This document shows, piece by piece, positions 1-64,000 of a stretch of DNA of 64,000 nt. The notes beneath the pieces were generated by a model that saw only the letters and a list, made by a program, of their open reading frames with translations, was not told where the DNA came from and made no database searches. The translations under genes and the position numbers were made by a program. Within the stretch, counting starts at the first letter, position 1. Each line of letters starts with the position of its first letter. The stretch lies in assembly GCA_030765535.1 (NCBI GenBank), contig JAVCCH010000025.1, forward strand, positions 7,871 to 71,870, in the 5' to 3' direction. The stretch comes from Candidatus Tenebribacter davisii. Its GTDB lineage: Bacteria; Cloacimonadota; Cloacimonadia; Cloacimonadales; TCS61.

Positions 1-10
1 CAATAGCATG

Positions 11-48
11 AAATAAAAAAATAGCGGAGAGTGGAACCCTCCGCTATT
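11..48 (-). terminator. Intrinsic terminator downstream of the OM protein gene
   Basis: 10-bp stem AATAGCGGAG(20-29)/CTCCGCTATT(39-48); the adjacent A-run gives a U-tract on the minus strand; lies 8 nt beyond the stop at 56. Confidence 0.85.
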
Positions 49-55
49 CTGGCTA

Positions 56-1449
56 TCACCACAAATACTTCAAATCTATTTGCCAACTGTTAAAGTTTGT
101 AAAATCATAGGCGAAATTAACATCGATTTTTACACATTCTATAGGTGAAATGGTTGTACCAAACGCAACGTATCGATCTGTTCCCCATCTACTGAATTCG
201 TTATTTTCGAAATATTCAAGTTCCTGCCTGATCAATTTCAAACCCATGCCACCATTAAATTTAATAGTTTCATTTAATTTATAGCTTACCCCAAACGGAA
301 ATTCAACTGCTGCTTTCCAATCTTTGATCTTAAAAATGTTATTTTCATTTACGGAACTTGAATCAGTATAAGTAGTATCAGGCTCTATGTGTTGATCATA
401 TTCAAAACTATAATAAGATTCATCTCGATCGGTTTCACCATACATCCCGTATAATTTTAACCCATAGAATATATTCCATTTCTCTTTGGTTAAAGTTTTT
501 CCAAATCCTAAATTTATGGAATATATATCCATGTCTTCCATTTTATTATTTTCGGATATGTCTTTATTTTCATATTCTAATTCACCATTATAATATCCTA
601 ACCGTTGTGCATATATCTCTTGTATAAATTCAGTTGATTGCTGAATATAATGCGACTCTATAAAATAACGATTTCTTTTTCTTCATTGTTCGTCTCCAAC
701 AAAATTGCAATCCCCATATCTTCAGTATTAGTTACATTTTTAACTGAATTTTCATTAATAGTGCGTGAAAAATCATCATAGGCTGAATTCCTCTGATAAT
801 CGCGTTTATGAATATCAAAATCTTCAATATCAGCCACAGAATACATTAATGAGATATCAGTTTTATGGTTAGATCCAAAGCTTAAATTAATCCCTGTTGA
901 TATGAAATCACTATTAAAGTCAATATTATCCAGTTCCTCATAAATAATCAAATCTGAATTTTCTATCTCAAGACTCTCATCATCAATATCTTTCCAATTA
1001 ACTCCATATTTGAAGAAACAACCTAGATGAAAACTATCAGTTAATTCATAAGATAATGAATTGTTTACAAGAGAAGCACCATATTCTCTTCCTACAAATT
1101 CTGTTGATCTTCTACTATAAATGTCATTCAAGTAAATGCGTGGTTCATTATCATCACTTACGATATCTGCATTAATTCTGATACTTAATTTACTAGATAA
1201 TGGCATTATACTAAAATGGATATTTTTTGCACCGTACCAATCATAACTAGATGAGTTATAATTATTAAATACCTGCACATATCTGCTTTCAAACTCACTG
1301 AGATGCGAAGGGAATAGTTCAATGTCGGTTTCAGTATCAGGTACCAGATATTCAAAATAGCTTCCCAGCCCATTAATTCTTACGCTTGCACTCAAATTCA
1401 TAATTAATCCTAAGACGGCAATGCTTAAGAGAACCTTTGTCATTTTCAT
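56..1449 (-). pseudogene. Outer-membrane beta-barrel-like protein (~465 aa) split by a 1-nt frameshift near 676-680 (or a sequencing error)
   Basis: GGAGG RBS and signal peptide at 1449. ORF 658-1449 stops early, but the frame of ORF 56-541 is open upstream to 682 (RNRYFIESHY...); adding one A to the A5 run joins them. Ends QIDLKYLW with a terminal aromatic residue, as OM barrels do. Confidence 0.7.
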
Positions 1450-1614
1450 TTTACCTCCAGTTTTAAAAAATTTTGTTTTTTCAAATATAAATCTAATTCA
1501 AGTTTTTTTATCTCTTTATTCCATAACATTTTGTCAAGATAATCGTGAAATATCTTTCTTCATTTAAAAAATTCTAATATCAACTGTGTTTATGTATAAC
1601 GAGTGAGTTTGAGT

Positions 1615-2511
1615 TTAATTTACTTTATTAAACTTTCTTTTCCTTAATTGCGGAATTTGAGAGATAAGCAATCCGGAGACAACTACAACAATTCCAATTA
1701 ACTTCTGAATTCCTAAAATCTCATGAAGAACAAAATAAGCAATAATAGCTGTAAACACAGGTATCATATTCGAAAAGATATTTGAATTAATCAAACCAAT
1801 CTTTTTGATAACATAAGTTTTCAGGATAAAAGCCAAGGTTGAACCAAATACCGCTAATCCTAAAATTGGTATAAAGTCAACCGGCTGAAGAGATGCTAAT
1901 TTATTTCTTTCAAAGATAATAAATAACGGCAGCAGGTATAACAAGCCAATAAAATTCTGGTTCTTTACAATTGTGAATCCAGAATATTTTTTTAAAAGTT
2001 TTTTTACCATGATACCGTATAAATTCGCTGACATTACAGCTAACAATAGAAGCAGAATTCCAATGGTAGATCCCTTACTGGAAAAATCATTAGATATCAC
2101 TATTATTACACCGATAAATGAAATAATTAAGCCTGAGATATTGAATAAAGTGATCTTTTCTTTTGCCAGGAAATATGTAAATACAGGCGTAAACAAAGGA
2201 ATTGTTGCAACTATTAGAGCTCCTAAAGTTGAACTTACATATTTCATCCCATAACTTTCAAACATAAAATAGCAAAATGGTTGTAGAAATGAAAGTAACA
2301 AGAATATTTTAAAATCTTCTTTACGAATTTTTTCTTTCTTGTAGATGAATTGCGATGTGATCAACATTAAAATTGCTGCTATCACCAGTCTGAAGAAAAT
2401 AATCGAGATAGCATCAAACGCTTGAAAAGCTTGTTTATACCACACAAAACTCGCCCCCCAAAAAAGAGTTGCTAAAAGTGCTGCTGCGTATACAAACAAT
2501 TTATTCTTCAT
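1615..2511 (-). CDS. DMT/EamA family transporter
   Basis: ~10 hydrophobic helices, N-terminal 'LFWGASF' and 'FFRLVIA' motifs, two EamA repeats. Confidence 0.9.
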   Translation of the reverse strand: MKNKLFVYAAALLATLFWGASFVWYKQAFQAFDAISIIFFRLVIAAILMLITSQFIYKKEKIRKEDFKIFLLLSFLQPFCYFMFESYGMKYVSSTLGALIVATIPLFTPVFTYFLAKEKITLFNISGLIISFIGVIIVISNDFSSKGSTIGILLLLLAVMSANLYGIMVKKLLKKYSGFTIVKNQNFIGLLYLLPLFIIFERNKLASLQPVDFIPILGLAVFGSTLAFILKTYVIKKIGLINSNIFSNMIPVFTAIIAYFVLHEILGIQKLIGIVVVVSGLLISQIPQLRKRKFNKVN

Positions 2512-2670
2512 TTTCCCTCATTTAATTCTGTGAAACTTTCAAGAGCTATTTGTTTGTCAATTTATATGAAAATCTTCTTAATTTGTTTTATACAGAAGAT
2601 ATGTATCTCTTGACGATTGATTCTTATCTATTAATTTGTCGAATGCATAATAAGCTATAAGGAGAGAAAA

Positions 2671-3225
2671 ATGAGAAAAGTAATATTCTTAATTTTATTA
2701 TTCACTTTTACATTCAGTTCATTTTGCTGGGGACTAAAAATAGGCGGGAAAGAACTTCCTGACAAAATGAAAGCTGGAGAAAATGAACTTTCCATCAACG
2801 GTGCAGGATTACGTAAGAAGCTTGTGATCAAAGTTTATGCTTGTGCACTTTACCTCATGGAAAATTGCAAAGATGAAAAAAAGATCATCGAAGCTGACGA
2901 GCCAATGGCTGTTAAAATGCACTTTATCTACAAAGCAGTTAATCCTTCCAAACTTATTGAAGCCTGGAATACTGGTTTTAGCAAAAGTGATACATCAAAC
3001 ATAAAAAAAGAGATTGATGTCTTTAATTCCTACTTCACTCAAGATGCTGTAAAAAATGATATTTATGATATTGTTTATGTTCCTGAAGTTGGAACATCAG
3101 TATACATGAATAATGAACTAAAAGGAACCATTGCAGGATTTGAATTTAAAAAGGCTGTTTTCTCAATTTGGTTAGGTGAACAAACTGAACTTCCTAAACT
3201 GAAAAAGGCAATGTTGGGATTATAG
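2671..3225 (+). CDS. Secreted chalcone-isomerase-fold (Chalcone_3) protein
   Basis: Signal peptide; 'LSINGAGLRKKLVIKVYACALYL' and 'FKKAVFSIWLG...LKKAMLG' motifs; AAGGAG RBS. Confidence 0.85.
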   Translation: MRKVIFLILLFTFTFSSFCWGLKIGGKELPDKMKAGENELSINGAGLRKKLVIKVYACALYLMENCKDEKKIIEADEPMAVKMHFIYKAVNPSKLIEAWNTGFSKSDTSNIKKEIDVFNSYFTQDAVKNDIYDIVYVPEVGTSVYMNNELKGTIAGFEFKKAVFSIWLGEQTELPKLKKAMLGL

Positions 3226-3257
3226 GATTATATTTATAGAGACAGACGGAGATTTTT

Positions 3258-3437
3258 TTGAGTAATAAGGTAAAACTGATAAAATGCCGTACCTGCGGTA
3301 AAATGGTAAGTTCTAAAGCAAAGCGTTGTAAGTATTGTGGCACTGTACTCAGAATGTCTTTTGTGGGAATTATAATCACACTCGGTTTTGTTTTATCTAT
3401 TATTGCCATAATCTTGCTTGGAATATTTCAAGGTTAA
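3258..3437 (+). CDS. 59-aa zinc-ribbon + single TM helix microprotein (absent from the ORF track)
   Basis: GGAG RBS and TTG start; translates as MSNKVKLIKCRTCGKMVSSKAKRCKYCGTVLRMSFVGIIITLGFVLSIIAIILLGIFQG (CxxC-x10-CxxC followed by a hydrophobic helix). Confidence 0.8.
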   Translation: MSNKVKLIKCRTCGKMVSSKAKRCKYCGTVLRMSFVGIIITLGFVLSIIAIILLGIFQG

Positions 3438-3529
3438 TAATTAAAATTTAAGTACTTGATTAACGAAATGTTAAATTTGAAATAAGGAATAATAATAATT
3501 TTTTTTACTATTACAAATAGGAGTATATA

Positions 3530-3976
3530 ATGGGAGATGGAATAATTTTTGGGAATAAAATTTTTGATATTGTATTTGTTGCTTTGTTCTCAGCACAAGC
3601 ATTAAAAGTAATATTAAGCCTTTTTACAGAAAAAAAATTAAACTTTCGCAGATTTTTAGATACTGGAAATATGCCAAGTTCACATACATCTTCAGTTGTA
3701 TCATTAACAACAGCAATTGGCATAAATGAAGGAATTCAATCATCTCTTTTTGCACTTAGTGTTGTATTTGCAGTAGTTGTTATGTATGATGCAACTGGTG
3801 TTCGCAGAGCAGCGGGTAAACAAGCTTCCGTACTTAATAAAATTGTTGATAACATAAAGAAACGTGAGGGCTATGTCATTTTAGAAGGAAATCTTAAAGA
3901 ACTATTAGGCCATACTCCCCTAGAAGTGTTTGGTGGTGCAGTTCTTGGTGTTATCGTTGCATTCTTAATGAGTTAA
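3530..3976 (+). CDS. Divergent PAP2 / DUF212 (YuiD-like) membrane protein
   Basis: 'GNMPSSHTS', 'VMYDATGVRRAAGKQA' and 'LKELLGHTPLEV' motifs; AGGAG RBS. Confidence 0.9.
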   Translation: MGDGIIFGNKIFDIVFVALFSAQALKVILSLFTEKKLNFRRFLDTGNMPSSHTSSVVSLTTAIGINEGIQSSLFALSVVFAVVVMYDATGVRRAAGKQASVLNKIVDNIKKREGYVILEGNLKELLGHTPLEVFGGAVLGVIVAFLMS

Positions 3977-4080
3977 AATAAACCACTTTTTAAAATAATT
4001 TCTTACTTATACATTAATATTATTGACACATTGTCTTCCCCTTCCCGAATTTGCAAAAAAAAGTATATTGGAAGAATAAT

Positions 4081-6072
4081 ATGGCAAAAGATTTTAATGC
4101 AGAAAAAAATTATCAGACATCCAAGCAAAAAGTAGGTTATACTGCTCGAAATATAACGCCGCCAAAAACCTATAAAGAGCTCGGATTTATGAGCGGATTG
4201 GAAGTTCATCAGCAACTAAAAACACAAGAAAAATTATTTTGCAGATGCCCGGCAGGATTGTTTAATAAATTTGACGATTATGATGCAGAATTGATCCGTC
4301 ATATGCGCCCCACTCTTTCTGAAATGGGAACCTATGATGGAACTGCTTTAATGGAATTCCGAACTAGAAAAAATATCATTTATCGTATTAATAATGATAC
4401 AACTTGTACTTATGACGTTGATGATACACCACCATTTCCAATTAATAGAGAAGCTCTTGATTATGCTATACAGATAGCTTTAATATTAAAACTTAATATC
4501 GTTGGAGAATTGCATATAACCAGGAAACAATACCTTGATGGAAGCATTCCAACCGGATTTCAGCGTACTGCAATAATTGGGATTGAAGGAGTAATTCCTC
4601 TTAAGAAAAAAAAAATCAGAATTATCCAGCTTAGTATAGAAGAAGACTCCTGTCGTGAAGTATCCGACATTGGTCATGAGAGAACTTACCAGACAGATAG
4701 ACTGGGTATTCCATTAATTGAAACCGTAACTTATCCCGATATGATCACACCTGATGAAGTTCTGGAAGCTGCACAGTACATTCGCTTCTTAAATAGAAGT
4801 TCTGGGAAAGTTAGAGTTGGAATTGGTGCTGGAAGAGAAGATGTAAATGTAAGCATAAATGGTGGAACCCGAATCGAGATAAAAGGTGTTTCACATAATA
4901 AATGGATACCGGAATTAACCCATAATGAAGCTTTCCGTCAGAAAGCACTTCTAATGATCAAAGATATATTAAATAAACGTATTCCAGATATAAATAAATG
5001 GAATCCAACTTTTAAAAATGTTGATTTTGATGTATCGGACATTGGTTATGAACCAATAAAAAATGCGATGAATAATGGGTGGAAGCTTGTTGCTTGTAAT
5101 CTCCCGGATTTTAAAGGAATCTTATCACATTTTCTTCAGCCGGGAAAAACTTTCGCTGACGAAATTGAGAATAGACTAAAAGTAATTGCATGTCTCGAGA
5201 AACCAAATTGTGTACATTCAGAAGATATGAATCATGTGTTCAGTGAATCACTTTTAAAACAGCGTTCGAAATTACTTAAATGCAAAGCAGATGATGCTCA
5301 AATAGTTTTTTGGGCTTTAGATGAAGATGTGCAAACTGCTTGTGAAACTATTGAAGAACGGTGTAGAATGGCATTTGACGGTGTTCCAAATGAAACTCGT
5401 AAAGCATTTAAAGATGGAACCACAATATTTGAACGTGTTCTTCCTGGAGCTGATAGAATGTATCCTGACACAGATTCTGCTCCAATACCAATTGAAGATA
5501 AATACATTAAAGATTTGGGAAAAGATCTTCCTGTAGACCTTAATATCAGATTTAAACAATTGAAAAAATGGCAGGTTCCTGAAGATTGTTTTCACTATAT
5601 ACTCAGAAATAATCTCGCACCTGAAATAGAACGGATCAATAAAGACCTCAAGATCGATCCAAAATATGTTGCTACAACATTTGCACATACCCTAAAACAT
5701 ATTGAAGGGCAATTTATTCCAGATGTTCCCTTTCCATATTCAAAAATATATGATATGTTCAAATTCATTCTAGAGAAAAAGCTTTCTTTTGATATTGTAA
5801 AATCTATTTTACCAATAATTTATCTCTATTCTCAAATGGATTTTGAATCAGTTCTAAATTCTTTGGAATTTGAAAAATATAAAAAAGAAACGATCTTAAA
5901 AAATGTAGGCAGCCTTAAAACAATGTTCCCGAAGATCATTAATTCAAAGAATCCACTAGCTCCCGAGAAATGGATCATGGGAAATTTGCGTCCGATCGCT
6001 CTGGGAAACATACCTTTAAGGGAACTGAATAAATTTGTGCGGGAATCATTATCTGATGGAGGTGTCAAATGA
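4081..6072 (+). CDS. gatE: Glu-tRNA(Gln) amidotransferase subunit E (archaeal type)
   Basis: 'GLEVHQQLKT..KLFCRCP', 'YLDGSIPTGFQRT', 'IEEDSCR', 'DRLGIPLIE', an AspRS-like insertion ('LPDFKGILSHFLQPGKTFADE'), 'RVLPGADRMYPDTD' and a helical tail; likely ATG at 4081. Confidence 0.92.
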   Translation: MAKDFNAEKNYQTSKQKVGYTARNITPPKTYKELGFMSGLEVHQQLKTQEKLFCRCPAGLFNKFDDYDAELIRHMRPTLSEMGTYDGTALMEFRTRKNIIYRINNDTTCTYDVDDTPPFPINREALDYAIQIALILKLNIVGELHITRKQYLDGSIPTGFQRTAIIGIEGVIPLKKKKIRIIQLSIEEDSCREVSDIGHERTYQTDRLGIPLIETVTYPDMITPDEVLEAAQYIRFLNRSSGKVRVGIGAGREDVNVSINGGTRIEIKGVSHNKWIPELTHNEAFRQKALLMIKDILNKRIPDINKWNPTFKNVDFDVSDIGYEPIKNAMNNGWKLVACNLPDFKGILSHFLQPGKTFADEIENRLKVIACLEKPNCVHSEDMNHVFSESLLKQRSKLLKCKADDAQIVFWALDEDVQTACETIEERCRMAFDGVPNETRKAFKDGTTIFERVLPGADRMYPDTDSAPIPIEDKYIKDLGKDLPVDLNIRFKQLKKWQVPEDCFHYILRNNLAPEIERINKDLKIDPKYVATTFAHTLKHIEGQFIPDVPFPYSKIYDMFKFILEKKLSFDIVKSILPIIYLYSQMDFESVLNSLEFEKYKKETILKNVGSLKTMFPKIINSKNPLAPEKWIMGNLRPIALGNIPLRELNKFVRESLSDGGVK

Positions 6073-7451
6073 TAGATATCTTTAAAGGTTATAAAGGTGA
6101 TTCTGTTGAAATCCTGAAGAAGTACCATATTCGTGTTTGGGGAGATGTTGAAATAAAAACAACTCGAGGAGATTTCAGTGGAATAATTCTACCTCGTTCT
6201 GAAAATGATGATGATAAACATATTGTTATTAAGCTTGTTACAGGTTATAATATTGGGATAGACACAGGAACAATAATCGACATGAAAGAGATCGGTTATA
6301 AAGAAGCACATTATAAAATACCTGAAAAAGAGTTCCCCTATACAGAAGGATTACCCAAAGTTAAACTATTTGGAACAGGCGGTACAATTGCTTCCAGACT
6401 GGATTACAGAACTGGGGCAGTAATCCCTGCTTTCTCTCCCGGAGAATTATACGGAGCAGTTCCGGAGCTTGCTGATATTTGTAATTTGGAGACTGAAAAA
6501 CTTTTTGCTGTTTTTAGTGAAAACATGGGTCCAGAGCAATATAAAGCTTTAGCCATAGCTATTGGAAAAGAGATAGAGAAAGGGATCGATGGTATTATTA
6601 TTGGGCATGGAACAGATACTCTCCATCACACAGCAGCAGCTCTTTCCTTCATGATCCAGAATTCTCCTGTACCGATCATTCTGGTTGGTTCACAACGTTC
6701 ATCAGACCGTCCTTCTTCTGATGCTGCTTTAAATCTTATGCATGCTGCAACAGCTGCAGCTAGATCTGATATAGCAGAAGTAATGGTTTGCATGTTCGGT
6801 CCAACTTCTGATGAATATGGACTTTTACACCAGGGAACTCGTGTAAGGAAAATGCATTCTTCATATCGTTCTACTTTCCGTACAATTGGAGACGTACCAA
6901 TTGCAACTGTAACGCGAGAAAAAATAACTCCGATCAAAAAGAATTATAATCGCAGAAGAAATGATAAAAAGGTAACTATTCTTCCATACTTTGATGAAAA
7001 AGTAGCTTTACTTTATTATTATCCAAACATGCACCCGGATATAATTTATTCACTTATTGAAAATAAATATAAGGGAATTATCATAGCTGGAACAGGACTT
7101 GGCCATGTAAATAAACCTTTATATCCGGCTATTAGGAAATGCACTAAATTAGGTATACCCATTTTTATGACCGTACAAACTCTATGGGGTTATGTTCATA
7201 TGTTTGTTTATGATACAGGTCGAGACCTTATGAATTATGGAATAATTCCTACCGAAAACATGCTGCCTGAAGTAGCTTTTATCAAACTCAGCTGGGCTTT
7301 AGGGCAAACCGACGATCTTGATAAAGTTCGTGATCTTATGCTTACGCCTATTTCAAATGATATAACTAAAAGAGAACCTTATAATGGTTATCTGATCTAT
7401 CAAGGCGGAATCCCTGAAGTTGAAGAATTTATCAAAAAAGTACACAAATAG
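6069..7451 (+). CDS. gatD: Glu-tRNA(Gln) amidotransferase subunit D (asparaginase-like glutaminase)
   Basis: GatD-specific N-terminal domain ('GIILPR...HIVIKLVTGYNIGI'), 'GTGGTIAS', 'HGTDT', 'GSQRSSDRPSSD' and 'RKMHSS'; ATGA overlap with gatE. Confidence 0.92.
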   Translation: MIDIFKGYKGDSVEILKKYHIRVWGDVEIKTTRGDFSGIILPRSENDDDKHIVIKLVTGYNIGIDTGTIIDMKEIGYKEAHYKIPEKEFPYTEGLPKVKLFGTGGTIASRLDYRTGAVIPAFSPGELYGAVPELADICNLETEKLFAVFSENMGPEQYKALAIAIGKEIEKGIDGIIIGHGTDTLHHTAAALSFMIQNSPVPIILVGSQRSSDRPSSDAALNLMHAATAAARSDIAEVMVCMFGPTSDEYGLLHQGTRVRKMHSSYRSTFRTIGDVPIATVTREKITPIKKNYNRRRNDKKVTILPYFDEKVALLYYYPNMHPDIIYSLIENKYKGIIIAGTGLGHVNKPLYPAIRKCTKLGIPIFMTVQTLWGYVHMFVYDTGRDLMNYGIIPTENMLPEVAFIKLSWALGQTDDLDKVRDLMLTPISNDITKREPYNGYLIYQGGIPEVEEFIKKVHK

Positions 7452-7465
7452 AAGTGAAAAACGAA

Positions 7466-7496
7466 CACCCTTAAATTCCCCCTTACAAAGGGGAAC
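7466..7496. repeat. GC-rich REP-like hairpin CCCCTT-ACA-AAGGGG
   Basis: 6-bp stem 7479-84/7488-93 with no following U-tract, in the gatD-ABC spacer. Confidence 0.35.
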
Positions 7497-7518
7497 AAAT
7501 TTGGGATAAAGGAAAATT

Positions 7519-9237
7519 ATGCTAAAAAGATTTATAAAATATTATAAGCCTCACAAGTTTTTATTTATTCTGGATATGGTCGTTGCTTTTCTGGCAGCGA
7601 TCCTGTCTGTATTTACACCAATGCTAACGCGTACTTTGCTTAAAGTTCATATTCCTAATAAAGATATAAATGGGATATTTACATTACTGGCGATAATGTT
7701 TGGGATAATAATCTTCAAATCTATGTTCACTTATATTCGAATCCGTTGGGGTCATGTGATGGGAGTACGCATGGAATCCGACATGAGATCAGATATTTTT
7801 GCACATTTACAGAAATTATCTTTCAATTATTTTGATAATGTAAAAACCGGTCATATCATGTCACGGATTTCCAATGATCTAAGCTTGATCGCAGAAGTCG
7901 CACATCACGCACCAGAAGATCTTATAATTTCTGTTTTCATAATCATAGGCTCGTTTATTGCGATGTTCTATTACAATACTTCACTTGCTATTATTGCCTT
8001 GATACCTGTTCCACTTCTGATAATATGGGGATTAACAATGGGTCGTCGTATGAAGGGTGGATTCAGGTTAGTAAGAAAGAGAATAGCTGACATTAACAGT
8101 ACTGTAGAGAATTCTGTTCAGGGAATTAGAGAGGTCAAATCATTCACCAATGAACATCTGGAAATAGAAAAATTCGGGCATATAAATTTCACTTTTCAAC
8201 GGGCTAAAGAAAAAATGTACAAGATCATGAGTACTTATTTTGCCGGAATGACTTTCCTTACAGATTTCTATTATTTGATTGTGATCGGTGGTGGAGTTAT
8301 TCTAATATATCAAGGTAAAATAGATGTGATAGATCTACTTGCATTCACCCTTTACGTAAATTTTATTTTAAGACCTATCGAACGTCTGGTTCATTTTACA
8401 GAACAGTTTCAGCAGGGTTCTGCGGCTTTTGAGCGTTTTATAGAAATCATGGATATTGAGCCGGATATTAAAGACATAAAAAATGCACTTTCGCTCTCTA
8501 ATGTAAAAGGATTTATTAATATTGAGAATATAACATTTAAATACAGATATTCAGATGAATGGGTATTGCAGAATATCAATATGTTGATCCCAGCTGGGAA
8601 AACAATTGCCCTGGTGGGAGAATCAGGTGCAGGGAAATCAACTATTGCATCACTTATCCCCCACTTTTATGAAGCGCAACATGGATCAATCTCCATTGAT
8701 GGACACGATATCATGGAAATTACTCAAAGATCATTAAGGAAAAACATTGGTATAGTCCAGCAGAATGTGTTTCTATTTGATACTACGATCCGTGAAAATA
8801 TCCTTTATGGCAATCCTGCCGCAAGTGAAGAAGAAGTAATTGAGGCTGCGAAAAAAGCCAATATCTTAGATTTTATACTATCTCTTACAAATGGATTTGA
8901 TACTCTCACCGGTGAGCGAGGAGTAAAACTCTCTGGTGGTCAAAAACAGCGAATTTCTATTGCCAGAGCTTTCCTGAAAAATCCTCCAATTCTTATTTTC
9001 GATGAAGCTACATCTTCTTTGGATACTGAATCGGAAGCATATATCCAAAAGGCAATGGAAGAACTTTCCCAAAATAGAACAACTGTTATTATTGCTCATC
9101 GCCTTTCAACCGTTAAAAATGCTGATCTGCTTTATGTGCTCAACAAGGGTAAGATCATTGAGCAGGGAACACATCAAGAACTATTGGATAAACGTGAGTA
9201 TTATTATAACCTGTACTCAAAAAACATGATCCGCTAA
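7519..9237 (+). CDS. ABC exporter, fused TMD-NBD
   Basis: N-terminal TM domain; Walker A GESGAGKS, signature LSGGQKQR, Walker B ILIFDEATSSLD, AHRLST. Confidence 0.95.
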   Translation: MLKRFIKYYKPHKFLFILDMVVAFLAAILSVFTPMLTRTLLKVHIPNKDINGIFTLLAIMFGIIIFKSMFTYIRIRWGHVMGVRMESDMRSDIFAHLQKLSFNYFDNVKTGHIMSRISNDLSLIAEVAHHAPEDLIISVFIIIGSFIAMFYYNTSLAIIALIPVPLLIIWGLTMGRRMKGGFRLVRKRIADINSTVENSVQGIREVKSFTNEHLEIEKFGHINFTFQRAKEKMYKIMSTYFAGMTFLTDFYYLIVIGGGVILIYQGKIDVIDLLAFTLYVNFILRPIERLVHFTEQFQQGSAAFERFIEIMDIEPDIKDIKNALSLSNVKGFINIENITFKYRYSDEWVLQNINMLIPAGKTIALVGESGAGKSTIASLIPHFYEAQHGSISIDGHDIMEITQRSLRKNIGIVQQNVFLFDTTIRENILYGNPAASEEEVIEAAKKANILDFILSLTNGFDTLTGERGVKLSGGQKQRISIARAFLKNPPILIFDEATSSLDTESEAYIQKAMEELSQNRTTVIIAHRLSTVKNADLLYVLNKGKIIEQGTHQELLDKREYYYNLYSKNMIR

Positions 9238-9240
9238 AGA

Positions 9241-9592
9241 ATGCTGAGAATAATCTTTTTTGCTGATACACATCTGGGAGTTGATTACCCGATCAAACCC
9301 AAAATTATACAGCGCAGAAGAGGAATACCGTTGGACCTTGACTGAAACTCATTTCCACATTCTTCCCACTCGACCAATGGTGAGAATTGATATTACAAAA
9401 CTAACTGAAGATGAAGAAGTTCTGCGCAATCTCTTGGAAGTCGAACTCAGCAAGATAGATCAGAATTCTGTAGTAAGATTGCGTTGTGAAATCCCACAAA
9501 CCAGAATACTTATAAGTGCTGAATTATTAAGAGAATTGACACCTGAAACGATGACTCTATCATTGGCTCCAGTATATAAGAAGAGAAAATAA
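9241..9592 (+). pseudogene. SbcD/Mre11-like metallophosphoesterase remnant with a large internal deletion
   Basis: ATG 9241 gives MLRIIFFADTHLGVDYPIKPKIIQRRRG (motif I, DxH), which stops at 9345; an overlapping frame gives a plausible C-terminus (HILPTRPMVRID...VVRLR). The central GD, GNHE and GHxH motifs are missing. Confidence 0.7.
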
Positions 9593-10047
9593 TGGATAAG
9601 GTTCAAAAGTCAAAAAGATACCAACGAATCATAACACAAATCGAAGAATTAATTCAAAAAACAATTGATCCATTGGCACGTATGAGCACAATAGCAGCAA
9701 TTTTGCATCATAAATTTGATTACTATTTTTGGACTGGATTCTACCGGTTAGTTGAGGGAGAATTAACAGTTTGTTGTTATCAAGGCAGTGTAGCCTGCCT
9801 TGTTCTTGCTAAACATACAGGTGTATGCTGGGCAGCAATTGATAACAAGAAAACTCTAGTAATCCCAGATGTTAAGAAATTCTCCGGTCACATTGCCTGT
9901 GATAGCAGATCAGCTTCGGAAATTGTAATTCCTATTTGGAAAGGTAACATTATCGTGGCAGTTATGGATGTTGATAGTAAAGAGCTAAATTCTTTTGATG
10001 AAGTTGATGTTGAATATTTGGAAAAGATCGTTAAGTTGATTTTCTAA
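9592..10047 (+). CDS. msrC: GAF-domain protein, free methionine-R-sulfoxide reductase-like
   Basis: 'WTGFY', 'CYQGSVAC', 'GHIACD...SEIVIP' and 'MDVDS...FDEVD' motifs. Confidence 0.8.
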   Translation: MDKVQKSKRYQRIITQIEELIQKTIDPLARMSTIAAILHHKFDYYFWTGFYRLVEGELTVCCYQGSVACLVLAKHTGVCWAAIDNKKTLVIPDVKKFSGHIACDSRSASEIVIPIWKGNIIVAVMDVDSKELNSFDEVDVEYLEKIVKLIF

Positions 10048-10996
10048 TAATGTCTTCCTTAAAATCATTTCTACTGAAAGGTTTTCCATCTTTATAGATA
10101 ACTTTTAATTTAGGTTTTTTAATAGCATCCTTCATCAGTTCAGGATAATCTCCAAACTCACTCTTTTTAAATTCCCGAATCGGTAGTATCAACCTTCTAA
10201 ATTCTTTTACAGCTATTTCTTCTGGATTCAAACAATTCCATTTTTCCAAGGATTCCTGCTTAATAAATTGATCGATTTCAGGAAATTTATCCAGCTGGAA
10301 CTGCCAGTACAACCAGAAAAAACGATACAAAATTTTACGAAGTGGTTTAGCACTGCCTATATGCACAAAAAAGATTTGTTTTAATCTTTTAATCTTATAA
10401 AAAAATGGAAACTTTATATACTCATATTTCCCCTTTTTTATATATTTCAAACTTGGGTGCCAAGTGTGTATATAACCTTCTGAATTAGTTTCGCTACCAT
10501 TCTTTACATGAAACAGATCACCAGCAAAACTGATCGTGATAGGGTATATTAGATAGTGTTTTTTTATATTCAATTTTAACAGATATTCTCGAAGATTTTT
10601 TATGTTCCTCTCTTCTGAAGTATAGGCGATAAAATCAGAATCCCAACGGAAAATCCATCGATAAGAAGTTAGTGCAAGGGCATAATTACTGACCTTACAG
10701 ATGTCATTAGATATTTCATTAACTACAATGAGCTTGAATCTAAGTTTCTTACGTATTTTCTCAATTTCATCCAAAGTGCGATCAATTGAATTATTATTCA
10801 CGATAATCACTTCGTCAGCAAATTTATTTATTGAAAGTAAAGATTTAGCAATCCATTCTTCTTCATCTCTCACCCGAATCATTATGCTGATGCCATTTTC
10901 CCTTTTTACATTAGGTATTAAGAACTGAAATAAGCTTGCTGGATATGAAATAATAAACTTAATATTTTGCCGTAAAGTATATTTATGTTTAATCAT
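10031..10996 (-). CDS. Glycosyltransferase family 2
   Basis: 'SIMIRVRDEEEWI', 'VIIVNNNSIDRT' and DxD in 'FRWDSDF'; start at 10996 after AAGAGG, overlapping the aroB stop. Confidence 0.85.
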   Translation of the reverse strand: MIKHKYTLRQNIKFIISYPASLFQFLIPNVKRENGISIMIRVRDEEEWIAKSLLSINKFADEVIIVNNNSIDRTLDEIEKIRKKLRFKLIVVNEISNDICKVSNYALALTSYRWIFRWDSDFIAYTSEERNIKNLREYLLKLNIKKHYLIYPITISFAGDLFHVKNGSETNSEGYIHTWHPSLKYIKKGKYEYIKFPFFYKIKRLKQIFFVHIGSAKPLRKILYRFFWLYWQFQLDKFPEIDQFIKQESLEKWNCLNPEEIAVKEFRRLILPIREFKKSEFGDYPELMKDAIKKPKLKVIYKDGKPFSRNDFKEDIIRKST

Positions 10997-12014
10997 CTGA
11001 AACCTCTTGGAATAAACTAATAATTTCATTTAACTCATCAGTTCTATATATAAATAATTTTTGTAATCCTTTGAACAGGACCAGGTTAAGCTTATCATCA
11101 GCTTTCTTATCCTGTTTCAGAATAGATTCTCCATTTCTCATGATCTCAGGAAGATATTTAGAATTGAATGATACTGGAAGTGCAAATTTTTCTAATCGTT
11201 TTATTATCATTTCAAGAATCTCTTGATTAATAAAACCCCTTTTTAAACTAAATATCGCTGCGGCTCGAATACCTACAGCAACTGCAGTTCCGTGTGATAT
11301 TTCATAATTTGATATTGATTCTAAAACGTGGCCAAAAGTATGTCCCAAATTTAATAATCTTCTCGAACCTTTATCGTACAGATCATGCTCACATAGTTCA
11401 AGTTTAGTTCTTATCGCCTCCTTAATGACTCCCTCCATATTATAATCTTCTGTAAGAAGGTTTTGTAAATTTGATTGTTGTAAAAAAGACATTTTAATAA
11501 TTTCAGTAATTCCATCTTTATATTCTTTGGTGGGAAGAGTCTTAAGAAAATCTGAACTAATGATCACTTCTTCTGCCGGATAAAAACTTCCAATTCCATT
11601 TTTAATATGTTCGAAATTGAATCCAGTCTTCCCACCAATCGCAGCATCAACCATACCTAGCAACGTTGTAGGTATCAAAACTAATCGGCACCCACGTTTA
11701 TAAGTGGAAGCAGCATACGCTGCTATGTCAGTTGTAACTCCTCCTCCAATAACACAAATTATACTGTTCCTATGTACTTTATTTGTATGAAGAAATTTAT
11801 AAATTCTTTTAAGATAATCGATATTTTTAGTATCTTCATTAGCGTTGTAAATGAAAATCCTAGTTTGATCCTTGATCATCTGAAATAATTTCTCATAAAG
11901 TTTTTTTACTTTAGAATCAATAATAAAGACATGATTTTTCCCAGTTTCATTCACATTTATTAAGTTAGAAATATACTTAATATTCATATTATTATTTATA
12001 AATTTTAATTTCAT
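10989..12014 (-). CDS. aroB: 3-dehydroquinate synthase (sugar-phosphate cyclase family)
   Basis: 'IGGGVTTDIA', 'PTTLLGMVDAAIGGKTG', 'GITEIIK', 'LNLGHTFGHVLE' and 'HGTAVAVG' (metal ligands E/H/H present). Confidence 0.85.
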   Translation of the reverse strand: MKLKFINNNMNIKYISNLINVNETGKNHVFIIDSKVKKLYEKLFQMIKDQTRIFIYNANEDTKNIDYLKRIYKFLHTNKVHRNSIICVIGGGVTTDIAAYAASTYKRGCRLVLIPTTLLGMVDAAIGGKTGFNFEHIKNGIGSFYPAEEVIISSDFLKTLPTKEYKDGITEIIKMSFLQQSNLQNLLTEDYNMEGVIKEAIRTKLELCEHDLYDKGSRRLLNLGHTFGHVLESISNYEISHGTAVAVGIRAAAIFSLKRGFINQEILEMIIKRLEKFALPVSFNSKYLPEIMRNGESILKQDKKADDKLNLVLFKGLQKLFIYRTDELNEIISLFQEVSDD

Positions 12015-13476
12015 TTTTCCTGTCTTTCATCAGTATCTTAAACAAATTTTGTATTTGTTCATCTCTTCTCAAGATTAATAATACCAATACAATAATCACT
12101 GCAAATATAGCAGTTTTAATTATAAATAGATTCAAACTTAATAGTAGGCAGTTATTGATAATAGTTGCGCTCATAAGGATAAATAATCCCAAAAAGATCA
12201 GGAAAATTGGATATTTAATTTTATACAAATATGTAGCCATGGAATAGTTAAAAATTACTATGAAGAGATAAGCTACGATAGAAGCAATACCAGCTCCAAA
12301 AATTCCAAATCTAGGAATAAGAATAAAGTTTAATGCAATATTCAGAAGCGATCCCAGTAGAACTGCTAATGTAATATTTCCTGCTTTCTTTCTAATATAA
12401 AAATTAATACAAATTATATTGAATATGCCATGCAAAAATGAAGATATCACACCAGCAAAAACAATTTTATAAGATTCCAGGTAATTCGAATCAATAATAA
12501 ACCGGAAGATTTCTTGAGAATACAAAATAATCAAAGCTCCAAAAAGCGATCCAATAATTATGTAATACTTAAACATGTTTTTATTCAATTCTTGTGCTTG
12601 TGGCTGCCTGGCAATCTTCATGGCGTATGGCAAATAAACTAAGCTAATAAGCGTTACAACAAAGTGCATGATCATCCCAATTCTATAGCCGGCAGAATAA
12701 ATACCTACATCATACATGGTTTTAGCAGAAAGATATGTAAGCATATAACGATCTGAAGCCTGCAAGATAAGCATAGATATGGTTCCAGGTATCATGATAA
12801 TGCCAAATTTTAACATGGATGCTGTAATTTCTAATGAAAAATATTTTCTATCTACCGGTGGGATCTGCATTTTTTGCATTATTTTTAAAATCTGACTAAT
12901 TCCAATTAAAGAGGCAATTACTGAAGCAATTGCCAGGAAAATAAAATAATACTCAACAGAAAATTTATTCTTTAAAGAAAATAAGATTATTAATAATAAT
13001 ACAATGATGTTCTGAATAGCACTAATTATGGCGTAATGCCTTGACTTCTCCATAATATTTAGAAGACTGAGTGATATAGAAAACAACATATTAAAGAATA
13101 GAATAATAGCAATACAATAAAATAGATTGGAGTAATTAATTGAACGAAGAACTAGCTGAGAAAGCTGAACTCTATAGATGATTATCAAACTAGATAAGAT
13201 CAAACCTACAATTATTAGAACAATAAGAATTGAAGAAATTAAAGAAAATTTATAGGAATTAGAATCTACATCATAAAAATGTGAGAATAAAGCCTGGTGA
13301 ATACCAAGAAGATATATTAAACTAGCAAATGAGAAAAAGATCATCAAATTTGTATAGATAGCATATTCTTCCGGTAGCATGAAATGCGTAAAAATTGGTA
13401 ATAAGATTATTAGCAGAATTTTATTAAAAAAGTTTCCTGCAGCGTATTCTATAGTCTTCTTAAAATACTGGTTCAT
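11992..13476 (-). CDS. Wzx-type polysaccharide flippase (MOP family)
   Basis: 12-14 TM helices; 'LLPIFTHFMLPEEYAIY' and 'SDRYML...VGIYSAGYRI' motifs. Confidence 0.85.
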   Translation of the reverse strand: MNQYFKKTIEYAAGNFFNKILLIILLPIFTHFMLPEEYAIYTNLMIFFSFASLIYLLGIHQALFSHFYDVDSNSYKFSLISSILIVLIIVGLILSSLIIIYRVQLSQLVLRSINYSNLFYCIAIILFFNMLFSISLSLLNIMEKSRHYAIISAIQNIIVLLLIILFSLKNKFSVEYYFIFLAIASVIASLIGISQILKIMQKMQIPPVDRKYFSLEITASMLKFGIIMIPGTISMLILQASDRYMLTYLSAKTMYDVGIYSAGYRIGMIMHFVVTLISLVYLPYAMKIARQPQAQELNKNMFKYYIIIGSLFGALIILYSQEIFRFIIDSNYLESYKIVFAGVISSFLHGIFNIICINFYIRKKAGNITLAVLLGSLLNIALNFILIPRFGIFGAGIASIVAYLFIVIFNYSMATYLYKIKYPIFLIFLGLFILMSATIINNCLLLSLNLFIIKTAIFAVIIVLVLLILRRDEQIQNLFKILMKDRKNEIKIYK

Positions 13477-14510
13477 TTATTCAAAACACTTTTATACATT
13501 TGTAAAGTCTCTTTTGCAATCACAGACCATACAAAATTTTTCTTAATATGATCACTAAGCTGTGATGATCTTGGTTTGTTCAGTGCTGTTTGTATTGCTT
13601 TTTGAATCGAACTTACTAAATGAGGATTAGGATATTCAGCAAGATCACCAAAATATTCTTTAGTCCCCCCATTGGGTGTTATTACAATATTTGCTCCAGC
13701 AAGGCCTGCTTCCAGAGCTGATCTTCCGGGAGTTTCATATTTTGTAGGTAAAATAAAAGTATGACAAGCAGCATAGGCAGAAGCAAATAGTGGATCATCA
13801 TGATTCAACCACTCTATTAATTTAATGTTCTTGCTCTTATTAATTTCAGCTCTACACCATTCACCTTCCTGATTATGCAAAATATCAGCAATAATTACAG
13901 ATGGATGATCGATTTGCTGCAAGGCACTGATTACTTTTACTCCATTCTTCCTTTCTGCTCCCAAATGTCCTACATAAAGAATAAAATTTTTCAAACCATA
14001 TTTTTTTTGGAACAAACTAGAGCTCGCATCAGCAAAACGTTTTTCTACTCCGTTATGGATCACCTGTATTTTATTTTTATCTACTCCCATACCCTTAACT
14101 AATAGATTACCTTCATCAACTGTATTAGGAAGGACCTTTTCAGCATTATTGCATATTTGTTCAGTTATTCTGTAATCTGAAATTGAACGTACGAACAACT
14201 TATTCAAAGGTTTTTCTAAAGTCTGATATAGCTTGATTTTCCAAGCAGGATGATTACTGAATATAATCGGATTCACAACATACTTTGCACCATAAAGTTT
14301 AAGATTATTTGCAAGTGAAAAGGTGCTGGTATTAGATAAAAATATGTGAACAAGATCATCATCTGTTAGCTTCAAATTGAAATCCCACATATCGAAAAAT
14401 TTAACATCAACTCCAAGTTTTTCCAACGCTTTCTTCAAATGTAATAGTTTGTAGGTTGGACCACCACGATTCAACATTATTGATTGATAACTGGCTAAAT
14501 GTATTCTCAT
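13473..14510 (-). CDS. Glycosyltransferase family 4
   Basis: 'VIHNGV', 'ILYVGHL' and the ExxGxxxxEA motif 'YETPGRSALEA'. Confidence 0.9.
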   Translation of the reverse strand: MRIHLASYQSIMLNRGGPTYKLLHLKKALEKLGVDVKFFDMWDFNLKLTDDDLVHIFLSNTSTFSLANNLKLYGAKYVVNPIIFSNHPAWKIKLYQTLEKPLNKLFVRSISDYRITEQICNNAEKVLPNTVDEGNLLVKGMGVDKNKIQVIHNGVEKRFADASSSLFQKKYGLKNFILYVGHLGAERKNGVKVISALQQIDHPSVIIADILHNQEGEWCRAEINKSKNIKLIEWLNHDDPLFASAYAACHTFILPTKYETPGRSALEAGLAGANIVITPNGGTKEYFGDLAEYPNPHLVSSIQKAIQTALNKPRSSQLSDHIKKNFVWSVIAKETLQMYKSVLNK

Positions 14511-14522
14511 ATATCTTCCTGA

Positions 14523-16046
14523 TTATTTAAAAGTTTTTTTACTTCTTCCCGATTCATAATTATATAACATATCTCGCCAATGAAACTTACGAGTTCTTCT
14601 CAGATCTTTTTTTACTTTTACTTTTGAATGTTGTTTGAAAGAAATTTCATCAATTTTGATCTCTCTTTTTTTTGAAATTGTATATCCATCTTTTGTTGAT
14701 ATTTTAACGAATACATTTTGCGAATCATAATTTATATTAATTTTATTGTCTTTATAATTAAATTCAGGATTAAGTTTACTTCTTTCTCTCCACCATTCAC
14801 TAAATTCTTTCATACTCATGTTACAAAAATTCTTTGAATTCACATGTTGAAAGATCTTATCAAAAATGTTTAGATACTTATGATGAGGATGATGATAAAT
14901 TATAATAGGTTCTCCGGAAAGCTTTTTTTCTTCTAAAATATCTAAATAATATTGTAACATTTCATCTTCACTTAAATGCGAACGATGCAGCCTTCCTAAA
15001 CTGATTGGATGAATTGGAATTTGCAGAACATTTGAAAATTCAGTATTGCAAAATGGATAAAATGGAAGATCATCATAGTCAAGAGTAAATTCAGAAGAGT
15101 ATCTTAACTTCATTTTCTGTAGAGCTATATCCAGAGAAGTATTCCAAGCACCAAAAGGAGCAGCAAAGCCAGCAGCTTTAATCCCACATTTTTTTAACTT
15201 TTCATCCGCCCTCTGAATATTTTTGTAATTCTCCCCAATGCTATTATACACATAGTGTTTGTCACAATGTAAAGCCATTTCCTGATCTTTCATAGAAGTA
15301 TAATTTCTTATTCTTTCATCTGATTCAGTATCTAAGAACCAGGTAGCTGAAATATTATTTTTTCTGCAAATTTTATACATTTCATCAGCATCTTCAATGG
15401 AACAGAAATCAGTATCAAGCCGAAAAATAAATACATTTTTGTCAATAAATGGCTGATGCCACAAATGAACAAAAGGTAGATCTCTTTTATGATGCAGATA
15501 CTCTAAAGATAATTCAACGATCTTGCGAAGTTTACCTTTTGATACTGTGGAAACAATCTCAGAGGGAAGTTCTTTTCTCGACGTATAGAACTTCTTTCTT
15601 CTTGAATTCGTATTGAGAATCAGATCATTTACATTAAAGGGTAGAATTATGTTAATCCCTCGTTTTAATGAAGTAATTTCTAATCCTTGATCAACACTTC
15701 TCGTTTCTTTTGACTGGAAAATTTTTATCTTTGAATATATATCCACAATTCCAATTTGTGAAAAGGGAGTGCCTTGAGATGCATATAAAGAGTTAACTCG
15801 TTTCATTTTGTAAGAGAATCCATCAATTTCTGAATTATCAGCATAAAGCACTGCTCCACCAGAATCCAAAAATTTTTCAATAATTTTAGTTTCTTCGGAA
15901 TTATGAGTTTCAGTAATAATTATCACTGAAAATTCATTGAGTAAAATCGGTTTTAATAAAGAGAATTTTGAAAAACTTACACCTATCTGTTTAAGAACTA
16001 TCTCCCATCCAGGTTTTATGTAATCGATTCCAATTTTCAAGTTCAT
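14523..16046 (-). CDS. Polysaccharide deacetylase (NodB-fold) family protein
   Basis: 'FRLDTDF' (D-x-D), 'ALHCDKH' (HxxxH) and 'GFAAPFG' motifs. Confidence 0.65.
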   Translation of the reverse strand: MNLKIGIDYIKPGWEIVLKQIGVSFSKFSLLKPILLNEFSVIIITETHNSEETKIIEKFLDSGGAVLYADNSEIDGFSYKMKRVNSLYASQGTPFSQIGIVDIYSKIKIFQSKETRSVDQGLEITSLKRGINIILPFNVNDLILNTNSRRKKFYTSRKELPSEIVSTVSKGKLRKIVELSLEYLHHKRDLPFVHLWHQPFIDKNVFIFRLDTDFCSIEDADEMYKICRKNNISATWFLDTESDERIRNYTSMKDQEMALHCDKHYVYNSIGENYKNIQRADEKLKKCGIKAAGFAAPFGAWNTSLDIALQKMKLRYSSEFTLDYDDLPFYPFCNTEFSNVLQIPIHPISLGRLHRSHLSEDEMLQYYLDILEEKKLSGEPIIIYHHPHHKYLNIFDKIFQHVNSKNFCNMSMKEFSEWWRERSKLNPEFNYKDNKININYDSQNVFVKISTKDGYTISKKREIKIDEISFKQHSKVKVKKDLRRTRKFHWRDMLYNYESGRSKKTFK

Positions 16047-17050
16047 TTAAAATCCTCAATTATTTTTCTAAGCTGTTTTTCTCTGCTTTTCAAAGAAAAA
16101 TTATCCAGGATATGTTTTCTGAATATTTTACCGCTCTTCATGCTTAGTGCTTCTTGAATTGCTTTAGCTGTGTCCTTGGGATCATTAAATGGAACATAGA
16201 AAGCTGATTCTCCAGCAACTTCAGGTAAAGCTCCTTTACTTGTAACAACAGGGATACATTCACAGAGCATTGCTTCAGCAAGCGATATTCCAAAACCTTC
16301 GTGAGCAGATACCTGCAAATACACCTTTGCTTCCTGCAAATACTTCAACAATGTATCATCTTTAACAAAACCAGTAAAAGCAACGTTGTCAGGAGCAATT
16401 GACCTGAGATATTCTATTGAATCATCAATATGTTTCCCAATCAATATGAATTCAATACCAGGAAGAAACTCAGCACTTTTTACAAATGTTTCCAATCCTT
16501 TACGCTGTAAATTTTCTCTGGTTATATTACCAACTGTTACTACAATATTTTTCTTATTTCCAATGGGATAAAATAAATCTTTTTGAACTCCATTATAGAC
16601 TAATTTCAGTTGTTTAGTTACAAAATTATTCTCAATCTCTTGCCTATTTGAACGCGAAACTGCAAGTGTAAGATCTGCATTCCTGAGTATGTATTTTACT
16701 TTCTTGACGTTTCGTGGATTTAGCATTCCACCATAATCAATCTCAGGAACGTGTGCAACTTCATAACCACCAACCACAACAATGCTTTTCTTATGCAATA
16801 ATCGGGCGAAAATTACAGCTATAAAAGCTGGAAGTTCAGCAAACCAACAATAGATGAAGTCTGTTTTACATGTTTCGATAAAAATATTGCAAGCTAAGAT
16901 TACCAATTTAAATATATTTCTACTCTTTGGTATTTGAATTGTTTTAACAATTGCAAATTTATTTAATATTTTCCTGTCTTTGCGCACAAAAGTAGAATTG
17001 TAGGCTGAAAGGAACAGTATGGTTTTCTTCATATTAGAATTATCTGACAA
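16043..17050 (-). CDS. Glycosyltransferase family 4
   Basis: 'VYNGV', 'RKGLETF' and 'HEGFGISLAEAM'; the start may be 17032. Confidence 0.9.
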   Translation of the reverse strand: MSDNSNMKKTILFLSAYNSTFVRKDRKILNKFAIVKTIQIPKSRNIFKLVILACNIFIETCKTDFIYCWFAELPAFIAVIFARLLHKKSIVVVGGYEVAHVPEIDYGGMLNPRNVKKVKYILRNADLTLAVSRSNRQEIENNFVTKQLKLVYNGVQKDLFYPIGNKKNIVVTVGNITRENLQRKGLETFVKSAEFLPGIEFILIGKHIDDSIEYLRSIAPDNVAFTGFVKDDTLLKYLQEAKVYLQVSAHEGFGISLAEAMLCECIPVVTSKGALPEVAGESAFYVPFNDPKDTAKAIQEALSMKSGKIFRKHILDNFSLKSREKQLRKIIEDFK

Positions 17051-19418
17051 GAACTATTTTCCCTTTTGAAGTTTGCCCTTCAGCGGCTGAAACAACATAG
17101 AAATAAATCCCTGAACTACATTTTTTCCCAGCTTTATTCAGTCCATCCCAGCTAAATTGTTCATATATATCTTTTTCCATTTCAATCACCAAGATTCCTT
17201 CCAGATCAAAGATTCTGCAATAAGTATTCCCCGCAGGCATAGTAATGGATCCTACATTCTCAATCCGCAAAAGTTCACCATTCTCAGGATAATAAGGATT
17301 CGGATATACTACAGTATCAAAAAGCTCAGTTTCCTGATTCATATCAGCGGAAATACCAATTTCTACGGAATTCATTCCGGAATTTGTTCCAATATATAAT
17401 GTTCCGGTTTTCGCCTCATAAGCAAAAGTGGTAATTGTATTTGAAATCAATGGACTATTATCAGTAGTTATATTCGTGAATTTATCTCTACTGGTATCAA
17501 ATATCGTAATTCCAGCATTCTGAGTTCCAATCCATAGCATCCCAAAGGGATCTGTAAAAAGAGCTGTCGGATAGGTCGGTATTGAACCGTAAAGTCTTTC
17601 CTGCCCTTCATAATACCAGTATTCAGGATCGGGGATATCCGCATTCCAGAACCACTCATTATCACTCCAGACTTTCTTCTTAATTGTTGTACCAAACCAG
17701 AACCAATCTATTCCATCGAACATGAAAAGCCCCGTGCCAGAAGCTACCCAAACTTCTTCAATTCCATCTACAATTCTAGATTCCATTGCATGGATCAAAC
17801 CAGTTCGCAATTCAGATGAAGGTGGGTAAATCCAATCTTGACCATTAGTAACGGGATCAGTATCATTATCCCAATATTGTACTCCTTTATTAAGAGTTCC
17901 AAAAAATCTATAATTTTCTCCAATTAAGGACATAATATTATATTGGTTTTCATCAAATTCTGTTTGGAAAGTGTGAGAAATAGAGTCATTATTTACAGTT
18001 TCTGCAATGGCAACTCCACCCATATATGAAATCCACATCCTATCATTTTCTGGAGTTAGCTTAGTTGTATAAGATGAAGAGAGCCCCGTGAGAAATGAAA
18101 ACTCATCCTGACCTTCATCTAGAATACTAATTCCACCATTACCAGGTGTAATAAACTGCCAACAGGAAAACCATTTTCTATTGCTACTATCGATAGCAAT
18201 ATCATATACGTTATTATTTCTTAATGCTGGGTATTTTTTAGATGTATAATTTTCCCAAATTTCCCCATCAAAACTACAAACACCTTTGGTTCCTCTTCCT
18301 AATTGCTGTAATCCATAATAACCTGATGCTAACCATAATTTATTGCCATAATCAATCTCTATATCGGTTATTAAATTAGCTGAAATACAATTTGCTTTCA
18401 CATTTGTATCCCATTCATTTTCAGAAAGAAGAAATAATCCCTCTCCCCAGGTAAAAACGGATATTTGATCATTAATCTCTCTAAATCCTTTAATTTTTGT
18501 TGTGGTTAATCCGTTTTCATTTTTTTCCCAAGTATCTAAATTTCCATTTGCAGAAATTCTTGCAACAGCGACATCCATAGTATCTGTAAGAACCAATCTA
18601 TCTAAATCCCAATTACCGTAACTATACCATAAATTTATTTGATCATCAACAAAAACTGGATAAATTGATTTACCTTCATCTATCAATATTGCTTGAGAAA
18701 AATCATATAAATTTTCAGAAAATAAAATACCGTTATCGGTACCAATAGCTGTTACCCCTAATGAAATTGATATTGAAGAAATATTATTGCTTGGTAAAAT
18801 TGAGTTATCAATATTTATATGATTCCATGATTGAATTGTTTCTAAAGAATCTATATGGACAAAATCTAATCCTGTATTAGTCCCAAAAAAGATATATCCT
18901 TCTTGGGTTAACTGCATAGAAGTAACATTATTAGCAGAAAGTCCATTTTCTATATTATAATTATTTAAAAGAAGTGGGAATGGAAAATCTGCTTCATCTT
19001 TGAAACAACTTACTCCAAATTTAGTAGCTACAAATATAAGAGAATCATTATGGGTAATAACATTCACAATATTTGATTGTAAACCTAATGTTTCAGTAAG
19101 TGGTGTTAAAAATTTGTTATCTTTGATCCTGTTAATACCATTCCCGGCAGTTCCAACCATTATTTCATTTGACCCTTCCAGATAATCAAGGGCACGAATA
19201 TCATTACTATCTAATCCATCAATTGTTGTTAGAGTTTCTCCAAATGAATTATTGTTAAGGTGAAAATTCACTAATCCACCCCAAGTAGCAAAATACAACT
19301 CATTGTTATTTTCTAATACATCAAAAATATAAGTTGTGTTTGTATATGTTTTCCAATTTTTAAGTGCAAATAACCCTGTTGCAATTATCAACATAACTAT
19401 AACTAACTTGTTTCTCAT
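17040..19418 (-). CDS. PorZ-like double beta-propeller protein with a PorZ-type C-terminal domain
   Basis: Signal peptide; 'WKTYTN...LYFATWGGL...TTIDGLDSNDIRAL' two-component-regulator propeller repeats; CTD 'VYPNPY.P...WDGLNKAGKKCSSGIYFY...KGKIVLVR'. Confidence 0.7.
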   Translation of the reverse strand: MRNKLVIVMLIIATGLFALKNWKTYTNTTYIFDVLENNNELYFATWGGLVNFHLNNNSFGETLTTIDGLDSNDIRALDYLEGSNEIMVGTAGNGINRIKDNKFLTPLTETLGLQSNIVNVITHNDSLIFVATKFGVSCFKDEADFPFPLLLNNYNIENGLSANNVTSMQLTQEGYIFFGTNTGLDFVHIDSLETIQSWNHINIDNSILPSNNISSISISLGVTAIGTDNGILFSENLYDFSQAILIDEGKSIYPVFVDDQINLWYSYGNWDLDRLVLTDTMDVAVARISANGNLDTWEKNENGLTTTKIKGFREINDQISVFTWGEGLFLLSENEWDTNVKANCISANLITDIEIDYGNKLWLASGYYGLQQLGRGTKGVCSFDGEIWENYTSKKYPALRNNNVYDIAIDSSNRKWFSCWQFITPGNGGISILDEGQDEFSFLTGLSSSYTTKLTPENDRMWISYMGGVAIAETVNNDSISHTFQTEFDENQYNIMSLIGENYRFFGTLNKGVQYWDNDTDPVTNGQDWIYPPSSELRTGLIHAMESRIVDGIEEVWVASGTGLFMFDGIDWFWFGTTIKKKVWSDNEWFWNADIPDPEYWYYEGQERLYGSIPTYPTALFTDPFGMLWIGTQNAGITIFDTSRDKFTNITTDNSPLISNTITTFAYEAKTGTLYIGTNSGMNSVEIGISADMNQETELFDTVVYPNPYYPENGELLRIENVGSITMPAGNTYCRIFDLEGILVIEMEKDIYEQFSWDGLNKAGKKCSSGIYFYVVSAAEGQTSKGKIVLVR

Positions 19419-19422
19419 TAGA

Positions 19423-20799
19423 TTACCTCCCCTTTCTAGACAATATCGTACTGATAGTCTTTAATAAAATATTAAAATCTAAAAGAACTGACCTTTTTTT
19501 TATATAATAAAGATCATATTGAAGTTTCTTTAATGTATCTTCATAAGATGGAGAATGATATTCATTAGATGTTTGATCCCATCCTGTTATCCCTGGTTTA
19601 ATTAGCATTCTTTCATTATAATACGGAATTTGCGTTTCTAACACTTTAACTAATTCTGGTCGTTCGGGTCGTGGACCAATGAAGCTCATTTCCCCTTTTA
19701 AAACATTAATTATTTGAGGAGTTTCATCAAATCTGATTTTACGTAAGAATGAGCCAAAATGAGTAATCCGAATATCATTTTTTTCTGTTGGTGTTGAATT
19801 ATAACCATTTAGCATAGTTCTAAATTTGTAAATAACAAAATTTTTATCATTTTTACCAATTCTATTTTGTGTATAGAATATTTTCCCTTTGCTTTCCAAT
19901 TTAATGATAATTCCTGCAATTATCCAAAATGGAATGGAAACAATAAGGATAATCAATGACAAAATGATATCAAAAATACGTTTAAATAAATCGTAGACTT
20001 TTTTATTTCCTTCAGTAAGATTTTCCAAAAACCAAGATTTATTAATAATCTCTATAGGAACTTTTCCAGTTACATTCTCATAAAAATGGTGTAAACTAAG
20101 AAAGTTTATTTTTAAAGGAAGACATTTGATCAAAATACTACTAAGCTTCTCTGAAGATGAAGGATCAATTACAAGAACTATATTAGTAATCTTATATTTT
20201 TTCGCTAAATCAATCAAATCTGAATCAATATAGTAAATATCAATTTCTGGAAATTGTTTTTTTAACTCATTATTATTATCTTTTATTATGTAGAGAAATT
20301 TAATCTCAAATCCTAAATTTGCTATTTTATCAAACTCTTTTATCATTTGTTCAACTTGAGAATTGTAACCAATTATTGCAATCTGTTCTTTAGGAATATA
20401 GTCTTTAAGTATCCAGTTAAAAATATTTCTCCATAAGAAAAATAATATCGCATATACAATAATAAAAAGAACTAAATTAGTTTTAGGTTCAATTAGAATA
20501 TTTGGTATTATATAGAAAAATACTGCTGAGAATAATCCACAGATCAAAAAACTTCGTAGAGTTAAGTAGTAAAATTTACGGTTATTTACAGCATAATTAA
20601 AGTTATATAATCCTGAAAGATTAAACACAAATAACCAAAATATAAAGAGAATACTGAATGGCTTTAGATGAATTAATACATAACTTTGTTCAGGAAGAGA
20701 AAAAGATCTAATAATTAATGTTAAATATAGAGCCCCATATAATATTACTATATCAATTAGTAGCAAAAGCATTTTTCTAAACTTATTATTCATGATCAC
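19423..20799 (-). CDS. Polyprenyl glycosylphosphotransferase (WcaJ/WbaP-like initiating transferase)
   Basis: 4 N-terminal TMs; 'KRIFDII', 'KFRTM', 'DETPQIINVLKGEMSFIGPRPE', 'KPGITGWDQ' and 'DLYYI'. Confidence 0.93.
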   Translation of the reverse strand: MIMNNKFRKMLLLLIDIVILYGALYLTLIIRSFSLPEQSYVLIHLKPFSILFIFWLFVFNLSGLYNFNYAVNNRKFYYLTLRSFLICGLFSAVFFYIIPNILIEPKTNLVLFIIVYAILFFLWRNIFNWILKDYIPKEQIAIIGYNSQVEQMIKEFDKIANLGFEIKFLYIIKDNNNELKKQFPEIDIYYIDSDLIDLAKKYKITNIVLVIDPSSSEKLSSILIKCLPLKINFLSLHHFYENVTGKVPIEIINKSWFLENLTEGNKKVYDLFKRIFDIILSLIILIVSIPFWIIAGIIIKLESKGKIFYTQNRIGKNDKNFVIYKFRTMLNGYNSTPTEKNDIRITHFGSFLRKIRFDETPQIINVLKGEMSFIGPRPERPELVKVLETQIPYYNERMLIKPGITGWDQTSNEYHSPSYEDTLKKLQYDLYYIKKRSVLLDFNILLKTISTILSRKGR

Positions 20800-21907
20800 C
20801 CATTATTTTGTTATAGACTTCAATATATTTTCGTGAAAAATCAATGATATTATACTTATCTTTAACTAACTTATATGAATTTACTCCCCATGCTTCTAGC
20901 CTTGCTCTTTCATCAGGAAGAGATAATAAAACCACTGCTAATCTGTCAACGTCATTAATAGGAACGAGAATTCCGTTAAAATCAGATACAAGTTCATTAT
21001 TCCCTTTTACATCTGAAGTAACGATTGGCAGTTTCATAGACATAGCTTCTAAGATAGAGATCGATAATCCCTCAGCAGTTGAAAAAAGTAAATAAACATT
21101 AAACATAACTAACCATTCTTCAACGTTATTTTGCCACCCAGGAAAAAAAATATTTTCTTCGAGATCTTCTGTCCGAACCATTTGCTTACATTTTTCTAAT
21201 AATTTCCCATCACCGATGAAATAAAAAACTATTTTATGATTAGTTTTACATACATCGATTGCTACATTAATAGTATTAATAATGTTTTTAATTTTTTCAA
21301 ATCTTAATATACTACCAATAACAAATACATCTTTTTTTATCTTTGAAGTCCCTTTTATTGTATTTTCATTTAACTTTATACCATTAGCAATTGTAATTGC
21401 TTTGAATGCTTTCGTTATATTGTTTTTAATTGCATATTCACGTTCATAATTGTTAACAAAGATCACATAATCACTGAAAGAAGAAACAAACTTTTCTAAA
21501 ACTTGATAGAAAAAACGTATAGGTGGTGATTGTGCATAATGAAACGCGAATCCATGTACGGTATGTACAACTTTGGGAACTCCTGCTATTCGCGCTGCAA
21601 TTCTTCCGAGAAACCCTGGTTTTGATGAATGCGTGTGAACGATATCAAATTTTTCTTTCTTAAATATTCTTATTAATTTTATCAAAGCAACAAAATCCAT
21701 TAAAGAAATATTACGTCTAAAAGATTTAAGCGGAATGTAATTATAACCTGATTCTAGAACTTTTTCCACCAGAGGACCACCTGGTTTAGATATCACGTAA
21801 ATTTCATACTTATTCTTATCTAATGATCCTAAAATTTTTAACATAACATTCTGAGCACCGGAAAGTAATGGCAATAATTGAATATGAACTATTTTAATTC
21901 TTCCCAT
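20786..21907 (-). CDS. Glycosyltransferase family 4
   Basis: 'DIVHTHSSKPGFLGR', 'HTVHGFAF' and 'EGLSISILEAM'. Confidence 0.92.
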   Translation of the reverse strand: MGRIKIVHIQLLPLLSGAQNVMLKILGSLDKNKYEIYVISKPGGPLVEKVLESGYNYIPLKSFRRNISLMDFVALIKLIRIFKKEKFDIVHTHSSKPGFLGRIAARIAGVPKVVHTVHGFAFHYAQSPPIRFFYQVLEKFVSSFSDYVIFVNNYEREYAIKNNITKAFKAITIANGIKLNENTIKGTSKIKKDVFVIGSILRFEKIKNIINTINVAIDVCKTNHKIVFYFIGDGKLLEKCKQMVRTEDLEENIFFPGWQNNVEEWLVMFNVYLLFSTAEGLSISILEAMSMKLPIVTSDVKGNNELVSDFNGILVPINDVDRLAVVLLSLPDERARLEAWGVNSYKLVKDKYNIIDFSRKYIEVYNKIMGDHE

Positions 21908-23169
21908 TAATTTTCTAACCTTTCTTCTACAAAATTAAGAAATTCTATTGTTTGATTTTCTCTACTGAACTTATTACTATATTCTCGTTTAATTTTTTTA
22001 TTTTTAAGTGTTTCAATAAGCATTAAAAAATTCTTAGCGATCATTTCAACATCTTCCATATTACAAATAAGGTTCTGTTTATTTTGGATTAATATCTCTG
22101 CAGCTTCCCCATCCGGTGGTACCATAGCAAGGATCTCCTTACCGCTGCGCAGATATTCAAACAGCTTACCAGTAAGCACTCCCTTACCTTTATGAGAGGC
22201 AATGAATAATAGTAGAGCATCACAATTCATAAGTGATTTTATAGCTTCTTTATGCTCTATTTGAGGATTGAGCTTTATCATGTCTGATACTTCTGAATTA
22301 TTTATATAATTTACTGTCTCAGCATAATAATTACCGGTAAATTCAATAATTATATTATTGGGCAACTGATCACGGGACTTTAATAATTCTAAAGCATCAA
22401 TAAAGAACTTTGGAGTTCTGTATCCATAAAAATTACCAATATATTTAATGATAAATTTTTCATTTTTCCTTATCACAAAATTGGTAAAATCATCTGTATC
22501 CCATCCATTATAAATTACCTTGATTCTACTTCTTAGTGTTTCTCCAAACTCATCTATAAGATCATCTTTCATTGTTTTACTAACTACAGTTATCGTAGAA
22601 GCAAAATTCAGAATCTTATTTTCCCAATGTACAGCATGTATTTTATGCAACTTCGAAAAAAAAGTGATATATGGATTTAGTGTCCAGTGATCACGGTAAT
22701 CTATAATTAATGGCGTCTTCATCTTCTTTGCCAGTTTATAAGCTGCCACACCACTTGTATATGGCCCCATAGTCGCCATGACCGCATCATATTCATTTTT
22801 TTTATTAAGTTTTTTCCCAGCTTTTATTACAAAAGGTAACCAGCCAATTTTTTCATCAATAAAGAAAATATTCCGAATGATTTTTTTATACTTTTCCGGT
22901 GTTTTAAAATATACTGCTCTATTAGTTTTTGTCTTGGATATTTTCTTCAAGATAGACATTGGATCAAATGATGATGTTCTGATAATCCTGCGTGCAACAT
23001 CTTCTTTCAATAACTTCTGATCCATGGAATGAAAAACTATATCTTTTACTGTTATCACATTAGTAGAGACCCCGCACCGTTCAAGATATTTTACTAATTT
23101 TACAGGACGTTGAACTCCAGGACCACCTAGAGGTGGATAAAAGTAGGCAATTAATAATAATTTTTTCAT
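21907..23169 (-). CDS. Glycosyltransferase family 4-like
   Basis: 'AYFYPPLGGPGVQR', 'IDYRDHW' and 'GKLFEYL'. Confidence 0.88.
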   Translation of the reverse strand: MKKLLLIAYFYPPLGGPGVQRPVKLVKYLERCGVSTNVITVKDIVFHSMDQKLLKEDVARRIIRTSSFDPMSILKKISKTKTNRAVYFKTPEKYKKIIRNIFFIDEKIGWLPFVIKAGKKLNKKNEYDAVMATMGPYTSGVAAYKLAKKMKTPLIIDYRDHWTLNPYITFFSKLHKIHAVHWENKILNFASTITVVSKTMKDDLIDEFGETLRSRIKVIYNGWDTDDFTNFVIRKNEKFIIKYIGNFYGYRTPKFFIDALELLKSRDQLPNNIIIEFTGNYYAETVNYINNSEVSDMIKLNPQIEHKEAIKSLMNCDALLLFIASHKGKGVLTGKLFEYLRSGKEILAMVPPDGEAAEILIQNKQNLICNMEDVEMIAKNFLMLIETLKNKKIKREYSNKFSRENQTIEFLNFVEERLEN

Positions 23170-24881
23170 TCCTCATCCTTGATTAGCGATCTTTGTTTAA
23201 GAACAACTTCTATTTTAGAATCTAACTTGATATTAGAAAAATGAATTGTATTTTCTTTAATTTCAGCGTCAGCATGTTTAACTTGATCAATCTCGAAATT
23301 ACCAAATATGCTTATTGTAAATTTATCCGTTTGAGCTGGAAAATACAAATAAAATCTATCTTCACTTTCAAAGATCTCAATACTCTCTCTTTTCTTCCAC
23401 CATTGAGCTATCTGCATAAAGGTAGCTATAAAGACATTTTTAGGTTTGATCTCTTCTAAAGTATAATTTAACAGCTGCTTATTATATGATATTTCATCGA
23501 AATTTGAAATTGAATAATTAAAAGAAATAAAACCATTAACACATTCAATTGATTTAATTAAATGATCTACTATTTCTTGTGCATTTTCATAAGATAACAT
23601 ACTTGATTTTGAAAGTTTAAGATGATCATCAAAAAAGATCATCGGTAATTCTAACGAATGCCACCCAAAACTGCTTCTTAAATCACTACCGTGTGAACCA
23701 AATTGGTAGAAAGGAAATCCCAATCCATTGAGAAATCCACTTTTTTGATGAAATCCAATTGAGGAATTGTAAATAAATCCATTTTTTCGGTGAAATTCAT
23801 TAGTAAGTCTTGGATCGTAGCAGAAATGATTATGGCGCACACCTATCAATTCTTTGCCGAGTAACTTAGTTAACTGATCTTTTTGTTTGTGAAGTATATC
23901 TTGTTTCCCTGAGTTTACTGAAGCTAAAAGTGCTATTTCGTTTCCTTTGGTATAAATGTTCCTGATCTCTTTCTGTATATCTCTATTATGGATAGAATAA
24001 TCAATGTCTTTTTTTAGAATCGATTCCGTACCGAAAAAAGAGGTACTGCTTATTTTGTGTAAATTCTCAATTTGATCAATTATCTCAAAATTCCAATATT
24101 CTTCTATATTCGTCAGGAGATATTTTATTTTACTTAAAAATCTATGAAATACATATTTGATCTTATAAAAAATAAGAATATCTTCAAATGTACTGCTTAT
24201 CATTCTACCTAATGACCACTTGTGTAATTTATCAATATTGTAAGAAAAAGAAGCAGCAAAATTCTCAGCAGATGGCCAGTATTCTTTTTTAACTAAAAAG
24301 ACCTTACCATTCCTTTCTAATGAATCCTGAATGCAGCGTTCAATTAACCATAACAACATATTCACATAAGGTTCTTGATGAAAAGACTGAAATGGAACTA
24401 CATCATCTAAAAGCCAGCCATGATCATCTCTTTTTACAGCTTCGATCGTTTGTACAGTTTCCAAATTAAAGAGGATATTACCAACAACATCAAATTTATA
24501 AATACCGTAAAATAAATCTTCATTATTATAATATTGAATGGGTGCATTGAGTTCATTATCAGATATTACCGGTATTTTTCGTTTTAGATTAATTATTTCA
24601 GTTTTCTTTTTAATTTTTTCAAGTGTTAAGGCTTTTTGCTGGAATAGATCTGCACATATCGGTATATAGAATAAAATCTTATCCATGGCAAGAATGTAAG
24701 CTTCCTTTATTGATGGTTCAATCAAACCGTAATAGAATAGAATATCATTTTTTTGTAATTGATCTATTTTATGAATATACTTAAATTCATAACCAAGCGT
24801 ATTAAAAATAAAATCAAAAGTGAATTTGATCTTATTTTCATATCTTTTTAATTTACTATCTACATATATAGCTATCATCAA
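23166..24881 (-). CDS. Polysaccharide-deacetylase-fold protein with degenerate metal motifs
   Basis: First gene of the glycan operon; 'EPYVN', 'GVRHNHF', 'YNSSIGF...GF..G..FPF' and 'LELPMIFFD' resemble the family, but the THDVD- and LH-equivalent motifs read SYNID and LL. Confidence 0.6.
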   Translation of the reverse strand: MMIAIYVDSKLKRYENKIKFTFDFIFNTLGYEFKYIHKIDQLQKNDILFYYGLIEPSIKEAYILAMDKILFYIPICADLFQQKALTLEKIKKKTEIINLKRKIPVISDNELNAPIQYYNNEDLFYGIYKFDVVGNILFNLETVQTIEAVKRDDHGWLLDDVVPFQSFHQEPYVNMLLWLIERCIQDSLERNGKVFLVKKEYWPSAENFAASFSYNIDKLHKWSLGRMISSTFEDILIFYKIKYVFHRFLSKIKYLLTNIEEYWNFEIIDQIENLHKISSTSFFGTESILKKDIDYSIHNRDIQKEIRNIYTKGNEIALLASVNSGKQDILHKQKDQLTKLLGKELIGVRHNHFCYDPRLTNEFHRKNGFIYNSSIGFHQKSGFLNGLGFPFYQFGSHGSDLRSSFGWHSLELPMIFFDDHLKLSKSSMLSYENAQEIVDHLIKSIECVNGFISFNYSISNFDEISYNKQLLNYTLEEIKPKNVFIATFMQIAQWWKKRESIEIFESEDRFYLYFPAQTDKFTISIFGNFEIDQVKHADAEIKENTIHFSNIKLDSKIEVVLKQRSLIKDEE

Positions 24882-24975
24882 CCCTCAAAAAGAATAATCT
24901 ATAATTCAGATGGAACATTTAACATAATTCTGTCAACTTGCATATTTAGGAAGTTTTTAGTTTTAAAACAATTTA

Positions 24976-25395
24976 TCAAATTTTTAATAGATTAAGCCCA
25001 ATTTCTTCATCAAAACTTCTCGCAATTTCTCCCTCAAATTCTTCTATAATAACTTCACATGTTGCACTTACAATTGCCATATTAAGATGACCGCCAAAAG
25101 CATTATGTTTACTATCAGCAAAAGTTATATGTATGTGCAGATATGGCTGCTCATTTAGAGAAGTGATATTACCATTTATGGATAGTATTTCAAATGCTCC
25201 ACTCATTTCGTCAGAATAATATTTTTTCTGTAATGTATCATATAATCCGATCTCGACCTTATTTACAGCACCTATTCCGGATATATTACCAAATTTAATT
25301 GAATTATTTTTACAAAATTCTGTTAGTTTACTCACGATTTCTTCTTCCGGATCAATTCTAATAAAGAATTTATTATCAATCTTTTTGGATTTCAT
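24976..25395 (-). CDS. PPC/DUF296 domain protein
   Basis: 'ISGIGAV', 'EILSINGNI', 'HIHITFAD...FGGHL' and 'TCEV'; start at 25395 after GGAGG. Confidence 0.9.
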   Translation of the reverse strand: MKSKKIDNKFFIRIDPEEEIVSKLTEFCKNNSIKFGNISGIGAVNKVEIGLYDTLQKKYYSDEMSGAFEILSINGNITSLNEQPYLHIHITFADSKHNAFGGHLNMAIVSATCEVIIEEFEGEIARSFDEEIGLNLLKI

Positions 25396-25600
25396 AAATT
25401 CCTCCAATGTTATTTCTATAATGAATACAAATAATAATTATCATGTTCTTTGTCTAATATAATTTGCAAATCGTTGAATAGAATTTAAAAACTGAATTTA
25501 ATTTGACATATAAACCTCTGAAAAAAATATACATTTTTAATATATAATATTAATAATATGAATTTTGAAAATATAAAAATGATATAAGGAGATGCGAAAA

Positions 25601-28312
25601 ATGGGAAATAAAAGAGTTTATTTATTTGGAAATGGCTCAGCTGAGGGGAAGACTGAAATGAAAAATCTTCTCGGTGGAAAAGGTGCTAACCTTGCTGAGA
25701 TGAACCTTATTGGCGTTCCTGTTCCTGCCGGCTTCACGATAACCACAGAAGTTTGTGCAGAATGGAATGAACTTGGAGTTGAAAAAACAATCGAACTTAT
25801 AAGAGCTGAAATTGCTGCCGGAATTGAAAATACTGAAAAAATTATGGGTGCAAAATTTGGCGACAATACAAATCCACTTCTAGTATCAGTTCGCTCTGGT
25901 GCACGTGTTTCAATGCCGGGGATGATGGATACTGTTCTTAACCTTGGTATGAATAACGACTCTGTTGAAGGTCTCTCAAAAAAATCAAATAATCCTCGCT
26001 TTGCCTGGGATTCTTACCGTCGTTTCGTACAAATGTATGGTGATGTAGTTTTGGATATGAAACCTAAAACAAAAGAAGATATAGACCCTTTTGAAGAGAT
26101 CATTGAAGAACTTAAAGAAACAAAAGGCATTGAAAACGATACCGATCTTACTACTGAAGATCTAAAAACTCTGGTAGCTAAATTTAAGCAAGCAGTTAAA
26201 AAAGTAACTGGCCATGATTTCCCTGATGATCCATGGGAACAACTTTGGGGAGCTATTGGAGCAGTTTTCGGAAGTTGGAATAATTCACGTGCGATCTACT
26301 ATCGCAGTATGAATAAAATTCCTGGTGAATGGGGAACTGCTGTAAACGTACAGTCAATGGTGTATGGAAATATGGGAGATTCTTCTGCTACTGGTGTTGC
26401 TTTTACCCGTGATGCTGGAACTGGAGAGAATATATTTAACGGTGAATATCTCATTAATGCTCAAGGTGAAGATGTAGTTGCTGGTACTAGAACTCCCCAG
26501 GAGATAACTCTGGAAGGTTCTAAAAGATGGGCAAAACTTGCTAATGTTACCGAAGAAGATCGAGCAACAAATTATCCTTCCTTAGAAGAGACAATGCCAG
26601 TTCTTTACAAAGAATTAGCTGAAATTGAAACTAAACTTGAAAACCATTATCATGATATGCAAGACTTGGAATTCACTATCCAGGATGGCAAAATCTGGTT
26701 ACTGCAAACTCGTAATGGTAAAAGAACCGGTCCGGCAATGGTTCGAATGGCTATTGAAATGCTTAAAGAAAATTTCATCGATGAAGAGACTGCGCTCAAT
26801 CGGGTAGAACCTAATAAACTTGATGAACTTCTTCATCCTGTATTTGATACTGAAGCTATAAATAAAGCTAAGACTATTGCGAAAGGTCTTCCTGCTTCTC
26901 CAGGTGCTGCAACCGGACAACTTGTTTTCTTTGCAGATGAAGCCGATAAATTTGATAATACAATTTTAGCTCGTATCGAAACTTCTCCAGAAGATCTGGA
27001 AGGTATGAACATCGCTAATGGTATTCTCACAGCTCGTGGTGGTATGACTTCACATGCTGCTGTTGTAGCCAGGGGAATGGGAAAATGCTGTGTTTCCGGT
27101 GCAGGAGCGATCAAGATAAACTACAAAACACGTATAATGACAATTGATGGTATTGATTATAAAGAAGGTAACTGGGTTTCATTAAATGGATCTACCGGTG
27201 AAGTTTATGAAGGACAGATCGCAACAACAAAACCTGAGCTTAGCGGTGACTTTGGAGAGTTAATGGAGCTTTGCAACAAGCATACTCGTATGTATGTAAG
27301 AACAAATGCTGACACTCCAAAAGATGCTGAAGTTGCCAGAGAATTTGGTGCACAAGGTATTGGCCTCTGTAGAACAGAGCACATGTTCTTTGACGGCGAA
27401 AGGATCAAGGCAATGCGTGAAATGATCCTTGCGAATGATGAAGCCGGCAGAAGAGTTGCTCTGGCGAAGATCCTGCCTTATCAAAGAGATGATTTCGAAG
27501 GCATTTTTAAAGCTATGACAGGATTTGGAGTGACTATACGTTTATTAGATCCTCCTCTACATGAATTTATTCCTCACGAAGATAAAAACCAGAAAATAAT
27601 GTCTGTTGAAATGGGAATTTCTATTGAAGAAGTTAAAGCAAAAGTTGAATCTCTGCATGAATTCAATCCAATGCTCGGGCATCGTGGCTGCCGTTTGGGA
27701 AACACATATCCGGAAATCACTGAAATGCAGGCTCGTGCTATCATCGAAGCTGCCATCAATGTGAAAGAAGCAGGATTTGATCCTAAACCTGAGATCATGA
27801 TCCCACTTATCGGGACAGTTGAAGAATTCAAATTGCAGGCTGATATCGTGCGGGAAACTGCCGACACGGTATTTGCTGAAAGAAATAGTAAAATTGATTA
27901 TCTTGTAGGAACAATGATCGAGATCCCTCGAGCTGCTCTTACAGCTGATCTTATTGGAGCTGAAGCTGAATTCTTCAGTTTCGGTACAAATGACCTAACA
28001 CAGATGACTTTCGGCTACAGCCGTGATGATGCCGGTAAATTCCTTCCTATCTACATTCAAAAAGGAATTCTGAAAGAAGATCCTTTCCAGGTATTAGACC
28101 AGCAAGGTGTAGGACAGCTTGTTAGAATGGGAACGGAAAAAGGTCGTAGTGTAAATGCTGATCTTAAAGTTGGCATTTGTGGAGAACATGGCGGAGAGCC
28201 AAAATCTGTGAAGTTCTGTAATAGCGTGGGAATGAATTATGTAAGTTGTTCTCCTTATCGTGTTCCAATTGCAAGACTTGCAGCAGCTCAAGCCGCATTA
28301 GAACAAAAATAG
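25601..28312 (+). CDS. ppdK: Pyruvate, phosphate dikinase
   Basis: 'LLGGKGANLAEM', 'LVSVRSGARVSMPGMMDT', phospho-His motif 'GGMTSHAAVVARG', 'GLCRTEHMF' and 'ICGEHGG'; start at 25601 or 25592. Confidence 0.97.
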   Translation: MGNKRVYLFGNGSAEGKTEMKNLLGGKGANLAEMNLIGVPVPAGFTITTEVCAEWNELGVEKTIELIRAEIAAGIENTEKIMGAKFGDNTNPLLVSVRSGARVSMPGMMDTVLNLGMNNDSVEGLSKKSNNPRFAWDSYRRFVQMYGDVVLDMKPKTKEDIDPFEEIIEELKETKGIENDTDLTTEDLKTLVAKFKQAVKKVTGHDFPDDPWEQLWGAIGAVFGSWNNSRAIYYRSMNKIPGEWGTAVNVQSMVYGNMGDSSATGVAFTRDAGTGENIFNGEYLINAQGEDVVAGTRTPQEITLEGSKRWAKLANVTEEDRATNYPSLEETMPVLYKELAEIETKLENHYHDMQDLEFTIQDGKIWLLQTRNGKRTGPAMVRMAIEMLKENFIDEETALNRVEPNKLDELLHPVFDTEAINKAKTIAKGLPASPGAATGQLVFFADEADKFDNTILARIETSPEDLEGMNIANGILTARGGMTSHAAVVARGMGKCCVSGAGAIKINYKTRIMTIDGIDYKEGNWVSLNGSTGEVYEGQIATTKPELSGDFGELMELCNKHTRMYVRTNADTPKDAEVAREFGAQGIGLCRTEHMFFDGERIKAMREMILANDEAGRRVALAKILPYQRDDFEGIFKAMTGFGVTIRLLDPPLHEFIPHEDKNQKIMSVEMGISIEEVKAKVESLHEFNPMLGHRGCRLGNTYPEITEMQARAIIEAAINVKEAGFDPKPEIMIPLIGTVEEFKLQADIVRETADTVFAERNSKIDYLVGTMIEIPRAALTADLIGAEAEFFSFGTNDLTQMTFGYSRDDAGKFLPIYIQKGILKEDPFQVLDQQGVGQLVRMGTEKGRSVNADLKVGICGEHGGEPKSVKFCNSVGMNYVSCSPYRVPIARLAAAQAALEQK

Positions 28313-28330
28313 GTTAACATAAAAATACAG

Positions 28331-28362
28331 AAGCCTTCCAGATAACTGGAAGGCTTTTTTTT
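28331..28362 (+). terminator. Intrinsic terminator after ppdK, possibly bidirectional
   Basis: 11-bp stem AAGCCTTCCAG/CTGGAAGGCTT, ATAA loop and T-run; lies between convergent genes. Confidence 0.92.
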
Positions 28363-28375
28363 AATTAAATTATAT

Positions 28376-29887
28376 TTAGCTCACATTGCGCAAGTAGATA
28401 ACAAAGATCGCACCTTTTGGTACATTATCTTCTACAAATATTTCTCCACCCCAATTTTTTATTGATTTTTTTACAATATGAAGTCCCAAACCGGAATGCC
28501 CGGTAACTCCATGTTTAAATCCTTCTTCAAAGATCTTATGGTGAAGATTCTCCGGGATTCCCTTGCCATAATCTATTACTCTTACTTCACAAGTATTTCG
28601 GGTAGAAGAGATCTTTATATCTATACGATCTGTTCCACTATGAACTACCGCATTACGGATCAGATTATCAATAACTGAATTTAATGAATCATCAGCAAAT
28701 ATCTTGCTTTTCCCTTCAATACTGAATTTTACTTTAGGATAATTCAACAATATTTTTTTAAAATGTATGCCTATGTCATAAATACTTAAATTATTAGAGG
28801 CAATTAGTAACTCATGTTTTCTCATCTTCATAATTAAATCAGAGCTTTTTGTTACATTGTTTATGATATTTTCCAGCATCTGTTTATCACCATTTCTTTT
28901 ATAAATATTTACTGAACTGTTAATTGCCGCAAGACTATTGGCAAGATCATGTCTGAGAATCTTATTAATTAATTTTATCTGCTCTCCTTGACGTCGATTC
29001 TCTTCTTCATTTTCCTTTCTTTCAGTTATATCTCGGATAATACTGAGCCCATTCCATTGACCACCTATTTTTATGGCAGCAATAGATAATTCTACCGGGA
29101 ATTCAGTTCCGTCATTACGATAGACATACATTTCCTGCGTTTTTCCGATTACATTGCCTTTACCGGTTTGTTTGAATTTGCTGAAACCCTTTTTAAAAGC
29201 TGTTTGATATCTTTCCGGCGCAAGCAGTTTATGCATCTGTTTTCCCATGACTTCTGCAGGAGTTCGCCCAAATATTCTGGTAGCTGCTCTATTCCAAAAG
29301 TTTATTTTTCCCGTATTATCTACCATCACAATTGCATCACTGGCAGAATTAGTAATGGTTCTAAACTTCTGTTCACTTTCCTCTAATGCTCTCTCAACAT
29401 TTTTCAAGCTCGTAATATTGATCAATGAGACAAAAACGATAGAATAATCTTTCTCGCACTCTTTTGTAAGAGACCACTGGAGATAAACATCTAAATACTC
29501 ACCATCAAATGTTTTATTAATACATTCCCCTTCGTATGAAGATTCACCGTTTCCAACTTTTATAAGTTGTTCAACAAAAGTTTTATAGGAATTTTCTGTA
29601 AAAATTGTTTTAAGATTCGTTAATAAATCCTCTTTTGAACTTGCATGAAACATCTCAATTGTTGTTTTATTGACATTAACTATTTTTACTAACTCAGAAC
29701 ATTTATCAACCTGGTCCGTGTTATTGGTAAAGTACTCTCTAAGATCCGTTACGCCATCTTCTTTAAGTGTATGTAAATATTGACTAACTTCCGAAAAATC
29801 CTCTTCCCATATGGATATCGGGGATTCTTCAAATAAGCTTTTGTAACGTATTTCTGCACCATTTAATTTCTTTCTAATTACTTCCAT
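28376..29887 (-). CDS. Cytoplasmic PAS-PAS sensor histidine kinase
   Basis: Two PAS domains, H-box 'ILRHDLAN', N-box 'NLIRNAVVH', 'DYGKGI' and 'SGLGL'; no TM segment. Confidence 0.9.
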   Translation of the reverse strand: MEVIRKKLNGAEIRYKSLFEESPISIWEEDFSEVSQYLHTLKEDGVTDLREYFTNNTDQVDKCSELVKIVNVNKTTIEMFHASSKEDLLTNLKTIFTENSYKTFVEQLIKVGNGESSYEGECINKTFDGEYLDVYLQWSLTKECEKDYSIVFVSLINITSLKNVERALEESEQKFRTITNSASDAIVMVDNTGKINFWNRAATRIFGRTPAEVMGKQMHKLLAPERYQTAFKKGFSKFKQTGKGNVIGKTQEMYVYRNDGTEFPVELSIAAIKIGGQWNGLSIIRDITERKENEEENRRQGEQIKLINKILRHDLANSLAAINSSVNIYKRNGDKQMLENIINNVTKSSDLIMKMRKHELLIASNNLSIYDIGIHFKKILLNYPKVKFSIEGKSKIFADDSLNSVIDNLIRNAVVHSGTDRIDIKISSTRNTCEVRVIDYGKGIPENLHHKIFEEGFKHGVTGHSGLGLHIVKKSIKNWGGEIFVEDNVPKGAIFVIYLRNVS

Positions 29888-30382
29888 ATAGCTATCCCAA
29901 TTAAATAAATTATGTTGTAAATCACAAATCTTAACAAATTTTAATTAAACTTATTTATATAAAATACAACTGCAATTTTTTTGTCAATACTTAATAATAA
30001 ATTTGCTATATTAAAATTATTAACAAATATCTTCTGTGAAAATGAGATCATTAATTTTAAACATTTTTTTTATAACTTATATGCAGTTCAATTTTTTCAT
30101 CTAATTGATCTTATAACGTACATTAGTTGCTTGAAAGGTTTGAAGCTACTGCTGGATCGGAATGATCCCAATTTCAAAATACAAATTTCAATTTAGTTAA
30201 AAAACGACACACTTGTAAATTTATGCTTAATTATTCCAATAGTTTTTTCATCTTGCTTTAAAGTGTAATTAGACGTAATTTTACTCGTTATAATAACTTA
30301 TAAAAACTCTTTTAGTGATTCAGAATAAATTTACCCTTTTTAGTACTTATTTTGATTATCTACTTTTGTATATTATATATTA

Positions 30383-30760
30383 TTATAACATTATACTTCT
30401 GTTAAGATCCTTATAATTATCTAATGCCATTTGAATTTTAGATTCAATTACCGGTTTAGCAAGTATAATTCCTGGTGATATAAGTGACGTATCGTATTGT
30501 GTAATTCTATCAACATAGGCTGAGCAAAAGATTATCGGAATGTTAGCAGTTTTTCTAATTTTTCTGGCTGCTTCAATTCCGTCCAGGTCACTATCCAGAT
30601 TAATATCCATAAAGATAAGATCCGGATAATACTTACTGGCATAAGCAATTGCATCTTCACCAGTTGTAACTACATCAATAACCTCATGACCATAGTTTAC
30701 TATTGTCATCTTTAGATCTTGAGCAATAATATACTCATCTTCCACTATTAATACTCTCAT
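30383..30760 (-). CDS. Stand-alone response regulator receiver
   Basis: 'VLIVEDE', 'DLIFMDI', 'CSA' and 'KP'; no output domain; start at 30760 after GAGGG. Confidence 0.9.
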   Translation of the reverse strand: MRVLIVEDEYIIAQDLKMTIVNYGHEVIDVVTTGEDAIAYASKYYPDLIFMDINLDSDLDGIEAARKIRKTANIPIIFCSAYVDRITQYDTSLISPGIILAKPVIESKIQMALDNYKDLNRSIML

Positions 30761-30809
30761 TTTAATATCCCTCATCTTTGCACGGTTTCCCGCTCCACTA
30801 ATACTCAAT

Positions 30810-30835
30810 CCCGGAGCAGTTATAACTGCTCCGGG
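30810..30835. repeat. Perfect 26-bp palindrome CCCGGAGCAGTTA|TAACTGCTCCGGG (terminator or operator)
   Basis: Exact inverted repeat read directly from the sequence; no clear U-tract. Confidence 0.8.
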
Positions 30836-30862
30836 TACTCAAAATTTTCTTTATTCTTAATA

Positions 30863-30937
30863 TTATTTTTTTATGATAACAATTTCATGATCAATGATAA
30901 CAATGAAATAATCTTCATTTTCATATATCTTCTTCAT
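30863..30937 (-). pseudogene. 24-aa mini-ORF, apparent internally deleted paralog of the upstream small secreted protein
   Basis: MKKIYENEDYFIVIIDHEIVIIKK; shares the MKK start and aligns with the C-terminus of the 30950-31195 protein (GEKWVIVVVGNDIFVILK). Confidence 0.5.
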
Positions 30938-30949
30938 AATTATACTCAA

Positions 30950-31195
30950 TTATTTTAATATTACAAAGATATCATTGCCAACAACAACTATTACCCATTT
31001 TTCACCTACAGCTAGCACTGTATACTCAATACCTTCCAGATTTTCAATGTTGATCGATGTTATACTATCAAAATTATCTATAAGATATTCCTCAACTGTC
31101 ATTTTGTCCGGAATATCCAGATTATCCAAAGTTAGTGCTGTAACCAGTGTACTTAACATTAAAACTGCCATTAAACTAATAATCAATTTTTTCAT
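30950..31195 (-). CDS. Small (81 aa) secreted acidic protein
   Basis: GGAG RBS, signal peptide MKKLIISLMAVLMLSTLVTA, and an acidic mature part ending in a predicted beta-hairpin. Confidence 0.8.
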   Translation of the reverse strand: MKKLIISLMAVLMLSTLVTALTLDNLDIPDKMTVEEYLIDNFDSITSINIENLEGIEYTVLAVGEKWVIVVVGNDIFVILK

Positions 31196-31234
31196 AACTC
31201 TCTCCAATATTTTTAATTTCTTTTCCTATTAATA

Positions 31235-31261
31235 TATGTTCATTATATAGAAATTGGGACA
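31235..31261 (-). promoter_or_regulatory. Candidate ECF promoter TGTCCCA-N16-CATA
   Basis: On the minus strand, -35 at 31261-31255, an exact 16-nt spacer, and -10 at 31238-31235. Same geometry as the ECF41 motif TGTCACA-N16-CGTC; in the only GC-richer patch of the spacer. Confidence 0.5.
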
Positions 31262-31515
31262 CAGCCACTCAATAAAAAATAAAATAAATTATTTTATGCA
31301 AATTAATAAGGTTCTAACTTATTATATATCAATATAGTACAAGCATCAAAATTTTTTGTATTTTTTTTATATTTTTTTTAAGATTTTAAACAAATAATTA
31401 TTTATTAACTCTATAGTTAATTTTTTTGTTTAAACTCAACAGTTAAAAAATTTATTCTTGACGTGAATTCTCAGCATAGATTTATATTATAACAAATTTG
31501 GTAGAGAAGGGAAAA

Positions 31516-32484
31516 ATGATATATAATGATGATGATTTAATAGAATTGCAGCAATTATCATATAATTATTCTTTATATCGCACTGGTAATTTCGATCTAG
31601 CTAATGATATATCTATGAAGACTATCGGTATCTTTCTTCTTAAAGCTGATACCATTGATAAAGAGAATTCATCGGGTTGGATCATTAATACATCCAAGAA
31701 TCACATTCAATCACATTACAGAAGCTTTAAAAAAAATCAGGATAACATTGCAAAATATCGTCATGACCTTCTTGCAAAATTCAATCTTGATCCTTCACTA
31801 GAGACAGATTCACAATTGAAGGAAGCTTTTACAGAAGTTCTTCATACTCTAGATATTGAAGAGACAAAAATGATCCTCTTATATTTTCAATTAAAAGAAA
31901 AAACTAAGATCATGAATACCATACTTGATATTTCATATGAGGCGTTAAGAAAAAAAATATTCCGGATCAAACGTAAACTGAAAGCTGAAACTTACAAGAA
32001 ACTGGGTGTTATAGCTACAAAAAAGATCGTAACTCCGCAACTCAATAAATTGATCATTGATTTTTTAAAGAGTTTCAAAAAAAACCTGGAAGAAAATACA
32101 CTTGAGAAAATGTACTACTATTTTTCAAAAGTAGATCTGAATAAATTCAACCCTACCTATGAAATAAAAAAAATCGTAGAGTATGAGATCGAATTCAATG
32201 ATTCGATCTATAAGGTATGGGTTTTCTTCCAAAATAACAATAATGAAAGTGACTCCTTCTATATCAGATTTGTTATAGATGAAAAAAAACACTTAAAAAT
32301 ATTAACACCCCCTCAAAAAAGTGAGAAGATGTTTAAATTTAATAAAGATTCGGAAGAGGGCAAAAAGATATTGCAGATGCTGAAGTCTGCACCTGTTGAT
32401 AAGACCGGCTTAAGTCAATTTTCATCTGAAGAATTAGAAAAATTATTAAAGCAGATCCAGCAGAAACCAAATCCTGATAAATAG
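31516..32484 (+). CDS. ECF-type sigma factor with a ~165-aa C-terminal extension
   Basis: Region 2 'SYNYSLYRTGNFDLANDISMKT...GWIINTSKNHIQSHYR' and region 4 'LHTLDIEETKMILL...ILDISYEALRKKIFRIKRKL', followed by an extra alpha/beta domain. Confidence 0.75.
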   Translation: MIYNDDDLIELQQLSYNYSLYRTGNFDLANDISMKTIGIFLLKADTIDKENSSGWIINTSKNHIQSHYRSFKKNQDNIAKYRHDLLAKFNLDPSLETDSQLKEAFTEVLHTLDIEETKMILLYFQLKEKTKIMNTILDISYEALRKKIFRIKRKLKAETYKKLGVIATKKIVTPQLNKLIIDFLKSFKKNLEENTLEKMYYYFSKVDLNKFNPTYEIKKIVEYEIEFNDSIYKVWVFFQNNNNESDSFYIRFVIDEKKHLKILTPPQKSEKMFKFNKDSEEGKKILQMLKSAPVDKTGLSQFSSEELEKLLKQIQQKPNPDK

Positions 32485-32498
32485 ATAATTTGGTTAAA

Positions 32499-33785
32499 TT
32501 ATTTAAGCAGTATACATTTATTTGAAACTACTGATTTTCCATTTATTTCCATTATATAAAGATAAATTCCAGAAGAAACAGGTTGATTTTTAGTATCAGT
32601 TCCGTCCCAGATTACATTGAATTTATTTTTTTCTTGTTCTTCTATTTCGCTCAGAATGACAGTAAGGTCTTTAACTTTTTGGCCTTTTAAATTAAATATT
32701 TTTATTTGTATGTTTTCGGTATTCTGGGTGTTAACTTCACATGAAATAGTCGTTTCTGAATTGAAGGGATTAGGGTAATTGGTTAAACTGCAAGCAGTTT
32801 TAGGGAGTTGTTTATCATTTGCAGAAACGATATCAGGAACTATTTTAATATCAGTTGCATATGAACCTACAGTGTATTCATTTAAGAGAGATTCATTAAT
32901 ATCAAATACTTTCACAGTGAAATCCTGTCCCCATAATCCGCCTAGAACGAACAGGTTATCATCTGTAGAAGTGACCATACTACCACCGGGAATAAATGGA
33001 TTAGTAACATCGTATATTATTTCATAAGTTTCTGCATTATAGGCATAAAGTGAAGTGCCATTACCATCTGCAATATAAATAGTATTATTTACCATCAAAG
33101 CAAAATTACTTGTTATTCCCCCAATATCCAGAGTGCTCTCAACCGTATTTGAAGCAGGATCTATTATGCAGATCTTACCAGGAATAGTAACCCAGTCTCC
33201 CCCGCAACTCACATGGATCTTACCATTGACTGCTGCCAGGAATTGCGGATTCACTTCAGTCGGGATAGTTGTATCAACGCTGAATGTTTCAAGATCGATA
33301 ACACTGACACTGCAATTGGAATATCCGGTTCCATAATCACTATTACCCACATATAACTTCCCATTCAAAATAGCCATTCCAGCAGGATTCCCGCCAACTT
33401 GAATAGAGGATTCAACAACATCTGTGGCAAGATCGATCTTATAGACCTTATTTATCATTCCACCTGTAGTATAGGCATCATCACCATATATAATTAAATC
33501 ATAAGGATTCGATGAGTTCTCAATATATATATTCGTGATCGTACTGCCGGTATTTATATCGATCTTCTGTACACTGTTATCCCAAGAATTTACAACATAT
33601 GCAAATTCAGTTGTTAAGGCAACCCTGTTTGGCGAAGAACCCAGAACACTGTACACATTGTCTACCTCACCTGTGTCGAAATCAATTCTGGACAAAGTCT
33701 CACTTCCTGAATTAACTATAAATCCTACAGACCCCCATAAATTTATTGTTAAGAATATTATTACAATTATTAAATTTTTTTTCAT
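32499..33785 (-). CDS. YncE/BtuG-like beta-propeller with a FlgD/T9SS-like C-terminal domain
   Basis: Repeats 'AYVVNSWDNSVQKID', 'KLYVGNS' and 'SVSVIDLET'; CTD 'NYPNPFNSETTI...WDGTD...SSGIYLY...KCILLK'; last gene of the btu block. Confidence 0.75.
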   Translation of the reverse strand: MKKNLIIVIIFLTINLWGSVGFIVNSGSETLSRIDFDTGEVDNVYSVLGSSPNRVALTTEFAYVVNSWDNSVQKIDINTGSTITNIYIENSSNPYDLIIYGDDAYTTGGMINKVYKIDLATDVVESSIQVGGNPAGMAILNGKLYVGNSDYGTGYSNCSVSVIDLETFSVDTTIPTEVNPQFLAAVNGKIHVSCGGDWVTIPGKICIIDPASNTVESTLDIGGITSNFALMVNNTIYIADGNGTSLYAYNAETYEIIYDVTNPFIPGGSMVTSTDDNLFVLGGLWGQDFTVKVFDINESLLNEYTVGSYATDIKIVPDIVSANDKQLPKTACSLTNYPNPFNSETTISCEVNTQNTENIQIKIFNLKGQKVKDLTVILSEIEEQEKNKFNVIWDGTDTKNQPVSSGIYLYIMEINGKSVVSNKCILLK

Positions 33786-33801
33786 TTTTTCCATCCTTGA
33801 A

Positions 33802-35934
33802 TCATATTTTATATTCAATTCCCAAATTTATTTCCCAGTTAATTCCGGGTCGTGGTACATGATCATAAATTTCATATAATTTATTCATTATATTATCCAC
33901 TTTAATGGAAGGTGTAACCCTGAAATTCTGCCAAACCACTGAATATTCCACTCCGGCATTTAAGAGATCATATGCAGCAAGTTGATGTTCTGTAGTGGAT
34001 TGATCAGAATTTGTCCATTGTTCTCCAATAAGTTTATAAGAGATATTCCCCTTAAATTTTCTCGTTCTTATCTTAAGGTTTATATTAAGAGAATGATCCG
34101 GCACATAGAGAATTTTACTGTCATAATTAGGATCATTTTCAGTTCTATTCACGGCAGAGCTTTTTGTATATATCGTAACAAGTTCCATAAATTTATATGG
34201 TTTAACATTCACTTCAAGTTCCCAGTTATCAACCTCTGCAGTTGAGAGATTTCTGGGTTTCCACTTACTCCATTCATCTCTAAACCAAATGATCATATCA
34301 TCAATATCATCATGTCGATAAGTAACTTTAAAAATGTACTTTGAAATTATAAATTTGGAAAAGATCTGCCAGCTTAATGAACCTTCTGGTTTTAGATCGG
34401 GATTACCCGATACATGACTGTCTCCTTTCCAAAATAGATTGTAGTAAGAAGGTAACGTATAACCGTTTGCTACATTCCCGCCTAATGAGATCATAAAATA
34501 ATTCTCATAGGAAAATTCCGGTTCCAATTTCCAGCTTGTATGATCATCAAAGCCCGTAGTATTATCCCAACGTGCTGATCCGGTTAAACTTGTAATATAC
34601 GGAAAGTGTTTTTGTCTGAGCTTAGTTTTTCCAAAAACGGCAAAGTTTTCTCTAAAAACTTTTTCAGTTGATTGTTCCGGATAATTCAAATCTGTATATT
34701 TAAATTCCTCATAACGGTAATCTCCACCCCAATCAATGTAGAAGATATCACTTAAATATTCCGAATGAAGTTTTACCTCTCTGCTTTGTTGCTTGTTCCT
34801 GGCTAAAGTTGCCAGATAAATATTTTGTGCCCAGGGATCGTCAAGCCGAGTATTATCATAAACAGACTTATCAAGTGAATAATAGAGATCAGCTTTTAGA
34901 TTATAATCCATTATCTTTCTGGAGTAATTAAAAACATGTTTTTGTGTTTGTCCTGTTAATCGGCTGTTTTTATACCATTCCAGAGATTCAATATTACCAG
35001 GTAATTTTCTAAAGAAATCCTGGAAAAGTAATTTATATGCAAACATGCCAATGGGACTAGTATATGCTAGATTTAAATTTGCGTCATAAATAGATTTCTC
35101 GTTATGTTCTCTTACCTTCAAAATATCCGGATCATTCTGTGGAATATAGGTAAAATCATTGCGGGTAAAACTTTTTCTAAAGTAGGCATAAATCTGAACT
35201 TTAGATGTTGACCTGGATAGTGCAATTGAATGTTGATCCAGACCAAAAGAACCGAAAGTATGAACAGCATTAATCTTGTATCTACTTTGTGCCTGTTTTG
35301 TATTAATATTTATTATTCCGCCCATTGAACCAGCTCCAGCTATACTGCTTGAACTTCCTTTCACAACTTCTATACTCTCTATGATCTCAGCTGGAATGGT
35401 CGAAATATCAAAAGCGGTCCCACTTTTATTTAAGGGAATTCCATCCAGCATTATAAGTGTGTGACGTGCTTTATAACCGGGGAAGATTATCTTCTGTTCT
35501 TCTCCGAAAAGTGGTAATCCTGATATTTGCAGATCAGAGCTTTCGCGCAGTATATCAGCTGCTGAGCCTGAATTATTTTCAGATCTTATCACAATAACCT
35601 CACTTGAACCAATTAATCCTTTCTGCATTTCTTCGATCACTCTTAATCCCTGGATCGTTATAACTTTATCTTGTAGAATCACTGTTTTTTCAATGTTGCC
35701 GGCTGCTTCTGTTTTATCTTGATAATTAATCTTATGAAATTTTACCTCATCTTCTGCCGATACATTATTAATATTGAAATAACCATTTTTTTGTGATATT
35801 ATTGCTTTATCTTTGTAAGTAATTATCACATCACGAATTGGTTTTCCGGCATCATTCACTACTCTGGCTGTTATATTTAAACTTAATAATTTAATCGTAA
35901 TAAAAAATATAATCACCAATATCTTAACTCGCAT
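33802..35934 (-). CDS. btuB: TonB-dependent receptor, likely cobalamin (BtuB-like)
   Basis: N-terminal carboxypeptidase-like domain; plug 'LIMLDGIPLN...IESIEVVKGSSS...GGIINI'; 'NPDLKPE'; C-terminal 'DNIMNKLYE...GIEYKI'; btu context. Confidence 0.8.
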   Translation of the reverse strand: MRVKILVIIFFITIKLLSLNITARVVNDAGKPIRDVIITYKDKAIISQKNGYFNINNVSAEDEVKFHKINYQDKTEAAGNIEKTVILQDKVITIQGLRVIEEMQKGLIGSSEVIVIRSENNSGSAADILRESSDLQISGLPLFGEEQKIIFPGYKARHTLIMLDGIPLNKSGTAFDISTIPAEIIESIEVVKGSSSSIAGAGSMGGIININTKQAQSRYKINAVHTFGSFGLDQHSIALSRSTSKVQIYAYFRKSFTRNDFTYIPQNDPDILKVREHNEKSIYDANLNLAYTSPIGMFAYKLLFQDFFRKLPGNIESLEWYKNSRLTGQTQKHVFNYSRKIMDYNLKADLYYSLDKSVYDNTRLDDPWAQNIYLATLARNKQQSREVKLHSEYLSDIFYIDWGGDYRYEEFKYTDLNYPEQSTEKVFRENFAVFGKTKLRQKHFPYITSLTGSARWDNTTGFDDHTSWKLEPEFSYENYFMISLGGNVANGYTLPSYYNLFWKGDSHVSGNPDLKPEGSLSWQIFSKFIISKYIFKVTYRHDDIDDMIIWFRDEWSKWKPRNLSTAEVDNWELEVNVKPYKFMELVTIYTKSSAVNRTENDPNYDSKILYVPDHSLNINLKIRTRKFKGNISYKLIGEQWTNSDQSTTEHQLAAYDLLNAGVEYSVVWQNFRVTPSIKVDNIMNKLYEIYDHVPRPGINWEINLGIEYKI

Positions 35935-36706
35935 TTTTCCCCGGATATATTAAATTTGGTTTTCCCGAAACAGGATTTTTTATTATTTCCAGTTCAGCAT
36001 TGTATAATTCTTTCAGATTCTCGGAATTCACAATTTTCTCTGGTTTACCATCAGCTATCACAACACCTTCTTTCAGCATGATTATTCTTTCACAATATTC
36101 GCTTGCTAAATTTATATTATGTGAAACCAGAATTATCAGCTTATTGTGTTCCATATTAATATCTGAAAGCAGCTGCATAATTTCCAGTTGATGATTTATA
36201 TCAAGATTTGCAAATGCTTCATCCATCAATAACACCTGTGTCTCCTGAGCCAATGCTCTGGCAATAGATACACGCCTGCGTTCCCCACCACTGAGTTGAG
36301 AGTATAATTTATTTTTAAATGGAACAAGATCAAGCTGAGTTAAAATATGTTGAACAATTTTCTTATCATTTTTTGAGTAGTTCTGCCAGCGTCCAAGATA
36401 CGGGAATCTTCCCATTAATACAAGATCCTCAATTGTGTAATCAAACTGGAGCTGGAAATCCTGCGGGATTATTGCTATCTGTCTGGCAAGTTCCTGCCGT
36501 GACCAGGTATTAAACTCTTTACCTGAAATATATACTTCCCCTGTTTTCTCAAGCTGAAAATCTATAATTGACCTCAGTAAAGTGGATTTCCCAGCACCAT
36601 TAGGTCCTAGAAGAGCACAGAATTCCCCTGTATGAAAATCTATTGAAAGATTGTTCAATACTCTTTTTTGCTGGTATGAAACACATATATCTTTTAACTT
36701 TATCAT
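35924..36706 (-). CDS. btuD: Cobalamin/siderophore ABC transporter ATPase
   Basis: 'GPNGAGKST', 'LSGGERRRVSIARALAQ', 'LMDEAFANLD' and 'SHNINLA'; its stop overlaps the btuB start. Confidence 0.85.
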   Translation of the reverse strand: MIKLKDICVSYQQKRVLNNLSIDFHTGEFCALLGPNGAGKSTLLRSIIDFQLEKTGEVYISGKEFNTWSRQELARQIAIIPQDFQLQFDYTIEDLVLMGRFPYLGRWQNYSKNDKKIVQHILTQLDLVPFKNKLYSQLSGGERRRVSIARALAQETQVLLMDEAFANLDINHQLEIMQLLSDINMEHNKLIILVSHNINLASEYCERIIMLKEGVVIADGKPEKIVNSENLKELYNAELEIIKNPVSGKPNLIYPGKNAS

Positions 36707-36779
36707 TTTTTTACCTTTTCCCAAAATATTACTTGCTAATTCATACTAATTTTATATGTTATACTCTAAGGAGATGATA

Positions 36780-37190
36780 ATGAATATTTCAACGAAGACA
36801 GAATATGCTGTAAGAGCTTTATCTGAACTTGCTCTAAGATCAACTGACAAGCCTGTTTCCATTAATGACATCTGTAAAAGCCAGAATCTCCCTGTGAAAT
36901 ATGTTGAACAACTTTTCCGCAAATTGAAACAGAATGAACTCATAATAAGTATCCATGGAGCTAAAGGCGGATATCAACTTGCCAAAGAGATGAATATTAT
37001 CTCACTCAAAGATATTATGCTGGCCGTTGATGAGAATTATGTTACTTCGGTCTGCTCTGGAAATCCGGAAGGACGAACCCACTGTATCGGGTTACCATGC
37101 GGATTTAAACAATTGTGGGATGAAATAAAAGAACATATGGAACAATATTTTGACTCAATAAAACTGAGTCAGATCGTGGCAAAACTATAG
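36780..37190 (+). CDS. Rrf2 family regulator (IscR-like, 3 Cys)
   Basis: 'TKTEYAVRAL', 'YVEQLFRKL', 'GAKGGYQL' and C-x9-C-x4-C; AAGGAG RBS. Confidence 0.9.
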   Translation: MNISTKTEYAVRALSELALRSTDKPVSINDICKSQNLPVKYVEQLFRKLKQNELIISIHGAKGGYQLAKEMNIISLKDIMLAVDENYVTSVCSGNPEGRTHCIGLPCGFKQLWDEIKEHMEQYFDSIKLSQIVAKL

Positions 37191-37198
37191 GAGAATTT

Positions 37199-38365
37199 AT
37201 GGAAAAAATATATTTTGATAATTGCTTAACATCTAAGCCTGCACCGGAAGTTATTGAAACAATAACTGAATTTATGAAAAATAAATATTACTTCCCTGCC
37301 AATTTCATTGCAACAGGAACTGAAGCAGCAAATAATTTAGCTAAGGCTAAAAAGATTGTCGCAGATTCAATAGGAGCAAATTCTAAGGAGATCCATTTCA
37401 CATCTGGAGGAACTGCTGCAAATAACCTGGCAATAAAAGGTTATCTTACTGCAAATTCAAATAAAGGAACCCACATTATTTGTTCAGTTATCGATTACCC
37501 TGACCTTCTTACTAATGCTGCTTTCTTTGAGGAAAGTGGTTTTGATGTTACATATCTTCAGGCTGATAATGATGGATTTATTGATCTTGAACAGCTTAAA
37601 GAATCAATCAGAGAAGATACTGTATTATTTATGACCACTATGGTTAATCATACAGTTGGAACAATTCAACCCTTAAAAGAGATCCGAGAAATATTAGATA
37701 GCTCCAAGCATAAGATCGCAATGCATATTGATGCCTGTGAAGCCTATGCACGAGTACCTGTAAATGTAGATGAGCTTGGGATAGACCTTATGTCAATAAG
37801 TGCTCACAAGATCCATGGACCTCAAGGTATTGGAGCTTTATATCAACGAAAAGGAATCGTTTTAGGTCAAGTTCAACACGGTATCAACCGAATGGATAAT
37901 TTACAGACAGGCGGATTAAATACAGCATCTATTGCAGGATTTGCTAAAGCTATAGAACTAGCCTTCAGTAACTTGGACGAGAATATTTCACAGATCCGTA
38001 AACTTTCTACTTACTTATTGAATAAAATAGAATCCACAATTTCAGACACTTTATTAAATGGTCCTCGTGGCAATAAACGTGCTTCACATAATATAAATAT
38101 TTCGTTTGATTATATCGAAGGTGAAGCAATTATGATGATGATGGAAATGAATGGTGTTTCTATTTCTACAGGAAGTGCCTGTGCTTCCCAGGGTTTAAAA
38201 CCAAATTATGTTTTAATGGCTTTGGGCAGAAGTCATGAACAATCACACAGTTCAATGAAATTCACACTTAGCAGATATAATACATTCCAAGAGATAGACT
38301 ACACCGTAGAAAAGCTTGCAGAAGTAGTTAAAGAACTTCGTTCACGAAGTCCGCTGTGTAATTAA
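37199..38365 (+). CDS. iscS: IscS/NifS-family cysteine desulfurase homolog with altered substrate-binding residues
   Basis: 'FTSGGT..NNLAIKG', PLP Lys in 'SAHK(204)' and the Cys loop 'STGSAC(328)' are retained; Y100, H151, E181, G239 and K354 are non-canonical. Confidence 0.8.
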   Translation: MEKIYFDNCLTSKPAPEVIETITEFMKNKYYFPANFIATGTEAANNLAKAKKIVADSIGANSKEIHFTSGGTAANNLAIKGYLTANSNKGTHIICSVIDYPDLLTNAAFFEESGFDVTYLQADNDGFIDLEQLKESIREDTVLFMTTMVNHTVGTIQPLKEIREILDSSKHKIAMHIDACEAYARVPVNVDELGIDLMSISAHKIHGPQGIGALYQRKGIVLGQVQHGINRMDNLQTGGLNTASIAGFAKAIELAFSNLDENISQIRKLSTYLLNKIESTISDTLLNGPRGNKRASHNINISFDYIEGEAIMMMMEMNGVSISTGSACASQGLKPNYVLMALGRSHEQSHSSMKFTLSRYNTFQEIDYTVEKLAEVVKELRSRSPLCN

Positions 38366-38392
38366 TTTATAAAGACAAATAAGGAGAATATT

Positions 38393-39013
38393 ATGCAATA
38401 TTCACAAAAGGTACTAGATCATTTTATGAAGCCACACAATATAGGTAAATTAGAAGATCCTGATGCTGCTGCTACCGAAGGAAGTCCAGCTTGTGGTGAC
38501 CAGATCTCGATATTTCTAAAAATTCATCCTGAGACACATATCATCGAAGATATTAAATTCCAATCATACGGCTGCGCTTCCAACATCGCTACAGGTTCCA
38601 TTATCACAGATATGGCAATGGGGAAAACTATTGAAGAGGCTAAGGACATAACCTGGAAAGGTGCTGCTGAGGAACTTGATGGTCTACCGGCAGTAAAAAT
38701 GCACTGTTCTGTTCTTGCAGTAGATACACTTAAGAAAGCTATCAAGAAATACGAGATCGAACATGGTCTGGCAGAAGAAGAAGCATTTACTAAAGATACT
38801 ATTATAGAAGAACTCAAGAAAGTTATCTATCCAGGTGTAGGAGAAGATATCATCACCCTTAAAATGGTCAAGTATGTCGGTTTTGAAAATGGTGTAGCTA
38901 TCGTTGATGTAGAAATTCCCAAATTCGATACACATCGTGATAATGTAGCGGAAGAGATAAAAGAACATTTAGAAGTATTCAAAGAAATCAAAGAAGTAAA
39001 AATTACACTATAA
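38393..39013 (+). CDS. iscU: IscU/NifU scaffold fused to a C-terminal DUF59 (SufT/MIP18-like) domain
   Basis: 'PACGD', 'YGCAS' and 'KMHCS', followed by 'IIEELKKVIYPGVGEDIITLKMV'. Confidence 0.88.
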   Translation: MQYSQKVLDHFMKPHNIGKLEDPDAAATEGSPACGDQISIFLKIHPETHIIEDIKFQSYGCASNIATGSIITDMAMGKTIEEAKDITWKGAAEELDGLPAVKMHCSVLAVDTLKKAIKKYEIEHGLAEEEAFTKDTIIEELKKVIYPGVGEDIITLKMVKYVGFENGVAIVDVEIPKFDTHRDNVAEEIKEHLEVFKEIKEVKITL

Positions 39014-39033
39014 TATTTCATATCATCTTATCT

Positions 39034-39064
39034 AAAACCTTCGGGAATACCCGGAGGTTTTTTA
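39034..39064 (+). terminator. Intrinsic terminator of the Fe-S cassette
   Basis: AAAACCTTCGGG-AATA-CCCGGAGGTTTT with one G-U pair on the plus strand (an A-C mismatch on the minus strand), followed by a T-run. Confidence 0.85.
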
Positions 39065-39108
39065 TTTCATCCCACTCTATACACTTATAAAGAACTATAT
39101 TACAATTT

Positions 39109-40032
39109 TTATTTACTTTTTGCCATAATGAACAGGAAGAAAGGACAACCTAGAAATGCAGTAATTATTCCTACTGGAATTTCTATAATCGTGATGTTCA
39201 TAGCAATAAGATCACACATTATTAAAAGTACTGCTCCGAATATTGCTGAGTAAATGATCCCAGTTCTCTTATTCCCACCCGAGATCATACGGACAATATG
39301 TGGAACAATAAGACCGATAAATCCGATTATACCTGCATAAGCAACAGTAATCCCAGTAAGAAGTGAACTAATTATAAAAATCTTTCTACGCAGTTTTTTC
39401 ACATCAATACCTAGGCTGCCGGCAATGATATCACCGGTTGTCAGTATCATTAACTTTCGTGACAGCAGGAATAAATACAACATCAATAAGATTGAAATTA
39501 TAAATACGATCACGAAATAAAACCATTCCCTACGGCTGAAAATATGGCCTAGATTACCCATCAGCACGTTGATGATATTCCCTATATCCTGCTGATTGAA
39601 ATACATGATAAGTGAGATAAAAGCTGAGAAGAACATTCCTACAATAATACCGGAAAGCAGCAATTTAGTTCTATTAAAAAATCCACCTAAATGTGCCAGG
39701 AACCAGACGATAGTTAATGAGATCAATGCTCCCGCAAATCCAAACAACGGCATGAATAGATATAAACCCAGAATTCCTGCTAATATGCTTCCAAATGCTG
39801 CACCGGAAGATATACCTAGAATGTACGGTTCGGCTAAAGGATTATTTAGCATTATCTGGAAAGAATAACCAACACCGGACAGTATAAATCCTACGAGGAA
39901 TGCCAGCATAATTCGCGGTAATCTCACAGCAATTAAGATATGTGTTGTAGGCTTATTTATAAAAAGATAGAACACAACCAGCAGGATGGAAAAGATACCA
40001 AAAAGAATGAATATCCATTTCCTATTTTTCAT
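39109..40032 (-). CDS. btuC: FecCD/BtuC family ABC permease
   Basis: 'VRLPRI', 'NNPLAEPYILGISSGA' and 'GIIGFIGLIVPHIVR'. Confidence 0.88.
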   Translation of the reverse strand: MKNRKWIFILFGIFSILLVVFYLFINKPTTHILIAVRLPRIMLAFLVGFILSGVGYSFQIMLNNPLAEPYILGISSGAAFGSILAGILGLYLFMPLFGFAGALISLTIVWFLAHLGGFFNRTKLLLSGIIVGMFFSAFISLIMYFNQQDIGNIINVLMGNLGHIFSRREWFYFVIVFIISILLMLYLFLLSRKLMILTTGDIIAGSLGIDVKKLRRKIFIISSLLTGITVAYAGIIGFIGLIVPHIVRMISGGNKRTGIIYSAIFGAVLLIMCDLIAMNITIIEIPVGIITAFLGCPFFLFIMAKSK

Positions 40033-40846
40033 GGAAAATCCTGATCAGTCCAGCTAACCCTTCTATAATTCTGGGTGAAGCCCGTAAAATTACATCAGGA
40101 TCAATATCGCTGGTAGTGTAGATCCTGCCTGTTTTCACAGCAGTAATTACTTCCCAACCTTTTCTTTGCATAACTTGCTCTTTGGTCATACCGGGATATG
40201 TTAATATAATTATTTCAGGATCATTCATAATTACCTCTTCAGGATTTATCCTGCTGTAATCTCTGGGTAATTTTGGGAAAATATTATCTCCACCAGCAAA
40301 GGTGATCAACTCTCCTACAAATGATTCATCGCTAACGCTCATTATAGGATTCCCATAAATTTCTATATACACTCTCGGTAAATTTGTGAATTTATTATAA
40401 TTTTGAATTATTTTTTTCAAACTATCCGCAACAAATTCAGCCCTATCTAATTTATTTATCTCCTCTCCTATCACAATTATTGCAGAGAAAAAATCTTCTA
40501 TCGTTTGAGGATATATAGGTATTGTATTTATATTAAGTTTTTTTAGTTGGGAAGCTATCGCTTGTTGTTCCAAACCGGAAGTAAACACAACGCTAGGATC
40601 CAATGAGATGATCTTTTCATAATTAATATTGCCAAAGTTACCAACTTTTTCAATTTCCTGCAGATTTTTGGGATAATCACATTCTATTGTTACACCAACA
40701 ATATTCTTTGCACCTTCAAGTAGACAAACAATCTCAGCGATTTCTGGAGATGTAATAACATACCTATCACCCTTAAGCTCTTTGCTTTTTGAGCATCCGG
40801 TTAGTATAATCAGACTAAAAACAAAAACCAGAATTATTTTTTTCAT
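40022..40846 (-). CDS. btuF: Cobalamin-binding lipoprotein (BtuF-like)
   Basis: Lipobox ILTGC; 'NYEKIISLDP', 'INPEEVI..DPEII' and 'LRASPRI'; directly behind the riboswitch. Confidence 0.85.
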   Translation of the reverse strand: MKKIILVFVFSLIILTGCSKSKELKGDRYVITSPEIAEIVCLLEGAKNIVGVTIECDYPKNLQEIEKVGNFGNINYEKIISLDPSVVFTSGLEQQAIASQLKKLNINTIPIYPQTIEDFFSAIIVIGEEINKLDRAEFVADSLKKIIQNYNKFTNLPRVYIEIYGNPIMSVSDESFVGELITFAGGDNIFPKLPRDYSRINPEEVIMNDPEIIILTYPGMTKEQVMQRKGWEVITAVKTGRIYTTSDIDPDVILRASPRIIEGLAGLIRIFHEK

Positions 40847-40900
40847 AAAAAAAATCCTTTTATCTCTGAAGCTAAAAACAGCTGCTAAAATAAAAGGATT
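40847..40900 (-). promoter_or_regulatory. Riboswitch expression-platform hairpin (SD-sequestering and terminator-like)
   Basis: 11-bp stem formed by 40853-40863 and 40890-40900 contains the AAAGGA SD; a U8 run overlapping the stem base runs to the btuF AUG. Confidence 0.7.
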
Positions 40901-40948
40901 CATAAAACTTATTAACACAATAACTCATGCTCCGGAGTATTTGTAAAT

Positions 40949-41107
40949 AAGCTCTATGGCAGGTTTCCTGGCTTGCAGATGGATATATATTACAGACCTT
41001 CCCAATTACTCAGTGACCCGTAACTCCAATAATATCTTCTACTTACAGTGGCGGAGACCGCTCCCGATTTACACGAGATTCCCTTTTACTCTTGCACCAT
41101 CAAGCTT
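40949..41107 (-). ncRNA. Cobalamin riboswitch
   Basis: Minus strand reads GGTGC...AAAAGGGAA-TCTCGTGTAAATCGGGAGCGG...CCGCCACTGTAA...GTCACTGAG...TGGGAAGG...AAGCCAGGAAACCTGCC, all canonical B12-element blocks. Confidence 0.95.
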
Positions 41108-41166
41108 CACTCTATAATAATAATTTTAATTAATTAACTACTGACAATATGTCAAGCACTGTAATA

Positions 41167-41360
41167 TCAATTTAAATAAATATCTTCAATTTCCTCAGTT
41201 CCAATTCCATCATGGAAAAATATATCAGTTGTAATAGAGGAAGAAGAAAATACACCATAGCTGCTAACAATAAGATAAGAATATATAGTTCCGGAAACTG
41301 AGGCGTTATTACTGACTATATTATATGCTTCAATATCACCAATAATCTAATAATTCTCAT
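41167..41360 (-). pseudogene. Remnant of a secreted-protein gene (start joined out of frame to a C-terminal segment)
   Basis: GGAGG + ATG gives MRIIRLLVIL..., stopping after 14 codons; an overlapping frame gives ~59 open codons IIGDIEAYNIVSNNASVSGTIYSYLIV...FHDGIGTEEIEDIYLN-stop. Confidence 0.5.
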
Positions 41361-41372
41361 CAACTTCCTCCA

Positions 41373-42812
41373 TTAAAATGTCATCTTAATACTGATAACA
41401 AATTGTAATTCTTCAATTTTATAGTTATCGAATTTTTTATATTCCTGATTAAATAGATTTTTTATCTCTCCTAAAATAGAGATATTGTTTCGTAGTCTAT
41501 AAAGTGCTGAAACATCCATAAGAAGTGCATTCTTCGGTTTTATACCTCTATCATTTTCTCCACCTGAAAGTATTCGCAGATCAACTCCTGCGTTATACAA
41601 CTGTCCTTCATAAACAAGTGTTGTGGTGGAGATAAAGAGAGGTTCCCAATAAAGCTGATCTTCAGATATAATATATTCAGTGTTTTGAATAGCAGATAGA
41701 TTATTATATTTATAAGCTGCCTTAAATCCCACATTATGTATCAGGCAATCTATATTTTCCAAGTTATAAAAGCCAAGTGTATTTTCCACATATCTCAAAT
41801 GATCTTTTTCATATTTTGCATTATAATACAATGAAATCGGAAGGATATATTCACTTTCTAAAGTTATATAAGAATTAATTATTCCCTTAGTTTGATAATC
41901 TCCTGCTACAAGATATTGAAGAAGATTTTTGTTAAATTCATCTGCACGTGATAATTTAGAGATAGTAGGAATATTTTCAAATCTTAGTTTTAAATTATTA
42001 TTGAGATAAAGTTTAGAGCTTAGGTTTATTGAAGGATATACTCCACTTGCGTCATAAGCACACCAAAATCCAATTCTATCAAAGAATTTCAGATTGGAAT
42101 AATTAGCTCCACAAAATCCTGAAATAGTCTGCATCAACCTGTTTGCACTAAAGGTTCCACGGATATTTCTATATATAATTCCAATATTTGAAATAAGGTC
42201 AACATCGGTTTGAGACTTTTTTGTAAGTGCTATTTGTGTGTATTCATTATATGAACCTTTTAAATCGATATTCCAGCTGAACTGCGGAATTTGCGGAATG
42301 ATATAACCTTGATTTTTATAGGAAATAAATCCACCGGAGATATCTGTTTCTCCATATTCTGCGGTATATTCCTTTCTTGTTAGATCAAAGATAACTTTAT
42401 GATCATTTACTTCCGGCTGCCATTGGAAATTAACCATTTTCTGCTGGCTGGTTTCATATCTGTGATTATTTAATAAATTTGCTGAAAACTGCCATATTTT
42501 TCCTGATGAAAATACGCCTCTAACTGAAATGTAATTATTCAAACCTCCCTGCAATAGAAGTGCAATCCGTTCTTGAGAAGGATATGTAATGGCAGGATCA
42601 ATTTGCATAGTTGAAAAATAATTTTCATATTCAAATTGTTCAGGTGAAGACAGCTGGCAGTATTCTTCCAGGTTTCTAGCAAAACTTAATGTATCTGATA
42701 GAGATGTAGTTTCACCCTGAATAATAACATTCCCCAGGTCAAGCTGATCTCCATTTGCTGCTGACAAAATACTGAATGGAATGAAGAGCAGGAGAATAAT
42801 CAACTTTTTCAT
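41373..42812 (-). CDS. Outer-membrane beta-barrel, TonB-receptor-like C-terminus
   Basis: Signal peptide, amphipathic strands, ends 'GEIKNLFNQEY...ISIKMTF'; coupled to the TPR gene. Confidence 0.65.
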   Translation of the reverse strand: MKKLIILLLFIPFSILSAANGDQLDLGNVIIQGETTSLSDTLSFARNLEEYCQLSSPEQFEYENYFSTMQIDPAITYPSQERIALLLQGGLNNYISVRGVFSSGKIWQFSANLLNNHRYETSQQKMVNFQWQPEVNDHKVIFDLTRKEYTAEYGETDISGGFISYKNQGYIIPQIPQFSWNIDLKGSYNEYTQIALTKKSQTDVDLISNIGIIYRNIRGTFSANRLMQTISGFCGANYSNLKFFDRIGFWCAYDASGVYPSINLSSKLYLNNNLKLRFENIPTISKLSRADEFNKNLLQYLVAGDYQTKGIINSYITLESEYILPISLYYNAKYEKDHLRYVENTLGFYNLENIDCLIHNVGFKAAYKYNNLSAIQNTEYIISEDQLYWEPLFISTTTLVYEGQLYNAGVDLRILSGGENDRGIKPKNALLMDVSALYRLRNNISILGEIKNLFNQEYKKFDNYKIEELQFVISIKMTF

Positions 42813-45682
42813 TTCTCCTCCCCTTGTAGTAAAGAACTGATCTTTTCTTTCATTTCTAAAGTAATGTCACTCTCAATTACTTCAAATAATTTCCTGGCTT
42901 CATCAAAATTATTAACTCTTATATAGGAAATGCAGGCAAGCGCTTCTGCCCTATTGCGGATTTCACTGAATTCAGGATATAAGTATCTTATCCTCAAAAA
43001 TTCAGGAATTGCAGATTCATCATCACCATTCTTAACTAGAAGTAATCCTTTAAGTAATTGCGTCTTTGCTTTTACACTTTTATATTTACTTGAACTTAAT
43101 TCTTTGAGTCTTGAATCAAGTTCGCTGGTTTGATCTACATTCAATTTCCATTCAACTTCTAATAACTGTGCAATCTGCCGCTCTTCACCATTAGCAAATT
43201 CCAGGAATTTATTATAATCATTTATAAATAGATCATTGTTCTGCTTCAATTCAATTTGCAGAAGCTCAAGCCATAAATTTTCGTTCCTTGATAATTGTGA
43301 TGCTTTTCTTAATTTATTTATTGCTTCTGTATTTTTATCCATTTTTACTAACAGCTTTGCCCAATGCCTTAGAACATTTGGATCATGTTTTTGAGCATAT
43401 AGTTCATCGTATGTCCCATCTGCCTTATCATGATCTCCCAGATTCTCGTAGCAAAGAGCTTTCATCAATTTGATCTCTAATATATTCTCATGCTCTTTCG
43501 CCAAGATCTCCAGTTCTTTACTTACATCAATTGTCTGCTGCCATTTCTCTTTTTTATACAGATAATATACCTTTCTATCCAGCAATTCCACCCTGATCTT
43601 TGTATCGGTACAACTAATTAAAAGCTCATCTACTATTTCTGTAAAATCTATTGTTTCTGACTGTTCAGAAGCCCAGCGTAAACCATTTATAGCATTATTT
43701 AATATTATATCAGCTACACCTGTCTGAATCAATTTGATATAGTAATTCACTGCTTTATTAAAATCACCTAAATTGTAATAAGAATCTGCAATACCCAGAA
43801 TTGCTGAATGGTAATCGGTTGAAGATTGGAAATTCTGAGTATACTGCATAAAATACTCGATCGCTTTCAAATAATTCTCAGCACTGAAAGCTGATGTTGC
43901 AGCTTTTATGATATATTTTTCGGGAGAAGTAGCAGTACTGGAAAGTCTGCTGTAAAGCTGAGATGATTCTTCATATCTTTTCAATTGATACAGTGTCCAT
44001 GCTTTTCTGGAAAGAACTGCTTCCTGCTGAACAGGATTACTGGAATGCTCATCTGCAAATGTGAAAGCTTCCAGAGCTTTAATATAATCGTGTTCAGCAA
44101 ACTCAATATTTCCTTTTAATAAGAATCTATCAAACAGGTATTTTGGATCTGTTGGGACATTCTCCAAAGATTCTTTAGCTTTATGATATTTTTGTTGAAT
44201 GAAATAAATATGGGCAATCCTTTCCCAAGTATATCCAAGATCGCAGATACCGTCCAGAGCATCTTGATAATATTCTAAAGCTTCTGAATGATCACCATTA
44301 TTAAAACTTATCTCACCCAGATAATAATTACTCATTCCAGACTTTTCAGACTGGGGAAATTCTTTTTTAACTGAATTAAAATTAGTATCAGCACTTTTGT
44401 AATCTTCATTTCTATAATTTATCAAACCGATCTTAAAATGAGCCTCATCTGAAAATTCTCCTCGAGGGAATAAGGATAGATAAAGCTGATATTTTTGTAA
44501 TGCATCGTTTAAGTTGTTTACAAGATAGGCAGATTCAGCAATTAGATAGAATGTTTTCTCTTTTACAGCTCTGTACGCTTCATCATTACTGATATTATTA
44601 CCTTTATCCTTTGCCTGGATAAAATAACTTAATGATCTATTAAAATCATTGTTTATAAAACTGTTATAGCCTAACAGATAATAAGCTACCGGAGAAAATT
44701 CATGCTCAGTATTTTCATCAATAAATTTTTGAAGTAATTCAACATTATTATCTATTCGAGCCAAATAAAAAGTACTGTTTGAGCTAATTTGTTTATCATT
44801 GGAATTAACTAATTCATTTAATATTGTTTTAGCCTTTTTTTCATTCTGCATTTCATAATAGCATAATGCAGAATAGTATTTCCCCTTATCAGAATCTAAT
44901 TTCTCAAGTTTATTCAATGCATCTTCATATCTTCCAACTTGATAATAGGTAATTCCAAAGATCAAATTATGCTGGTTGTAATATTGGGAAGTTGAAGGTA
45001 TTATATCTGGATCGATACAAAGTATTTTATCTGTTCTTCCATTAGTAAGATTGTAGTTTTGATATAATAAAATTGCTCTGAATTTATTCTCAGAATCTGA
45101 TTTACCTATGATCTCATTCAATACTTCATCAATATCTGAAACTTTATTTTGAGCGATCTTCAATTCCAAAACTACTGATAATATCAAAGTGTTTTTATTA
45201 AACTTAAATGCCTTTTCCAAGTTTAATTGTGCCTTATCAAGATCATTCTCCTTTAAACTGATCTTTCCAAGATAATAATATGCCTTCCAGACCAATTCAT
45301 TACTTACGTGCTCAATTACAAATTGTTCGAAAACAGCTTTTGCTTGAGTGTATTTATTTAAATAATAATCACTTTGACCCAGTCCTAAAACAACTTCAGC
45401 ACGAATTGAAGGATGTGTAGAACTCGTATATAACTCGCTGAAATATTTTCCAGCTTCAGTATAATTTTCTTCGGCAATAGAAATATTACCAAGTAGAAAT
45501 TTAATATCATTTTCTAAATTACTCTGCGGATAGTTTTCAAGAAATTTAGTTAGTTCTACCTTGGCTAATTTATAGTTATTATCTTTATATAATCCAACTG
45601 CAAATTGCAAATCTTCTTTTTGATCTGCAATCAGCGTTGTAGCAATAATGATCACTAAGCTTATGCTGAGGAACTTTCTCAT
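42809..45682 (-). CDS. Large secreted tetratricopeptide-repeat protein (957 aa)
   Basis: Signal peptide and many TPR units (e.g. 'AYYYLGKISLKENDLDKA', 'DEAHFKIGLINYRNEDYKSA'). Confidence 0.88.
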   Translation of the reverse strand: MRKFLSISLVIIIATTLIADQKEDLQFAVGLYKDNNYKLAKVELTKFLENYPQSNLENDIKFLLGNISIAEENYTEAGKYFSELYTSSTHPSIRAEVVLGLGQSDYYLNKYTQAKAVFEQFVIEHVSNELVWKAYYYLGKISLKENDLDKAQLNLEKAFKFNKNTLILSVVLELKIAQNKVSDIDEVLNEIIGKSDSENKFRAILLYQNYNLTNGRTDKILCIDPDIIPSTSQYYNQHNLIFGITYYQVGRYEDALNKLEKLDSDKGKYYSALCYYEMQNEKKAKTILNELVNSNDKQISSNSTFYLARIDNNVELLQKFIDENTEHEFSPVAYYLLGYNSFINNDFNRSLSYFIQAKDKGNNISNDEAYRAVKEKTFYLIAESAYLVNNLNDALQKYQLYLSLFPRGEFSDEAHFKIGLINYRNEDYKSADTNFNSVKKEFPQSEKSGMSNYYLGEISFNNGDHSEALEYYQDALDGICDLGYTWERIAHIYFIQQKYHKAKESLENVPTDPKYLFDRFLLKGNIEFAEHDYIKALEAFTFADEHSSNPVQQEAVLSRKAWTLYQLKRYEESSQLYSRLSSTATSPEKYIIKAATSAFSAENYLKAIEYFMQYTQNFQSSTDYHSAILGIADSYYNLGDFNKAVNYYIKLIQTGVADIILNNAINGLRWASEQSETIDFTEIVDELLISCTDTKIRVELLDRKVYYLYKKEKWQQTIDVSKELEILAKEHENILEIKLMKALCYENLGDHDKADGTYDELYAQKHDPNVLRHWAKLLVKMDKNTEAINKLRKASQLSRNENLWLELLQIELKQNNDLFINDYNKFLEFANGEERQIAQLLEVEWKLNVDQTSELDSRLKELSSSKYKSVKAKTQLLKGLLLVKNGDDESAIPEFLRIRYLYPEFSEIRNRAEALACISYIRVNNFDEARKLFEVIESDITLEMKEKISSLLQGEEK

Positions 45683-45695
45683 TTATACCTCTAAC

Positions 45696-46580
45696 CTACT
45701 GTTTTTCTAATGCATCTTTTATTACACTTTTTAATGCAGAAATATCTTTTTGCTCTATACATTTCAATGTACTATTTCCAAAATTCTTGCCCAGGAATAC
45801 TTGGGTTATCCCAATATCAACAAATGTTCCGGCAATTTCAATTTTATCTGTTATTAAAATATCGCTATTCTTAGCCAGATTAAATAATTCCAAAAGATTA
45901 GTCACTTGTATAATTTCAATATTAATAAAATCTTTACTTGTTATGTTTTTACCGGTAAAATAAATGTTTGCTGCAAATTCATGTTTTACCGTCTGTATAA
46001 TTGTTTCTATCATTTTTGTGGAAATTTCATTGCTGAAATGTAACACAAAATTCTTAAATCTATTCTTGATCAATTGATGATAAGCAACCATTAATTCTGA
46101 TTTGGAAACATCTAGGTCATAATTAACAAGCTCCCAGGAAAAATCAAAAAAATCTGCAAATTTCTTAAGTAAGAGGACAGGATCTTGTGGAGCTGGGATA
46201 AATTGCATGTTCGCTGAATTATTGATATCCAGGATAGTAGAATTATTACAATGCTTAAGGATTTTATATATTTTTTTATTAGAATTAAAATTAAAAATGA
46301 CTGCATTGTTAAAGGGTTTAACAATATCATTTAAATTAAGATAACAAATTTCTGCATCTACAGATACTCTATTAAAAAAGGGATAATCATAAGCAGGAAG
46401 GATTATCGAGATATTTGTGAAATGCTCTTTCCAATTTAATATATGTGATAATATTATTGTTGTCTGATAAGAATTTTCAGGACAAAAAACTACAATACTT
46501 TCACCCTTTGCAACTATTCCAGTGAAACTCTGCTGCTCCCATGCTAATTTGCGGCTAAATATATTTTTAAATAAACTCAT
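45696..46580 (-). CDS. Degenerate GT9 (heptosyltransferase)-like protein
   Basis: The C-terminal 'NLLELFNLAKNSDILITDKIEIAGTFVDIGITQVFL' follows the GT9 pattern 'SLxELAAL...ADLxIGNDSGPMHLAAAxG'; start at 46580 after AGGA. Confidence 0.4.
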   Translation of the reverse strand: MSLFKNIFSRKLAWEQQSFTGIVAKGESIVVFCPENSYQTTIILSHILNWKEHFTNISIILPAYDYPFFNRVSVDAEICYLNLNDIVKPFNNAVIFNFNSNKKIYKILKHCNNSTILDINNSANMQFIPAPQDPVLLLKKFADFFDFSWELVNYDLDVSKSELMVAYHQLIKNRFKNFVLHFSNEISTKMIETIIQTVKHEFAANIYFTGKNITSKDFINIEIIQVTNLLELFNLAKNSDILITDKIEIAGTFVDIGITQVFLGKNFGNSTLKCIEQKDISALKSVIKDALEKQ

Positions 46581-46590
46581 TATTTTCCTA

Positions 46591-49500
46591 TTACTTAAAA
46601 GGTACAACTACAAAAACTGTAGTTCCCTCATTTTCTTTACTATTTACCCAGATACGACCATTATGCAGATTGGCAATTAGTTTTGCGGTAGAAAGCCCAA
46701 GTCCTAACCCGCTGGAATGGAACTCTGTATCACCCGAACTATGAGAAATGATATCAGTAAGTTCGTAAAATTTTTGGAAGATCTTTTCCTGTTCATTTTC
46801 AGGAATTCCAATTCCATTATCGTTAACATATATTATTAAACTATCCTTACCGTTTATCTCTTCCTGCTGGAAAGCGGAATGCCTTGCACCAATAGTAATC
46901 GTTCCAAAATCTCTGGTAAATCGAATAGCATTATGCACAATATTGAACATCATCAGATAAAATGCATTCCAGTTAATATTCACTGGCTGCAGGGAAGATT
47001 CCACATTTAATTTAAAGATCATATTTCTGTTTTTAGATATATTTTCACCTTCCTCTTTTAATTCACTGAGAAGATCAATAATATTCACTTTCGCTTTCTG
47101 AAGTTTATTATACATCTGGTATTTATTAAAATTAATGATATCATTAATAGTTGTTTCCAGTTTATCTGTACTGGAAGATAGGGTATTAATGATCTCTTTC
47201 TCCTTTTTCTGGAGCTTTATCTTTTTTAACATTTTTACATAACCGTGTATTGCAACCAGCGGTGTTTTTAATTCATGTGAAACAATATTGATGAAATCTT
47301 TCTTTAGATCATCTAGTGAGCTTATCTCTTTATTGGTTTTCGTTAACAGCTCATATTGTTGGGCATTTTTTATAGCAGTAGAAATTTGAGTTAGTATTAA
47401 TTTCAAAAAATTGGAATTGATCTGCATCTCATCTTTTTCAGCATTCAGGTTATCAAAATAAAGAAAACCATAAATCTTGCTGTCAACAATGAGTGGTGCA
47501 CAATATATAGATAGAACCGCAGAATCAATATCATTTGTATTACTGAATAGGTTTTCCTCTTTAGCATTTGAAACATAAATAGGTTGTTTAATCCTCTGCA
47601 CTTCACTTAAGATACTCTTACTTACATACACATAATCTCTTACAATTTGTTTGGAATCATCCATTGCAACTTTGTACGTATAATTTTCATATTGATCTTT
47701 TTTGATGAAAAATCCACGTGTACTATTTGTGAAATCTAATGTAAATGTCACGATCTCCTGTTCTAATTTATCCAACTGAAGAATTGCAAAAAACTTACGC
47801 GTTGTATCAATTAATTTTGACATTAATTCCATATCCTTATTCAGAGTGACAAACTCATTTATACGGATTAATATGGAAGTAAGATGCAGTTTTAATATCT
47901 TAACGATTTGGATCTCTTCATCCTGAAATGTAACTTCACCTTGATCAGCCAAAATTAAGCATCCAACTTCAGCAGTTTTGATCTTTAACGGAACGAATAA
48001 AACATGTGATCTATCTATCTTTCTGGATATTATCTCATTTTTTATTAGTGATTCCTTCATATAACTATCAATCTTACTAGAAAACAAATATTCGCTCTTT
48101 ATATTAAGTTTCAAGAATGGATCTTTATGATTATCCATTTCATCTTTCAGTATTATTGCATAGTAATAAGGTGCTAATAATTTGGTGATCGTCTTATCTA
48201 TGAAAAATTTCATCCGAGGTGTATTTTTTAATTTTAGTATATCGTATAATTCTTCCTGCCATTTTTCTGATGATTCAGTAAAACGAGGTTCTATTTTTAC
48301 TGTTTTAAATCCTGAATAATTTTTCAGGTAATATTTAGTTTTTCTAAAATACAATTCTTTATCATGCTTAGGCAGATTTTTTATATTTTCTTGAACTGAT
48401 TGTTTATATTTATCAAACAGCAAGGTAGCTTTTCTTTTTAAATTCAAATAAGAATATATCTGAACAATTAATCCATATATTTCTGTTTCAAGCAAAAATA
48501 GCTCATTTTTTTGAACATAACTAATTAAATTTAGTAGATTACGCAATATTACTCTTAAATTTAAATTCCCATCTAACAACTGAATTCTTACTTTTTTAAT
48601 TTCCAGAACTGTTTCCCAGTACTTAAAATTATTTTTTTCACAAAGTTCTTCCGCTCTTTCACATGCCGATATAGCTTTTTGTATATTACCCAATCCAGCA
48701 TAGCATTCAGAGAGATGAATATAATTTATTGTTTGAGCATAATCACTACTATTTTGTTTGGAATATGTAAATGCCTTATCAATTATTTTGAGTCCACCCG
48801 AAAAATCTGTTTTTATTATTTTAAGGAATCCAAGCATTTGGAAATAAAATTCATGTTCATGATTTTCAAAGAATACATCTTCGTTTTTTTTCAACATTTG
48901 TTCTATTAATTCATAATCCCCTATTTCATAAAGATAATAGAAAAATGTTTTTGTTAATGGTGTAACCTTATACATTTCACCACGAATCAGATTCGGAACA
49001 TGCTCTTTGATGAATTTGTAATAGTAATAAAAGTTTTTTTTCTTACTTTTTGATATTGCCAGATTATTTATAATTGAGTTGTAAAATGGCTTTGTCTCTA
49101 ATTTCTTAGAATAAGTATATGCCTCCTTCAGGAAGTTCTCCGCTATTTTAAAATTCCCCAGCTTTATATGTGCTTCCCCCTGATTTAGAAGAACCAAGAC
49201 CCCATAACGTTTTGCATTAATTTGTTCAGAAATATTTTTGGCTTTCCTAAAATAAATAAATGCTTTGTTCGTATTACCTTTTGTTAATGCAACATCTCCG
49301 ATATTATTATAAACAGCTACAAGTTGACGTTTATAGCTGATTCGTTCCCATATTTTTTTGGCAATTTCAAAATTTTTATCAGCTTCATCTAAAACTTTTT
49401 TATGTCTGTAAAGAACACCCAGGCTATTATGGAGTCTTCCTAATTTAATAAAATAATTAGGATTATTCTGAGTTTTGACATCCTGTAAATAATCCTCCAT

Positions 49501-52029
49501 AATTGCTATACCTTCATTTAAACTTCCACTCAGACCGTAATAAAGACCCTTATTAACTATATAGCAAATTTTCTTATTCTCTGGTAGTGTATAAGATTCC
49601 AATTCAGCAATATATTTACCCATTTCTTCAATTTTATTCAGTAATAGCATGGTCCGACACAAATTTATGAGTATTTCAATTCGTAGTTTACCGGTAATTA
49701 CCGTTTTTAATGCTTTCTTAAATCTATTTTCTGCCAGTGTCAATTTTTCTATCGTTAAATAGAATAGACCCATTATAATATGCTTTTCAGGGATATTGGG
49801 CATTTTTAATATATGTGATTTCAGCTCATCAGTTATTTGTTTTTCAGTTGCCCATTCGGATTTTTCTATTAAGAGCTGAAGATCGGAGATCAGGTTACAT
49901 TCTTTGATATCAACTTCAGGTGAGAAATCAAGAATAACTACTTTTACCATCTGTTCAAAAGAGATCTCATGCTGTCCTCTTCGAGTAAATAGTTCAACAG
50001 AAAGCAGCAGATACTTGCGAACTGCTTCAAAGTCATTAATAAATTTTGCATGCTCTATAATACCGTCTAGAACAGAGAATAGAGTAATTTGTTTATCAAC
50101 GAAATATTTTAATATTTTATTAGAGATGACCTTCTTTGTTCTATCAGGTAACTCTTGAGAAAAATGATCTTTTGCTTCTCTAAAAGTGAAATTGAAATAT
50201 TCATCAACTTTTTTAAGAAGCTCATTGTTTACACAATCTGATATGAAAAAGAAGAGTGTTTTATCATCAATATTCAATATTGTTTGGATTAAAGTACTTG
50301 ATAAAGGAGTTTCAATACACGCTATTTTTTTTAAATACTGATAACTTGATTTTGAAAGATGTTCAATGCGAAGATATACAGCATCCTGTAATTCTTTTGG
50401 CAGCTCATAATTATCCAGATCATAATCAAAATTGAATTTATTTGATTCTAAGATCAATCTTTTATTAGTTAGATCAATAAGTATCTGCTCAATAAACATT
50501 GGATTACCATTGGAACGCAACCATACTTTTTTAACAAAGTCAGCCGGTGGTATTTTCATTAATAATTTAGACATGTATATTTCAGTTTGATCGTATGTGA
50601 GCGCATCTATCGTCATTTGAGCTGGATGCATCAATCCTACTAATTTACGCGGATCATTAATACTAAGAATGATAAGGATCGGTCGCCTGGTTACCTCTTT
50701 TGATATATAATTTATAAATCGGAACACAACTTTGCTTAAGTGTTCTGCTTGCCTGATAATAAAGATTAGCGGCTTTTCTTCCGAAAGGTGATAAATAAAA
50801 TTTGATGCTGCTTTAAAATCCAGGTCAAGATCATTGCCTTTACTTATAAGTTCTTCTACAGAATTTTCTGAATCAAATAAATATTTATTCAAGGAAGGAG
50901 ATATTTTAGATAGATCTGATGCGATCTTTTTATTATTTTTTACAGCGTGATAAAATTCTTTTATTAAGGCAAAGAAAGGATCCTTGTCTGACTCACTGCA
51001 TGAATAGTCAAAAATATAATATTTATCAGTTAATAAATGATACCGAAATAGTGTTAATACATTGCTTTTTCCTAAACCCTTACCAGCAGAGAGAGAAATA
51101 ATTTTACCATTATCCTTACATACTATAGGTAGATAATCCAGCAATCTATGGGAATAATCTTCACGTACAATATAATCACTAAATTGGATATTGTTCACAA
51201 TTGATCTTTTTCTGGAAAAAGGATATTTTTTGGGTTGTATCTGGTTAATCTGGTCAATAATACTTTCTGCATCTTGAAACCTGTCATTAGGATCCTTTTC
51301 CAACAATTTCAAAATAATTTTTTCCAGATCTTTTGGAATATCAGCATTTAATTCTGTCGGGAATTTAGGAAATAAATTGAATTCATCCCCAGCAAGAATT
51401 GATGAAAGTTGTTCTATTGTATATGGCAATGTTCCAGTTGTGATCTTATATAACATTACTCCAAGTGAATAAAAATCACTTTGTGTAACAGCTTTATTTT
51501 CGGTAAATACTTCAGGGGCAATATAAGGCAGTGCATTCCCAATCCGCTGATCATTTCTTTCAATATCAATCTTCGTAAAACCATAATCCATTAATTTAAG
51601 AACCGGCTGATTTTTTCTGATCTTATAAACAACATTGTTGGGTTTCAAATCTTTGTGAATAACATTTTGACTATGAAGTGCACTTAAAGCATAACAAATT
51701 TGTACAATAATATCATAAAAAAAACCCTCATTAGTTTTTTTATATCGGAAAGAAGAAAGTGTTTTACCCTCGTAATATTCACATAAGTAATATATATGAT
51801 TTTCAAAATTGCCAAAATCATTAACCTGTATGAGATTTGGATGATGTAATTTGGTTATGTGATGCATGTTCTCAGCCGATAGTTTTTCATATAAGGTATC
51901 TGCATCAAGCGTTTGAAACAATTTAAGCACATATCTTTTTTGAGTTCTCAGATCAATTACTTTATATACTGTAGCCCAAACACCAGAACCCAATTTTTTT
52001 TCAACTTTGTATCGTGAGTCAATAATCAT
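46591..52029 (-). CDS. Hybrid Ser/Thr kinase - AAA/STAND ATPase - TPR - GAF - GAF - histidine kinase (1812 aa)
   Basis: Kinase motifs GSGVWATV, VLK, HKDLKPNN, DYG, YIAPE, DFYSLG; P-loop GKGLGKS; TPRs; two GAF-like segments; H-box 'VSHELKTPL'; HATPase 'NAIRF..DNGIGI..GLGLGL'. Confidence 0.88.
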   Translation of the reverse strand: MIIDSRYKVEKKLGSGVWATVYKVIDLRTQKRYVLKLFQTLDADTLYEKLSAENMHHITKLHHPNLIQVNDFGNFENHIYYLCEYYEGKTLSSFRYKKTNEGFFYDIIVQICYALSALHSQNVIHKDLKPNNVVYKIRKNQPVLKLMDYGFTKIDIERNDQRIGNALPYIAPEVFTENKAVTQSDFYSLGVMLYKITTGTLPYTIEQLSSILAGDEFNLFPKFPTELNADIPKDLEKIILKLLEKDPNDRFQDAESIIDQINQIQPKKYPFSRKRSIVNNIQFSDYIVREDYSHRLLDYLPIVCKDNGKIISLSAGKGLGKSNVLTLFRYHLLTDKYYIFDYSCSESDKDPFFALIKEFYHAVKNNKKIASDLSKISPSLNKYLFDSENSVEELISKGNDLDLDFKAASNFIYHLSEEKPLIFIIRQAEHLSKVVFRFINYISKEVTRRPILIILSINDPRKLVGLMHPAQMTIDALTYDQTEIYMSKLLMKIPPADFVKKVWLRSNGNPMFIEQILIDLTNKRLILESNKFNFDYDLDNYELPKELQDAVYLRIEHLSKSSYQYLKKIACIETPLSSTLIQTILNIDDKTLFFFISDCVNNELLKKVDEYFNFTFREAKDHFSQELPDRTKKVISNKILKYFVDKQITLFSVLDGIIEHAKFINDFEAVRKYLLLSVELFTRRGQHEISFEQMVKVVILDFSPEVDIKECNLISDLQLLIEKSEWATEKQITDELKSHILKMPNIPEKHIIMGLFYLTIEKLTLAENRFKKALKTVITGKLRIEILINLCRTMLLLNKIEEMGKYIAELESYTLPENKKICYIVNKGLYYGLSGSLNEGIAIMEDYLQDVKTQNNPNYFIKLGRLHNSLGVLYRHKKVLDEADKNFEIAKKIWERISYKRQLVAVYNNIGDVALTKGNTNKAFIYFRKAKNISEQINAKRYGVLVLLNQGEAHIKLGNFKIAENFLKEAYTYSKKLETKPFYNSIINNLAISKSKKKNFYYYYKFIKEHVPNLIRGEMYKVTPLTKTFFYYLYEIGDYELIEQMLKKNEDVFFENHEHEFYFQMLGFLKIIKTDFSGGLKIIDKAFTYSKQNSSDYAQTINYIHLSECYAGLGNIQKAISACERAEELCEKNNFKYWETVLEIKKVRIQLLDGNLNLRVILRNLLNLISYVQKNELFLLETEIYGLIVQIYSYLNLKRKATLLFDKYKQSVQENIKNLPKHDKELYFRKTKYYLKNYSGFKTVKIEPRFTESSEKWQEELYDILKLKNTPRMKFFIDKTITKLLAPYYYAIILKDEMDNHKDPFLKLNIKSEYLFSSKIDSYMKESLIKNEIISRKIDRSHVLFVPLKIKTAEVGCLILADQGEVTFQDEEIQIVKILKLHLTSILIRINEFVTLNKDMELMSKLIDTTRKFFAILQLDKLEQEIVTFTLDFTNSTRGFFIKKDQYENYTYKVAMDDSKQIVRDYVYVSKSILSEVQRIKQPIYVSNAKEENLFSNTNDIDSAVLSIYCAPLIVDSKIYGFLYFDNLNAEKDEMQINSNFLKLILTQISTAIKNAQQYELLTKTNKEISSLDDLKKDFINIVSHELKTPLVAIHGYVKMLKKIKLQKKEKEIINTLSSSTDKLETTINDIINFNKYQMYNKLQKAKVNIIDLLSELKEEGENISKNRNMIFKLNVESSLQPVNINWNAFYLMMFNIVHNAIRFTRDFGTITIGARHSAFQQEEINGKDSLIIYVNDNGIGIPENEQEKIFQKFYELTDIISHSSGDTEFHSSGLGLGLSTAKLIANLHNGRIWVNSKENEGTTVFVVVPFK

Positions 52030-52133
52030 TAATCTCTCCTTCTACGTTTTACCTTATTAATTAGTTTATATTCGTTGTCAAGAAAGTGATAATGAAATTT
52101 GATATTATTATTAATTAGAAATTATTGAGTTAC

Positions 52134-52163
52134 AAAAAAAAGGCGATGCATCTACATCGCCTT
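52134..52163 (-). terminator. Intrinsic terminator after mrp
   Basis: Stem AAGGCGATG/CATCGCCTT with an A-run that gives a U-tract on the minus strand. Confidence 0.88.
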
Positions 52164-52180
52164 ATCATATTTGTTAGTAT

Positions 52181-53014
52181 TCAATTTAATTTGGAAGAAA
52201 TCTTAGATACAATTTTTTGGAATTCTTTGGCAGATGTGCTAGTATTATTATCTTTTAGAAAAGCTTTCCCTGTATCTCCAGATTTTACTATGTTAACATC
52301 AATTGGAATGCTGCCTAAAACATCTATATTGAAATCTTTAGCAGCTTTTTCAATTCCAAGACCTGAGAAAATATCTGTCTTCTTACCACAATGAGGGCAG
52401 ACAAATGTACTCATATTCTCAATAATTCCTAAAATTGGAACATTCATTTTTTGCGAGAATTTTATAGTTTTTCTTGCATCTAACAACGCAATATCCTGCG
52501 GAGTTGATACTATAATAGAACCATCAACATTCTTTAAAATTTGAACAACACTTAATGGCTCATCACCAGTACCTGGGGGAGAATCAACAATTAAGTAATC
52601 AAGCTCAGGCCATCTAATATCCTGCATGAATTGCTTTATTACACCCATTTTCATAGGTCCTCTCCAAATGATCGGATCATCAGGATTCCCAACTAAAGTT
52701 GCAATAGTTAATGCATATAGATTTTCCATAACTTTAATAGGCTCAGGAAACTCTTCATTTGCATTCATCTGTAGTTTTTCTCCTTCTATTCCCAACATTT
52801 TTGCTATGGAAGGACCATGAATATCTACATCAAGGATTCCAACTTTATTTCCCTGTAAAGCGAGTCCATAAGCAACATTTACAGCTACAGTGCTTTTCCC
52901 TACTCCGCCTTTACCACTTATCACGATCAGCTTATGTCTGATCCTGTCCAAGTTTGCTTCAATGCGTATTTCTTCTTTTGTTTGTTCTGGTTTTTTGATA
53001 TCTACCGGTTCCAT
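52181..53014 (-). CDS. mrp: Mrp/ApbC/NBP35 Fe-S cluster carrier ATPase
   Basis: 'SGKGGVGKST', 'DVDIHGPS', 'WRGP', 'DSPPGTGD' and 'ENMSTFVCPHCG'; start at 53014 after GGAGG. Confidence 0.93.
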   Translation of the reverse strand: MEPVDIKKPEQTKEEIRIEANLDRIRHKLIVISGKGGVGKSTVAVNVAYGLALQGNKVGILDVDIHGPSIAKMLGIEGEKLQMNANEEFPEPIKVMENLYALTIATLVGNPDDPIIWRGPMKMGVIKQFMQDIRWPELDYLIVDSPPGTGDEPLSVVQILKNVDGSIIVSTPQDIALLDARKTIKFSQKMNVPILGIIENMSTFVCPHCGKKTDIFSGLGIEKAAKDFNIDVLGSIPIDVNIVKSGDTGKAFLKDNNTSTSAKEFQKIVSKISSKLN

Positions 53015-53210
53015 ATTTCCTCCATATCTTACCATGACATTATAAGATATTATTTTTATTAATGGCAAATAATTATTTTCAATTTTATTGTCTATCAAAT
53101 TGTAATAGTTTATATTATCAAAATTGAAATGTAGAAACAAAAAAATCATTGACTAATTGAACCATTCTGAAATAGGAAAAAGTAAATTAAATAAAAAAAG
53201 GAGAGAAATA

Positions 53211-53924
53211 ATGAAAGCTGTCATTTTGGCTGCAGGTATGGGTAGCAGATTACAAAAAGTTTCCGGAGGATTACCAAAAAGCATGATCAAGATCGGTAAA
53301 AGTTCAATAATACATCACCAGCTTGAAAGTTGCTTGAAGGTTAATATTATTGAATTTGTGATCGTGCTAGGTTATAAAATGGAACAACTTAAGACCCACA
53401 TTTTAGAAAAGATCAGTAGCGAACAAGTTACATTTATTGAGAATCCAATTTATGATACAACTAATACACTTTATTCTTTATGGCTTACCCATGAACTCTT
53501 AAATGATGATTTTATCTATTTCAATGCTGATGTCCTCTTTCAAAGTGACCTTTTGAAAAAAATATCAAATGATTCACAATATTCACAGCTATTATTAGAA
53601 ACTAAATCCTGTGCAGAAGAAGAAGTTAAAATGATTATTGATGATGATATGCGAATTCAGCAAATAAGTAAACAACTTCCAATTGCGAAATGTGCAGGTG
53701 AGTTTATTGGTATTGGTAAATTCAACAAAAACATTCTCGAAAAATTTGTACATTATCTCCAATTTGGCGTAGATAATGGACAATCCAACAATTACTTTGA
53801 ATATGCAGTTGATCTTCTAGCTAAAGATAAGGTATTGAAAGCAGTTCCTACAAATGGAATTTCCTGTATTGAAATTGATTTCCCTGAAGATCTGGTAAAA
53901 GCAAAGGAGATGTTCTCTCTTTAA
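53211..53924 (+). CDS. Phosphocholine cytidylyltransferase (LicC)-like NTP transferase
   Basis: 'KAVILAAGMGSRL...PKSM', 'NTLYSL', 'YFNADV', 'GEFIGI' and 'EIDFPEDL'. Confidence 0.8.
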   Translation: MKAVILAAGMGSRLQKVSGGLPKSMIKIGKSSIIHHQLESCLKVNIIEFVIVLGYKMEQLKTHILEKISSEQVTFIENPIYDTTNTLYSLWLTHELLNDDFIYFNADVLFQSDLLKKISNDSQYSQLLLETKSCAEEEVKMIIDDDMRIQQISKQLPIAKCAGEFIGIGKFNKNILEKFVHYLQFGVDNGQSNNYFEYAVDLLAKDKVLKAVPTNGISCIEIDFPEDLVKAKEMFSL

Positions 53925-53939
53925 CGGTAAGGCAACTTA

Positions 53940-55604
53940 ATGAAAAATCTTTTACTCGTTGGGATCAATGCACGATATACACATTTAAATCTGGCAATTC
54001 GATACCTCAGAAATTATGTAAAAGATCTCAATTATACAACAAAAATTTTAGAATTTTCTATTAACCAGAACATACTTGAAATTCTGGAATATATAGTAAA
54101 AGAGCAACCTAATATTATAGCTTTTTCTGTATATATCTGGAACACTGAGAAAGTTCGTTTGCTATTGCCGGAACTTAAGAAGCTGCTGCCGGAAAGTAAA
54201 GTAATAATGGGTGGCCCAGAAGTAAGTTATGATCCACATAATTGGCTGAAAGAATTTCCAGAAATTGACTTCATAATTTGCGGAGCTGGCGAATCCGGCT
54301 TAAGATCAATTTTAGAGAATAATTTGAATATTTCAGAAAGGGTAATCAAAAAGAAAAATCCACACTTCTCAGAAATCCCTTTTCCCTACTTAGCAGCAGA
54401 TTTTCCTGAGATCAATGATAAATATATATATTATGAATCAAGTAGAGGTTGTTCATTTAAATGCAGTTATTGCCTATCTTCCCGATTAGATCAAGCTTTG
54501 GAATTTCGTGATACCGCCACTGTAAAAGAAGAACTATTATTTTTGATAAAACAGAAACCCAGGATATTAAAATTTGTTGATCGCACTTTCAATGCTAATA
54601 AAAAACATGCTCGTGATATTTGGAATTTTCTGATTGATCTTGCTCCAGATATGACATTTCATTTTGAGATCTATCCAGAATTACTTGAAGATAAAGATCT
54701 GCAGATCTTAAAGAATAGTCCAAAAGGATTATTCCAATTTGAGTTAGGTATTCAATCTACTAATCCTGATACGTTAAAAGCTATTCACAGAGCCAATAAC
54801 TGGCAAAAGACTACTGACATTATTAAGAGGCTTATCTCCTTAGAGAACATCCATATTCACGTTGATATGATAGCTGGCTTACCATATGAAGATATAATAA
54901 GCTTTGAGAGATCATTCAATGATATCTTCAAGCTGCAGGCAGATAATTTTCAACTCGGTTTTCTTAAAGTTCTGCAGGGTACAGAAATGGCAGAAAATGC
55001 AGATAATTTTGGTATAGTTGCTACAAAAATTAGTCCCTATATTATTCTGAAGAGTAACTGGTTGTCTTTTACTGAACTGAATAAAATTCATAAGATAGAA
55101 ACCTTGTTAAATGAATTCTCCAACTCAAACAAATTTAATACGACTCTAAAACATCTCATCCTTAAATATGATTCTCCCTACATGTTTTTCAAGCAGTTCT
55201 TAACTTTTCTGCAAATAAGAAAATTTGATCTGCAGACAAAGAACTGGCAGAAAAAAGCTGAAAAATTAGTAGATTTCATTAATACTGATTTTCCGAAAAG
55301 CAAAGAATTCTTTTTTGATTGTTTAAGATGGGATTGGTGTTTACAGGCTAGATCTCATTATTATCCGGAATTTATTAAAAACGATGTAAATTATAAAGCA
55401 AAACAAATCGGCTATGAGTATTTAAGTTCTTTAAAATTGAAAGATAAAATAAAATTGAATAGTATTGAGCTATCTGTTTCAGATATTAAGAAAGTAATAT
55501 ATTTCATACCAGTTACAGATAGATTTAAACAGGAACATTTACCAACTTCTAATATCGCAGCATTTTTACATGGCAAACAATTAGCAATATCACAGATAAA
55601 TTAA
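53940..55604 (+). CDS. B12-binding radical SAM protein (DUF4080-type C-terminus)
   Basis: N-terminal B12-binding domain ('FSVYIWN', 'GGPEVS'), CxxxCxxC 'RGCSFKCSYCLS', and 'DMIAGLPYE'. Confidence 0.88.
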   Translation: MKNLLLVGINARYTHLNLAIRYLRNYVKDLNYTTKILEFSINQNILEILEYIVKEQPNIIAFSVYIWNTEKVRLLLPELKKLLPESKVIMGGPEVSYDPHNWLKEFPEIDFIICGAGESGLRSILENNLNISERVIKKKNPHFSEIPFPYLAADFPEINDKYIYYESSRGCSFKCSYCLSSRLDQALEFRDTATVKEELLFLIKQKPRILKFVDRTFNANKKHARDIWNFLIDLAPDMTFHFEIYPELLEDKDLQILKNSPKGLFQFELGIQSTNPDTLKAIHRANNWQKTTDIIKRLISLENIHIHVDMIAGLPYEDIISFERSFNDIFKLQADNFQLGFLKVLQGTEMAENADNFGIVATKISPYIILKSNWLSFTELNKIHKIETLLNEFSNSNKFNTTLKHLILKYDSPYMFFKQFLTFLQIRKFDLQTKNWQKKAEKLVDFINTDFPKSKEFFFDCLRWDWCLQARSHYYPEFIKNDVNYKAKQIGYEYLSSLKLKDKIKLNSIELSVSDIKKVIYFIPVTDRFKQEHLPTSNIAAFLHGKQLAISQIN

Positions 55605-55630
55605 AAAACATAAACTATCTTAATTTCTTT

Positions 55631-55665
55631 AAAACAAAAAACCCTCCAGCATTTGCCGAAGGGTT
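55631..55665 (-). terminator. Intrinsic terminator of the secreted CTD protein gene
   Basis: Minus-strand stem AACCCTTCGGCA/TGCTGGAGGGTT with two G-U pairs, followed by TTTTGTTTT. Confidence 0.8.
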
Positions 55666-55688
55666 AATTTATTACTTTATCGTTAATT

Positions 55689-57686
55689 TTATTTCATCAA
55701 AAGCATTCGTCTGGAATATTCCGTTTTGTTTGTTTTCAAACGGTAGAGATAAACTCCAGTTGCCACACTTTTCCCGCTGGCATCAGTTCCATCCCAATAT
55801 GCAGATTGAACCATGTCCGCTTCTGCTATTCCATCATAGATAGTTTTGATCCTCTGACCTTTAAGATTATAAATGGTCAGACGAACAGGACTGGTCTCAT
55901 TGAGAGCAAAGTTGATGCGGGTATCCGGATTAAACGGATTAGGATAATTTTGTTTTAAGCCATAATCATCAGGTGCTGCAGGAGTACCGGTATTACCGCT
56001 TCCTTCCGGAATAAACAGGGAAACCGGTCCTATTATATCTGCTTCACCATCGGCATCAATACATTCCAGCCAGTAATAGTAATTCAGGTTTTCCAATACA
56101 GGATAATTATCTATATATGTATAATCTGTAGGTTCTGTAACAGTACCCTGACCCAGGATTACATCACCATAATTTAATTGTATTGCTTGTCCCATATTCT
56201 GGGATACAGCTCTGTATATATTCCAATAAGCATTATTTGTCTCAGTTTCAGTTGTCCAGTTTATTACCGGTTGACTTGAAAGATTAACAGTAAAACTGGT
56301 TAAAGTTACAGGTAGTGGATGTGTACTTCCCGTAATGGGGAATGTACCTATTATCGAAGTTGATGCTGTAATCCATCCATTTGTATTTATCGAAGCTCCT
56401 ATTTCATCAATTCCAGTAGCTGTAGCAGAAACATCAACAGTCAAGAAATAGTATGCGCCGGTAGAAGTAATTTCTTCATCCGGGCTAAAATCAGGGATAA
56501 AATGATCTATGTTAGTTGTTTCTGTTATCAGCATGACATCCGTGGGAGTTCCATCGAAATTATCATCTGAAGATCTCCAAATTTTTAAATTCACAATATC
56601 ACTAGTGCCAAATTCGCCAGTAAGATCGAATTCAATTTTATCTACCGTTGGATTAAGGCCAGTGCCACTTTTTTGTAAATGAATCCAGAAAAAAGCATTG
56701 TTGGTAGATGGTGAACCAAAGCTGGTTCCTGCATTATAATCTCCACCAGATGCTTGTATAATGACAGCATTATATGTTATATTTGTATGTAAATCACTTG
56801 CTACAGTATTTTCTGCAAGATCCTGATATTCTATCATAATTGTATACTCTGCACCATCTGCTAAATAGTCATTGCTAGTGAGAGATGTTACATATGTCGT
56901 ACCATCAAGATCAGCAGCTTTAAAAGGAATTGTTAAATTTGTTCCGGAAACTTCACTAGCTACTTCTAATCTATGAGGAGCATTAATATCAGTTATTGGA
57001 TCATCTGTATTAGTGAATGTTATTATTACTGAACCTTCTAAAGCAGTTTCAGGTTGATCATATTGTATTGTAAATGAATCAGCAATAATTGAATAAGATA
57101 CTGGTAGATCTAAGATTGGTGCTTCAGTGGATGGGTCAAGAATAAATTCCATATATGTGTAATAGCCGGTGGGAGCATCATTAACAGCGGTAAAACTGCT
57201 AAAATCTTTTCCTGAAGTGTTCAAATCTCCATAAAAAGGAGGACTAAAGCCATCGGGTGCTTTTAGACCAAAAAAGATTTGATAGTATGTAATTATATTG
57301 CCACCAGTTGGTGCAGAAGGTAATATAAAATCAAAAGATCCATTACCTGTTCCACTGCTTCCACTAGACAAAAAGTTGCTTACAGAAATCCCATCATCAA
57401 AAGATTCGTAACTTGCGCTTGACCAGCTAGATCCTGAATACCATAAAACCACAATCTCATCATCTAGATTTCCTGATCCTGTATTATTATAAACATGATT
57501 TGGATTATCAACATCAGTGTAACTATAATCAAATGAAACTGAGATTGTTTCGCCTATTATTCCTTCGTAATCACTACTACCACCAGAACCCCTTAGTCCC
57601 ATTTTTGTAAATGAAATATCATCTTGCCCAAAAGCTAAAGAACTTAAAACTAAAACTATAAATAAAACCAATAAATATTTCTTCAT
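55689..57686 (-). CDS. Secreted acidic multi-beta-sandwich protein with an 'LPVTLTSF' linker domain and a FlgD/T9SS-like CTD
   Basis: Signal peptide; 'PLPVTLTSF...WTTETETNNAYWNIYR'; CTD 'QNYPNPFNPDTRINF...WDGTD...TGVYLYRL...RRMLLMK'. Confidence 0.8.
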   Translation of the reverse strand: MKKYLLVLFIVLVLSSLAFGQDDISFTKMGLRGSGGSSDYEGIIGETISVSFDYSYTDVDNPNHVYNNTGSGNLDDEIVVLWYSGSSWSSASYESFDDGISVSNFLSSGSSGTGNGSFDFILPSAPTGGNIITYYQIFFGLKAPDGFSPPFYGDLNTSGKDFSSFTAVNDAPTGYYTYMEFILDPSTEAPILDLPVSYSIIADSFTIQYDQPETALEGSVIITFTNTDDPITDINAPHRLEVASEVSGTNLTIPFKAADLDGTTYVTSLTSNDYLADGAEYTIMIEYQDLAENTVASDLHTNITYNAVIIQASGGDYNAGTSFGSPSTNNAFFWIHLQKSGTGLNPTVDKIEFDLTGEFGTSDIVNLKIWRSSDDNFDGTPTDVMLITETTNIDHFIPDFSPDEEITSTGAYYFLTVDVSATATGIDEIGASINTNGWITASTSIIGTFPITGSTHPLPVTLTSFTVNLSSQPVINWTTETETNNAYWNIYRAVSQNMGQAIQLNYGDVILGQGTVTEPTDYTYIDNYPVLENLNYYYWLECIDADGEADIIGPVSLFIPEGSGNTGTPAAPDDYGLKQNYPNPFNPDTRINFALNETSPVRLTIYNLKGQRIKTIYDGIAEADMVQSAYWDGTDASGKSVATGVYLYRLKTNKTEYSRRMLLMK

Positions 57687-57987
57687 ATTTCCTCCTAATT
57701 TAGGAATATGCAATTTTTCTTTTTTATGTACATGTGTATAAATAATTAATCCGATTCTACTGTCAATCTAAAATTTTCTTTCTATAAAGACCTAAGTTAT
57801 TCTATTATGCAATATTTAATCCATATTTGTTATTTTTTCCTTAAATAAGCATAGTTTAGTACGTAATAACTTAATACGAAATACATTATACTGATAATAG
57901 ATTATAAGTCCTTATCCTATAAGCTTCATATTTACATTGTAATATGACATAAATTGGGTATTTTCTGACATAAATGTCGTGAAATCA

Positions 57988-59028
57988 TTACAGAGAATAT
58001 GTAATTGTTAATCCTGTTTCATGTAAGTCATATTCTTTATCAACAACAACATTTGAGTAAGGAGAGCTTGTATCTCTTAACTTATATTCATAAAAATATT
58101 TTAGAGAAAGATTTTTTGATATTTTGTAATTAACATCCGAGTTAAAAGCTGCAATCACATCTTCCCTGCCATAATGATATTCATCCAGTTCATTATCAGA
58201 TTGGAAGAATGTATGTTCAACTTTTGTTCCAAGTTTTAGAGTAACCGGTGATGAAGAGATTGATATAACTTCCGGAAATAACAATGAGAGTTCAAAGATA
58301 TCAGATATATAAGATCCATCTTTTATAATAGTAACTAATTCAGGATCTTCAAATGCATCACCTGCCTGTGCCTTTGATATTTTATAGGAGTAATCAGCCT
58401 TTACTCTCAGCCACACTGAGGGAGTTATACCTATACCAATTTCATTTTCAAAGTTATCAGCATCATACTCTGTGAAATATTTATTATAAAAAAGCTGAGA
58501 TAAACTAAATTTATAATTGAATTGATATTTTGAATTCAGGCTGTAGTTAATTTTAGCAAGATAATTATTTTTTGAATAGGAAAAATCACGGAAAATATTT
58601 TCATCATCTAAAACACTGTCATATCTATTCACGAAAGTTTCAGGATAAAAATAGTAATAAAATCCAAAATTAAGTTTTTTACTGAGATACTGTTTTAAGG
58701 CAAATTCGAAATAGTAATTATCCGCAAAATCATTATTAAGTAATTTATTGTATTTTACAGCAAACCGGTTTATCTGAGTATGACCTGCCAGGAGTTTATG
58801 TTTCAAATTTAATTCAACTTTGGCAGAAGTGATGAGATCATCTGATGTTTCCAGAAGGAACTTATCGGGTTCATTTCCACTTTCAAACCTTTTCAGATCA
58901 TTTTCTGACAGACTGAGGATATTGCTGTTATATGTTGTCTCTACTGATATACCGGGATTAAATGTAAAATTCTTAGCAACCAGTGAGGTAGTAAGTAAAA
59001 TTAAGATAATTATAATATATTTTTTCAT
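57988..59028 (-). CDS. Predicted outer-membrane beta-barrel, last gene of the pgs operon
   Basis: Signal peptide, alternating amphipathic strands, C-terminus 'HETGLTITYSL'; ATGA coupling to the upstream gene. Confidence 0.6.
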   Translation of the reverse strand: MKKYIIIILILLTTSLVAKNFTFNPGISVETTYNSNILSLSENDLKRFESGNEPDKFLLETSDDLITSAKVELNLKHKLLAGHTQINRFAVKYNKLLNNDFADNYYFEFALKQYLSKKLNFGFYYYFYPETFVNRYDSVLDDENIFRDFSYSKNNYLAKINYSLNSKYQFNYKFSLSQLFYNKYFTEYDADNFENEIGIGITPSVWLRVKADYSYKISKAQAGDAFEDPELVTIIKDGSYISDIFELSLLFPEVISISSSPVTLKLGTKVEHTFFQSDNELDEYHYGREDVIAAFNSDVNYKISKNLSLKYFYEYKLRDTSSPYSNVVVDKEYDLHETGLTITYSL

Positions 59029-59912
59029 TGTTTTTCAATCTCAACTGATGATTTATTTATATAAAATCTAAAGATCAGCTCTCTGTTATTATCATTATCT
59101 TCAATTGTAATGTGGTGTATTCCTTCAGGTAATTTTATAATATTCACATCACCTGTTGATGGAGTTATATCAGATTCATTTTTAAGCCAGTTTTTTTTAG
59201 ATTTATAAGCTTTTTCGGAAAATTCTGCAAATAACACACGGTTATCAAACACTTTGAAACGGTAGCCGGAGTTATTAATGAAATTAGTATTGAATAACAT
59301 TCTGCTGATTATTTTTAATACAATTGGCCCTTCCAGCGTAAGATGAATTTTATTAGCTTTTGGTGTATAATAGGTGTATTCTTTTTCATCGAGAACAAGA
59401 ATTTTTTCATCACCGTAGAAAATTGGTGTAAATCGGATATAATCTATTTCTTTATTTGAAGTAATAATATTACTCCCGATAATTTTAAATACAAGGTCAT
59501 TCTGGGAAATATTAGTTATTTCGACTGAAGTTTTTTCATTAAGAATATTCGTTGAAAATTTATTATAGCTGGAAACCCTTTCTCCATTTACTCCTCTGCT
59601 GGTTTTACTTAAGCTTGCAGATTTATCCAGAATTCTCTCTTCAGCACCGATCACGAGTTTATATTGATAATCCAATAAGGAATTTCTGCTCACAATTGTA
59701 CGTGAATATACATTAAGGGTATCAACATTCAGCAGAGCACAAGATATGTTCTCGGAAGGTTTCAAAATAATATAATTATATAGTTTACTATTCCTTCTAT
59801 TGAATATAAGGAAATCTTTCGGTTCAGAATTATAATTAATTTCCGCTGCAAAAGCTGAGAGCATTATTGCCAGTAATGCAATAAAAAGAAAAATCTTTTT
59901 TTTACTAAACAT
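59025..59912 (-). CDS. Secreted hypothetical protein with two similar beta-rich halves, in the pgs operon
   Basis: Signal peptide; halves 'YNYIIL...LNVYSR...YQYKL' and 'YTYYTP...LKIISR...YRFKV'; start overlaps the pgsW stop. Confidence 0.6.
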   Translation of the reverse strand: MFSKKKIFLFIALLAIMLSAFAAEINYNSEPKDFLIFNRRNSKLYNYIILKPSENISCALLNVDTLNVYSRTIVSRNSLLDYQYKLVIGAEERILDKSASLSKTSRGVNGERVSSYNKFSTNILNEKTSVEITNISQNDLVFKIIGSNIITSNKEIDYIRFTPIFYGDEKILVLDEKEYTYYTPKANKIHLTLEGPIVLKIISRMLFNTNFINNSGYRFKVFDNRVLFAEFSEKAYKSKKNWLKNESDITPSTGDVNIIKLPEGIHHITIEDNDNNRELIFRFYINKSSVEIEKQ

Positions 59913-61008
59913 TGATCTCATCATCTTTTATTTTTAATTCTCTATGATCAAAGAAAATTACCATTAAAATCAAGAACAATAATATAACAAATGATATGGT
60001 AGCAATTGTTAAATTATATTTTTCATCTTCGAACATATTCCCATTGCCAGGCTTAGGAAGCGGATCCGGTGCAATTGGAAGATCTTTACTTTCCGCCAGT
60101 CTAGTAATATCCAATAGATGGATAATTGGTATACCTTCATCCGCAAAAAGAAGCATCGTGCCTTTAATAGGGGGATTGGATAACGAAAGATACCTATGGA
60201 AACCAGGTGTAATAAGTCTTCCATTCAGGGTAGCGCCAATACTGGAAAGACCGCCGCCAATATTAACATATAACGCTATTTCATTGTTACTGATAGTATT
60301 GTAAATTTCCATTTTTTTTGCAATATTCTGTTCTAGTGTCTCGCCATGAACTAACTGAATATTGTGTTTATTAATATTTTTAATTATAAGCTCACGTCCA
60401 TTCTTACTCAATCCTCTGCCCAGATCTCGTCCACCACCAATGGAAGTAGCAACACTTTTATAATTAAATATATTTTTCTGGATGAAAAATTCTTCCATAT
60501 CAAGCCAGGTAAAATCAGGGTCAGTAGCTCCGAACATTGAAGCGCCGATTGACGAGATGATAATTGGATCTAATCCCATAACTTTTGCAGCACTTAAAAC
60601 AGCAATATTAAGAGCAGGAAAGGAACCTGTGCAGCTTATTGCGATCTTATCACCTTTTTTCAAATTTGCTTCTTTGAACATTTCTACGATCACTGCAGCA
60701 AAATTAGGGTTTAAGCTTGTCAGTTTAGAGGTAAGATCACCGCGATCAGTTACAATTGGTGATTGCTTATCACCTATCATTGCAGTTCTATTCGGGTCAT
60801 TTACTTCATCTATGTATATACCTAGGTCATTTCTATAATCCTTAATAGCCGATTCAGCTTCCTGCATTAATTTAGCTGCCATAAGTTTCTCTTCATAATA
60901 TTCATCACTCACAAAAACTCGTGAGTTTTCTACCCGTATAAATAATGCTAAAGCGATCAGCATCAATGAGATTAAACTAAATTTTGATTTTGCACTGGGA
61001 ATAAACAT
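59905..61008 (-). CDS. pgsW: Poly-gamma-glutamate system protein
   Basis: 'DPNRTAMIG', 'KLTSLNPNFAA', 'SCTGSFPALN', 'SSIGASMFGATDP' and 'YVNIGGG'; N- and C-terminal TMs; follows pgsC. Confidence 0.85.
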   Translation of the reverse strand: MFIPSAKSKFSLISLMLIALALFIRVENSRVFVSDEYYEEKLMAAKLMQEAESAIKDYRNDLGIYIDEVNDPNRTAMIGDKQSPIVTDRGDLTSKLTSLNPNFAAVIVEMFKEANLKKGDKIAISCTGSFPALNIAVLSAAKVMGLDPIIISSIGASMFGATDPDFTWLDMEEFFIQKNIFNYKSVATSIGGGRDLGRGLSKNGRELIIKNINKHNIQLVHGETLEQNIAKKMEIYNTISNNEIALYVNIGGGLSSIGATLNGRLITPGFHRYLSLSNPPIKGTMLLFADEGIPIIHLLDITRLAESKDLPIAPDPLPKPGNGNMFEDEKYNLTIATISFVILLFLILMVIFFDHRELKIKDDEINV

Positions 61009-61016
61009 GATTCTCC

Positions 61017-61466
61017 TTATCCTATGATTTCTCCACCAAATATCAACACTAACAAAAAGCGCACTACTACAGCAGCAATAACCATAATTGAAAGCGTTTT
61101 TATAATACCTTGTTTTTCCATTGCATTAGCAATAAGACCAGGGATAATAAATCCAATGACATTAACAGAATAATCTGTTGAAAAATGTGCAAATACACTG
61201 TACTGCCTGGTCATCCAACCAATAACAAATCCAAGCAGAACGGTAATAACCATTCGCCTTCTTCCGTAAATAAACATGAACTTCCCAAGAATTTTGACAA
61301 TGATGAGCACTACAATACTAATTGATAATGTAGCTAAAATTGTAATCGGTTGATGTAAATACATTGCTACATAACCTGCCACCACAATTCCGCCGGCAGC
61401 TGCTCCAAAAGTCTCTAAAAAGAACAGACTGATCAACACTCCTAACCCAATCGCGACTTCAAACAT
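61017..61466 (-). CDS. pgsC: Poly-gamma-glutamate biosynthesis protein C (CapC)
   Basis: 'GGIVVAGYVA', 'YGRRR' and 'IGFIIPGLIAN...KQG'. Confidence 0.92.
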   Translation of the reverse strand: MFEVAIGLGVLISLFFLETFGAAAGGIVVAGYVAMYLHQPITILATLSISIVVLIIVKILGKFMFIYGRRRMVITVLLGFVIGWMTRQYSVFAHFSTDYSVNVIGFIIPGLIANAMEKQGIIKTLSIMVIAAVVVRFLLVLIFGGEIIG

Positions 61467-61530
61467 TTTTATTCCTTTCTTTATAAACTTGATTTATTAT
61501 CTTACAACTATTTTCAATAACTATTTGCAT
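61459..61530 (-). CDS. Candidate 23-aa peptide coupled to pgsC
   Basis: AAGAGG RBS, MQIVIENSCKIINQVYKERNKNV; the stop overlaps the pgsC start (ATGTTTGA). Confidence 0.3.
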   Translation of the reverse strand: MQIVIENSCKIINQVYKERNKNV

Positions 61531-61552
61531 TTTTCCTCTTTTAAATAAATAA

Positions 61553-63022
61553 TCAATTAGATTTAATTTCAGGAAGATCTGTTTTACGTCTTCCTCCAAG
61601 CCTATTCGGTCCTCTTCTATCATGATTTCTAAACCGTGCTTGATGCACACTTAAAACATTACCAAAATATTCTTTATTATCAAGTGCAGAGATAGCTTTC
61701 CAAGCTTCTTTTTTCGGCATATCAATAAATGCATATGCTTTCAATTCATCATTAATCTTATCTGTGTGGATATTGATAGTTTTTACATCTCCATAATCTG
61801 AAAATAAAGCTTTTAATGATTTTTTTTCAACATCTTTAGGCATATTGCCAACAAAAATTTTCATTGCTATCTCTTCAGAATAATAATTTACAATAATTCC
61901 ACCGTTCCCGCCAATATTACCTATACCAAGCATTAGTATCTCTTTCGCAGGTAATTTTACCACATATTTTGTCAACTCTTCTCCGGTAACCCAACCACAG
62001 TCAGTGATCTTTTTCTTAGCTAATTTATTAGTCATTGCATAAGAATAGATCGTATTAGTCTGTTTACCGATCAAATAGAGGTGATCATAATGAACTTCTT
62101 TAAGCATGCGAATAAGCTGTTTAGAACGGAAGATCCTGTCATCTCTTGTATTCAGCACAATTGCAACAGCATGAGTACGGGGATAAAGCTCTTTTACAGA
62201 GTTGATAACAAATTCTGTAGATTCCGGATCGTTAGCAGCAAAAGCATGAACAAAATGCAATTCTGTATCTTTGCTCTTATTCAAATAGATCTCCATTGCT
62301 CCAATATCTGGTTGTGCTGTATACATACCCTCCAAAGCTGTTTTTTTATCAATCCCAAAATGTTCACAAACCTTTAATGATAGAGCAACATTATCCTTAT
62401 GCTCAATATGAGAAAATCCCTGCATATCTTCCTTAGATATTCCTGAATCATCAGATTGGATAATCTCGCAATGCATTTTTTTAGCTTCTTTTTTAATAAG
62501 AGGAAAAACTTTTTTCTCAGCCGTAAATAGTATTCCGTGTCTGGGAATTGTATTACAGAGAGATAAAGTTACATTTTTAAGCCCTGGTCCCATAACATCC
62601 AGGTGATCTAATCGGGAATTTGTGATAATACCAATATTAGATTGTACTATCTCATGTTCTGTAACCCATTGATATTCTGGGGTAACAGCCATACACTCAA
62701 GAACAAGAATATCAATTTTTCTTTTAGCTGCAAATTTTATTATCTTGATCTGTTCTTTGATGTTTGCACCATGATGTCTGACAATTGGAGTTTCACTTCC
62801 ATTCTCGAAAATTAAAGCCGGAGCTGAACCTGTAGTTTTTGCAATTATTCTCTTCCCACCGGCGCGAAGTCCGGCAGCAATTAAACGAGTAACACTAGAT
62901 TTACCTCTAGTTCCGTTTATATGGATGATCATGGGAATTTTTTTTCTACTGATCTTACATTTTTGGAATTCATAGATACCATAAGAGATCAGAAGTAAGA
63001 GTCCAAGTATTAAACCAAGCAT
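61553..63022 (-). CDS. pgsB: Poly-gamma-glutamate synthase B (CapB) read in frame into an RRM RNA-binding domain
   Basis: 'HINGTRGKSSVTRLI', 'GTTGS'-like 'KTTGS', 'LECMAV', 'ITNSRLDHLDVMG', 'FAANDPES' and 'GIGNIGG'; then from 61864 an RRM with RNP2 'IFVGNM' and RNP1 'KAYAFIDM'. Confidence 0.88.
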   Translation of the reverse strand: MLGLILGLLLLISYGIYEFQKCKISRKKIPMIIHINGTRGKSSVTRLIAAGLRAGGKRIIAKTTGSAPALIFENGSETPIVRHHGANIKEQIKIIKFAAKRKIDILVLECMAVTPEYQWVTEHEIVQSNIGIITNSRLDHLDVMGPGLKNVTLSLCNTIPRHGILFTAEKKVFPLIKKEAKKMHCEIIQSDDSGISKEDMQGFSHIEHKDNVALSLKVCEHFGIDKKTALEGMYTAQPDIGAMEIYLNKSKDTELHFVHAFAANDPESTEFVINSVKELYPRTHAVAIVLNTRDDRIFRSKQLIRMLKEVHYDHLYLIGKQTNTIYSYAMTNKLAKKKITDCGWVTGEELTKYVVKLPAKEILMLGIGNIGGNGGIIVNYYSEEIAMKIFVGNMPKDVEKKSLKALFSDYGDVKTINIHTDKINDELKAYAFIDMPKKEAWKAISALDNKEYFGNVLSVHQARFRNHDRRGPNRLGGRRKTDLPEIKSN

Positions 63023-63023
63023 A

Positions 63024-63809
63024 TTATTCCACTGTTAGTGTTCCATTCATAATCTCAATTTCGTTAAAATTAGATATTGGTTCACCGTTTTCGTCCAACA
63101 TCTGAACGTTTTCAAAACTTAAACTACTGCTACCTGCTTGTAAACCTATCACTTTAAAAGTTAAAAGCTCTTCATTACCATTGATCTCATCAATTCCCGG
63201 AGTTTGCTGTAAACTAATTGCTACATTAATTCTTCCATTTTCCAACACAATCAATTCTACAACATCATTACCCCAAATCGATCCAATTGTTAACATATCA
63301 GGCACTGGTTCAATTATAGAATTATCGAAAATGATCTCAGCTGAAAAAGCAAAAAGTTCACTTACATTTTCTACTTGAATAGAAACCTCCAATTCCTCAT
63401 CTATATTGATAACACTCTCATACGGAGAAATTAGTAGTTCTAGTTGATTAATAAGAGTTACAGTGATTTCTGTTGAAGTTGCTGAATTATCTGAACTGTC
63501 AAATGCTTTAGCATAGATCGTATGCTCTCCAAACATATCGGTAGTATCCCAATCATATTGATATGGGCTTTCTTCATCAGTAAATACTAAATTAGAATCT
63601 ATGTACAATTCTACAGAATCAATTTCTTCGTTATCCTGAGCATCTATTGTAATAGTAACTATAGAATTAGAAGCTAAAACCGCATTATCTATCGGACTAG
63701 AAATACCAACAGTTGGTATTTCTGTATCAGGATTCGTACTATTATTTCCACATGAAATTATTATCATTAATGTAATTATTATAAGAATGAGTAAATTAAC
63801 TCTTTTCAT
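63024..63809 (-). CDS. Lipoprotein with an Ig-like (Big) domain and a cohesin-like domain
   Basis: Lipobox IISC; 'PTVGISSP...VELYID...PYQYDWDT...HTIYAKAFD'; then 'VSIQVENVSELFAFSAEIIFD...LLTFKV...SSLSFENVQMLDENG'. Confidence 0.75.
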   Translation of the reverse strand: MKRVNLLILIIITLMIIISCGNNSTNPDTEIPTVGISSPIDNAVLASNSIVTITIDAQDNEEIDSVELYIDSNLVFTDEESPYQYDWDTTDMFGEHTIYAKAFDSSDNSATSTEITVTLINQLELLISPYESVINIDEELEVSIQVENVSELFAFSAEIIFDNSIIEPVPDMLTIGSIWGNDVVELIVLENGRINVAISLQQTPGIDEINGNEELLTFKVIGLQAGSSSLSFENVQMLDENGEPISNFNEIEIMNGTLTVE

Positions 63810-63825
63810 TTTATTCTCCATTATG

Positions 63826-64000
63826 TTATTTTAATAAGATCATTTTCTTAGTATCTATAGTCTTACCATCAATCTTTAACTTGTAAAGATATAAGCCACT
63901 GCTTACTTTCCGATTAGAATTATCATTCCCTTGCCAGACGATTGTATGTTCCCCGGCATTCATCTGGGATCTTACAAGTTCTTTTACTAATTGACCCTTA
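63826..64000 (-). CDS. 3' end of a secreted protein with a FlgD/T9SS-like CTD (partial)
   Basis: KGQLVKELV...GEHTIVWQGNDNSNRKVSSGLYLYKLKIDG...KKMILLK-stop. Confidence 0.85.
   Translation of the reverse strand, partial: KGQLVKELVRSQMNAGEHTIVWQGNDNSNRKVSSGLYLYKLKIDGKTIDTKKMILLK

Follow-up and report, generated by a model that had tools for sequence, protein, structure and literature searches.

A bacterial GatDE-type amidotransferase gene pair in a Cloacimonadota genome with GlnRS and AsnRS

The closest described system is archaeal GatDE, solved for M. thermautotrophicus with tRNAGln (PDB 2D6F) and for P. abyssi (PDB 1ZQ1). Published work names it an ‘archaeal signature protein’ and places it ‘exclusively in archaea’ (PMC2330236, PMC2811023). 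The archaeal enzyme works with a non-discriminating GluRS and without GlnRS, pairs with a tRNAGln bearing A1-U72, and rejects tRNAAsn via the 1:72 pair and D-loop positions 19/20 (PMC2330236). Bacterial GatCAB follows the same overall reaction scheme, and GatB is a paralogue of GatE with the cradle domain in common. GatB, however, lacks the GatE insertion and has a Lys-rich tail motif where GatE has a Gly/Ala motif (PMC2811023), and the glutaminase is a different one, the amidase GatA with GatC. GatCAB reads U1-A72 and the D-loop of its tRNAs (PMC2811023). Deinococcus, Thermus and Bdellovibrio combine GlnRS, AsnRS and GatCAB without Asn synthetases (PMC4206432). A survey of bacterial Glx-tRNA routes judged the pathway status by gatCAB alone (PMC3927822), and a full-text literature search, which also took in all GatDE papers from 2014 onward, turned up none that treats the enzyme in bacteria.

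The gatE-gatD pair and its bacterial residence

The window, a stretch of 64,000 nucleotides from Candidatus Tenebribacter davisii, contains the following features.

gatE, 4081–6072, + strand: 663 aa from ATG, by homology the tRNA-dependent kinase/amidotransferase subunit
GatE domains (profile and alignment): cradle with Mg ligands, insertion of about 160 residues, helical domain, diverged YqeY-like tail
gatD, 6069–7451, + strand: 460 aa, by homology the amide-donor hydrolase subunit
GatD domains: GatD_N and type I asparaginase fold; PF18195, PF00710 (Asparaginase) and PF17763 (Asparaginase_C) all match
ATGA overlap, 6069–6072, + strand: gatD ATG (6069–6071) on gatE TGA (6070–6072)
GGAGG, 6058–6062, + strand: Shine-Dalgarno-like, within the gatE 3' end, 6 nt upstream of the gatD ATG

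The ATG at 4081 is supported as gatE start because homologues also measure 663 aa; an alternative TTG is found at 4051. GatE passed the cut-offs of the NCBI equivalog model NF003107 (470.5 bits, cut-off 456) and of TIGR00134 (395.9 bits, cut-off 319.55), while every GatB model scored far under its own. PF02934 matched with 165 bits. The 277 positions of Pfam GatB_N were stretched across residues 38–476, pointing to roughly 160 inserted residues, and this extra segment, not in GatB, aligned with the M. thermautotrophicus GatE chain 2d6f_C. Over the whole length, residues 31–655 aligned to 3–617 of 2d6f_C with 294 bits. The Mg ligands His15, Glu157 and Glu184 of the archaeal kinase (PMC2330236) are all conserved as H43, E187 and E214, and are among 64 columns common to bacterial and archaeal GatE groups. 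The YqeY-like tail (WIMGNLRPIALGN, residues 631–643) is diverged and gave no match with PF02637 (Pfam GatB_Yqey). The alignment nevertheless reaches residue 617 of 2d6f_C, with the A-x-G kept (IALGN in the host, RADGK in the archaeal enzyme) and the first Gly replaced.

GatD scored 505.3 bits against the NCBI equivalog NF003217 (cut-off 310) and 383 bits, end to end, against 2d6f_A, compared with at most 142 bits against stand-alone asparaginases. Its motifs TGGTIAS (103–109), HGTDT (180–184) and VRKMH (259–263) provide the Thr nucleophile and an intact Thr-Asp-Lys set. Subunits, domain order, Mg ligands, Thr/Thr-Asp/Lys site and gene adjacency are thus those of archaeal GatDE. The insertion, the GatD N-terminal domain and the glutaminase motifs that the sequence-only reading had recognised are borne out by these profiles, and the proteins are GatE and GatD rather than GatB and a stand-alone asparaginase.

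The two genes overlap at the junction GGAGGTGTCAAATGATAG, indicating probable translational coupling, as had been proposed from the letters. At least 24 loci have the two genes side by side, and in L024 a natural GatE-GatD fusion forms a single ORF of 1100 aa. With dN/dS of about 0.03–0.06 for gatE and gatD (against L008 and L009), both genes are under purifying selection. By homology and conservation, the locus is confirmed as an intact, strongly conserved and genuine GatDE pair. An expression search found no RNA runs containing the locus sequence.

The contig is bacterial (Cloacimonadota, near Ca. Tenebribacter), neither archaeal nor chimeric. The closest relatives, at 85–98%, are Cloacimonadota MAGs, and the order chalcone-isomerase-like gene, DUF212 gene, gatE, gatD, ABC exporter is found, wholly or partly, in the window, L008–L011 and L032. 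A T9SS CHU_C domain, a TonB receptor and sigma-type regulators complete the bacterial flanks, in agreement with what had been read from the window at the outset. That the locus is an artefact (a chimeric contig, an archaeal one assigned to the wrong bin, or genes decaying after a recent transfer) is extremely improbable. It could be suspected since the host genome is a MAG of 218 contigs (95% complete) with 1.8% estimated contamination. However, the GC content of 33% matches the genome-wide 34%, and five other Cloacimonadota loci hold the bacterial-flank synteny in part or in full. Moreover, independent contigs of marine and salt-lake metagenomes (four runs, each from a different study) read through the DUF212/gatE, gatE/gatD and gatD/ABC junctions without joints. 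Synteny, GC and these contigs speak against an archaeal or chimeric contig, a reading rejected on the sequence data. The low dN/dS argues against decay, and among named archaeal sequences the nearest reach no more than 31% (Methanosalsum) and 40% (a cluster with a Heimdallarchaeota sequence) identity.

Host GatE is about 31–35% identical to those of the solved archaeal enzymes, and the cradle residues T88, T110, Y111, D115, Y151, I156, T205 and D463 are systematically set apart from classical archaeal GatE. The Heimdallarchaeota-type GatE (P0160/P0279 cluster), 40% identical and from an archaeal host, carries the ‘bacterial’ signature of the cradle as well, in the stretches RKQYLDGSIPTGFQRT and RMYPDTD. 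On the archaeal side of the tree it is one of the nearest relatives, and only P0161 branches closer to the bacterial clade.

Synthetases, tRNAs and amide metabolism of the host

The host genome encodes GlnRS (TIGR00440, 722 bits) and AsnRS. Its one GluRS, with Arg where the T. thermophilus enzyme has Arg358, looks to be of the discriminating type; replacing that Arg by Gln yields a non-discriminating enzyme (PMC2978374), although the Arg marker is not universal (PMC3927822). A genome profile search found neither gatB nor gatA. The only GatB_N match was gatE itself, and the only amidase, at 208 bits, fell short of the 481 required by the GatA model. AsnA, AsnB and an AsnRS-like synthetase paralogue were not found either, an absence that is probable in a genome 95% complete; the sole Asn_synthase match was MnmA. 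A host without glutamine synthetase was considered when motif searches came back blank, but was rejected after phmmer and tblastn, with an E. coli GlnA query, found a type I enzyme whose gene is divided between two contig ends (C215 and C58).

The tRNAGln(UUG), on contig C73, has U1-A72, A73 and a 7-nt D-loop, AGCGGUA, and so lacks the A1-U72 read by archaeal GatDE. One tRNAAsn (C183) is identical to it in the U1-A72 pair and the D-loop, both of which GatCAB reads in bacteria. In tRNAGlu, G1-C72 and a longer D-loop were found. The companions expected in the sequence-only reading, a non-discriminating GluRS and a tRNAGln suited to the archaeal enzyme, are therefore not what the genome holds.

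Two positions of AspRS, reported as specificity markers in work on P. aeruginosa, were compared, and in the host these are mixed. In RRRDLGG the host shares Leu with E. coli, and His is found in the mycobacterial chains deposited as Asp/Asn ligases; in REQGN it shares Gly with those mycobacterial chains, and E. coli has Lys.

Distribution and phylogeny of bacterial GatDE

GatE was detected in 92 of 201 sampled Bacteroidales species (about 46%) and also in Deltaproteobacteria and CSSED10-310 MAGs. The GatDE pair is no rarity in bacteria, and the initial view of it as unusual there did not hold; PGAP annotation already names bacterial GatE and GatD. In a GatB-rooted tree of GatE, a large bacterial radiation lies inside archaeal GatE, beside the Heimdallarchaeota sequence, which fits the earlier suggestion of either a transfer from archaea to bacteria or a deep bacterial lineage. 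Mapped onto a GlnRS tree with 150 species, GatE required at least 17–31 gains or losses; the gene is patchily distributed and, on this count, probably easily lost.

A bacterial phylum has an old, selected GatDE, of a clade present in nearly half of the sampled Bacteroidales and nearly always in company with GlnRS (86 of the 92 GatE-positive species). Either bacteria make Gln-tRNAGln in two ways or GatDE serves another purpose, for which asparagine synthesis would be the leading candidate. GatDE is relevant to genome-based predictions of auxotrophy and translation fidelity for gut, rumen and digester bacteria.

Candidate substrates and roles

Since GlnRS and AsnRS are present, GluRS carries the discriminating-type Arg and tRNAGln has U1-A72, GatDE would be accessory or role-shifted and not ‘the’ route to Gln-tRNAGln. 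From sequence comparison and gene content we tentatively infer a working GatDE-type amidotransferase of a bacterial branch with an accessory role, for which the conversion of Glu-tRNAGln to Gln-tRNAGln would be the most likely single activity. After the solved archaeal enzyme, GatD, with its asparaginase fold, would free ammonia from Gln or Asn and this would pass by an internal tunnel to GatE. With ATP and Mg, GatE would phosphorylate the side-chain carboxylate on the mischarged aminoacyl-tRNA, which the ammonia would then amidate. In the host this would be a dispensable side route parallel to GlnRS and AsnRS, and the target tRNA would need marks of the bacterial kind (U1-A72, short D-loop) instead of the archaeal A1-U72.

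To our knowledge, amidation of Glu-tRNAGln is the sole activity known for the GatDE family, which counts for this substrate. The GatE-type A-x-G in the tail, with no GatB Lys-rich motif, points the same way, as do the differences between tRNAGln and tRNAGlu in the 1:72 pair and D-loop length. GatE was further present in six of the eight Bacteroidales species in which GlnRS was not detectable, an enrichment short of significance (Fisher p = 0.15) that incomplete MAGs might account for. On the other side, the presence of GlnRS and glutamine synthetase leaves no obvious benefit from a Glu-tRNAGln amidotransferase, and with Arg at the Arg358 site of GluRS, Glu-tRNAGln may not form. The missing A1-U72 pair and the failure of the GatB_Yqey model on the tail also count against it. 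According to PMC4206432, dual Gln routes are apparently not known in bacteria.

Alternatively, the pair may act on Asp-tRNAAsn, or on both Asp- and Glu-charged tRNA: a relaxed AspRS would make Asp-tRNAAsn and GatDE would convert this to Asn-tRNAAsn, the only asparagine route of the host. This is a possible but rather unlikely reading. It is favoured by a genome in which AsnA, AsnB and an AsnRS-like paralogue are absent, yet glutamine synthetase is there as supplier of the amide donor, and both AsnA and AsnB are also lacking in 24 of 29 other GatE-positive genomes. The marks by which archaeal GatDE rejects tRNAAsn do not differ in the host, tRNAAsn and tRNAGln being alike there, which permits acceptance of tRNAAsn but does not show it. 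The discriminating look of GluRS and the Gly of AspRS also favour this reading; the Leu of AspRS speaks against it. A precedent is given by Deinococcus, Thermus and Bdellovibrio (PMC4206432), which the host matches in GlnRS, AsnRS and one amidotransferase, in the absence of AsnA and AsnB and in the U1-A72 of tRNAAsn. The amidotransferase is GatCAB there, whereas it is GatDE in the host, and the host AspRS markers are mixed.

No characterised GatDE that acts on Asp-tRNAAsn is known to us, which counts against asparagine synthesis. The GatE insertion domain, retained here, clashed with AspRS in modelling (PMC2330236). Across the Bacteroidales, AsnA was found in 12 of 92 GatE-positive against 57 of 109 GatE-negative species (raw Fisher p = 3×10−9). 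With a phylogenetic control by independent pairs on the GlnRS tree of 150 species, 17 pairs gave 6.1 opposite changes, 2.0 in the same direction and 8.9 without change (median p 0.29), and the complementarity of GatE and AsnA was downgraded to a non-significant trend. For AsnA or AsnB against GatE the same test gave no association. In addition, 53 of the 92 GatE-positive species have AsnA or a PF00733 protein (PF00733 matches include paralogues from polysaccharide loci), and GatCAB is no bar to GatE, six of 11 GatB-positive genomes being GatE-positive as well. Asparagine auxotrophy is itself plausible in peptide fermenters, and 22 of 109 GatE-negative genomes lack both synthetases as well.

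Residues that could decide between Asp and Glu were uninterpretable. Y151 and R235 of bacterial GatE, two sites at which the FCB clade departs from archaeal GatE, equal the GatB residue there, which would favour Asp. Across the wider bacterial radiation only Y151 matches GatB, and Y151 is also found in the Heimdallarchaeota enzyme. If the asparagine reading were true, it would be a substrate switch never before shown for GatDE, in FCB-group bacteria with GlnRS and AsnRS, and many ‘Asn-auxotrophic’ Cloacimonadota and rumen Bacteroidales would be prototrophs.

It is distinctly unlikely that the pair was repurposed, with the kinase-plus-ammonia chemistry directed at another carboxylate, either tRNA-linked or not, or serving a conditional role in nitrogen status. 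The patchy, readily lost genes, their coexistence with both direct synthetases, the block of cradle differences from T88 to D463 and the diverged tail without PF02637 match are consistent with such a change. All tRNA-handling domains are kept, however, in alignment with the tRNA-bound archaeal structure, and the cradle signature is no bacterial invention as the Heimdallarchaeota enzyme has it too. Links to nitrogen genes elsewhere count for repurposing, with an operon glnA-gatE-gatD at L045 and NtrC-like sigma-54 two-component genes adjoining gatED at L048 and L049, but sigma-54 regulators are common and their adjacency is weak evidence. No alternative substrate was suggested by any neighbourhood, and in the Cloacimonadota and Bacteroidales loci no functional hints and no linked synthetase gene were found. 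The Cloacimonadota pairs are flanked by the DUF212, chalcone-isomerase-like and ABC exporter genes, those of Bacteroidales by methylmalonyl-CoA decarboxylase, MBOAT and OTC genes.

The gatE-gatD pair and its genomic setting

The two genes overlap by ATGA, with a GGAGG 6 nt 5' of the gatD start.

Amidotransferase genes of the window
4081-6072, same strand as gatD: gatE, 663 aa
6069-7451, same strand as gatE: gatD, 460 aa

The 663-aa product scored above both NCBIfam GatE equivalogs (NF003107, 470.5 bits, cut-off 456; TIGR00134, 395.9 bits, cut-off 319.55) and below the cut-off of all GatB models. GatD, with the Pfam domains GatD_N, Asparaginase and Asparaginase_C, exceeded both GatD equivalogs (505 and 500 bits versus cut-offs of 310 and 324). 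The Pfam GatB_N match is drawn out across GatE residues 38-476, and the GatE-specific insertion is therefore present. In a PDB search, GatE 31-655 aligned to residues 3-617 of 2d6f_C and GatD 8-436 to residues 3-428 of 2d6f_A (383 bits), the GatE and GatD chains of the M. thermautotrophicus structure; stand-alone asparaginases reached at most 142 bits with GatD. Mutation of the Mg ligands His15, Glu157 and Glu184 of the archaeal enzyme abolishes activity (PMC2330236). Their equivalents in GatE, H43, E187 and E214, are conserved across 138 GatE sequences, and TGGTIAS, HGTDT and VRKMH are all kept in GatD. Scores, alignments, ligands and motifs together confirm the archaeal-type GatDE pair proposed by the sequence-only reading. 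Compared with two Cloacimonadota orthologues, gatE and gatD alike gave dN/dS values of 0.03-0.06, which points to strong purifying selection.

The window comes from a 91-kb contig in a MAG of 3.0 Mb (34% GC, 95% complete, 1.8% contaminated). The closest GatE proteins come from Cloacimonadota MAGs (85-86% identity in Ca. Tenebribacter), and the order chalcone-isomerase-like gene, DUF212, gatE, gatD, ABC exporter is kept wholly or partly in five Cloacimonadota loci. Near-identical sequence is present in marine and salt-lake metagenomes of several studies, the contigs of which read through each of the three gene junctions with no joint. The remainder of the window, with a CHU_C type IX secretion domain, a TonB-dependent receptor, PPDK and two-component kinases, is typically Gram-negative bacterial. 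A chimeric or archaeal contig, for which the sequence-only reading had allowed, was excluded by the bacterial flanks, the synteny and the independent metagenome contigs. Artefact or decay of the pair is hardly credible given this synteny, the joint-free contigs and the low dN/dS.

Two further window proteins combine several domains. A 489-aa ORF (61553-63022, minus strand) carries an RRM_1 RNA-recognition motif at its C-terminus together with a Mur ligase middle domain, an unusual pairing. An 1812-aa protein (46591-52029, minus strand) with a Ser/Thr protein kinase domain, TPR repeats, GAF, HisKA and HATPase_c is a eukaryote-like kinase joined to a histidine kinase.

Distribution and phylogeny of bacterial GatE

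GatE relatives of 54-65% identity were found in many Bacteroidales MAGs and three 'Aminicenantes' MAGs, while GatE of Methanosalsum, the nearest named archaeon in the same scan, was only 31% identical. Among 1.8 billion representative proteins, identities form a graded series from the Cloacimonadota/Bacteroidales clade through about 30 more clusters at 40-54% to classical archaeal GatE at 29-41%. The intermediate clusters were bacterial wherever a name or context could be had, and include Deltaproteobacteria MAGs, CSSED10-310 and contigs with sigma-70, DnaG, HPr kinase and T9SS genes. GatE-type genes were present in 92 of 201 evenly sampled Bacteroidales species, GatB-type genes in 11 and both types in six (G080, G082, G111, G130, G136 and G214). 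GlnRS was detectable in all of these six except G111, and such genomes therefore hold three potential amide-tRNA systems each. GatDE has been described as archaeal only (PMC2330236, PMC2811023), and a literature search found no paper discussing bacterial GatDE; PGAP already annotates these bacterial proteins as GatE. The window's pair is one ordinary member of a large bacterial GatDE branch, and it is the branch itself that deserves attention.

The GatE/GatB phylogeny suggested by the sequence-only reading was rooted with six GatB sequences. Cloacimonadota, Bacteroidales and 'Aminicenantes' GatE form a single clade (SH-aLRT 100%) of 20 rows: nine Cloacimonadota, nine Bacteroidales-type, one 'Aminicenantes' and the protein cluster P0122. 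The whole bacterial radiation falls within archaeal GatE, its successive sisters being an unnamed cluster and a cluster containing a Heimdallarchaeota sequence. This position favours an old transfer from archaea to bacteria with later spread among the latter; the long outgroup branch is a caveat.

Variants of the gene pair were seen in rumen genomes. In a red-deer rumen Bacteroidales MAG (L024:6001-9303), GatE and GatD form a single 1100-aa ORF with GatB_N, GatD_N, Asparaginase and Asparaginase_C domains, which reflects a natural fusion or else the loss of a stop codon. Several rumen Bacteroidia MAGs have a 355-507-aa gene at or adjoining the gatE/gatD junction; it lies between the two genes in loci L016, L017 and L021, breaking the coupling, and adjoins them in L029 and L030 (498-507 aa). 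The two products inspected, from L016 and L029, have signal-peptide-like N-termini.

Synthetases and tRNAs of the genome

A host lacking GlnRS and possessing a non-discriminating GluRS had been expected; neither was found. The genome encodes GlnRS (TIGR00440, 722 bits) and, 1.7 kb from it on contig C106 (gltX/glnS), one bacterial GluRS, in which the residue matching T. thermophilus Arg358 is also Arg. Replacement of Arg358 by Gln renders GluRS non-discriminating (PMC2978374); the marker does not hold in every case (PMC3927822). A bacterial-type AspRS, AsnRS and LysRS are also present. A check for gatCAB found no GatA in the genome (the sole amidase scored 208 bits versus a cut-off of 481) and no second GatB_N gene. 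AsnA was not found in this 95% complete MAG, and its single Asn_synthase match is MnmA. The sole glutamine synthetase gene, glnA, is divided between two contig ends (C215/C58) and was therefore missed by motif searches, which calls for caution with absence calls in the MAG.

Pair 1:72 and D-loop of the tRNAs
tRNAGln(UUG): U1-A72; D-loop AGCGGUA (7 nt)
tRNAAsn (contig C183): U1-A72; D-loop AGCGGUA (7 nt)
tRNAGlu: G1-C72; D-loop longer
tRNAAsp: G1-C72; D-loop longer

The set follows the classical bacterial pattern, tRNAGln carrying U1-A72 and not the archaeal A1-U72. Pair 1:72 and the D-loop are marks read by bacterial GatCAB (PMC2811023), and archaeal GatDE tells tRNAGln from tRNAAsn by 1:72 and D-loop 19/20 (PMC2330236). 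The marks are identical in tRNAGln and the C183 tRNAAsn here, so that this GatDE would be unable to distinguish the two on 1:72 and D-loop. The MAG contains two quite different tRNAAsn(GUU) genes (C14 c[11550-11623] and C183 c[11897-11971]), one with an 8-nt D-loop and no encoded CCA, the other with CCA and the D-loop of tRNAGln. A tRNA-SeC gene lies on contig C6.

Candidate roles of GatDE

GlnRS was detected in 193 of the 201 Bacteroidales species and in 86 of the 92 with GatE, and GatDE is therefore accessory in the clade. In the present genome, the genuine and functional-looking pair of this large bacterial branch would provide a route additional to GlnRS and AsnRS. Its activity is tentatively assigned as canonical Glu-tRNAGln amidation, to our knowledge the only activity known for the family, which counts for this role, as does a tail motif of GatE type. 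GatE occurs in six of the eight Bacteroidales genomes without detectable GlnRS, leaning the same way without reaching significance (p=0.15).

Amidation of Asp-tRNAAsn, alone or in a dual role, is a serious rival, if on the unlikely side. Gene content matches that of bacteria which keep GatCAB solely for asparagine formation on tRNAAsn (PMC4206432), and AsnA and AsnB are both absent in 24 of 29 other GatE-positive genomes. AsnA was found in 12/92 GatE-positive versus 57/109 GatE-negative Bacteroidales species (p=3e-9, not corrected for kinship). However, when kinship was controlled with a GlnRS tree of 150 of the sampled genomes as proxy for the species tree, on which GatE underwent at least 17-31 changes of state, AsnA moved opposite to GatE in about six independent pairs, with it in about two and not at all in about nine (median p 0.29), and AsnA-or-AsnB showed no trend. 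Moreover, GatCAB does not exclude GatE (6/11 GatB-positive genomes carry both), AspRS markers are mixed, and the insertion domain, retained here, has been modelled as clashing with AspRS (PMC2330236).

Another role for GatDE is improbable. Hints of a nitrogen link were observed in gatED neighbourhoods of other genomes. In a Deltaproteobacteria MAG (L045:4584-9326), glnA (Gln-synt_N/C), gatE and gatD form an operon in which glnA stops 5 nt short of gatE, and in two bacterial contigs (L048, L049) a histidine kinase and a sigma-54 activator (NtrBC-like) adjoin gatED.

Follow-up and report, generated by a model that had tools for sequence, protein, structure and literature searches.

The locus described here raises the question of why a propeller protein with a T9SS CTD should be encoded in the midst of glycosyltransferase genes. 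It lies within a 64,000-nucleotide stretch of the Candidatus Tenebribacter davisii genome, referred to below as the window, in a phylum (Cloacimonadota) that is abundant in anaerobic digesters. To our knowledge, evidence for a role of PorZ in glycolipid delivery comes from a single species, Porphyromonas gingivalis, whose porZ gene is not in an LPS locus, and anchor chemistry is known for just a few oral Bacteroidota. We consider it probable that the gene encodes the Cloacimonadota PorZ, a glycan-presenting subunit of the attachment machinery, and that the glycan made by the surrounding operon is the cargo anchor, by the mechanism proposed below.

Operon organization around the PorZ-like gene

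Eleven tightly packed genes occupy 10031-24881 on the minus strand, from X571 through a GT2 glycosyltransferase gene, and their intergenic gaps of -41 to +12 nt suggest that they are co-transcribed as one operon. From the first gene to the last they are:

23166-24881 (-): X571, a 571-aa cytoplasmic protein, operon gene 1 (NF053580 VimE match, CE4 fold search)
21907-23169 (-): GT4a, a GT4 glycosyltransferase of 420 aa, core (Pfam, synteny)
20786-21907 (-): GT4b, a GT4 glycosyltransferase of 373 aa, phylum-wide core (Pfam Glycos_transf_1 and Glyco_transf_4; synteny)
19423-20799 (-): predicted initiating polyprenyl-phosphate sugar-1-phosphate transferase, Bac_transf, WbaP/WcaJ-like, 458 aa (PF02397, 207 bits)
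17040-19418 (-): PorZ-like protein, 792 aa (open frame, profile matches, AF2 model, Foldseek)
16043-17050 (-): GT4c, a GT4 glycosyltransferase of 335 aa (profile match; follows PorZ in roughly half of related loci)
14523-16046 (-): X507, a 507-aa second polysaccharide-deacetylase-like protein (PF01522 and PF22537, E 1.4e-4)
13473-14510 (-): GT4d, a GT4 glycosyltransferase of 345 aa (profile match, synteny)
11992-13476 (-): Wzx-type flippase, Polysacc_synt, 494 aa, multi-pass membrane protein (PF01943, 57.7 bits; TM prediction)
10989-12014 (-): AroB-like 3-dehydroquinate-synthase-family protein, 341 aa (TIGR01357, 277.7 bits, cut-off 305; TIGR04425, 265 bits)
10031-11029 (-): GT2 glycosyltransferase, 332 aa, final operon gene in this genome (PF00535, 36.7 bits)

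The initiating transferase gene, with no second Bac_transf gene detected in the genome, encodes a protein with five predicted TM segments that also matched TIGR03025 (EPS_sugtrans) at 345.7 bits, over the cut-off of 295.55. It stands directly upstream of the PorZ-like gene with a gap of 4 nt, and GT4c follows directly downstream with an 11-nt overlap. The open frame, its domains and its neighbours bear out the initial annotation, which had placed a propeller protein with a T9SS CTD between the initiating transferase and a GT4. The WbaP-type initiator, four GT4s, one GT2 and Wzx together correspond to a feature of the Wbp/Vim-type gene set. The operon GT4s had no specific NCBIfam match, and a VimF-like identity for them was dropped on that account. 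The AroB-like protein, whose gene accompanies the operon in many related loci, may be a housekeeping aroB product or a sugar-phosphate cyclase.

An operon of this composition could also make a general surface polysaccharide (an LPS O-unit, capsule or S-layer glycan), with PorZ present through envelope co-regulation or sitting on the glycan, and with cargo not covalently joined to it. Initiator, Wzx and GT4s are all of generic kinds, with no equivalog cut-off reached; a VimA signature was found nowhere in the genome and WbpA/B/D/E genes neither in the operon nor in the window; and the operon's downstream half differs from locus to locus. We nevertheless hold this explanation to be unlikely. Elsewhere in the genome, on contig C20, a separate cluster of Wzx, Wzy_C, epimerase and GT4 genes is the better candidate for bulk polysaccharide, and the operon itself, in which neither ligase nor polymerase was found, is consistent with the synthesis of a single short unit.

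Sequence and predicted fold of the PorZ-like protein

The PorZ-like frame opens with an ATG that has GGAGG just ahead of it, and the encoded protein is laid out as a signal peptide (the N-terminus is a signal-like helix), two propellers at residues ~20-345 and ~350-690, and a T9SS CTD at ~700-792. Its Reg_prop repeats scored 33.3 bits (cut-off 20.4) and it matched TIGR04183 Por_Secre_tail at 25.3 (cut-off 23), with a weak match to PF21544 PorZ_N_b_propeller (E 5.6e-4). The sole full-length NCBIfam match was NF052228 T9SS_PorZ (E 2.6e-43), which was split into three segments that take in both model ends and reached 148.5 bits, short of the curated equivalog cut-off of 260. A phmmer comparison with P. 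gingivalis PorZ (5M11) gave E 5.6e-13, and a genome search found the gene in single copy. The AF2 model (pLDDT 90.2, pTM 0.86) returned 5M11 as its best Foldseek match over the whole chain (E 1.7e-29, TM 0.64/0.67), whereas HTCS sugar-sensor propellers reached a TM of only 0.31. The DSSP strand count is consistent with 7+7 blades and a 7-stranded CTD, and as modelled the protein follows the PorZ 'easy chair' plan of two seven-bladed beta-propellers and a canonical 7-stranded CTD. Family match, predicted fold and single copy make the product very probably a PorZ orthologue, in line with the initial annotation, which had seen a PorZ-like protein here.

The protein ends in KIVLVR, with a terminal R that is invariant in 42 homologues, and the final residue of P. 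gingivalis PorZ is likewise an R, R776 (PMC5121618). This tail had been described as unlike those of cargo, and the genome agrees: K is the last residue in 112 of its 119 CTD-bearing ORFs and R in only 3, the total of 119 having been obtained with an iterated HMM (other profile searches gave upwards of 50 matches to the CTD alone). Three cargo-type CTD genes previously located in the window are all present:

32499-33818 (-): T9SS cargo-type CTD protein, propeller, adjoining a TonB-dependent receptor, tail KCILLK (PF18962, 27.7 bits)
55689-57713 (-): T9SS cargo-type CTD protein, 674 aa, tail RMLLMK (PF18962, FlgD_ig)
63826-64000 (-): C-terminal CTD part of a cargo protein, 1387 aa, continuing past the window end, tail KMILLK (profile match, tail)

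The linker at residues 681-700 of the PorZ-like protein is modelled at pLDDT 86-89, and this value, together with the unusual tail, hints that the CTD is of a retained type, with PorU not cleaving the structured linker.

Synteny across Cloacimonadota and beyond

Exactly one PorZ was found in 115 of 121 Cloacimonadota genomes (45 of 46 genera), and an initiating transferase lies directly upstream of it in all 65 of the 65 loci compared, down to 27% identity, with genes overlapping or 0-4 nt apart in most loci. The gene order first noted in a single genome is thus a phylum-wide linkage. A WecA/MraY-type PF00953 transferase occupies the initiator position in 59 of the 65, and these comparisons indicate that the initiator family was exchanged while its position beside PorZ was kept. 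The order X571, one or two GT4s, initiator and then PorZ recurs in 46 of 46 loci. In the deepest family, f13, X571 is absent and the genes form one operon, X507-GT4d-Wzx-GT4a-GT4b-WecA-PorZ; beside PorZ, roughly half of the loci lack the operon's downstream half. No published account of porZ inside a glycan operon was found in the open-access literature searched. The near-universal placement of PorZ suggests that the anchor sugar is the product of this operon, and an adjacency that persists to such divergence and outlasts a swap of initiator exceeds usual co-regulation, which counts further against a general surface polysaccharide.

Gene order can also be inherited by accident, here through one insertion of PorZ into a conserved operon in the phylum ancestor with no functional link. 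All of the loci come from one phylum, and hence share common ancestry, and three PorZ homologues outside Cloacimonadota have housekeeping neighbours only and are not beside glycan genes. Such an accident is highly improbable, given that the adjacency outlasted rearrangement of the remaining operon in family f13, replacement of the initiator and extensive sequence divergence, and that the genes are so closely spaced in most loci.

In 120 of 121 genomes, PorZ and PorU either occur together or are both missing. The six PorZ-less genomes, all of one genus, also lack PorU, and all that they keep is a solitary X571-like paralogue, around which the fetched 20 kb contain neither GT4 nor WecA genes; because this co-absence is confined to one clade, it represents a single evolutionary event, in reduced genomes. 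A KSB1 PorZ homologue sits with PorU, PorV, a PMT_2 gene and a GT2/Bac_transf fusion. These patterns bear on whether the PorZ-like protein could instead be ordinary T9SS cargo, acting as a surface lectin or as a polysaccharide assembly or length-control factor with no part in attaching other cargo. Such a role would be compatible with the propeller type shared with HTCS sugar sensors, the missed PorZ equivalog cut-off and a genome search that did not detect PorQ. We find it quite improbable, as the global three-domain arrangement is PorZ-like and not sensor-like, genomes throughout the phylum have just a single copy, loss coincides with loss of PorU, the tail is unlike cargo tails and shares its final R with P. 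gingivalis PorZ, and the KSB1 homologue adjoins PorU and PorV.

T9SS components in the genome

Searches for the rest of the T9SS found SprA as one 2020-aa frame (TIGR04189, 500 bits summed, exceeding the cut-off of 200), PorV (PF19572, 76 bits, over its cut-off but short of the NCBIfam PorV equivalog cut-off) and a PorU-like C25 sortase, whose 377.5 bits do not reach the NCBIfam equivalog cut-off in this genome; across the phylum, 90 of 121 genomes have a PorU that exceeds it. The same genome searches gave no match for GldM (TIGR03517) or for the PorP/PorQ family (PorP_SprF, PF11751), both of which were also missing from the control genomes. GldK (TIGR03525) matched six FGE-sulfatase proteins through the generic FGE-sulfatase domain part alone, and these were rejected as a gldKLMN locus, their neighbours being beta-lactamase-like and TolB-like genes, Kelch, pyrB and similar. 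A hydrophobicity and TM-pattern screen for a gene pair encoding PorL-like (2 TM) and PorM-like (1 TM) proteins yielded no convincing candidate. The initial annotation had inferred a T9SS-like attachment system outside Bacteroidota; PorU-like, PorV and SprA proteins support this, with GldK partial and GldM and PorP/PorQ undetected in the genome, but the finding is not new per se, since Cloacimonadota are already listed among FCB phyla that may have T9SS (PMC11285876).

Deacetylase-like proteins of the operon

P. gingivalis assembles its A-LS linker on Und-PP with WbaP, GtfC, GtfF and VimF, and the linking sugar requires the deacetylase VimE (PMC13086638, PMC7468200). The single NCBIfam match of X571 is NF053580 VimE, weak at 31.7 bits against a cut-off of 440; the same model matched 14 of 31 X571 orthologues (best E 5.6e-11), and 21 of the 31 contain DUF7033. 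Sequence searches of X571 and X507 against the PDB gave no useful match, and X571 was placed by fold search alone: Foldseek neighbours of its AF2 model (pLDDT 87.6) are the CE4 deacetylases 3rxz, 1z7a and 3cl6 and the deacetylase domain of NDST1. As modelled, X571 has a CE4 deacetylase fold and is distantly VimE-like, with no invariant His in its alignment, so that a canonical CE4 metal site is putative. The fold, taken with VimE as the sole NCBIfam match, adds support to the reading of the operon product as an anchor glycan. An X507 orthologue, at locus L031, matches PF01522; X571 and X507 were considered as paralogues and this was rejected (BLASTP E 0.032 over just 82 residues). As separate observations, the X571 orthologues of two genomes were flagged '1 TGA inside', and at locus L030 a faint Acetyltransf_6 gene lies upstream of X571. 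A search for a VimA/FemAB-type transferase (PF13480) gave no match in the genome, where 10 of 14 control genomes matched, and Wbp/Vim chemistry can therefore not simply be copied over to this system.

Proposed mechanism and implications

In the mechanism that we propose, the initiating transferase (Bac_transf here, WecA-type in most of the phylum) would place the first sugar-phosphate onto undecaprenyl phosphate, and two to four GT4s, joined in this genome by the GT2, would lengthen the chain to a short oligosaccharide. X571 and/or X507, as CE4-type deacetylase-like proteins, could then remove the N-acetyl group of an amino sugar to give a free amine, after which Wzx would flip the unit to the periplasmic face and the unit would be attached to a lipid carrier, possibly via the separate Wzx/Wzy_C cluster. 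At the cell surface, PorZ would bind the glycan and hand it to the PorU-like C25 sortase, which would cut the CTD from the ~119 cargo proteins and link the new C-terminus to the glycan. PorZ would thereby bind the glycan of its own operon, as gene order suggests, and the de-N-acetylated sugar amine would presumably serve as the nucleophile. The initial annotation had cast the operon as maker of the anchor glycan; the PorZ fold, the T9SS genes, the synteny and the X571-VimE match all speak for this, and the covalent anchor role is the part that we infer.

A further and more tentative suggestion, which we lean against without dismissing, is that this is a stripped-down form of T9SS attachment. 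All that anchoring requires would then come from one operon: a short oligosaccharide assembled on Und-PP, a CE4 deacetylase or a pair of them to uncover the sugar amine that the sortase uses as nucleophile, and PorZ to carry the glycan, with no VimA-added amino acid and possibly no PorQ; this arrangement could be ancestral and the scattered P. gingivalis genes derived. The nucleophile so suggested is simpler than the amino-acid-tagged sugar of Porphyromonas. More broadly, the phylum-wide linkage of porZ, initiator, GT4 and deacetylase-like genes provides independent comparative evidence for a dedicated, specific PorZ glycan and identifies a compact, clonable group of genes expected to produce the anchor in Cloacimonadota. 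The target of T9SS cargo attachment outside Bacteroidota thereby becomes a directly testable question.

Comparison with known systems

With the Bacteroides HTCS sensors BT4663, BT3049 and BT4673 (4A2M, 3V9F, 3OTT) the PorZ-like protein shares the Reg_prop double beta-propeller, with significant sequence and fold matches, and in these sensors that module binds oligosaccharides. The domain arrangement differs, as the low TM indicates: transmembrane and kinase parts are absent, and a T9SS CTD replaces the Y_Y_Y domain.

The likeness to P. gingivalis PorZ (PG1604), which binds A-LPS and then PorU (PMC8545088), extends to length, the two beta-propellers, the 7-stranded CTD and the C-terminal Arg, and both genes are single-copy and accompanied by PorU, PorV and SprA. 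The two proteins share only ~16% identity, the Cloacimonadota gene lies inside a glycan operon, and of the PorU-PorV-PorZ-PorQ attachment complex of P. gingivalis, PorQ was not detected in this genome.

The closest parallel to the operon as a whole is the Wbp-Vim A-LS pathway of P. gingivalis and T. forsythia, with which it shares a dedicated initiator, a handful of GTs, Wzx and, as predicted here, a deacetylase of CE4 type; both are also without a polymerase of their own and have a separate Wzy-type cluster elsewhere. The Wbp-Vim pathway uses WbaP, whereas most Cloacimonadota have a WecA-type initiator; it includes the VimA aminoacyl transferase, of which no counterpart was found in this genome; and its VimE is only faintly similar to X571, which has an extra DUF7033 domain. 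The Wbp-Vim genes are scattered in P. gingivalis, whereas here the corresponding genes are gathered with porZ in one operon.

Results

The open reading frame at 17040-19418 (minus strand) runs uninterrupted for 792 codons behind a GGAGG ribosome-binding site and begins with a signal-peptide-like helix. Its sole full-length family match is NCBIfam NF052228, "T9SS anionic LPS delivery protein PorZ" (E 2.6e-43), at 148.5 bits against an equivalog cut-off of 260. Reg_prop repeats score 33.3 bits (cut-off 20.4), PF21544 PorZ_N_b_propeller matches weakly (E 5.6e-4), and the T9SS C-terminal sorting domain (CTD) exceeds the TIGR04183 cut-off (25.3 bits against 23). A phmmer search of PDB sequences matched P. 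gingivalis PorZ (5M11) at E 5.6e-13 and also, at E 3.9e-17, a hybrid two-component sensor from Bacteroides. The AlphaFold2 model, computed with 42 homologues as input (pLDDT 90.2, pTM 0.86), has a strand pattern compatible with two seven-bladed propellers plus a seven-stranded CTD. Its top Foldseek match in the PDB is 5M11 over the whole chain (E 1.7e-29, TM 0.64/0.67), whereas sugar-sensor propellers, with E-values near that of 5M11, reach a TM of just 0.31, so the placement of the three domains is PorZ-like rather than sensor-like. Tails ending in K (KhhhhK or KChhhK) are carried by 112 of the 119 CTD-bearing ORFs of the genome; the PorZ-like protein ends in an R that is invariant among the 42 homologues, and R776 is the last residue of P. 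gingivalis PorZ (PMC5121618). Elsewhere in the genome the PorZ model matches only the CTDs of other genes, and the PorZ-like gene is thus single-copy. The closest named relatives of its product are from Ca. Tenebribacter. Sequence and predicted fold together make orthology to PorZ very likely even though the equivalog score is not reached, with CTD retention and glycolipid binding as putative properties.

The initial annotation had described this gene as lying amid glycan genes, a description borne out by the ORF, its domains and its neighbours, and the three cargo-type CTD genes reported elsewhere in the window are present. Eleven minus-strand genes, each overlapping its neighbour or at most 12 nt from it, extend from 24881 to 10031 in the order X571, GT4a, GT4b, Bac_transf initiator, PorZ-like, GT4c, X507, GT4d, Wzx, AroB-like, GT2, where GT4a to GT4d are GT4 glycosyltransferases. 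No polymerase lies within the operon, and the Bac_transf gene, X571 and X507 each occur once in the genome.

Principal features of the porZ operon
23166-24881, minus strand: X571, 571-aa product of the first gene
19423-20799, minus strand: initiator, a Bac_transf phosphoglycosyl transferase (TIGR03025, 345.7 bits, over cut-off)
17040-19418, minus strand: PorZ-like protein, 792 aa
14523-16046, minus strand: X507, 507-aa deacetylase-like protein

X571 is predicted to be cytoplasmic, with neither a signal peptide nor a TM segment. VimE is its sole NCBIfam match (31.7 bits for the window protein); the same model is matched by 14 of 31 X571 orthologues, with a best E of 5.6e-11, and 21 of the 31 contain DUF7033. 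Its AlphaFold2 model (pLDDT 87.6) contains a CE4 polysaccharide-deacetylase core with structural matches to 3rxz (E 8.6e-8, target TM 0.66), 1z7a, PuuE and the N-deacetylase domain of NDST1. No His is invariant in the X571 alignment, and its deacetylase activity is therefore only putative. X507 matches Polysacc_deac_1 and WbmS-like families weakly, and one X507 orthologue has a recorded PF01522 match. In two Cloacimonadaceae-type genomes the X571 orthologue (G003:C1:749312-750976 and G111:C66:815-2479) was flagged as containing one in-frame TGA, a candidate internal stop, recoding site or terminal stop.

Contig C160, which contains the window, belongs to a 3.0-Mb Cloacimonadota MAG of 95% completeness (G000). 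A search of this genome for secretion components recovered PorU-like, PorV and SprA genes. SprA (2020-aa frame, 500 bits) and PorV (395 aa, 76 bits against Pfam PorV) are over their cut-offs; the PorU-like C25 protein (1086-aa frame) scores 377.5 bits against a cut-off of 420, its alignment to the model starting only near position 355. PorU-like proteins of the window's family, f1, are ~1030-1100 aa long (C63:19681-22902 in G000) and likewise align only from near position 355, those in the rest of the phylum are ~1290 aa and matched from position 3, and f1 seems to have lost or replaced the N-terminal third of PorU. GldK was matched solely through its generic FGE-sulfatase part, with unrelated adjoining genes, and GldM and PorP/PorQ-family profiles gave no match in this genome or in the control genomes, so that this negative is uninformative. 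Neither PorQ nor the PorKLMN motor and ring was thereby recovered. At C97:453-7054 in G000, the gene after PorV encodes a 1065-aa M6-peptidase-like protein with an unusual CTD tail, FAIIN, and three small DUF5683 proteins with RF ends come next. The adjacency of PorV and the M6/CTD gene recurs in a KSB1 locus, L032, and these neighbours of PorV could be attachment-complex parts standing in for PorQ.

Across 121 genomes spread evenly over the phylum, exactly one PorZ-like gene is found in 115, representing 45 of 46 genera; PorU is found in 114, over cut-off in 90. The six PorZ-less genomes (G002, G005, G008, G017, G023 and G065) are closed, 1.5-1.6 Mb in size and all of one genus, g40 of family f12; PorU is missing from them too, and CTD candidates are almost absent. 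This genus apparently lost the T9SS entirely, PorZ and PorU having disappeared together in a single event in a reduced-genome clade. The g40 genomes keep a lone, distant X571 relative of 460-485 aa, with no GT4 or WecA genes in the 20 kb retrieved around it.

Synteny was compared with the window genes at eighty species-level loci with 10-kb flanks. The linkage of porZ to an initiating transferase proved to be phylum-wide: a polyprenyl-phosphate sugar-1-phosphate transferase lies directly upstream of PorZ at every one of the 65 loci whose upstream sequence is long enough, and the order X571, one or two GT4s, initiator, PorZ is found at 46 of 46 loci with at least 5.2 kb upstream. The initiator is of WecA/MraY type (PF00953) at 59 of the 65 loci and Bac_transf at six, the window having Bac_transf. 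Its family has been exchanged with its position kept, a non-orthologous displacement (window 19423-20799 against loci L028-L112), and lineages probably differ in the sugar that begins the glycan; a WecA-type initiator would put a HexNAc at the reducing end. About half of the loci have a GT4c-X507-GT4d-(rSAM)-Wzx-(PMT_2)-AroB-like block downstream of PorZ. In f13, the deepest family (~27% identity), X571 is absent and the operon reads X507-GT4d-Wzx-(PMT_2)-GT4a-(GT2)-GT4b-WecA-PorZ, with PorZ last. The examined loci of sampled PorZ-bearing genomes retain GT4(s), initiator and PorZ, and every examined PorZ cluster with a sufficiently long flank includes X571 or X507 as a CE4-like deacetylase gene.

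Outside the phylum, one KSB1 homologue sits with a GT2/Bac_transf fusion, a PMT_2 gene, PorU and PorV, and three other distant homologues have housekeeping neighbours only. PMT_2, a GT-C, ArnT-like membrane glycosyltransferase, occurs in the PorZ operon at L028, L037, L046, L055 and L118 and directly upstream of PorZ at L032. It was not found by tblastn in the window's operon or genome, and could act at a periplasmic stage of glycan transfer.

Three further loci of the window were recorded.

4051-7451, plus strand: adjoining pair resembling archaeal-type GatE/GatD (a 673-aa GatB_N-domain protein and a 460-aa protein with GatD_N and asparaginase domains), which would be unusual for a bacterium
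46591-52029, minus strand: 1812-aa fusion of Ser/Thr protein kinase, TPR repeats, GAF, HisKA and HATPase_c, followed by a 957-aa TPR protein
57988-63022, minus strand: capsule-type cluster of CapC and a CapB-like Mur-ligase with a C-terminal RRM_1 RNA-recognition motif, then three ORFs without family matches

The capsule-type cluster may make poly-gamma-glutamate, a polymer proposed for Antarctic Cloacimonadota MAGs (PMC8542988).

Discussion

The operon presented here joins a T9SS attachment subunit to a dedicated glycan pathway, an arrangement kept across a whole non-Bacteroidota phylum. A T9SS in Cloacimonadota is itself not new: the phylum has been counted among the FCB phyla that may possess one (PMC11285876), and a MAG study mentions a CTD for surface attachment (PMC8542988); within the literature searched, we found no description of the operon linkage of porZ to glycan genes. 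The initial annotation proposed that the operon makes the anchor glycan for CTD proteins of a T9SS-like system. The predicted PorZ-like fold, the presence of PorU-like, PorV and SprA genes, and the synteny favour that reading, which is partly supported; several equivalog cut-offs are not reached. Gene content, predicted folds and linkage lead us to infer, with somewhat better than even confidence, that the operon makes the glycan presented by PorZ to PorU. More speculatively, a de-N-acetylated amino sugar could be the source of the amine used by the sortase, a role compatible with the gene content.

P. gingivalis cargo is attached through an amide bond to the linking sugar that forms the tip of a pentasaccharide, the linking saccharide A-LS. 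WbaP, a dedicated initiator, assembles A-LS on Und-PP together with GtfC, GtfF and VimF; the linking sugar requires the deacetylase VimE and VimA, which adds Ser, and A-LS is joined to O-polysaccharide via Wzy and to lipid A-core via WaaL (PMC7468200; PMC13086638). PorZ binds A-LPS, and binds PorU when A-LPS is present (PMC8545088). The Cloacimonadota pathway resembles this system in its dedicated initiator, few glycosyltransferases, putative CE4-type deacetylase and flippase, and in having no polymerase of its own and a second Wzy-type cluster elsewhere. In G000 that second Wzx cluster (C20:4679-15938) combines UDP-GlcNAc 2-epimerase, several GT4s and an AsnB-like amidotransferase with the only Wzy_C (O-antigen ligase/polymerase family) gene of the genome, which is clipped by the contig end. 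Unlike P. gingivalis, the genome has no Acetyltransf_6/VimA-type gene by a profile search that matched the family in 10 control genomes, most of the phylum starts the glycan with a WecA-type enzyme, and the Cloacimonadota operon carries porZ in cis.

Follow-up and report, generated by a model that had tools for sequence, protein, structure and literature searches.

A B12 uptake locus split by an opposite-strand Fe-S operon in Cloacimonadota: a candidate riboswitch-gated non-contiguous operon

Can a B12 uptake locus whose two halves are separated by an Fe-S assembly operon on the opposite strand still be transcribed as one unit? The question is raised by a 64,000-nucleotide stretch of DNA (termed the window) from the Candidatus Tenebribacter davisii genome, a metagenome-assembled genome (MAG) of 218 contigs. 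Here, a cobalamin riboswitch, btuF and btuC on the minus strand are followed by rrf2, iscS and nifU on the plus strand and then by btuD, btuB and a beta-propeller gene, again on the minus strand (Table 1). In gene order, the locus matches the non-contiguous operon, in which co-directional gene sets are split by one to three opposite-strand genes (PMC11034616). The known non-contiguous operons and excludons come from a small number of Firmicutes (PMC11034616). As one of two alternatives, an initial annotation of the window proposed that a single transcript under B12 control crosses the Fe-S genes in antisense; indirect comparative signals suggest such a transcript, and the proposal stays unproven because non-contiguous operons are defined by their transcripts (PMC11034616). 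In that definition at least one long transcript spans both co-oriented gene sets, RNA coverage holds steady over the inner genes, and the overlapping transcripts repress each other. None of the RNA runs contains this genome, and metatranscriptome contigs from studies of two relatives (L077 and L053) hold nothing of the locus.

Tentatively, and at a little under an even chance, we favor the reading that the locus may be a riboswitch-gated non-contiguous operon of the excludon type, ancestral to Cloacimonadota. Such a unit would be conserved over an entire phylum, evidence that this kind of architecture can be old and under strong selection. A metabolite-sensing terminator would gate it while it overlaps a probably essential three-gene operon, and through it the B12 acquisition of anaerobes in need of both cofactors would be tied to their Fe-S biogenesis.

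Genes and regulatory elements of the locus

Profile matches bear out the identities and strands initially assigned to the riboswitch-btuF-btuC, rrf2-iscS-iscU and btuD-btuB-btuG-like groups. The locus encodes every part of a BtuFCD importer: binding protein, FecCD permease and ABC ATPase. The next best ABC ATPase of the genome is 34% identical to BtuD; with a single BtuC and no ATPase above that value, BtuC and BtuD must be co-produced. NCBIfam scores for BtuC, BtuD and BtuF are all below their cut-offs, with heme or siderophore models scoring alike, and the main argument for B12 specificity of the importer is the riboswitch. The best NCBIfam matches of the TonB-dependent receptor are BtuB models (91.8 bits vs a cut-off of 836). 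The beta-propeller gene adjoins btuB, an adjacency that is conserved across relatives and expected of BtuG; the PDB sequence matches of its product are YncE-family or "putative surface layer" propellers.

Table 1. Features of the split locus, in window coordinates
Feature	Position	Strand	Remarks
BtuG-like beta-propeller	32499-33818	-	propeller repeats and T9SS C-terminal sorting domain
BtuB-like TonB-dependent receptor	33802-35934	-	Plug and barrel domains; overlaps btuD stop
btuD, ABC ATPase	35924-36706	-	only close FecE/BtuD-type match in genome
rrf2 promoter TTGCTA-N16-TATGTT with palindrome CATACTAATTTTATATG	36733-36760	+	candidate Rrf2 operator
Sigma-70-like match TTGAAA-18-TAGAGT 5ʹ of btuD	36763-36792	-	species-specific
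rrf2, IscR-like regulator	36780-37190	+	three C-terminal Cys, C-X9-C-X4-C
iscS/nifS-type cysteine desulfurase	37199-38365	+	profile matches, family level
nifU/iscU-type scaffold	38393-39013	+	NifU_N and FeS_assembly_P; sole copy in genome
Convergent nifU/btuC hairpin	39034-39061	both	good intrinsic terminator for nifU, weaker for btuC
btuC, permease	39109-40032	-	FecCD; single copy in genome
btuF, periplasmic or lipoprotein corrinoid-binding protein	40022-40846	-	Peripla_BP_2; corrected start
Riboswitch expression platform	40847-40898	-	44-nt hairpin, dG -16.2, and U8
Cobalamin riboswitch aptamer RF00174	40941-41116	-	Rfam 87.6 bits vs gathering score 31.5; full model 1-189
Sigma-70-like promoter candidates 5ʹ of riboswitch	41120-41155	-	consensus match only

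Riboswitch-led btuFCD, btuB and btuG loci of Bacteroides and other Gram-negatives have reportedly been described by Rodionov in 2003, Wexler in 2018 and Abellon-Ruiz in 2023. The present locus shares their components: riboswitch, binding protein, FecCD permease, ATPase, TonB-dependent receptor and a surface beta-propeller beside the receptor. However, the Bacteroides-type loci are contiguous, whereas here an opposite-strand Fe-S operon lies between btuC and btuD, and the propeller, unlike theirs, has a T9SS sorting domain.

RF00174 is the sole Rfam match in the window and the sole cobalamin riboswitch in the genome; likewise, each split-layout genome has one gathering-level cobalamin riboswitch, located 5ʹ of btuF. 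Candidate promoter elements ahead of the aptamer are TTGACA (41155-41150) or TTGTCA-16-AATTAT (41147-41120). The platform hairpin begins 42 nt past the aptamer, has an SD-like AAGGA within its 3ʹ arm, and is followed by a U8 tract ending one base ahead of the btuF ATG. The btuF start, initially placed near 40918, had to be moved to 40846, because the preceding 95 nt, hairpin and U8 included, are the terminator of the riboswitch. From this ATG the protein begins MKKIILVFVFSLIILTGCS, with a lipobox; in the longer ORF, LTGC follows Met25. Of 28 riboswitch loci, 17 have a comparable hairpin and U-tract after the aptamer, among them loci of other orders of the class and, in one genome (G035), a riboswitch that precedes btuD. 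The hairpin and U8 form a terminator platform, for which ligand-dependent switching is predicted, so that B12 would act on elongation.

The Fe-S cassette combines a Cys-containing Rrf2 protein, a class V desulfurase and a NifU_N scaffold, as do operons of the IscR-IscS-IscU type; the match is at family level only, since none of the three proteins reaches its NCBIfam equivalog cut-off. With no SufBD in the genome, rrf2-iscS-nifU is the cell's only Fe-S assembly operon and is probably essential. As in iscRSU, whose regulator IscR belongs to the Rrf2 family, a three-Cys Rrf2 regulator comes first in an iscS-iscU-type operon, and a palindrome lies within its own promoter, consistent with autorepression. 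Unlike iscRSU, the scaffold carries an extra FeS_assembly_P domain, and the cassette is without hscBA, fdx and iscA. The candidate Rrf2 operator differs from E. coli IscR sites.

Transcription signals between the riboswitch and btuD

The favored reading entails a series of transcriptional events, which past the riboswitch we infer. Transcription would initiate 5ʹ of the cobalamin riboswitch, and bound corrinoid would cause the hairpin-U8 platform (40898-40847) to stop it ahead of btuF. When corrinoid is scarce, RNA polymerase would transcribe btuF and btuC, pass the nifU/btuC junction, where the U-tract serves only the nifU strand, and cross nifU-iscS-rrf2 in antisense (approximately 2.4 kb), together with the rrf2 promoter, into btuD-btuB-propeller. 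With a single transcript from the riboswitch, one B12 signal would set the levels of all transporter parts, and the overlap would let B12-uptake transcription and the Fe-S operon dampen each other. Four comparative signals favor this passage: the number and platform of the riboswitches, the junction terminator, the promoters in the btuD/rrf2 spacer and the rearranged lineages.

The hairpin at the nifU/btuC junction had been described as a better terminator on the plus strand than on the minus strand, and fold energy and T count agree. On the plus strand it has a G-U wobble (dG -15.3, 7 of 8 T downstream); on the minus strand it has a C-A mismatch (dG -10.9, 4/8 T). Across 42 species, the mean T count after the hairpin is 4.98 on the nifU side vs 2.83 on the btuC side, and at least 6 T follow it in 22/42 and 0/42, respectively (Wilcoxon p=7e-6). 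The 61 other convergent junctions of this genome have tracts on both sides, with a weaker-side mean of 4.98 (Mann-Whitney p=2e-6), bidirectional terminators being usual there; the p-values overstate independence, because the compared species are phylogenetically related and the control set comes from one genome. Several nifU/btuC junctions of 46-63 nt in the other orders lack a hairpin altogether, which also favors read-through. Two observations count against it. In this genome the junction hairpin ranks with the most bidirectional in appearance of the 42 scored (U4, stem -10.9), and the depletion of terminator-like sites on the antisense strand of the cassette (0.106 vs 0.184 per kb) is not significant (p=0.09; 13 sites in 54 loci).

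At the other junction, the reported 73-nt gap between the btuD and rrf2 starts is present (36707-36779), and the spacer measures 62-85 nt in most loci. It is filled by the rrf2 promoter and operator, which across 66 loci hardly change in place or sequence (score 9.7 vs 5.7 for controls, p=1.6e-12). The -35 box of this promoter begins 7-26 nt from the btuD start, only 7 nt in other orders, and the Rrf2 palindrome lies 30-45 nt from that start in all loci. No btuD-strand promoter is conserved across the 66 loci by either sequence or position, and the best sigma-70 matches on this strand vary in both (6.5 vs 5.7 for controls). TTGAAA-18-TAGAGT scores 9.9 here and 5.4-6.6 in five other loci of the same genus; judged by sequence, it may be an independent btuD promoter, a possibility that is confined to this genome and counts against read-through.

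Where the layout has been broken, the riboswitch is found elsewhere. It lies directly 5ʹ of btuD-btuB-propeller in all nine genomes of family f12 and directly 5ʹ of the propeller gene in 7/7 genomes of two further families (f2, 6/6; f6, 1/1). The btuFC genes themselves lacked a riboswitch in the five such genomes with scanned btuFC loci. In Cloacimonadaceae, loci with btuD still beside rrf2 but no btuFC carry a longer spacer of 128-135 nt, and the btuD strand there has a TTGAC(A/T) box. Against the favored reading, one MAG (G151) seems to retain riboswitch-btuFC, with btuD on a different contig.

The main competitor, which we hold to be a real though minority possibility, is that the locus consists of two or three transcription units: the riboswitch governs btuFC only, and btuD-btuB-propeller is expressed from its own non-canonical promoter. 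That promoter would overlap the rrf2 promoter and operator, and both divergent units may answer to Rrf2 and so to Fe-S status; a 3ʹ antisense tail of btuFC transcripts may still extend into nifU, ending short of btuD. A regulator gene beside a conserved divergent operon often forms a regulator-target pair with it, and both the placement of rrf2 next to btuD and the constant palindrome fit such pairing. The sigma-70-like match on the btuD strand of the window also favors separate units. Furthermore, loci without btuFC (Cloacimonadaceae, f2 and G151) indicate that btuD-btuB can be expressed without btuFC upstream. Full read-through would also have to contend with Rho, which the genome encodes. 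The path of about 2.4 kb has no conserved ORF on the btu strand and a C/G ratio of 1.08, making Rho-dependent termination plausible, as well as head-on collisions with a probably essential operon. However, separate units sit poorly with the lack of a conserved btuD-strand promoter and with an rrf2 -35 box so close to btuD in other orders. They leave unexplained the phylum-wide keeping of the convergent nifU/btuC junction, the missing U-tract on its btuC side and the move of the riboswitch to btuD or the propeller gene upon layout break. Moreover, with the permease switched off by B12, the ATPase and the outer-membrane parts would escape such control.

Conservation of the split layout

The initial annotation had suggested a gene-order comparison in relatives, and this finds the same order in dozens of other genomes. 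Among 64 species-level loci with sufficient sequence on either side, 43-44 show the full split layout. It is present in the same genus, in 9 of 13 families of the window's order and in all 12 loci examined from the other orders; the gene order is shared by more than 50 further species-level genomes, complete single-contig genomes among them. Since the layout is found both in the window's order and in the class's other orders, it is taken to be ancestral to the phylum.

This persistence might alternatively be a frozen accident: the Fe-S operon would have inserted into a btu operon long ago, with no regulatory cross-talk, and would stay there only through its own essentiality and the scarcity of viable breakpoints in short spacers. 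Consistent with this are the status of the cassette as the only Fe-S scaffold system (no SufBD, a single NifU), the tiny divergent spacer and the survival of several lineages that broke the layout. However, the convergent spacer ranges from 38 to 1191 nt and takes repeat insertions, yet 55 of 78 loci with room retain its junction, and synteny of the flanking genes is not conserved past genus or family. A strand-asymmetric terminator and riboswitch relocations are also unexpected under neutrality, and we consider this explanation improbable. The initial annotation had also raised an assembly inversion and an insertion uncoupling btuD-btuB from the riboswitch. For this 218-contig MAG, an inversion or a recent strain-specific insertion found no support and can be dismissed, as both junctions are crossed, without alternative joints, by unitigs of four DNA runs bearing two sample-type labels (marine and salt lake metagenome) and the layout recurs in relatives within and beyond the order.

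Comparison with known systems

Non-contiguous operons have been catalogued in S. aureus, in which an atlas lists 18 chromosomal cases, such as menE-menC around an opposite-strand gene, with co-transcription shown by direct RNA sequencing and RT-PCR (PMC11034616). As in those cases, co-directional genes of the same function are here split by opposite-strand genes, gene order is conserved above background, and the proposed single transcript would overlap the inner genes and permit mutual repression. Unlike those cases, co-transcription here is only inferred. In S. aureus the inner region is nearly always one gene, the only case with three being unconfirmed by RT-PCR, and conservation is mostly within the genus (PMC11034616); here, the three inner genes form a probably essential operon, the layout is phylum-wide, and the unit is led by a metabolite-sensing riboswitch. 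Non-contiguous operons are also said to be unpredictable without transcriptomes (PMC11034616). If the favored reading is true, the combination of one-sided terminator, absent inner promoter and riboswitch relocation upon layout break would provide a sequence-level search signature.

The excludons of Listeria monocytogenes (Sesto et al. 2013, as cited in PMC9943018; reviewed in PMC7154746) likewise involve a long transcript that is antisense to neighbours and also mRNA for genes beyond, as proposed here. Excludon partners are usually opposed in function, whereas B12 uptake and Fe-S assembly are not obviously so. A phylum-wide excludon, in which the uptake transcript also throttles the only Fe-S assembly system when corrinoid is scarce by crossing rrf2-iscS-nifU and the rrf2 promoter in antisense, is less likely than not; in such an excludon, transcription would couple B12 status to Fe-S supply.

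Experimental proof exists for only two antisense-acting riboswitches (PMC9943018): in Listeria, a B12-sensing cobalamin riboswitch that controls AspocR against pocR, and in Clostridium acetobutylicum, a SAM riboswitch behind ubiG-mccBA. In both, as would be the case here, the riboswitch decides whether an antisense transcript extends over another gene. However, these riboswitches lie in antisense directly at the 3ʹ end of their target, and the antisense RNA is non-coding (PMC9943018). The present aptamer is 1.9 kb from nifU, with btuF and btuC between, and would act in this manner only via read-through; unlike the AspocR and ubiG-mccBA cases, its antisense stretch has sense genes on either side, two ahead of it and three beyond. 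The main text of a 2023 survey of 292 candidates mentions no Cloacimonadota, iscS, nifU or btuF (PMC9943018).

Should the single transcript be refuted, the layout would still be useful as a synteny marker for Cloacimonadota, and the locus would encode an unusual ABC importer with permease and ATPase under separate regulation. Finally, the B12 radical SAM gene noted earlier at 53940 of the window is real; a physiological link between it and the locus is speculation.

Organisation of the btu locus and its riboswitch

The btu genes of Candidatus Tenebribacter davisii lie in two minus-strand blocks that are separated by a plus-strand rrf2-iscS-nifU cassette. Gene identities were taken from an ORF listing and from Pfam and NCBIfam scans of the window, with which the gene calls and strands of the initial annotation agree. 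The window sits on contig C160 of a MAG of 3.0 Mb in 218 contigs. BtuC is single-copy in this genome, and the other ABC ATPases are at most 34% identical to BtuD; the PDB matches of the propeller protein are YncE-family propellers.

Features of the split btu locus, in window coordinates
Feature	Position	Strand	Remarks
Cobalamin riboswitch	40941-41116	minus	RF00174, 87.6 bits; the window's only Rfam match
btuF		minus	upstream block; Peripla_BP_2
btuC		minus	upstream block; FecCD
nifU scaffold	38393-39013	plus	NifU_N and FeS_assembly_P
iscS/nifS-type desulfurase	37199-38365	plus	
rrf2	36780-37190	plus	
btuD	35924-36706	minus	downstream block
BtuB-like TonB-dependent receptor	33802-35934	minus	
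Beta-propeller with T9SS sorting domain	32499-33818	minus	

The riboswitch aptamer is followed by a 44-nt hairpin (40898-40855, dG -16.2) and then by eight U residues (40854-40847). An ORF read from GTG 40918 would place its residues 1-24 on this element (40898-40847), and ATG 40846, the codon right after the U-tract, opens a classical lipoprotein signal, MKKIILVFVFSLIILTGCS. The predicted start of btuF is thus corrected to ATG 40846 rather than GTG 40918, and the hairpin with its U-tract is the predicted expression platform of the riboswitch. A riboswitch acting on translation only, a reading based on the GTG start, was rejected in view of the same two features. Comparable elements follow the aptamer in 17 of the 28 riboswitch loci examined, some of them in other orders of the class and one being the btuD-preceding riboswitch of genome G035; these predicted structures show that the phylum uses canonical hairpin-U terminators. 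Because the platform is of the terminator type, B12 most likely acts on transcription elongation, and everything downstream on the same transcript would inherit the B12 signal. Each split-layout genome has a single cobalamin riboswitch at gathering level, located before btuF. No second one was found before btuD in the window (at gathering level), in the whole genome or in the other-order loci.

At the far end of the cluster, an ECF-sigma-like gene (31498-32484) is convergent with the propeller gene, the two ends lying 14 nt apart (32484-32499) without a terminator between them. In two DNA runs, the unitigs are interrupted at 35712 and at 35924/35925, where the btuD stop and btuB start overlap, and their loose ends are 255 nt of unlike sequence. 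Contigs of several same-genus MAGs likewise stop within btuD, which, together with the unitig breaks, suggests that strain variants of the receptor region co-exist. Elsewhere in the window, the initially annotated B12-binding radical SAM enzyme (53940-55604) is real and carries DUF4080; a gene for an Mrp/NUBPL-type Fe-S carrier ATPase (52181-53149) adjoins it on the opposite strand.

Proposed transcription across the Fe-S cassette

Judged from sequence, the best-supported model, though a tentative one, is read-through in a non-contiguous operon (or excludon) gated by the riboswitch. A B12-dependent terminator would set btuFC transcription, and the btuFC transcript would extend antisense to the whole Fe-S operon and onwards into btuD-btuB-propeller. 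The initial annotation had offered such a transcript beside an insertion that uncoupled btuD and btuB from the riboswitch, and its interpretation is partly supported.

The convergent nifU/btuC junction was compared in 42 species by taking the most stable G-C-closed hairpin of each spacer and counting T residues in the 9 nt that follow it on each strand. The mean count was 4.98 on the nifU side vs 2.83 on the btuC side, and at least six T were present in 22/42 and 0/42 species, respectively. In 61 other convergent junctions of the window's genome, used as a control, A and T tracts flank both sides (means 5.8 and 5.6), and even the weaker side has at least six T in 29. The p-values for nifU vs btuC side (paired Wilcoxon, 7e-6) and for weaker control side vs btuC side (Mann-Whitney, 2e-6) overstate independence, as the compared species are related. 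Moreover, several nifU/btuC junctions in other orders span just 46-63 nt and lack any hairpin. The one-sided U-tract and the hairpin-free junctions together argue that btuFC transcripts encounter no conserved intrinsic stop. In the window, the hairpin at 39034-39061 is indeed, as initially noted, a better terminator on the plus strand (G-U wobble, dG -15.3, T in 7/8 positions) than on the minus strand (C-A mismatch, dG -10.9, 4/8). Counting against read-through, the junction hairpin of the window's genome is among the most bidirectional-looking of the set. Spacer lengths vary in good part because of a REP-like palindromic element, GTTCCCAAAG-N6-CTTTGGGAAC, found repeatedly between genes in several Cloacimonadota genomes, for example in the btuD/rrf2 spacer of locus L034 and the nifU/btuC spacers of L092, L094, L095, L104 and L106.

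The alternative that the two btu blocks are separate units, with btuD served by an overlapping and possibly Rrf2-controlled promoter, is a real possibility but a doubtful one. The divergent btuD/rrf2 spacer is 73 nt long in the window and 62-85 nt in most loci. A conserved rrf2 promoter, TTG(C/A)C(A/G)-N16/17-TATGTT (36733-36760 in the window), keeps a constant distance to rrf2 across 66 loci and scores 9.7 vs 5.7 for intragenic controls (p=1.6e-12). Embedded in the spacer of this promoter is a 17-bp palindrome of the CATACTAATTTAGTATG type, conserved across the phylum, which is presumably an operator, as yet a candidate, of the IscR-like Rrf2 regulator. On the btuD strand, the best promoter matches average 6.5 (p=0.02) and vary in sequence and position, and no conserved sigma-70 promoter for btuD was found among the 66 loci. 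In other orders, the btuD start codon and the beginning of the rrf2 -35 box are 7 nt apart. The window does have a sigma-70-like but species-specific TTGAAA-18-TAGAGT upstream of btuD, which counts against read-through.

The path itself also weighs against a read-through transcript, since about 2.4 kb would lack a conserved ORF on the btu strand, and the C/G ratio of the antisense RNA would be 1.08 in a genome that encodes Rho. Along the cassette's antisense strand, terminator-like sites show no more than a trend towards depletion (0.106 vs 0.184 per kb, p=0.09), which is listed among the points against read-through. A hidden btu-strand gene within the cassette was rejected, as the longest stop-free stretches, with a median length of 112 aa, differ in position between species. 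Sequencing-run searches found no match to the window sequence in RNA runs, and metatranscriptomes from the source studies of two relatives (cold seep, sediment) held only short, unlike fragments of the locus.

One NifU-type scaffold and no SufBD-family gene were found in the whole genome, which seems to encode no Fe-S assembly system besides the rrf2-iscS-nifU cassette. Family f14 of the class, with reduced genomes of 1.6 Mb, has no NifU match at E<=1e-40.

Non-contiguous operons are defined by transcripts and are said not to be computationally predictable (PMC11034616). The Cloacimonadota locus, known here from sequence alone, would work like the non-contiguous operons of S. aureus and the excludons of Listeria. 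It would also resemble the cobalamin riboswitch/AspocR pair in making the extension of an antisense transcript depend on a B12 riboswitch; in contrast, it departs from the strict layout of antisense-acting riboswitches. Full-text searches of the literature on antisense-acting riboswitches and non-contiguous operons did not find the split btu/Fe-S layout, and the main text of a 2023 survey of the former (PMC9943018) contains no Cloacimonadota btu/Fe-S case.

Conservation and rearrangement of the split order

The order btuF-btuC / nifU-iscS-rrf2 / btuD-btuB-propeller recurs in same-genus genomes, in 9 of 13 families sampled within the order (BtuD identity down to 40%) and in 12/12 loci belonging to the other orders of the class, with identities of about 33% for Rrf2 and about 25% for BtuB. 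Among 102 unique species-level nifU loci, 64 had enough sequence on both sides, and the full layout is present in 43 of these, or 44 when counting L173, which falls below the identity threshold. Conservation of the genes flanking the cluster is limited to the genus or a few families. That the layout is a frozen accident is unlikely. An order so wide in the phylum, with flanks not kept, points to a layout that was present in the ancestor of the phylum and has persisted well in excess of background synteny. An assembly artefact or recent insertion is improbable in the extreme: unitigs from four DNA runs (two labelled marine metagenome, two salt lake metagenome) bridge both junctions without any alternative joint, which with the order shared by relatives excludes the inversion considered initially, and its recurrence in the genus, families and other orders rejects a recent uncoupling of btuD and btuB. 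The split gene order first described is thereby confirmed, with the corrected btuF start.

Lineages that have lost the split are informative about read-through. The riboswitch directly precedes btuD-btuB-propeller in 9/9 genomes of family f12 and the propeller gene in 6/6 of f2 and 1/1 of f6; none precedes btuFC in five rearranged genomes with scanned btuFC loci (f2, f4, f12). In Cloacimonadaceae loci with btuD beside rrf2 and btuFC lost, the spacer is 128-135 nt, and a TTGAC(A/T) box occurs on the btuD strand. Thus, wherever the split has been lost, the distal genes have come directly under the riboswitch or have acquired an element recognisable as part of a promoter. Counting against read-through, the G151 MAG may keep riboswitch-btuFC apart from btuD.

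Locus L185 (contig C13 of G112, family f2) carries btuF-btuC, nifU-iscS, a 1.6-kb gap, btuD-btuB and, about 2 kb on, riboswitch-propeller. It has neither rrf2 nor a riboswitch before btuF, and the riboswitch seems to have changed place inside the cluster. The riboswitches of genome G036 are not informative about read-through, the genes behind them being a fused succinyl-CoA-ligase-like gene and an uncharacterised ORF rather than btu genes. The riboswitch before the fused gene (locus L154, contig C51, 1020-1200, 120.9 bits) has an unusual target, a 670-aa protein with ATP-grasp_2, Ligase_CoA and CoA_binding domains; genes for EamA and YitT membrane proteins come next.

Follow-up and report, generated by a model that had tools for sequence, protein, structure and literature searches.

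What becomes of a cysteine desulfurase when the residues that define its catalytic pocket have been exchanged and the PLP lysine and nucleophilic cysteine are left in place? The question is raised by a three-gene operon in a 64,000-nucleotide stretch of the Candidatus Tenebribacter davisii genome (the window), in which a variant IscS/NifS-like protein, designated S, is encoded between a regulator and a scaffold (U). To our knowledge, the His, Asn and Arg residues changed in S are taken to be present in all cysteine desulfurases, and MIS, the minimal type of Fe-S assembly system that this locus resembles, is the least studied of such systems. Whether MIS takes its sulfur from cysteine or from sulfide is an open question (PMC13066941). 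The operon and its surroundings comprise the following features:

36756..37190, plus strand: Rrf2/IscR-like regulator of 144 aa with three clustered Cys (VCSGNPEGRTHCIGLPC); PF02082 Rrf2, E 2e-33
37199..38365, plus strand: variant class-I IscS/NifS-like protein (S) of 388 aa; PF00266 Aminotran_5, E 5.8e-62
38393..39013, plus strand: scaffold of 206 aa, an IscU domain with a C-terminal DUF59; PF01592, E 1.2e-41, and PF01883, E 7.2e-6
39034..39061, plus strand: intrinsic-terminator-like hairpin with a T run (12-pair stem, six G-C pairs), which closes the three-gene operon
40941-41116, minus strand: cobalamin riboswitch in the flanking B12 uptake cluster

The regulator gene opens the operon, with 8 nt between its end and the S gene, which is in turn separated from the scaffold gene by 27 nt; this Rrf2-S-U synteny is kept across the phylum Cloacimonadota. 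With 118 bits, the regulator does not reach the equivalog cut-off for IscR (207.55 bits). On both sides, the operon is flanked by genes of the B12 uptake cluster on the opposite strand. These genes encode a TonB receptor, an ABC transporter and a binding protein, and their assignment to iron uptake was ruled out by the cobalamin riboswitch; the operon is therefore without iron-specific linkage. No nif genes were found within the 64-kb window. The IscU domain of the scaffold retains all of its ligand residues (three Cys, Asp and His). The DUF59 part (FeS_assembly_P/SufT-like), which matches PF01883, corresponds to the C-terminal 70 aa and is devoid of Cys in 119 of 120 sequences.

The initial annotation placed S in a minimal, MIS-like system, and the gene content of the genome bears this out. 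Searches of the 95%-complete genome identified no SufB/D, HscB or IscA, and the scaffold is its only NifU_N protein. The Rrf2-S-U operon therefore represents a MIS-like sole Fe-S system, with adjacent S and U genes and no accompanying carrier, chaperone or ferredoxin genes, as in the definition of MIS. The search for a canonical iscS or sufS elsewhere in the genome, also proposed in that annotation, did return one candidate: a 377-aa NifS-like paralogue on contig C203, a class-I desulfurase in which every canonical residue is present. This paralogue is largely limited to the family to which the window belongs.

The S protein itself belongs to the fold-type I, class-V PLP proteins according to both PF00266 and Foldseek. 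Its best NCBIfam matches are NifS (TIGR03402, 361.2 bits) and IscS (TIGR02006, 335.7 bits), in each case below the equivalog cut-off (530.75 and 643.2 bits, respectively). The AF2 model (pLDDT 89.2, pTM 0.89) superimposes by Foldseek on NFS1, A. fulgidus IscS, E. coli IscS and NifS with a TM of ~0.9 (0.89-0.93), and the best sequence match in the PDB is A. fulgidus IscS2 (E 5.5e-82). Three stretches were modelled with lower confidence: residues 31-40, corresponding to the remodelled GNPxS motif; residues 221-240, a loop that touches the neighbouring subunit; and residues 321-330, the mobile Cys loop.

Residues of S were called against E. coli K-12 IscS (from NC_000913) in a MAFFT alignment, with the codons checked. 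The positions that define the pocket are encoded as follows:

37496..37498, plus strand: codon for Tyr100 (E. coli His104), the PLP-stacking acid-base site; the preceding codon encodes Asp99 (E. coli Glu103)
37649..37654, plus strand: codons for His151-Thr152 (E. coli Asn155-Glu156), from alignment and codon check
37739..37741, plus strand: codon for Glu181 (E. coli Gln183, which hydrogen-bonds PLP O3'), from alignment
37805..37810, plus strand: codons for His203-Lys204 (E. coli His205-Lys206), the kept Schiff-base lysine and phosphate contact
37904..37915, plus strand: loop Gln236-Thr-Gly-Gly239 (E. coli R240-S-G-T243), in which the Arg and the phosphate-contacting Thr are gone
38180..38182, plus strand: codon for Cys328 in the retained mobile loop STGSACAS, from alignment
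38258..38260, plus strand: codon for Lys354 (E. coli Arg354, the substrate-carboxylate binder); Lys in 121/121 clade members

Relative to E. coli IscS, S thus carries the changes H104 to Y100, N155 to H151, E156 to T152, Q183 to E181, T243 to G239 and R354 to K354, and retains K206 (as K204), C328 (as C328), D180, H205, S203 and T76. The five substitutions reported in the initial annotation at positions 104, 155, 156, 183 and 354 are all real, as is the integrity of the PLP lysine (K204) and Cys328. The sixth, given there as T241 to G239, is a genuine replacement under a wrong number, the E. coli residue being T243. Additional changes were identified at invariant positions: A11L, N35F, S38N, E77A, E103D, L114F, S149M, G233V/I, a hydrophobic residue in place of E236, R240Q and S336N. 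Measured against the features expected of a class-I cysteine desulfurase, S has the Schiff-base lysine with all the PLP anchors (T76, D180, S203, H205 and K206 equivalents) and the long mobile loop with its nucleophilic Cys (SxGSAC); the PLP-stacking His104 is replaced by Tyr100, and the Arg354 carboxylate binder and the Asn155/Gln183 pair at PLP O3' are replaced by Lys354, His151 and Glu181.

The changes are shared by a whole clade. All 120 of the closest database homologs (66-100% identity, labelled as Cloacimonadota or FCB group) carry the pattern, and its co-occurrence as a clade, which the initial annotation had suggested checking, was found in 121/121 members with support from the tree. 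A systematic comparison of these 121 members with 111 canonical relatives identified 16 positions that are replaced in the clade and at least 85% conserved in canonical enzymes: A11, N35, S38, E77, E103, H104, L114, S149, N155, E156, G233, E236, R240, T243, S336 and R354. Nine of the 16 are 100% invariant among the canonical relatives, and at five sites a single replacement is fixed in every clade member (E103D, H104Y, N155H, S336N and R354K). Position 104 is accordingly Tyr, preceded by Asp at 103, throughout the clade, with His and Glu in 100% of the 111 canonical sequences. Position 155 is His in 121/121 members, and position 156 is Thr in 106 and Val in 15. Only position 183 toggles, switching between E and Q inside the clade. 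The E77/R240 pair shifts together, from E/R in canonical through D/K in intermediate to A or S with Q or E in derived sequences. The substitution pattern is far beyond chance.

The residues left in place are equally constant. The equivalents of His205-Lys206 are invariant in all clade members examined, and Cys328 in every homolog examined that has the position; the PLP anchors and Cys328 together are invariant in the 121 metagenomic relatives and in nine genome orthologs spanning 42-100% identity. The variant was detected in 142/151 Cloacimonadota genomes scanned, so the notion that the substitutions are private to this sequence, which would have signified decay, does not apply. The dN/dS of the S gene relative to same-genus orthologs is ~0.05. 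The variant is under strong purifying selection, as a selected lineage rather than a decaying gene. Across the 150 closest representatives from clustering at 50%, identity falls from 62% to 43%, and 126 of the 153 tabulated sequences (these representatives plus three references) are canonical.

The genome orthologs of S fall into three states. In the signature of positions H104, N155, E156, Q183, K206, R240, T243, C328 and R354, families f12 and f14 are fully canonical (HNEQKRTCR), and their S adjoins a short IscU (124-138 aa). The S of families f13 and f15 is intermediate: it shows N155H, E156T/I, Q183E, R240K, N35F/Y, E77D and the loss of T243, and it retains H104 and R354. The order of the window adds H104Y, E103D, R354K and R240Q/E. 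A maximum-likelihood tree of S homologs (LG+C20 PMSF, trait columns removed) recovered the derived clade with support of 100/99, the intermediate clade with 100/100 and both together with 100/96 (UFBoot/SH-aLRT, the bootstrap being short of full convergence). The two nest in a wider group marked by N155H throughout (97/92), which also holds a Caldisericota protein (P0141, Ca. Cryosericum), P0235, and archaeal degenerate forms (P0145 from Desulfurococcaceae, P0128 and P0198). Among the latter, P0128 lacks K206, and P0145 and P0198 lack R354.

The canonical S proteins of f12 and f14 and the C203 paralogue are placed elsewhere in the tree, and a direct descent of the variant from the f12/f14 IscS is therefore unsupported; the variant lineage may be ancient or may have come by horizontal transfer. 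S groups with S-U-linked homologs of archaea and anaerobes, away from E. coli IscS, with weak support at the deep nodes. Archaeal relatives show drifting signatures (HHEDKWVCL, PDENKRMCI and DQEHTRICR), and the A. fulgidus-like signature of P0215 (HNEADRSCQ) lies outside the N155H clade.

The state of S is matched by that of its scaffold. Among the genome orthologs, an IscU-DUF59 fusion of 206-215 aa lies downstream of every intermediate or derived S, and the canonical S proteins have a plain IscU in this place. A homolog search with the IscU-DUF59 scaffold returned matches from Cloacimonadota only. The spread of the pairing beyond the phylum was judged from the neighbours of out-of-phylum S proteins: directly downstream of the Caldisericota N155H-type S lies a protein with NifU_N and FeS_assembly_P, the same pairing outside the phylum, and the canonical control P0129 has a plain IscU of 125 aa. 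The archaeal P0145 has a plain NifU_N neighbour and P0128 a Mrp-like one, and the link between S and IscU-DUF59 is therefore not universal in the wide N155H clade. One locus (L040) contains two tandem pairs, the first an N155H-type S with IscU-DUF59 and the second an S with the full canonical set and a U that is short and partly degenerate. The coexistence of variant and canonical S at this locus and in the genome studied here suggests that the two types are not redundant. Our literature searches gave no description of IscU-DUF59 fusions or of Cloacimonadota desulfurases, and the reviews and papers searched on MIS and desulfurases mention neither the pocket variant nor a DUF59-bearing U.

Candidate desulfurases were tallied in the 151 genomes as PF00266 matches at E <= 1e-50. 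A count of paralogues by matches to P0003 at E <= 1e-20 was discarded, as it undercounted class-V enzymes; f6 genomes held an EF2568-type protein. The variant is the sole PF00266 match at this threshold in 68/151 genomes, namely 62 in the order of the window and six with the intermediate form; the complete genomes G003, G012 and G019 are among the 68. In these three and in G028 the next-best matches are SerC, and G012 and G028 also hold a class-V protein of ~590 aa. Families f6 and f2 possess a different, “GLHCAP” class-V enzyme, which adjoins SelD in G049. MnmA is present in the variant-only genomes and is of the CxxC-C type, a [4Fe-4S]-dependent form that can use sulfide in vitro (PMC7025502). 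We therefore regard MnmA as neutral, rather than as a sign of a working desulfurase.

Taken together, the invariant PLP anchors and the freezing of the new residues point to a pocket that appears rewired rather than abandoned. We give an even chance to the reading that S is still PLP-catalytic on cysteine and represents an alternative solution to the same chemistry, as opposed to an inactive partner of the A. fulgidus kind. In the N155H-marked lineage to which this S subunit of the minimal, MIS-like Rrf2-S-U assembly operon belongs, some 16 near-invariant residues of the pocket and dimer interface were exchanged stepwise and have stayed fixed since. N155H, E156T/I, Q183E, R240K, loss of T243 and N35F/Y came first; H104Y, E103D and R354K followed in the order of the window. 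The protein probably still binds PLP, because the anchors T76, D180, S203, H205 and K206 are invariant, and it is expected to dock on IscU and to use Cys328 of the mobile loop. Sulfur from cysteine would be passed onto Cys328 by the rewired catalytic set, in which His151 (perhaps with Glu/Gln181) and Tyr100 may take over the acid-base and O3' network of His104 and Asn155, with Lys354 holding the substrate carboxylate. Turnover would probably be slower, or dependent on the partner scaffold. Judged from the alignments, three features look compensatory: the pairing of N155H with Q183E, the joint change of E77 and R240, and the presence of His155 before the loss of His104.

Several observations favour this reading. 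The PLP anchors and Cys328 are invariant, whereas the PLP lysine is missing from the documented inactive homologs, A. fulgidus IscS and M. acetivorans IscS1 (PMC7585200). The new residues are frozen in 121/121 members at a dN/dS of ~0.05, and an abandoned pocket would be expected to drift; the precedence of His155 over H104Y fits a hand-over of function. Furthermore, the variant is the only Aminotran_5 protein at the above threshold in 68/151 genomes, and its operon holds the sole scaffold, with no SufB/D, second NifU_N protein, HscB or IscA. Mutants of E. coli IscS speak to both sides, since R354K is fully active and therefore supports a rewired pocket, whereas H104Q, Q183E, D180 mutants, K206A and C328S lose activity (PMC9978102), and the inactivity of H104Q and Q183E weakens it. 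The initial annotation had described the substrate-binding set as lost; the residues are indeed replaced, but the changes are unequal in weight, given these mutants and the toggling of position 183. The rewired pocket is weakened further because the conserved His is the proposed acid-base catalyst of these enzymes, in which the Arg binds the substrate carboxylate (PMC8918507), and our literature searches found no characterised desulfurase with Tyr at position 104. The coexistence of a canonical S with the variant type in this genome and in L040, and the feasibility of desulfurase-free life where MnmA is of the sulfide-capable CxxC-C type, also count against it. So does the wider N155H lineage, which, by its sequences, tends to shed catalysis through loss of K206 or R354.

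The main rival, put forward in the initial annotation and in our view credible but doubtful, is that S is a non-desulfurase partner of the scaffold: it would hold IscU and lend Cys328 as a cluster ligand, with PLP in a structural role and sulfur supplied by ambient or metabolic sulfide. Cloacimonadota live in anoxic habitats, which are often sulfidic. The resemblance to A. fulgidus IscS2, its best sequence match of solved structure, is consistent with such a role, as is the replacement of His104, Asn155 and, here, also Gln183, two of which abolish E. coli IscS activity when mutated (H104Q and Q183E). The forms without K206 or R354 in the enclosing clade and the canonical desulfurases that stand alongside the variant in this genome and in L040 can be read in the same way. 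The 68 genomes without another desulfurase candidate fit as well, their MnmA being of a type that can use sulfide, and a capacity to use sulfide is reported for MIS and SMS (PMC13066941). However, the whole set of PLP anchors is strictly conserved with its Schiff-base Lys, unlike in all documented inactive forms, and the replaced residues show no drift. The neutrality of R354K in E. coli also argues against this alternative, and a purely structural PLP maintained throughout a phylum would be unusual. An extension of it, which we regard as unlikely, is that nearly half of Cloacimonadota, including G003, have no functional cysteine desulfurase and would build all their Fe-S clusters from sulfide on a MIS-type S/IscU-DUF59 pair, with the PLP site repurposed (e.g., for sulfide capture or regulation). 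If true, these desulfurase-free Cloacimonadota would be a bacterial, phylum-scale counterpart of methanogens and a natural system for how MIS uses sulfide.

It is decidedly improbable that the PLP chemistry has been redirected to another substrate or reaction, such as another thiol or selenol amino compound, a beta-elimination or a sulfide-capturing reverse reaction. The clustering of changes at carboxylate-binding and acid-base positions (N35, N155, R354 and H104) would fit such a shift. So would a desulfhydrase-type beta-elimination, with a PLP-stacking Tyr as in PLP enzymes of Cys/Met metabolism; aromatic stacking residues occur in class-V enzymes of other reaction specificities. E. coli IscS Q183E builds up a Cys-quinonoid from alanine and sulfide (PMC9978102). 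However, the gene is locked in the Rrf2-S-U operon across the phylum, both its Cys328 loop and its C-terminal LRxxSPL region have the canonical form, no pathway for another substrate is associated with it, and the selenium-linked class-V enzyme is a separate gene beside SelD. Finally, the proposal of decay or an annotation artefact, in which S would be a degenerating paralogue with private substitutions, has practically no probability and was rejected on fixation in the clade (121/121, with the variant in 142/151 genomes of the phylum) and low dN/dS (~0.05), as nothing favours it beyond the substitutions themselves, the ORF is intact, and the variant is the sole S partner of the sole scaffold.

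S is thus a phylum-wide, strongly selected variant that keeps the PLP anchors and discards the canonical catalytic set. It comes with a natural intermediate, a co-evolving IscU-DUF59 scaffold and genomes in which the variant is the only candidate sulfur donor, and the canonical, intermediate and derived states provide a ready-made natural mutational series. If active, S would show that a desulfurase pocket can be built in another way, and the roles of His104, Asn155 and Gln183 could be read from natural compensation. If inactive, it would imply desulfurase-free Fe-S biogenesis in bacteria.

Compared with known systems, S shares 36-37% identity with the canonical class-I desulfurases E. coli IscS, H. 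pylori NifS and human NFS1. All four proteins have the same fold, and they agree in the PLP anchors and Schiff-base Lys, in the type-I mobile Cys loop and in the C-terminal region that docks IscU; unlike the other three, S has exchanged 16 near-invariant positions, among them the His that acts as acid-base catalyst and the Asn and Arg that bind the carboxylate. The MIS system (MisS/MisU) was defined by Garcia et al. 2022 (reviewed in PMC13066941) and, like this locus, consists of an S-U pair without carrier, chaperone or ferredoxin in an anaerobe host. In the MIS systems described so far, MisS is regarded as a cysteine desulfurase and MisU as an IscU-like or NifU-like protein (PMC13066941); the present locus departs from this in the rewired pocket of its S and the C-terminal DUF59 of its U. 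The latter domain belongs to the same PF01883 family as the SufT factors of S. aureus and M. tuberculosis. DUF59 proteins take part in Fe-S protein maturation (PMC4982691, PMC9045647). Unlike SufT, the DUF59 described here is not a separate protein encoded beside sufBC but is fused to IscU, and nearly all of its sequences lack Cys.

The closest comparison is with A. fulgidus IscS2-IscU (PDB 4EB5/4EB7/4HVK; D199K mutant 4R5F), which shares its fold with S (TM ~0.9). Like the variant, A. fulgidus IscS is found beside IscU in a minimal system of an anaerobe host. In both proteins the mobile Cys loop is canonical and several catalytic residues are missing, among them Arg354, for which A. fulgidus has Leu. 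From the sequence, S likewise has a loop Cys (Cys328) that could ligate the cluster of IscU, with an IscU gene adjacent. The likeness drawn in the initial annotation stands in that this is the closest solved structure by sequence; it does not extend to the loss of the Schiff-base lysine, and with it of PLP binding, that defines the A. fulgidus type, as Lys204 of S is retained and invariant. A. fulgidus IscS has no PLP lysine (Asp), His205 (Asn) or Gln183 (Ala) and keeps His104, Asn155 and Glu156 (PMC7585200). The Cloacimonadota S protein is the reverse, with the PLP anchors kept and His104, Asn155 and Glu156 replaced.

The Rrf2-S-U operon, which encodes an Rrf2 regulator, the variant IscS-like protein (S) and an IscU-DUF59 scaffold (U), splits mid-way a B12 uptake cluster of opposite orientation (window 32499-41116). 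This cluster is composed of the following features:

40941-41116, reverse strand, cobalamin riboswitch ahead of the btuF-like and btuC-like genes
40022-40918, reverse strand, btuF-like gene, downstream of the riboswitch
39109-40032, reverse strand, btuC-like gene, between the btuF-like gene and the operon
35924-36724, reverse strand, btuD-like gene, on the far side of the operon from the riboswitch
33802-35934, reverse strand, TonB receptor, after the btuD-like gene
32499-33818, reverse strand, propeller protein whose C-terminal domain is of the T9SS type, after the TonB receptor

The source genome also encodes a canonical NifS-like desulfurase of 377 aa with the complete set of catalytic residues (contig C203, locus L001, 1492-3573 including the downstream ORF). 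Two HD-GYP-like genes are located upstream, and a 313-aa ORF, which looks like a CYTH-type domain with an acetyltransferase-like C-terminus, starts 6 nt downstream. The open frame spanning this paralogue is ~740-750 aa in several relatives, which hints at a fusion or very tight coupling there.

Both S types, canonical and N155H (His at the position of E. coli IscS Asn155), occur naturally side by side in locus L040 (JGI 3300040734 contig, 3001-7176), which contains two S-U pairs in tandem. The first combines an N155H-type S with IscU-DUF59. In the second, S is fully canonical and its U-type partner, 123 aa long, has lost the first ligand Cys; a PALP-family gene comes next. On the archaeal-looking contig of locus L021 (3141-5191), the N155H-clade member P0128 carries Met in place of the PLP lysine. 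A Mrp/ParA-type (PF10609) gene lies upstream with a 4 nt overlap and no IscU is adjacent to P0128 at this locus; this degenerate S protein may act in a partnership other than with IscU.

Family f6 of Cloacimonadota has a second class-V enzyme, which is EF2568-like, bears the Cys motif 'GLHCAP' and is encoded directly 5' of a SelD-like gene (L033, G049:C1:2876500-2883500, 4448-6644). Its gene lies ~1 kb from the Rrf2-S-U operon and is divergent to it. This enzyme is probably a selenium-donor lyase, not a housekeeping desulfurase.

In the complete genome G003, MnmA (L025, 389-1537) retains the CxxC motif, but ESQDFLQ replaces the ESQDICF of its relatives, so that the third conserved Cys of a CxxC-C protein appears to be missing.

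Finally, some Cloacimonadota genomes encode a class-V PLP protein of ~580-610 aa with an 'RAGCSCAGPYG' motif (L029, 385-2139, in G012; similar matches in G028, G082 and G092), which is absent from G003 and G019. It could represent a so far unrecognised sulfur-mobilising enzyme, and we take it to resemble the NifS-like domain of molybdenum-cofactor sulfurases.
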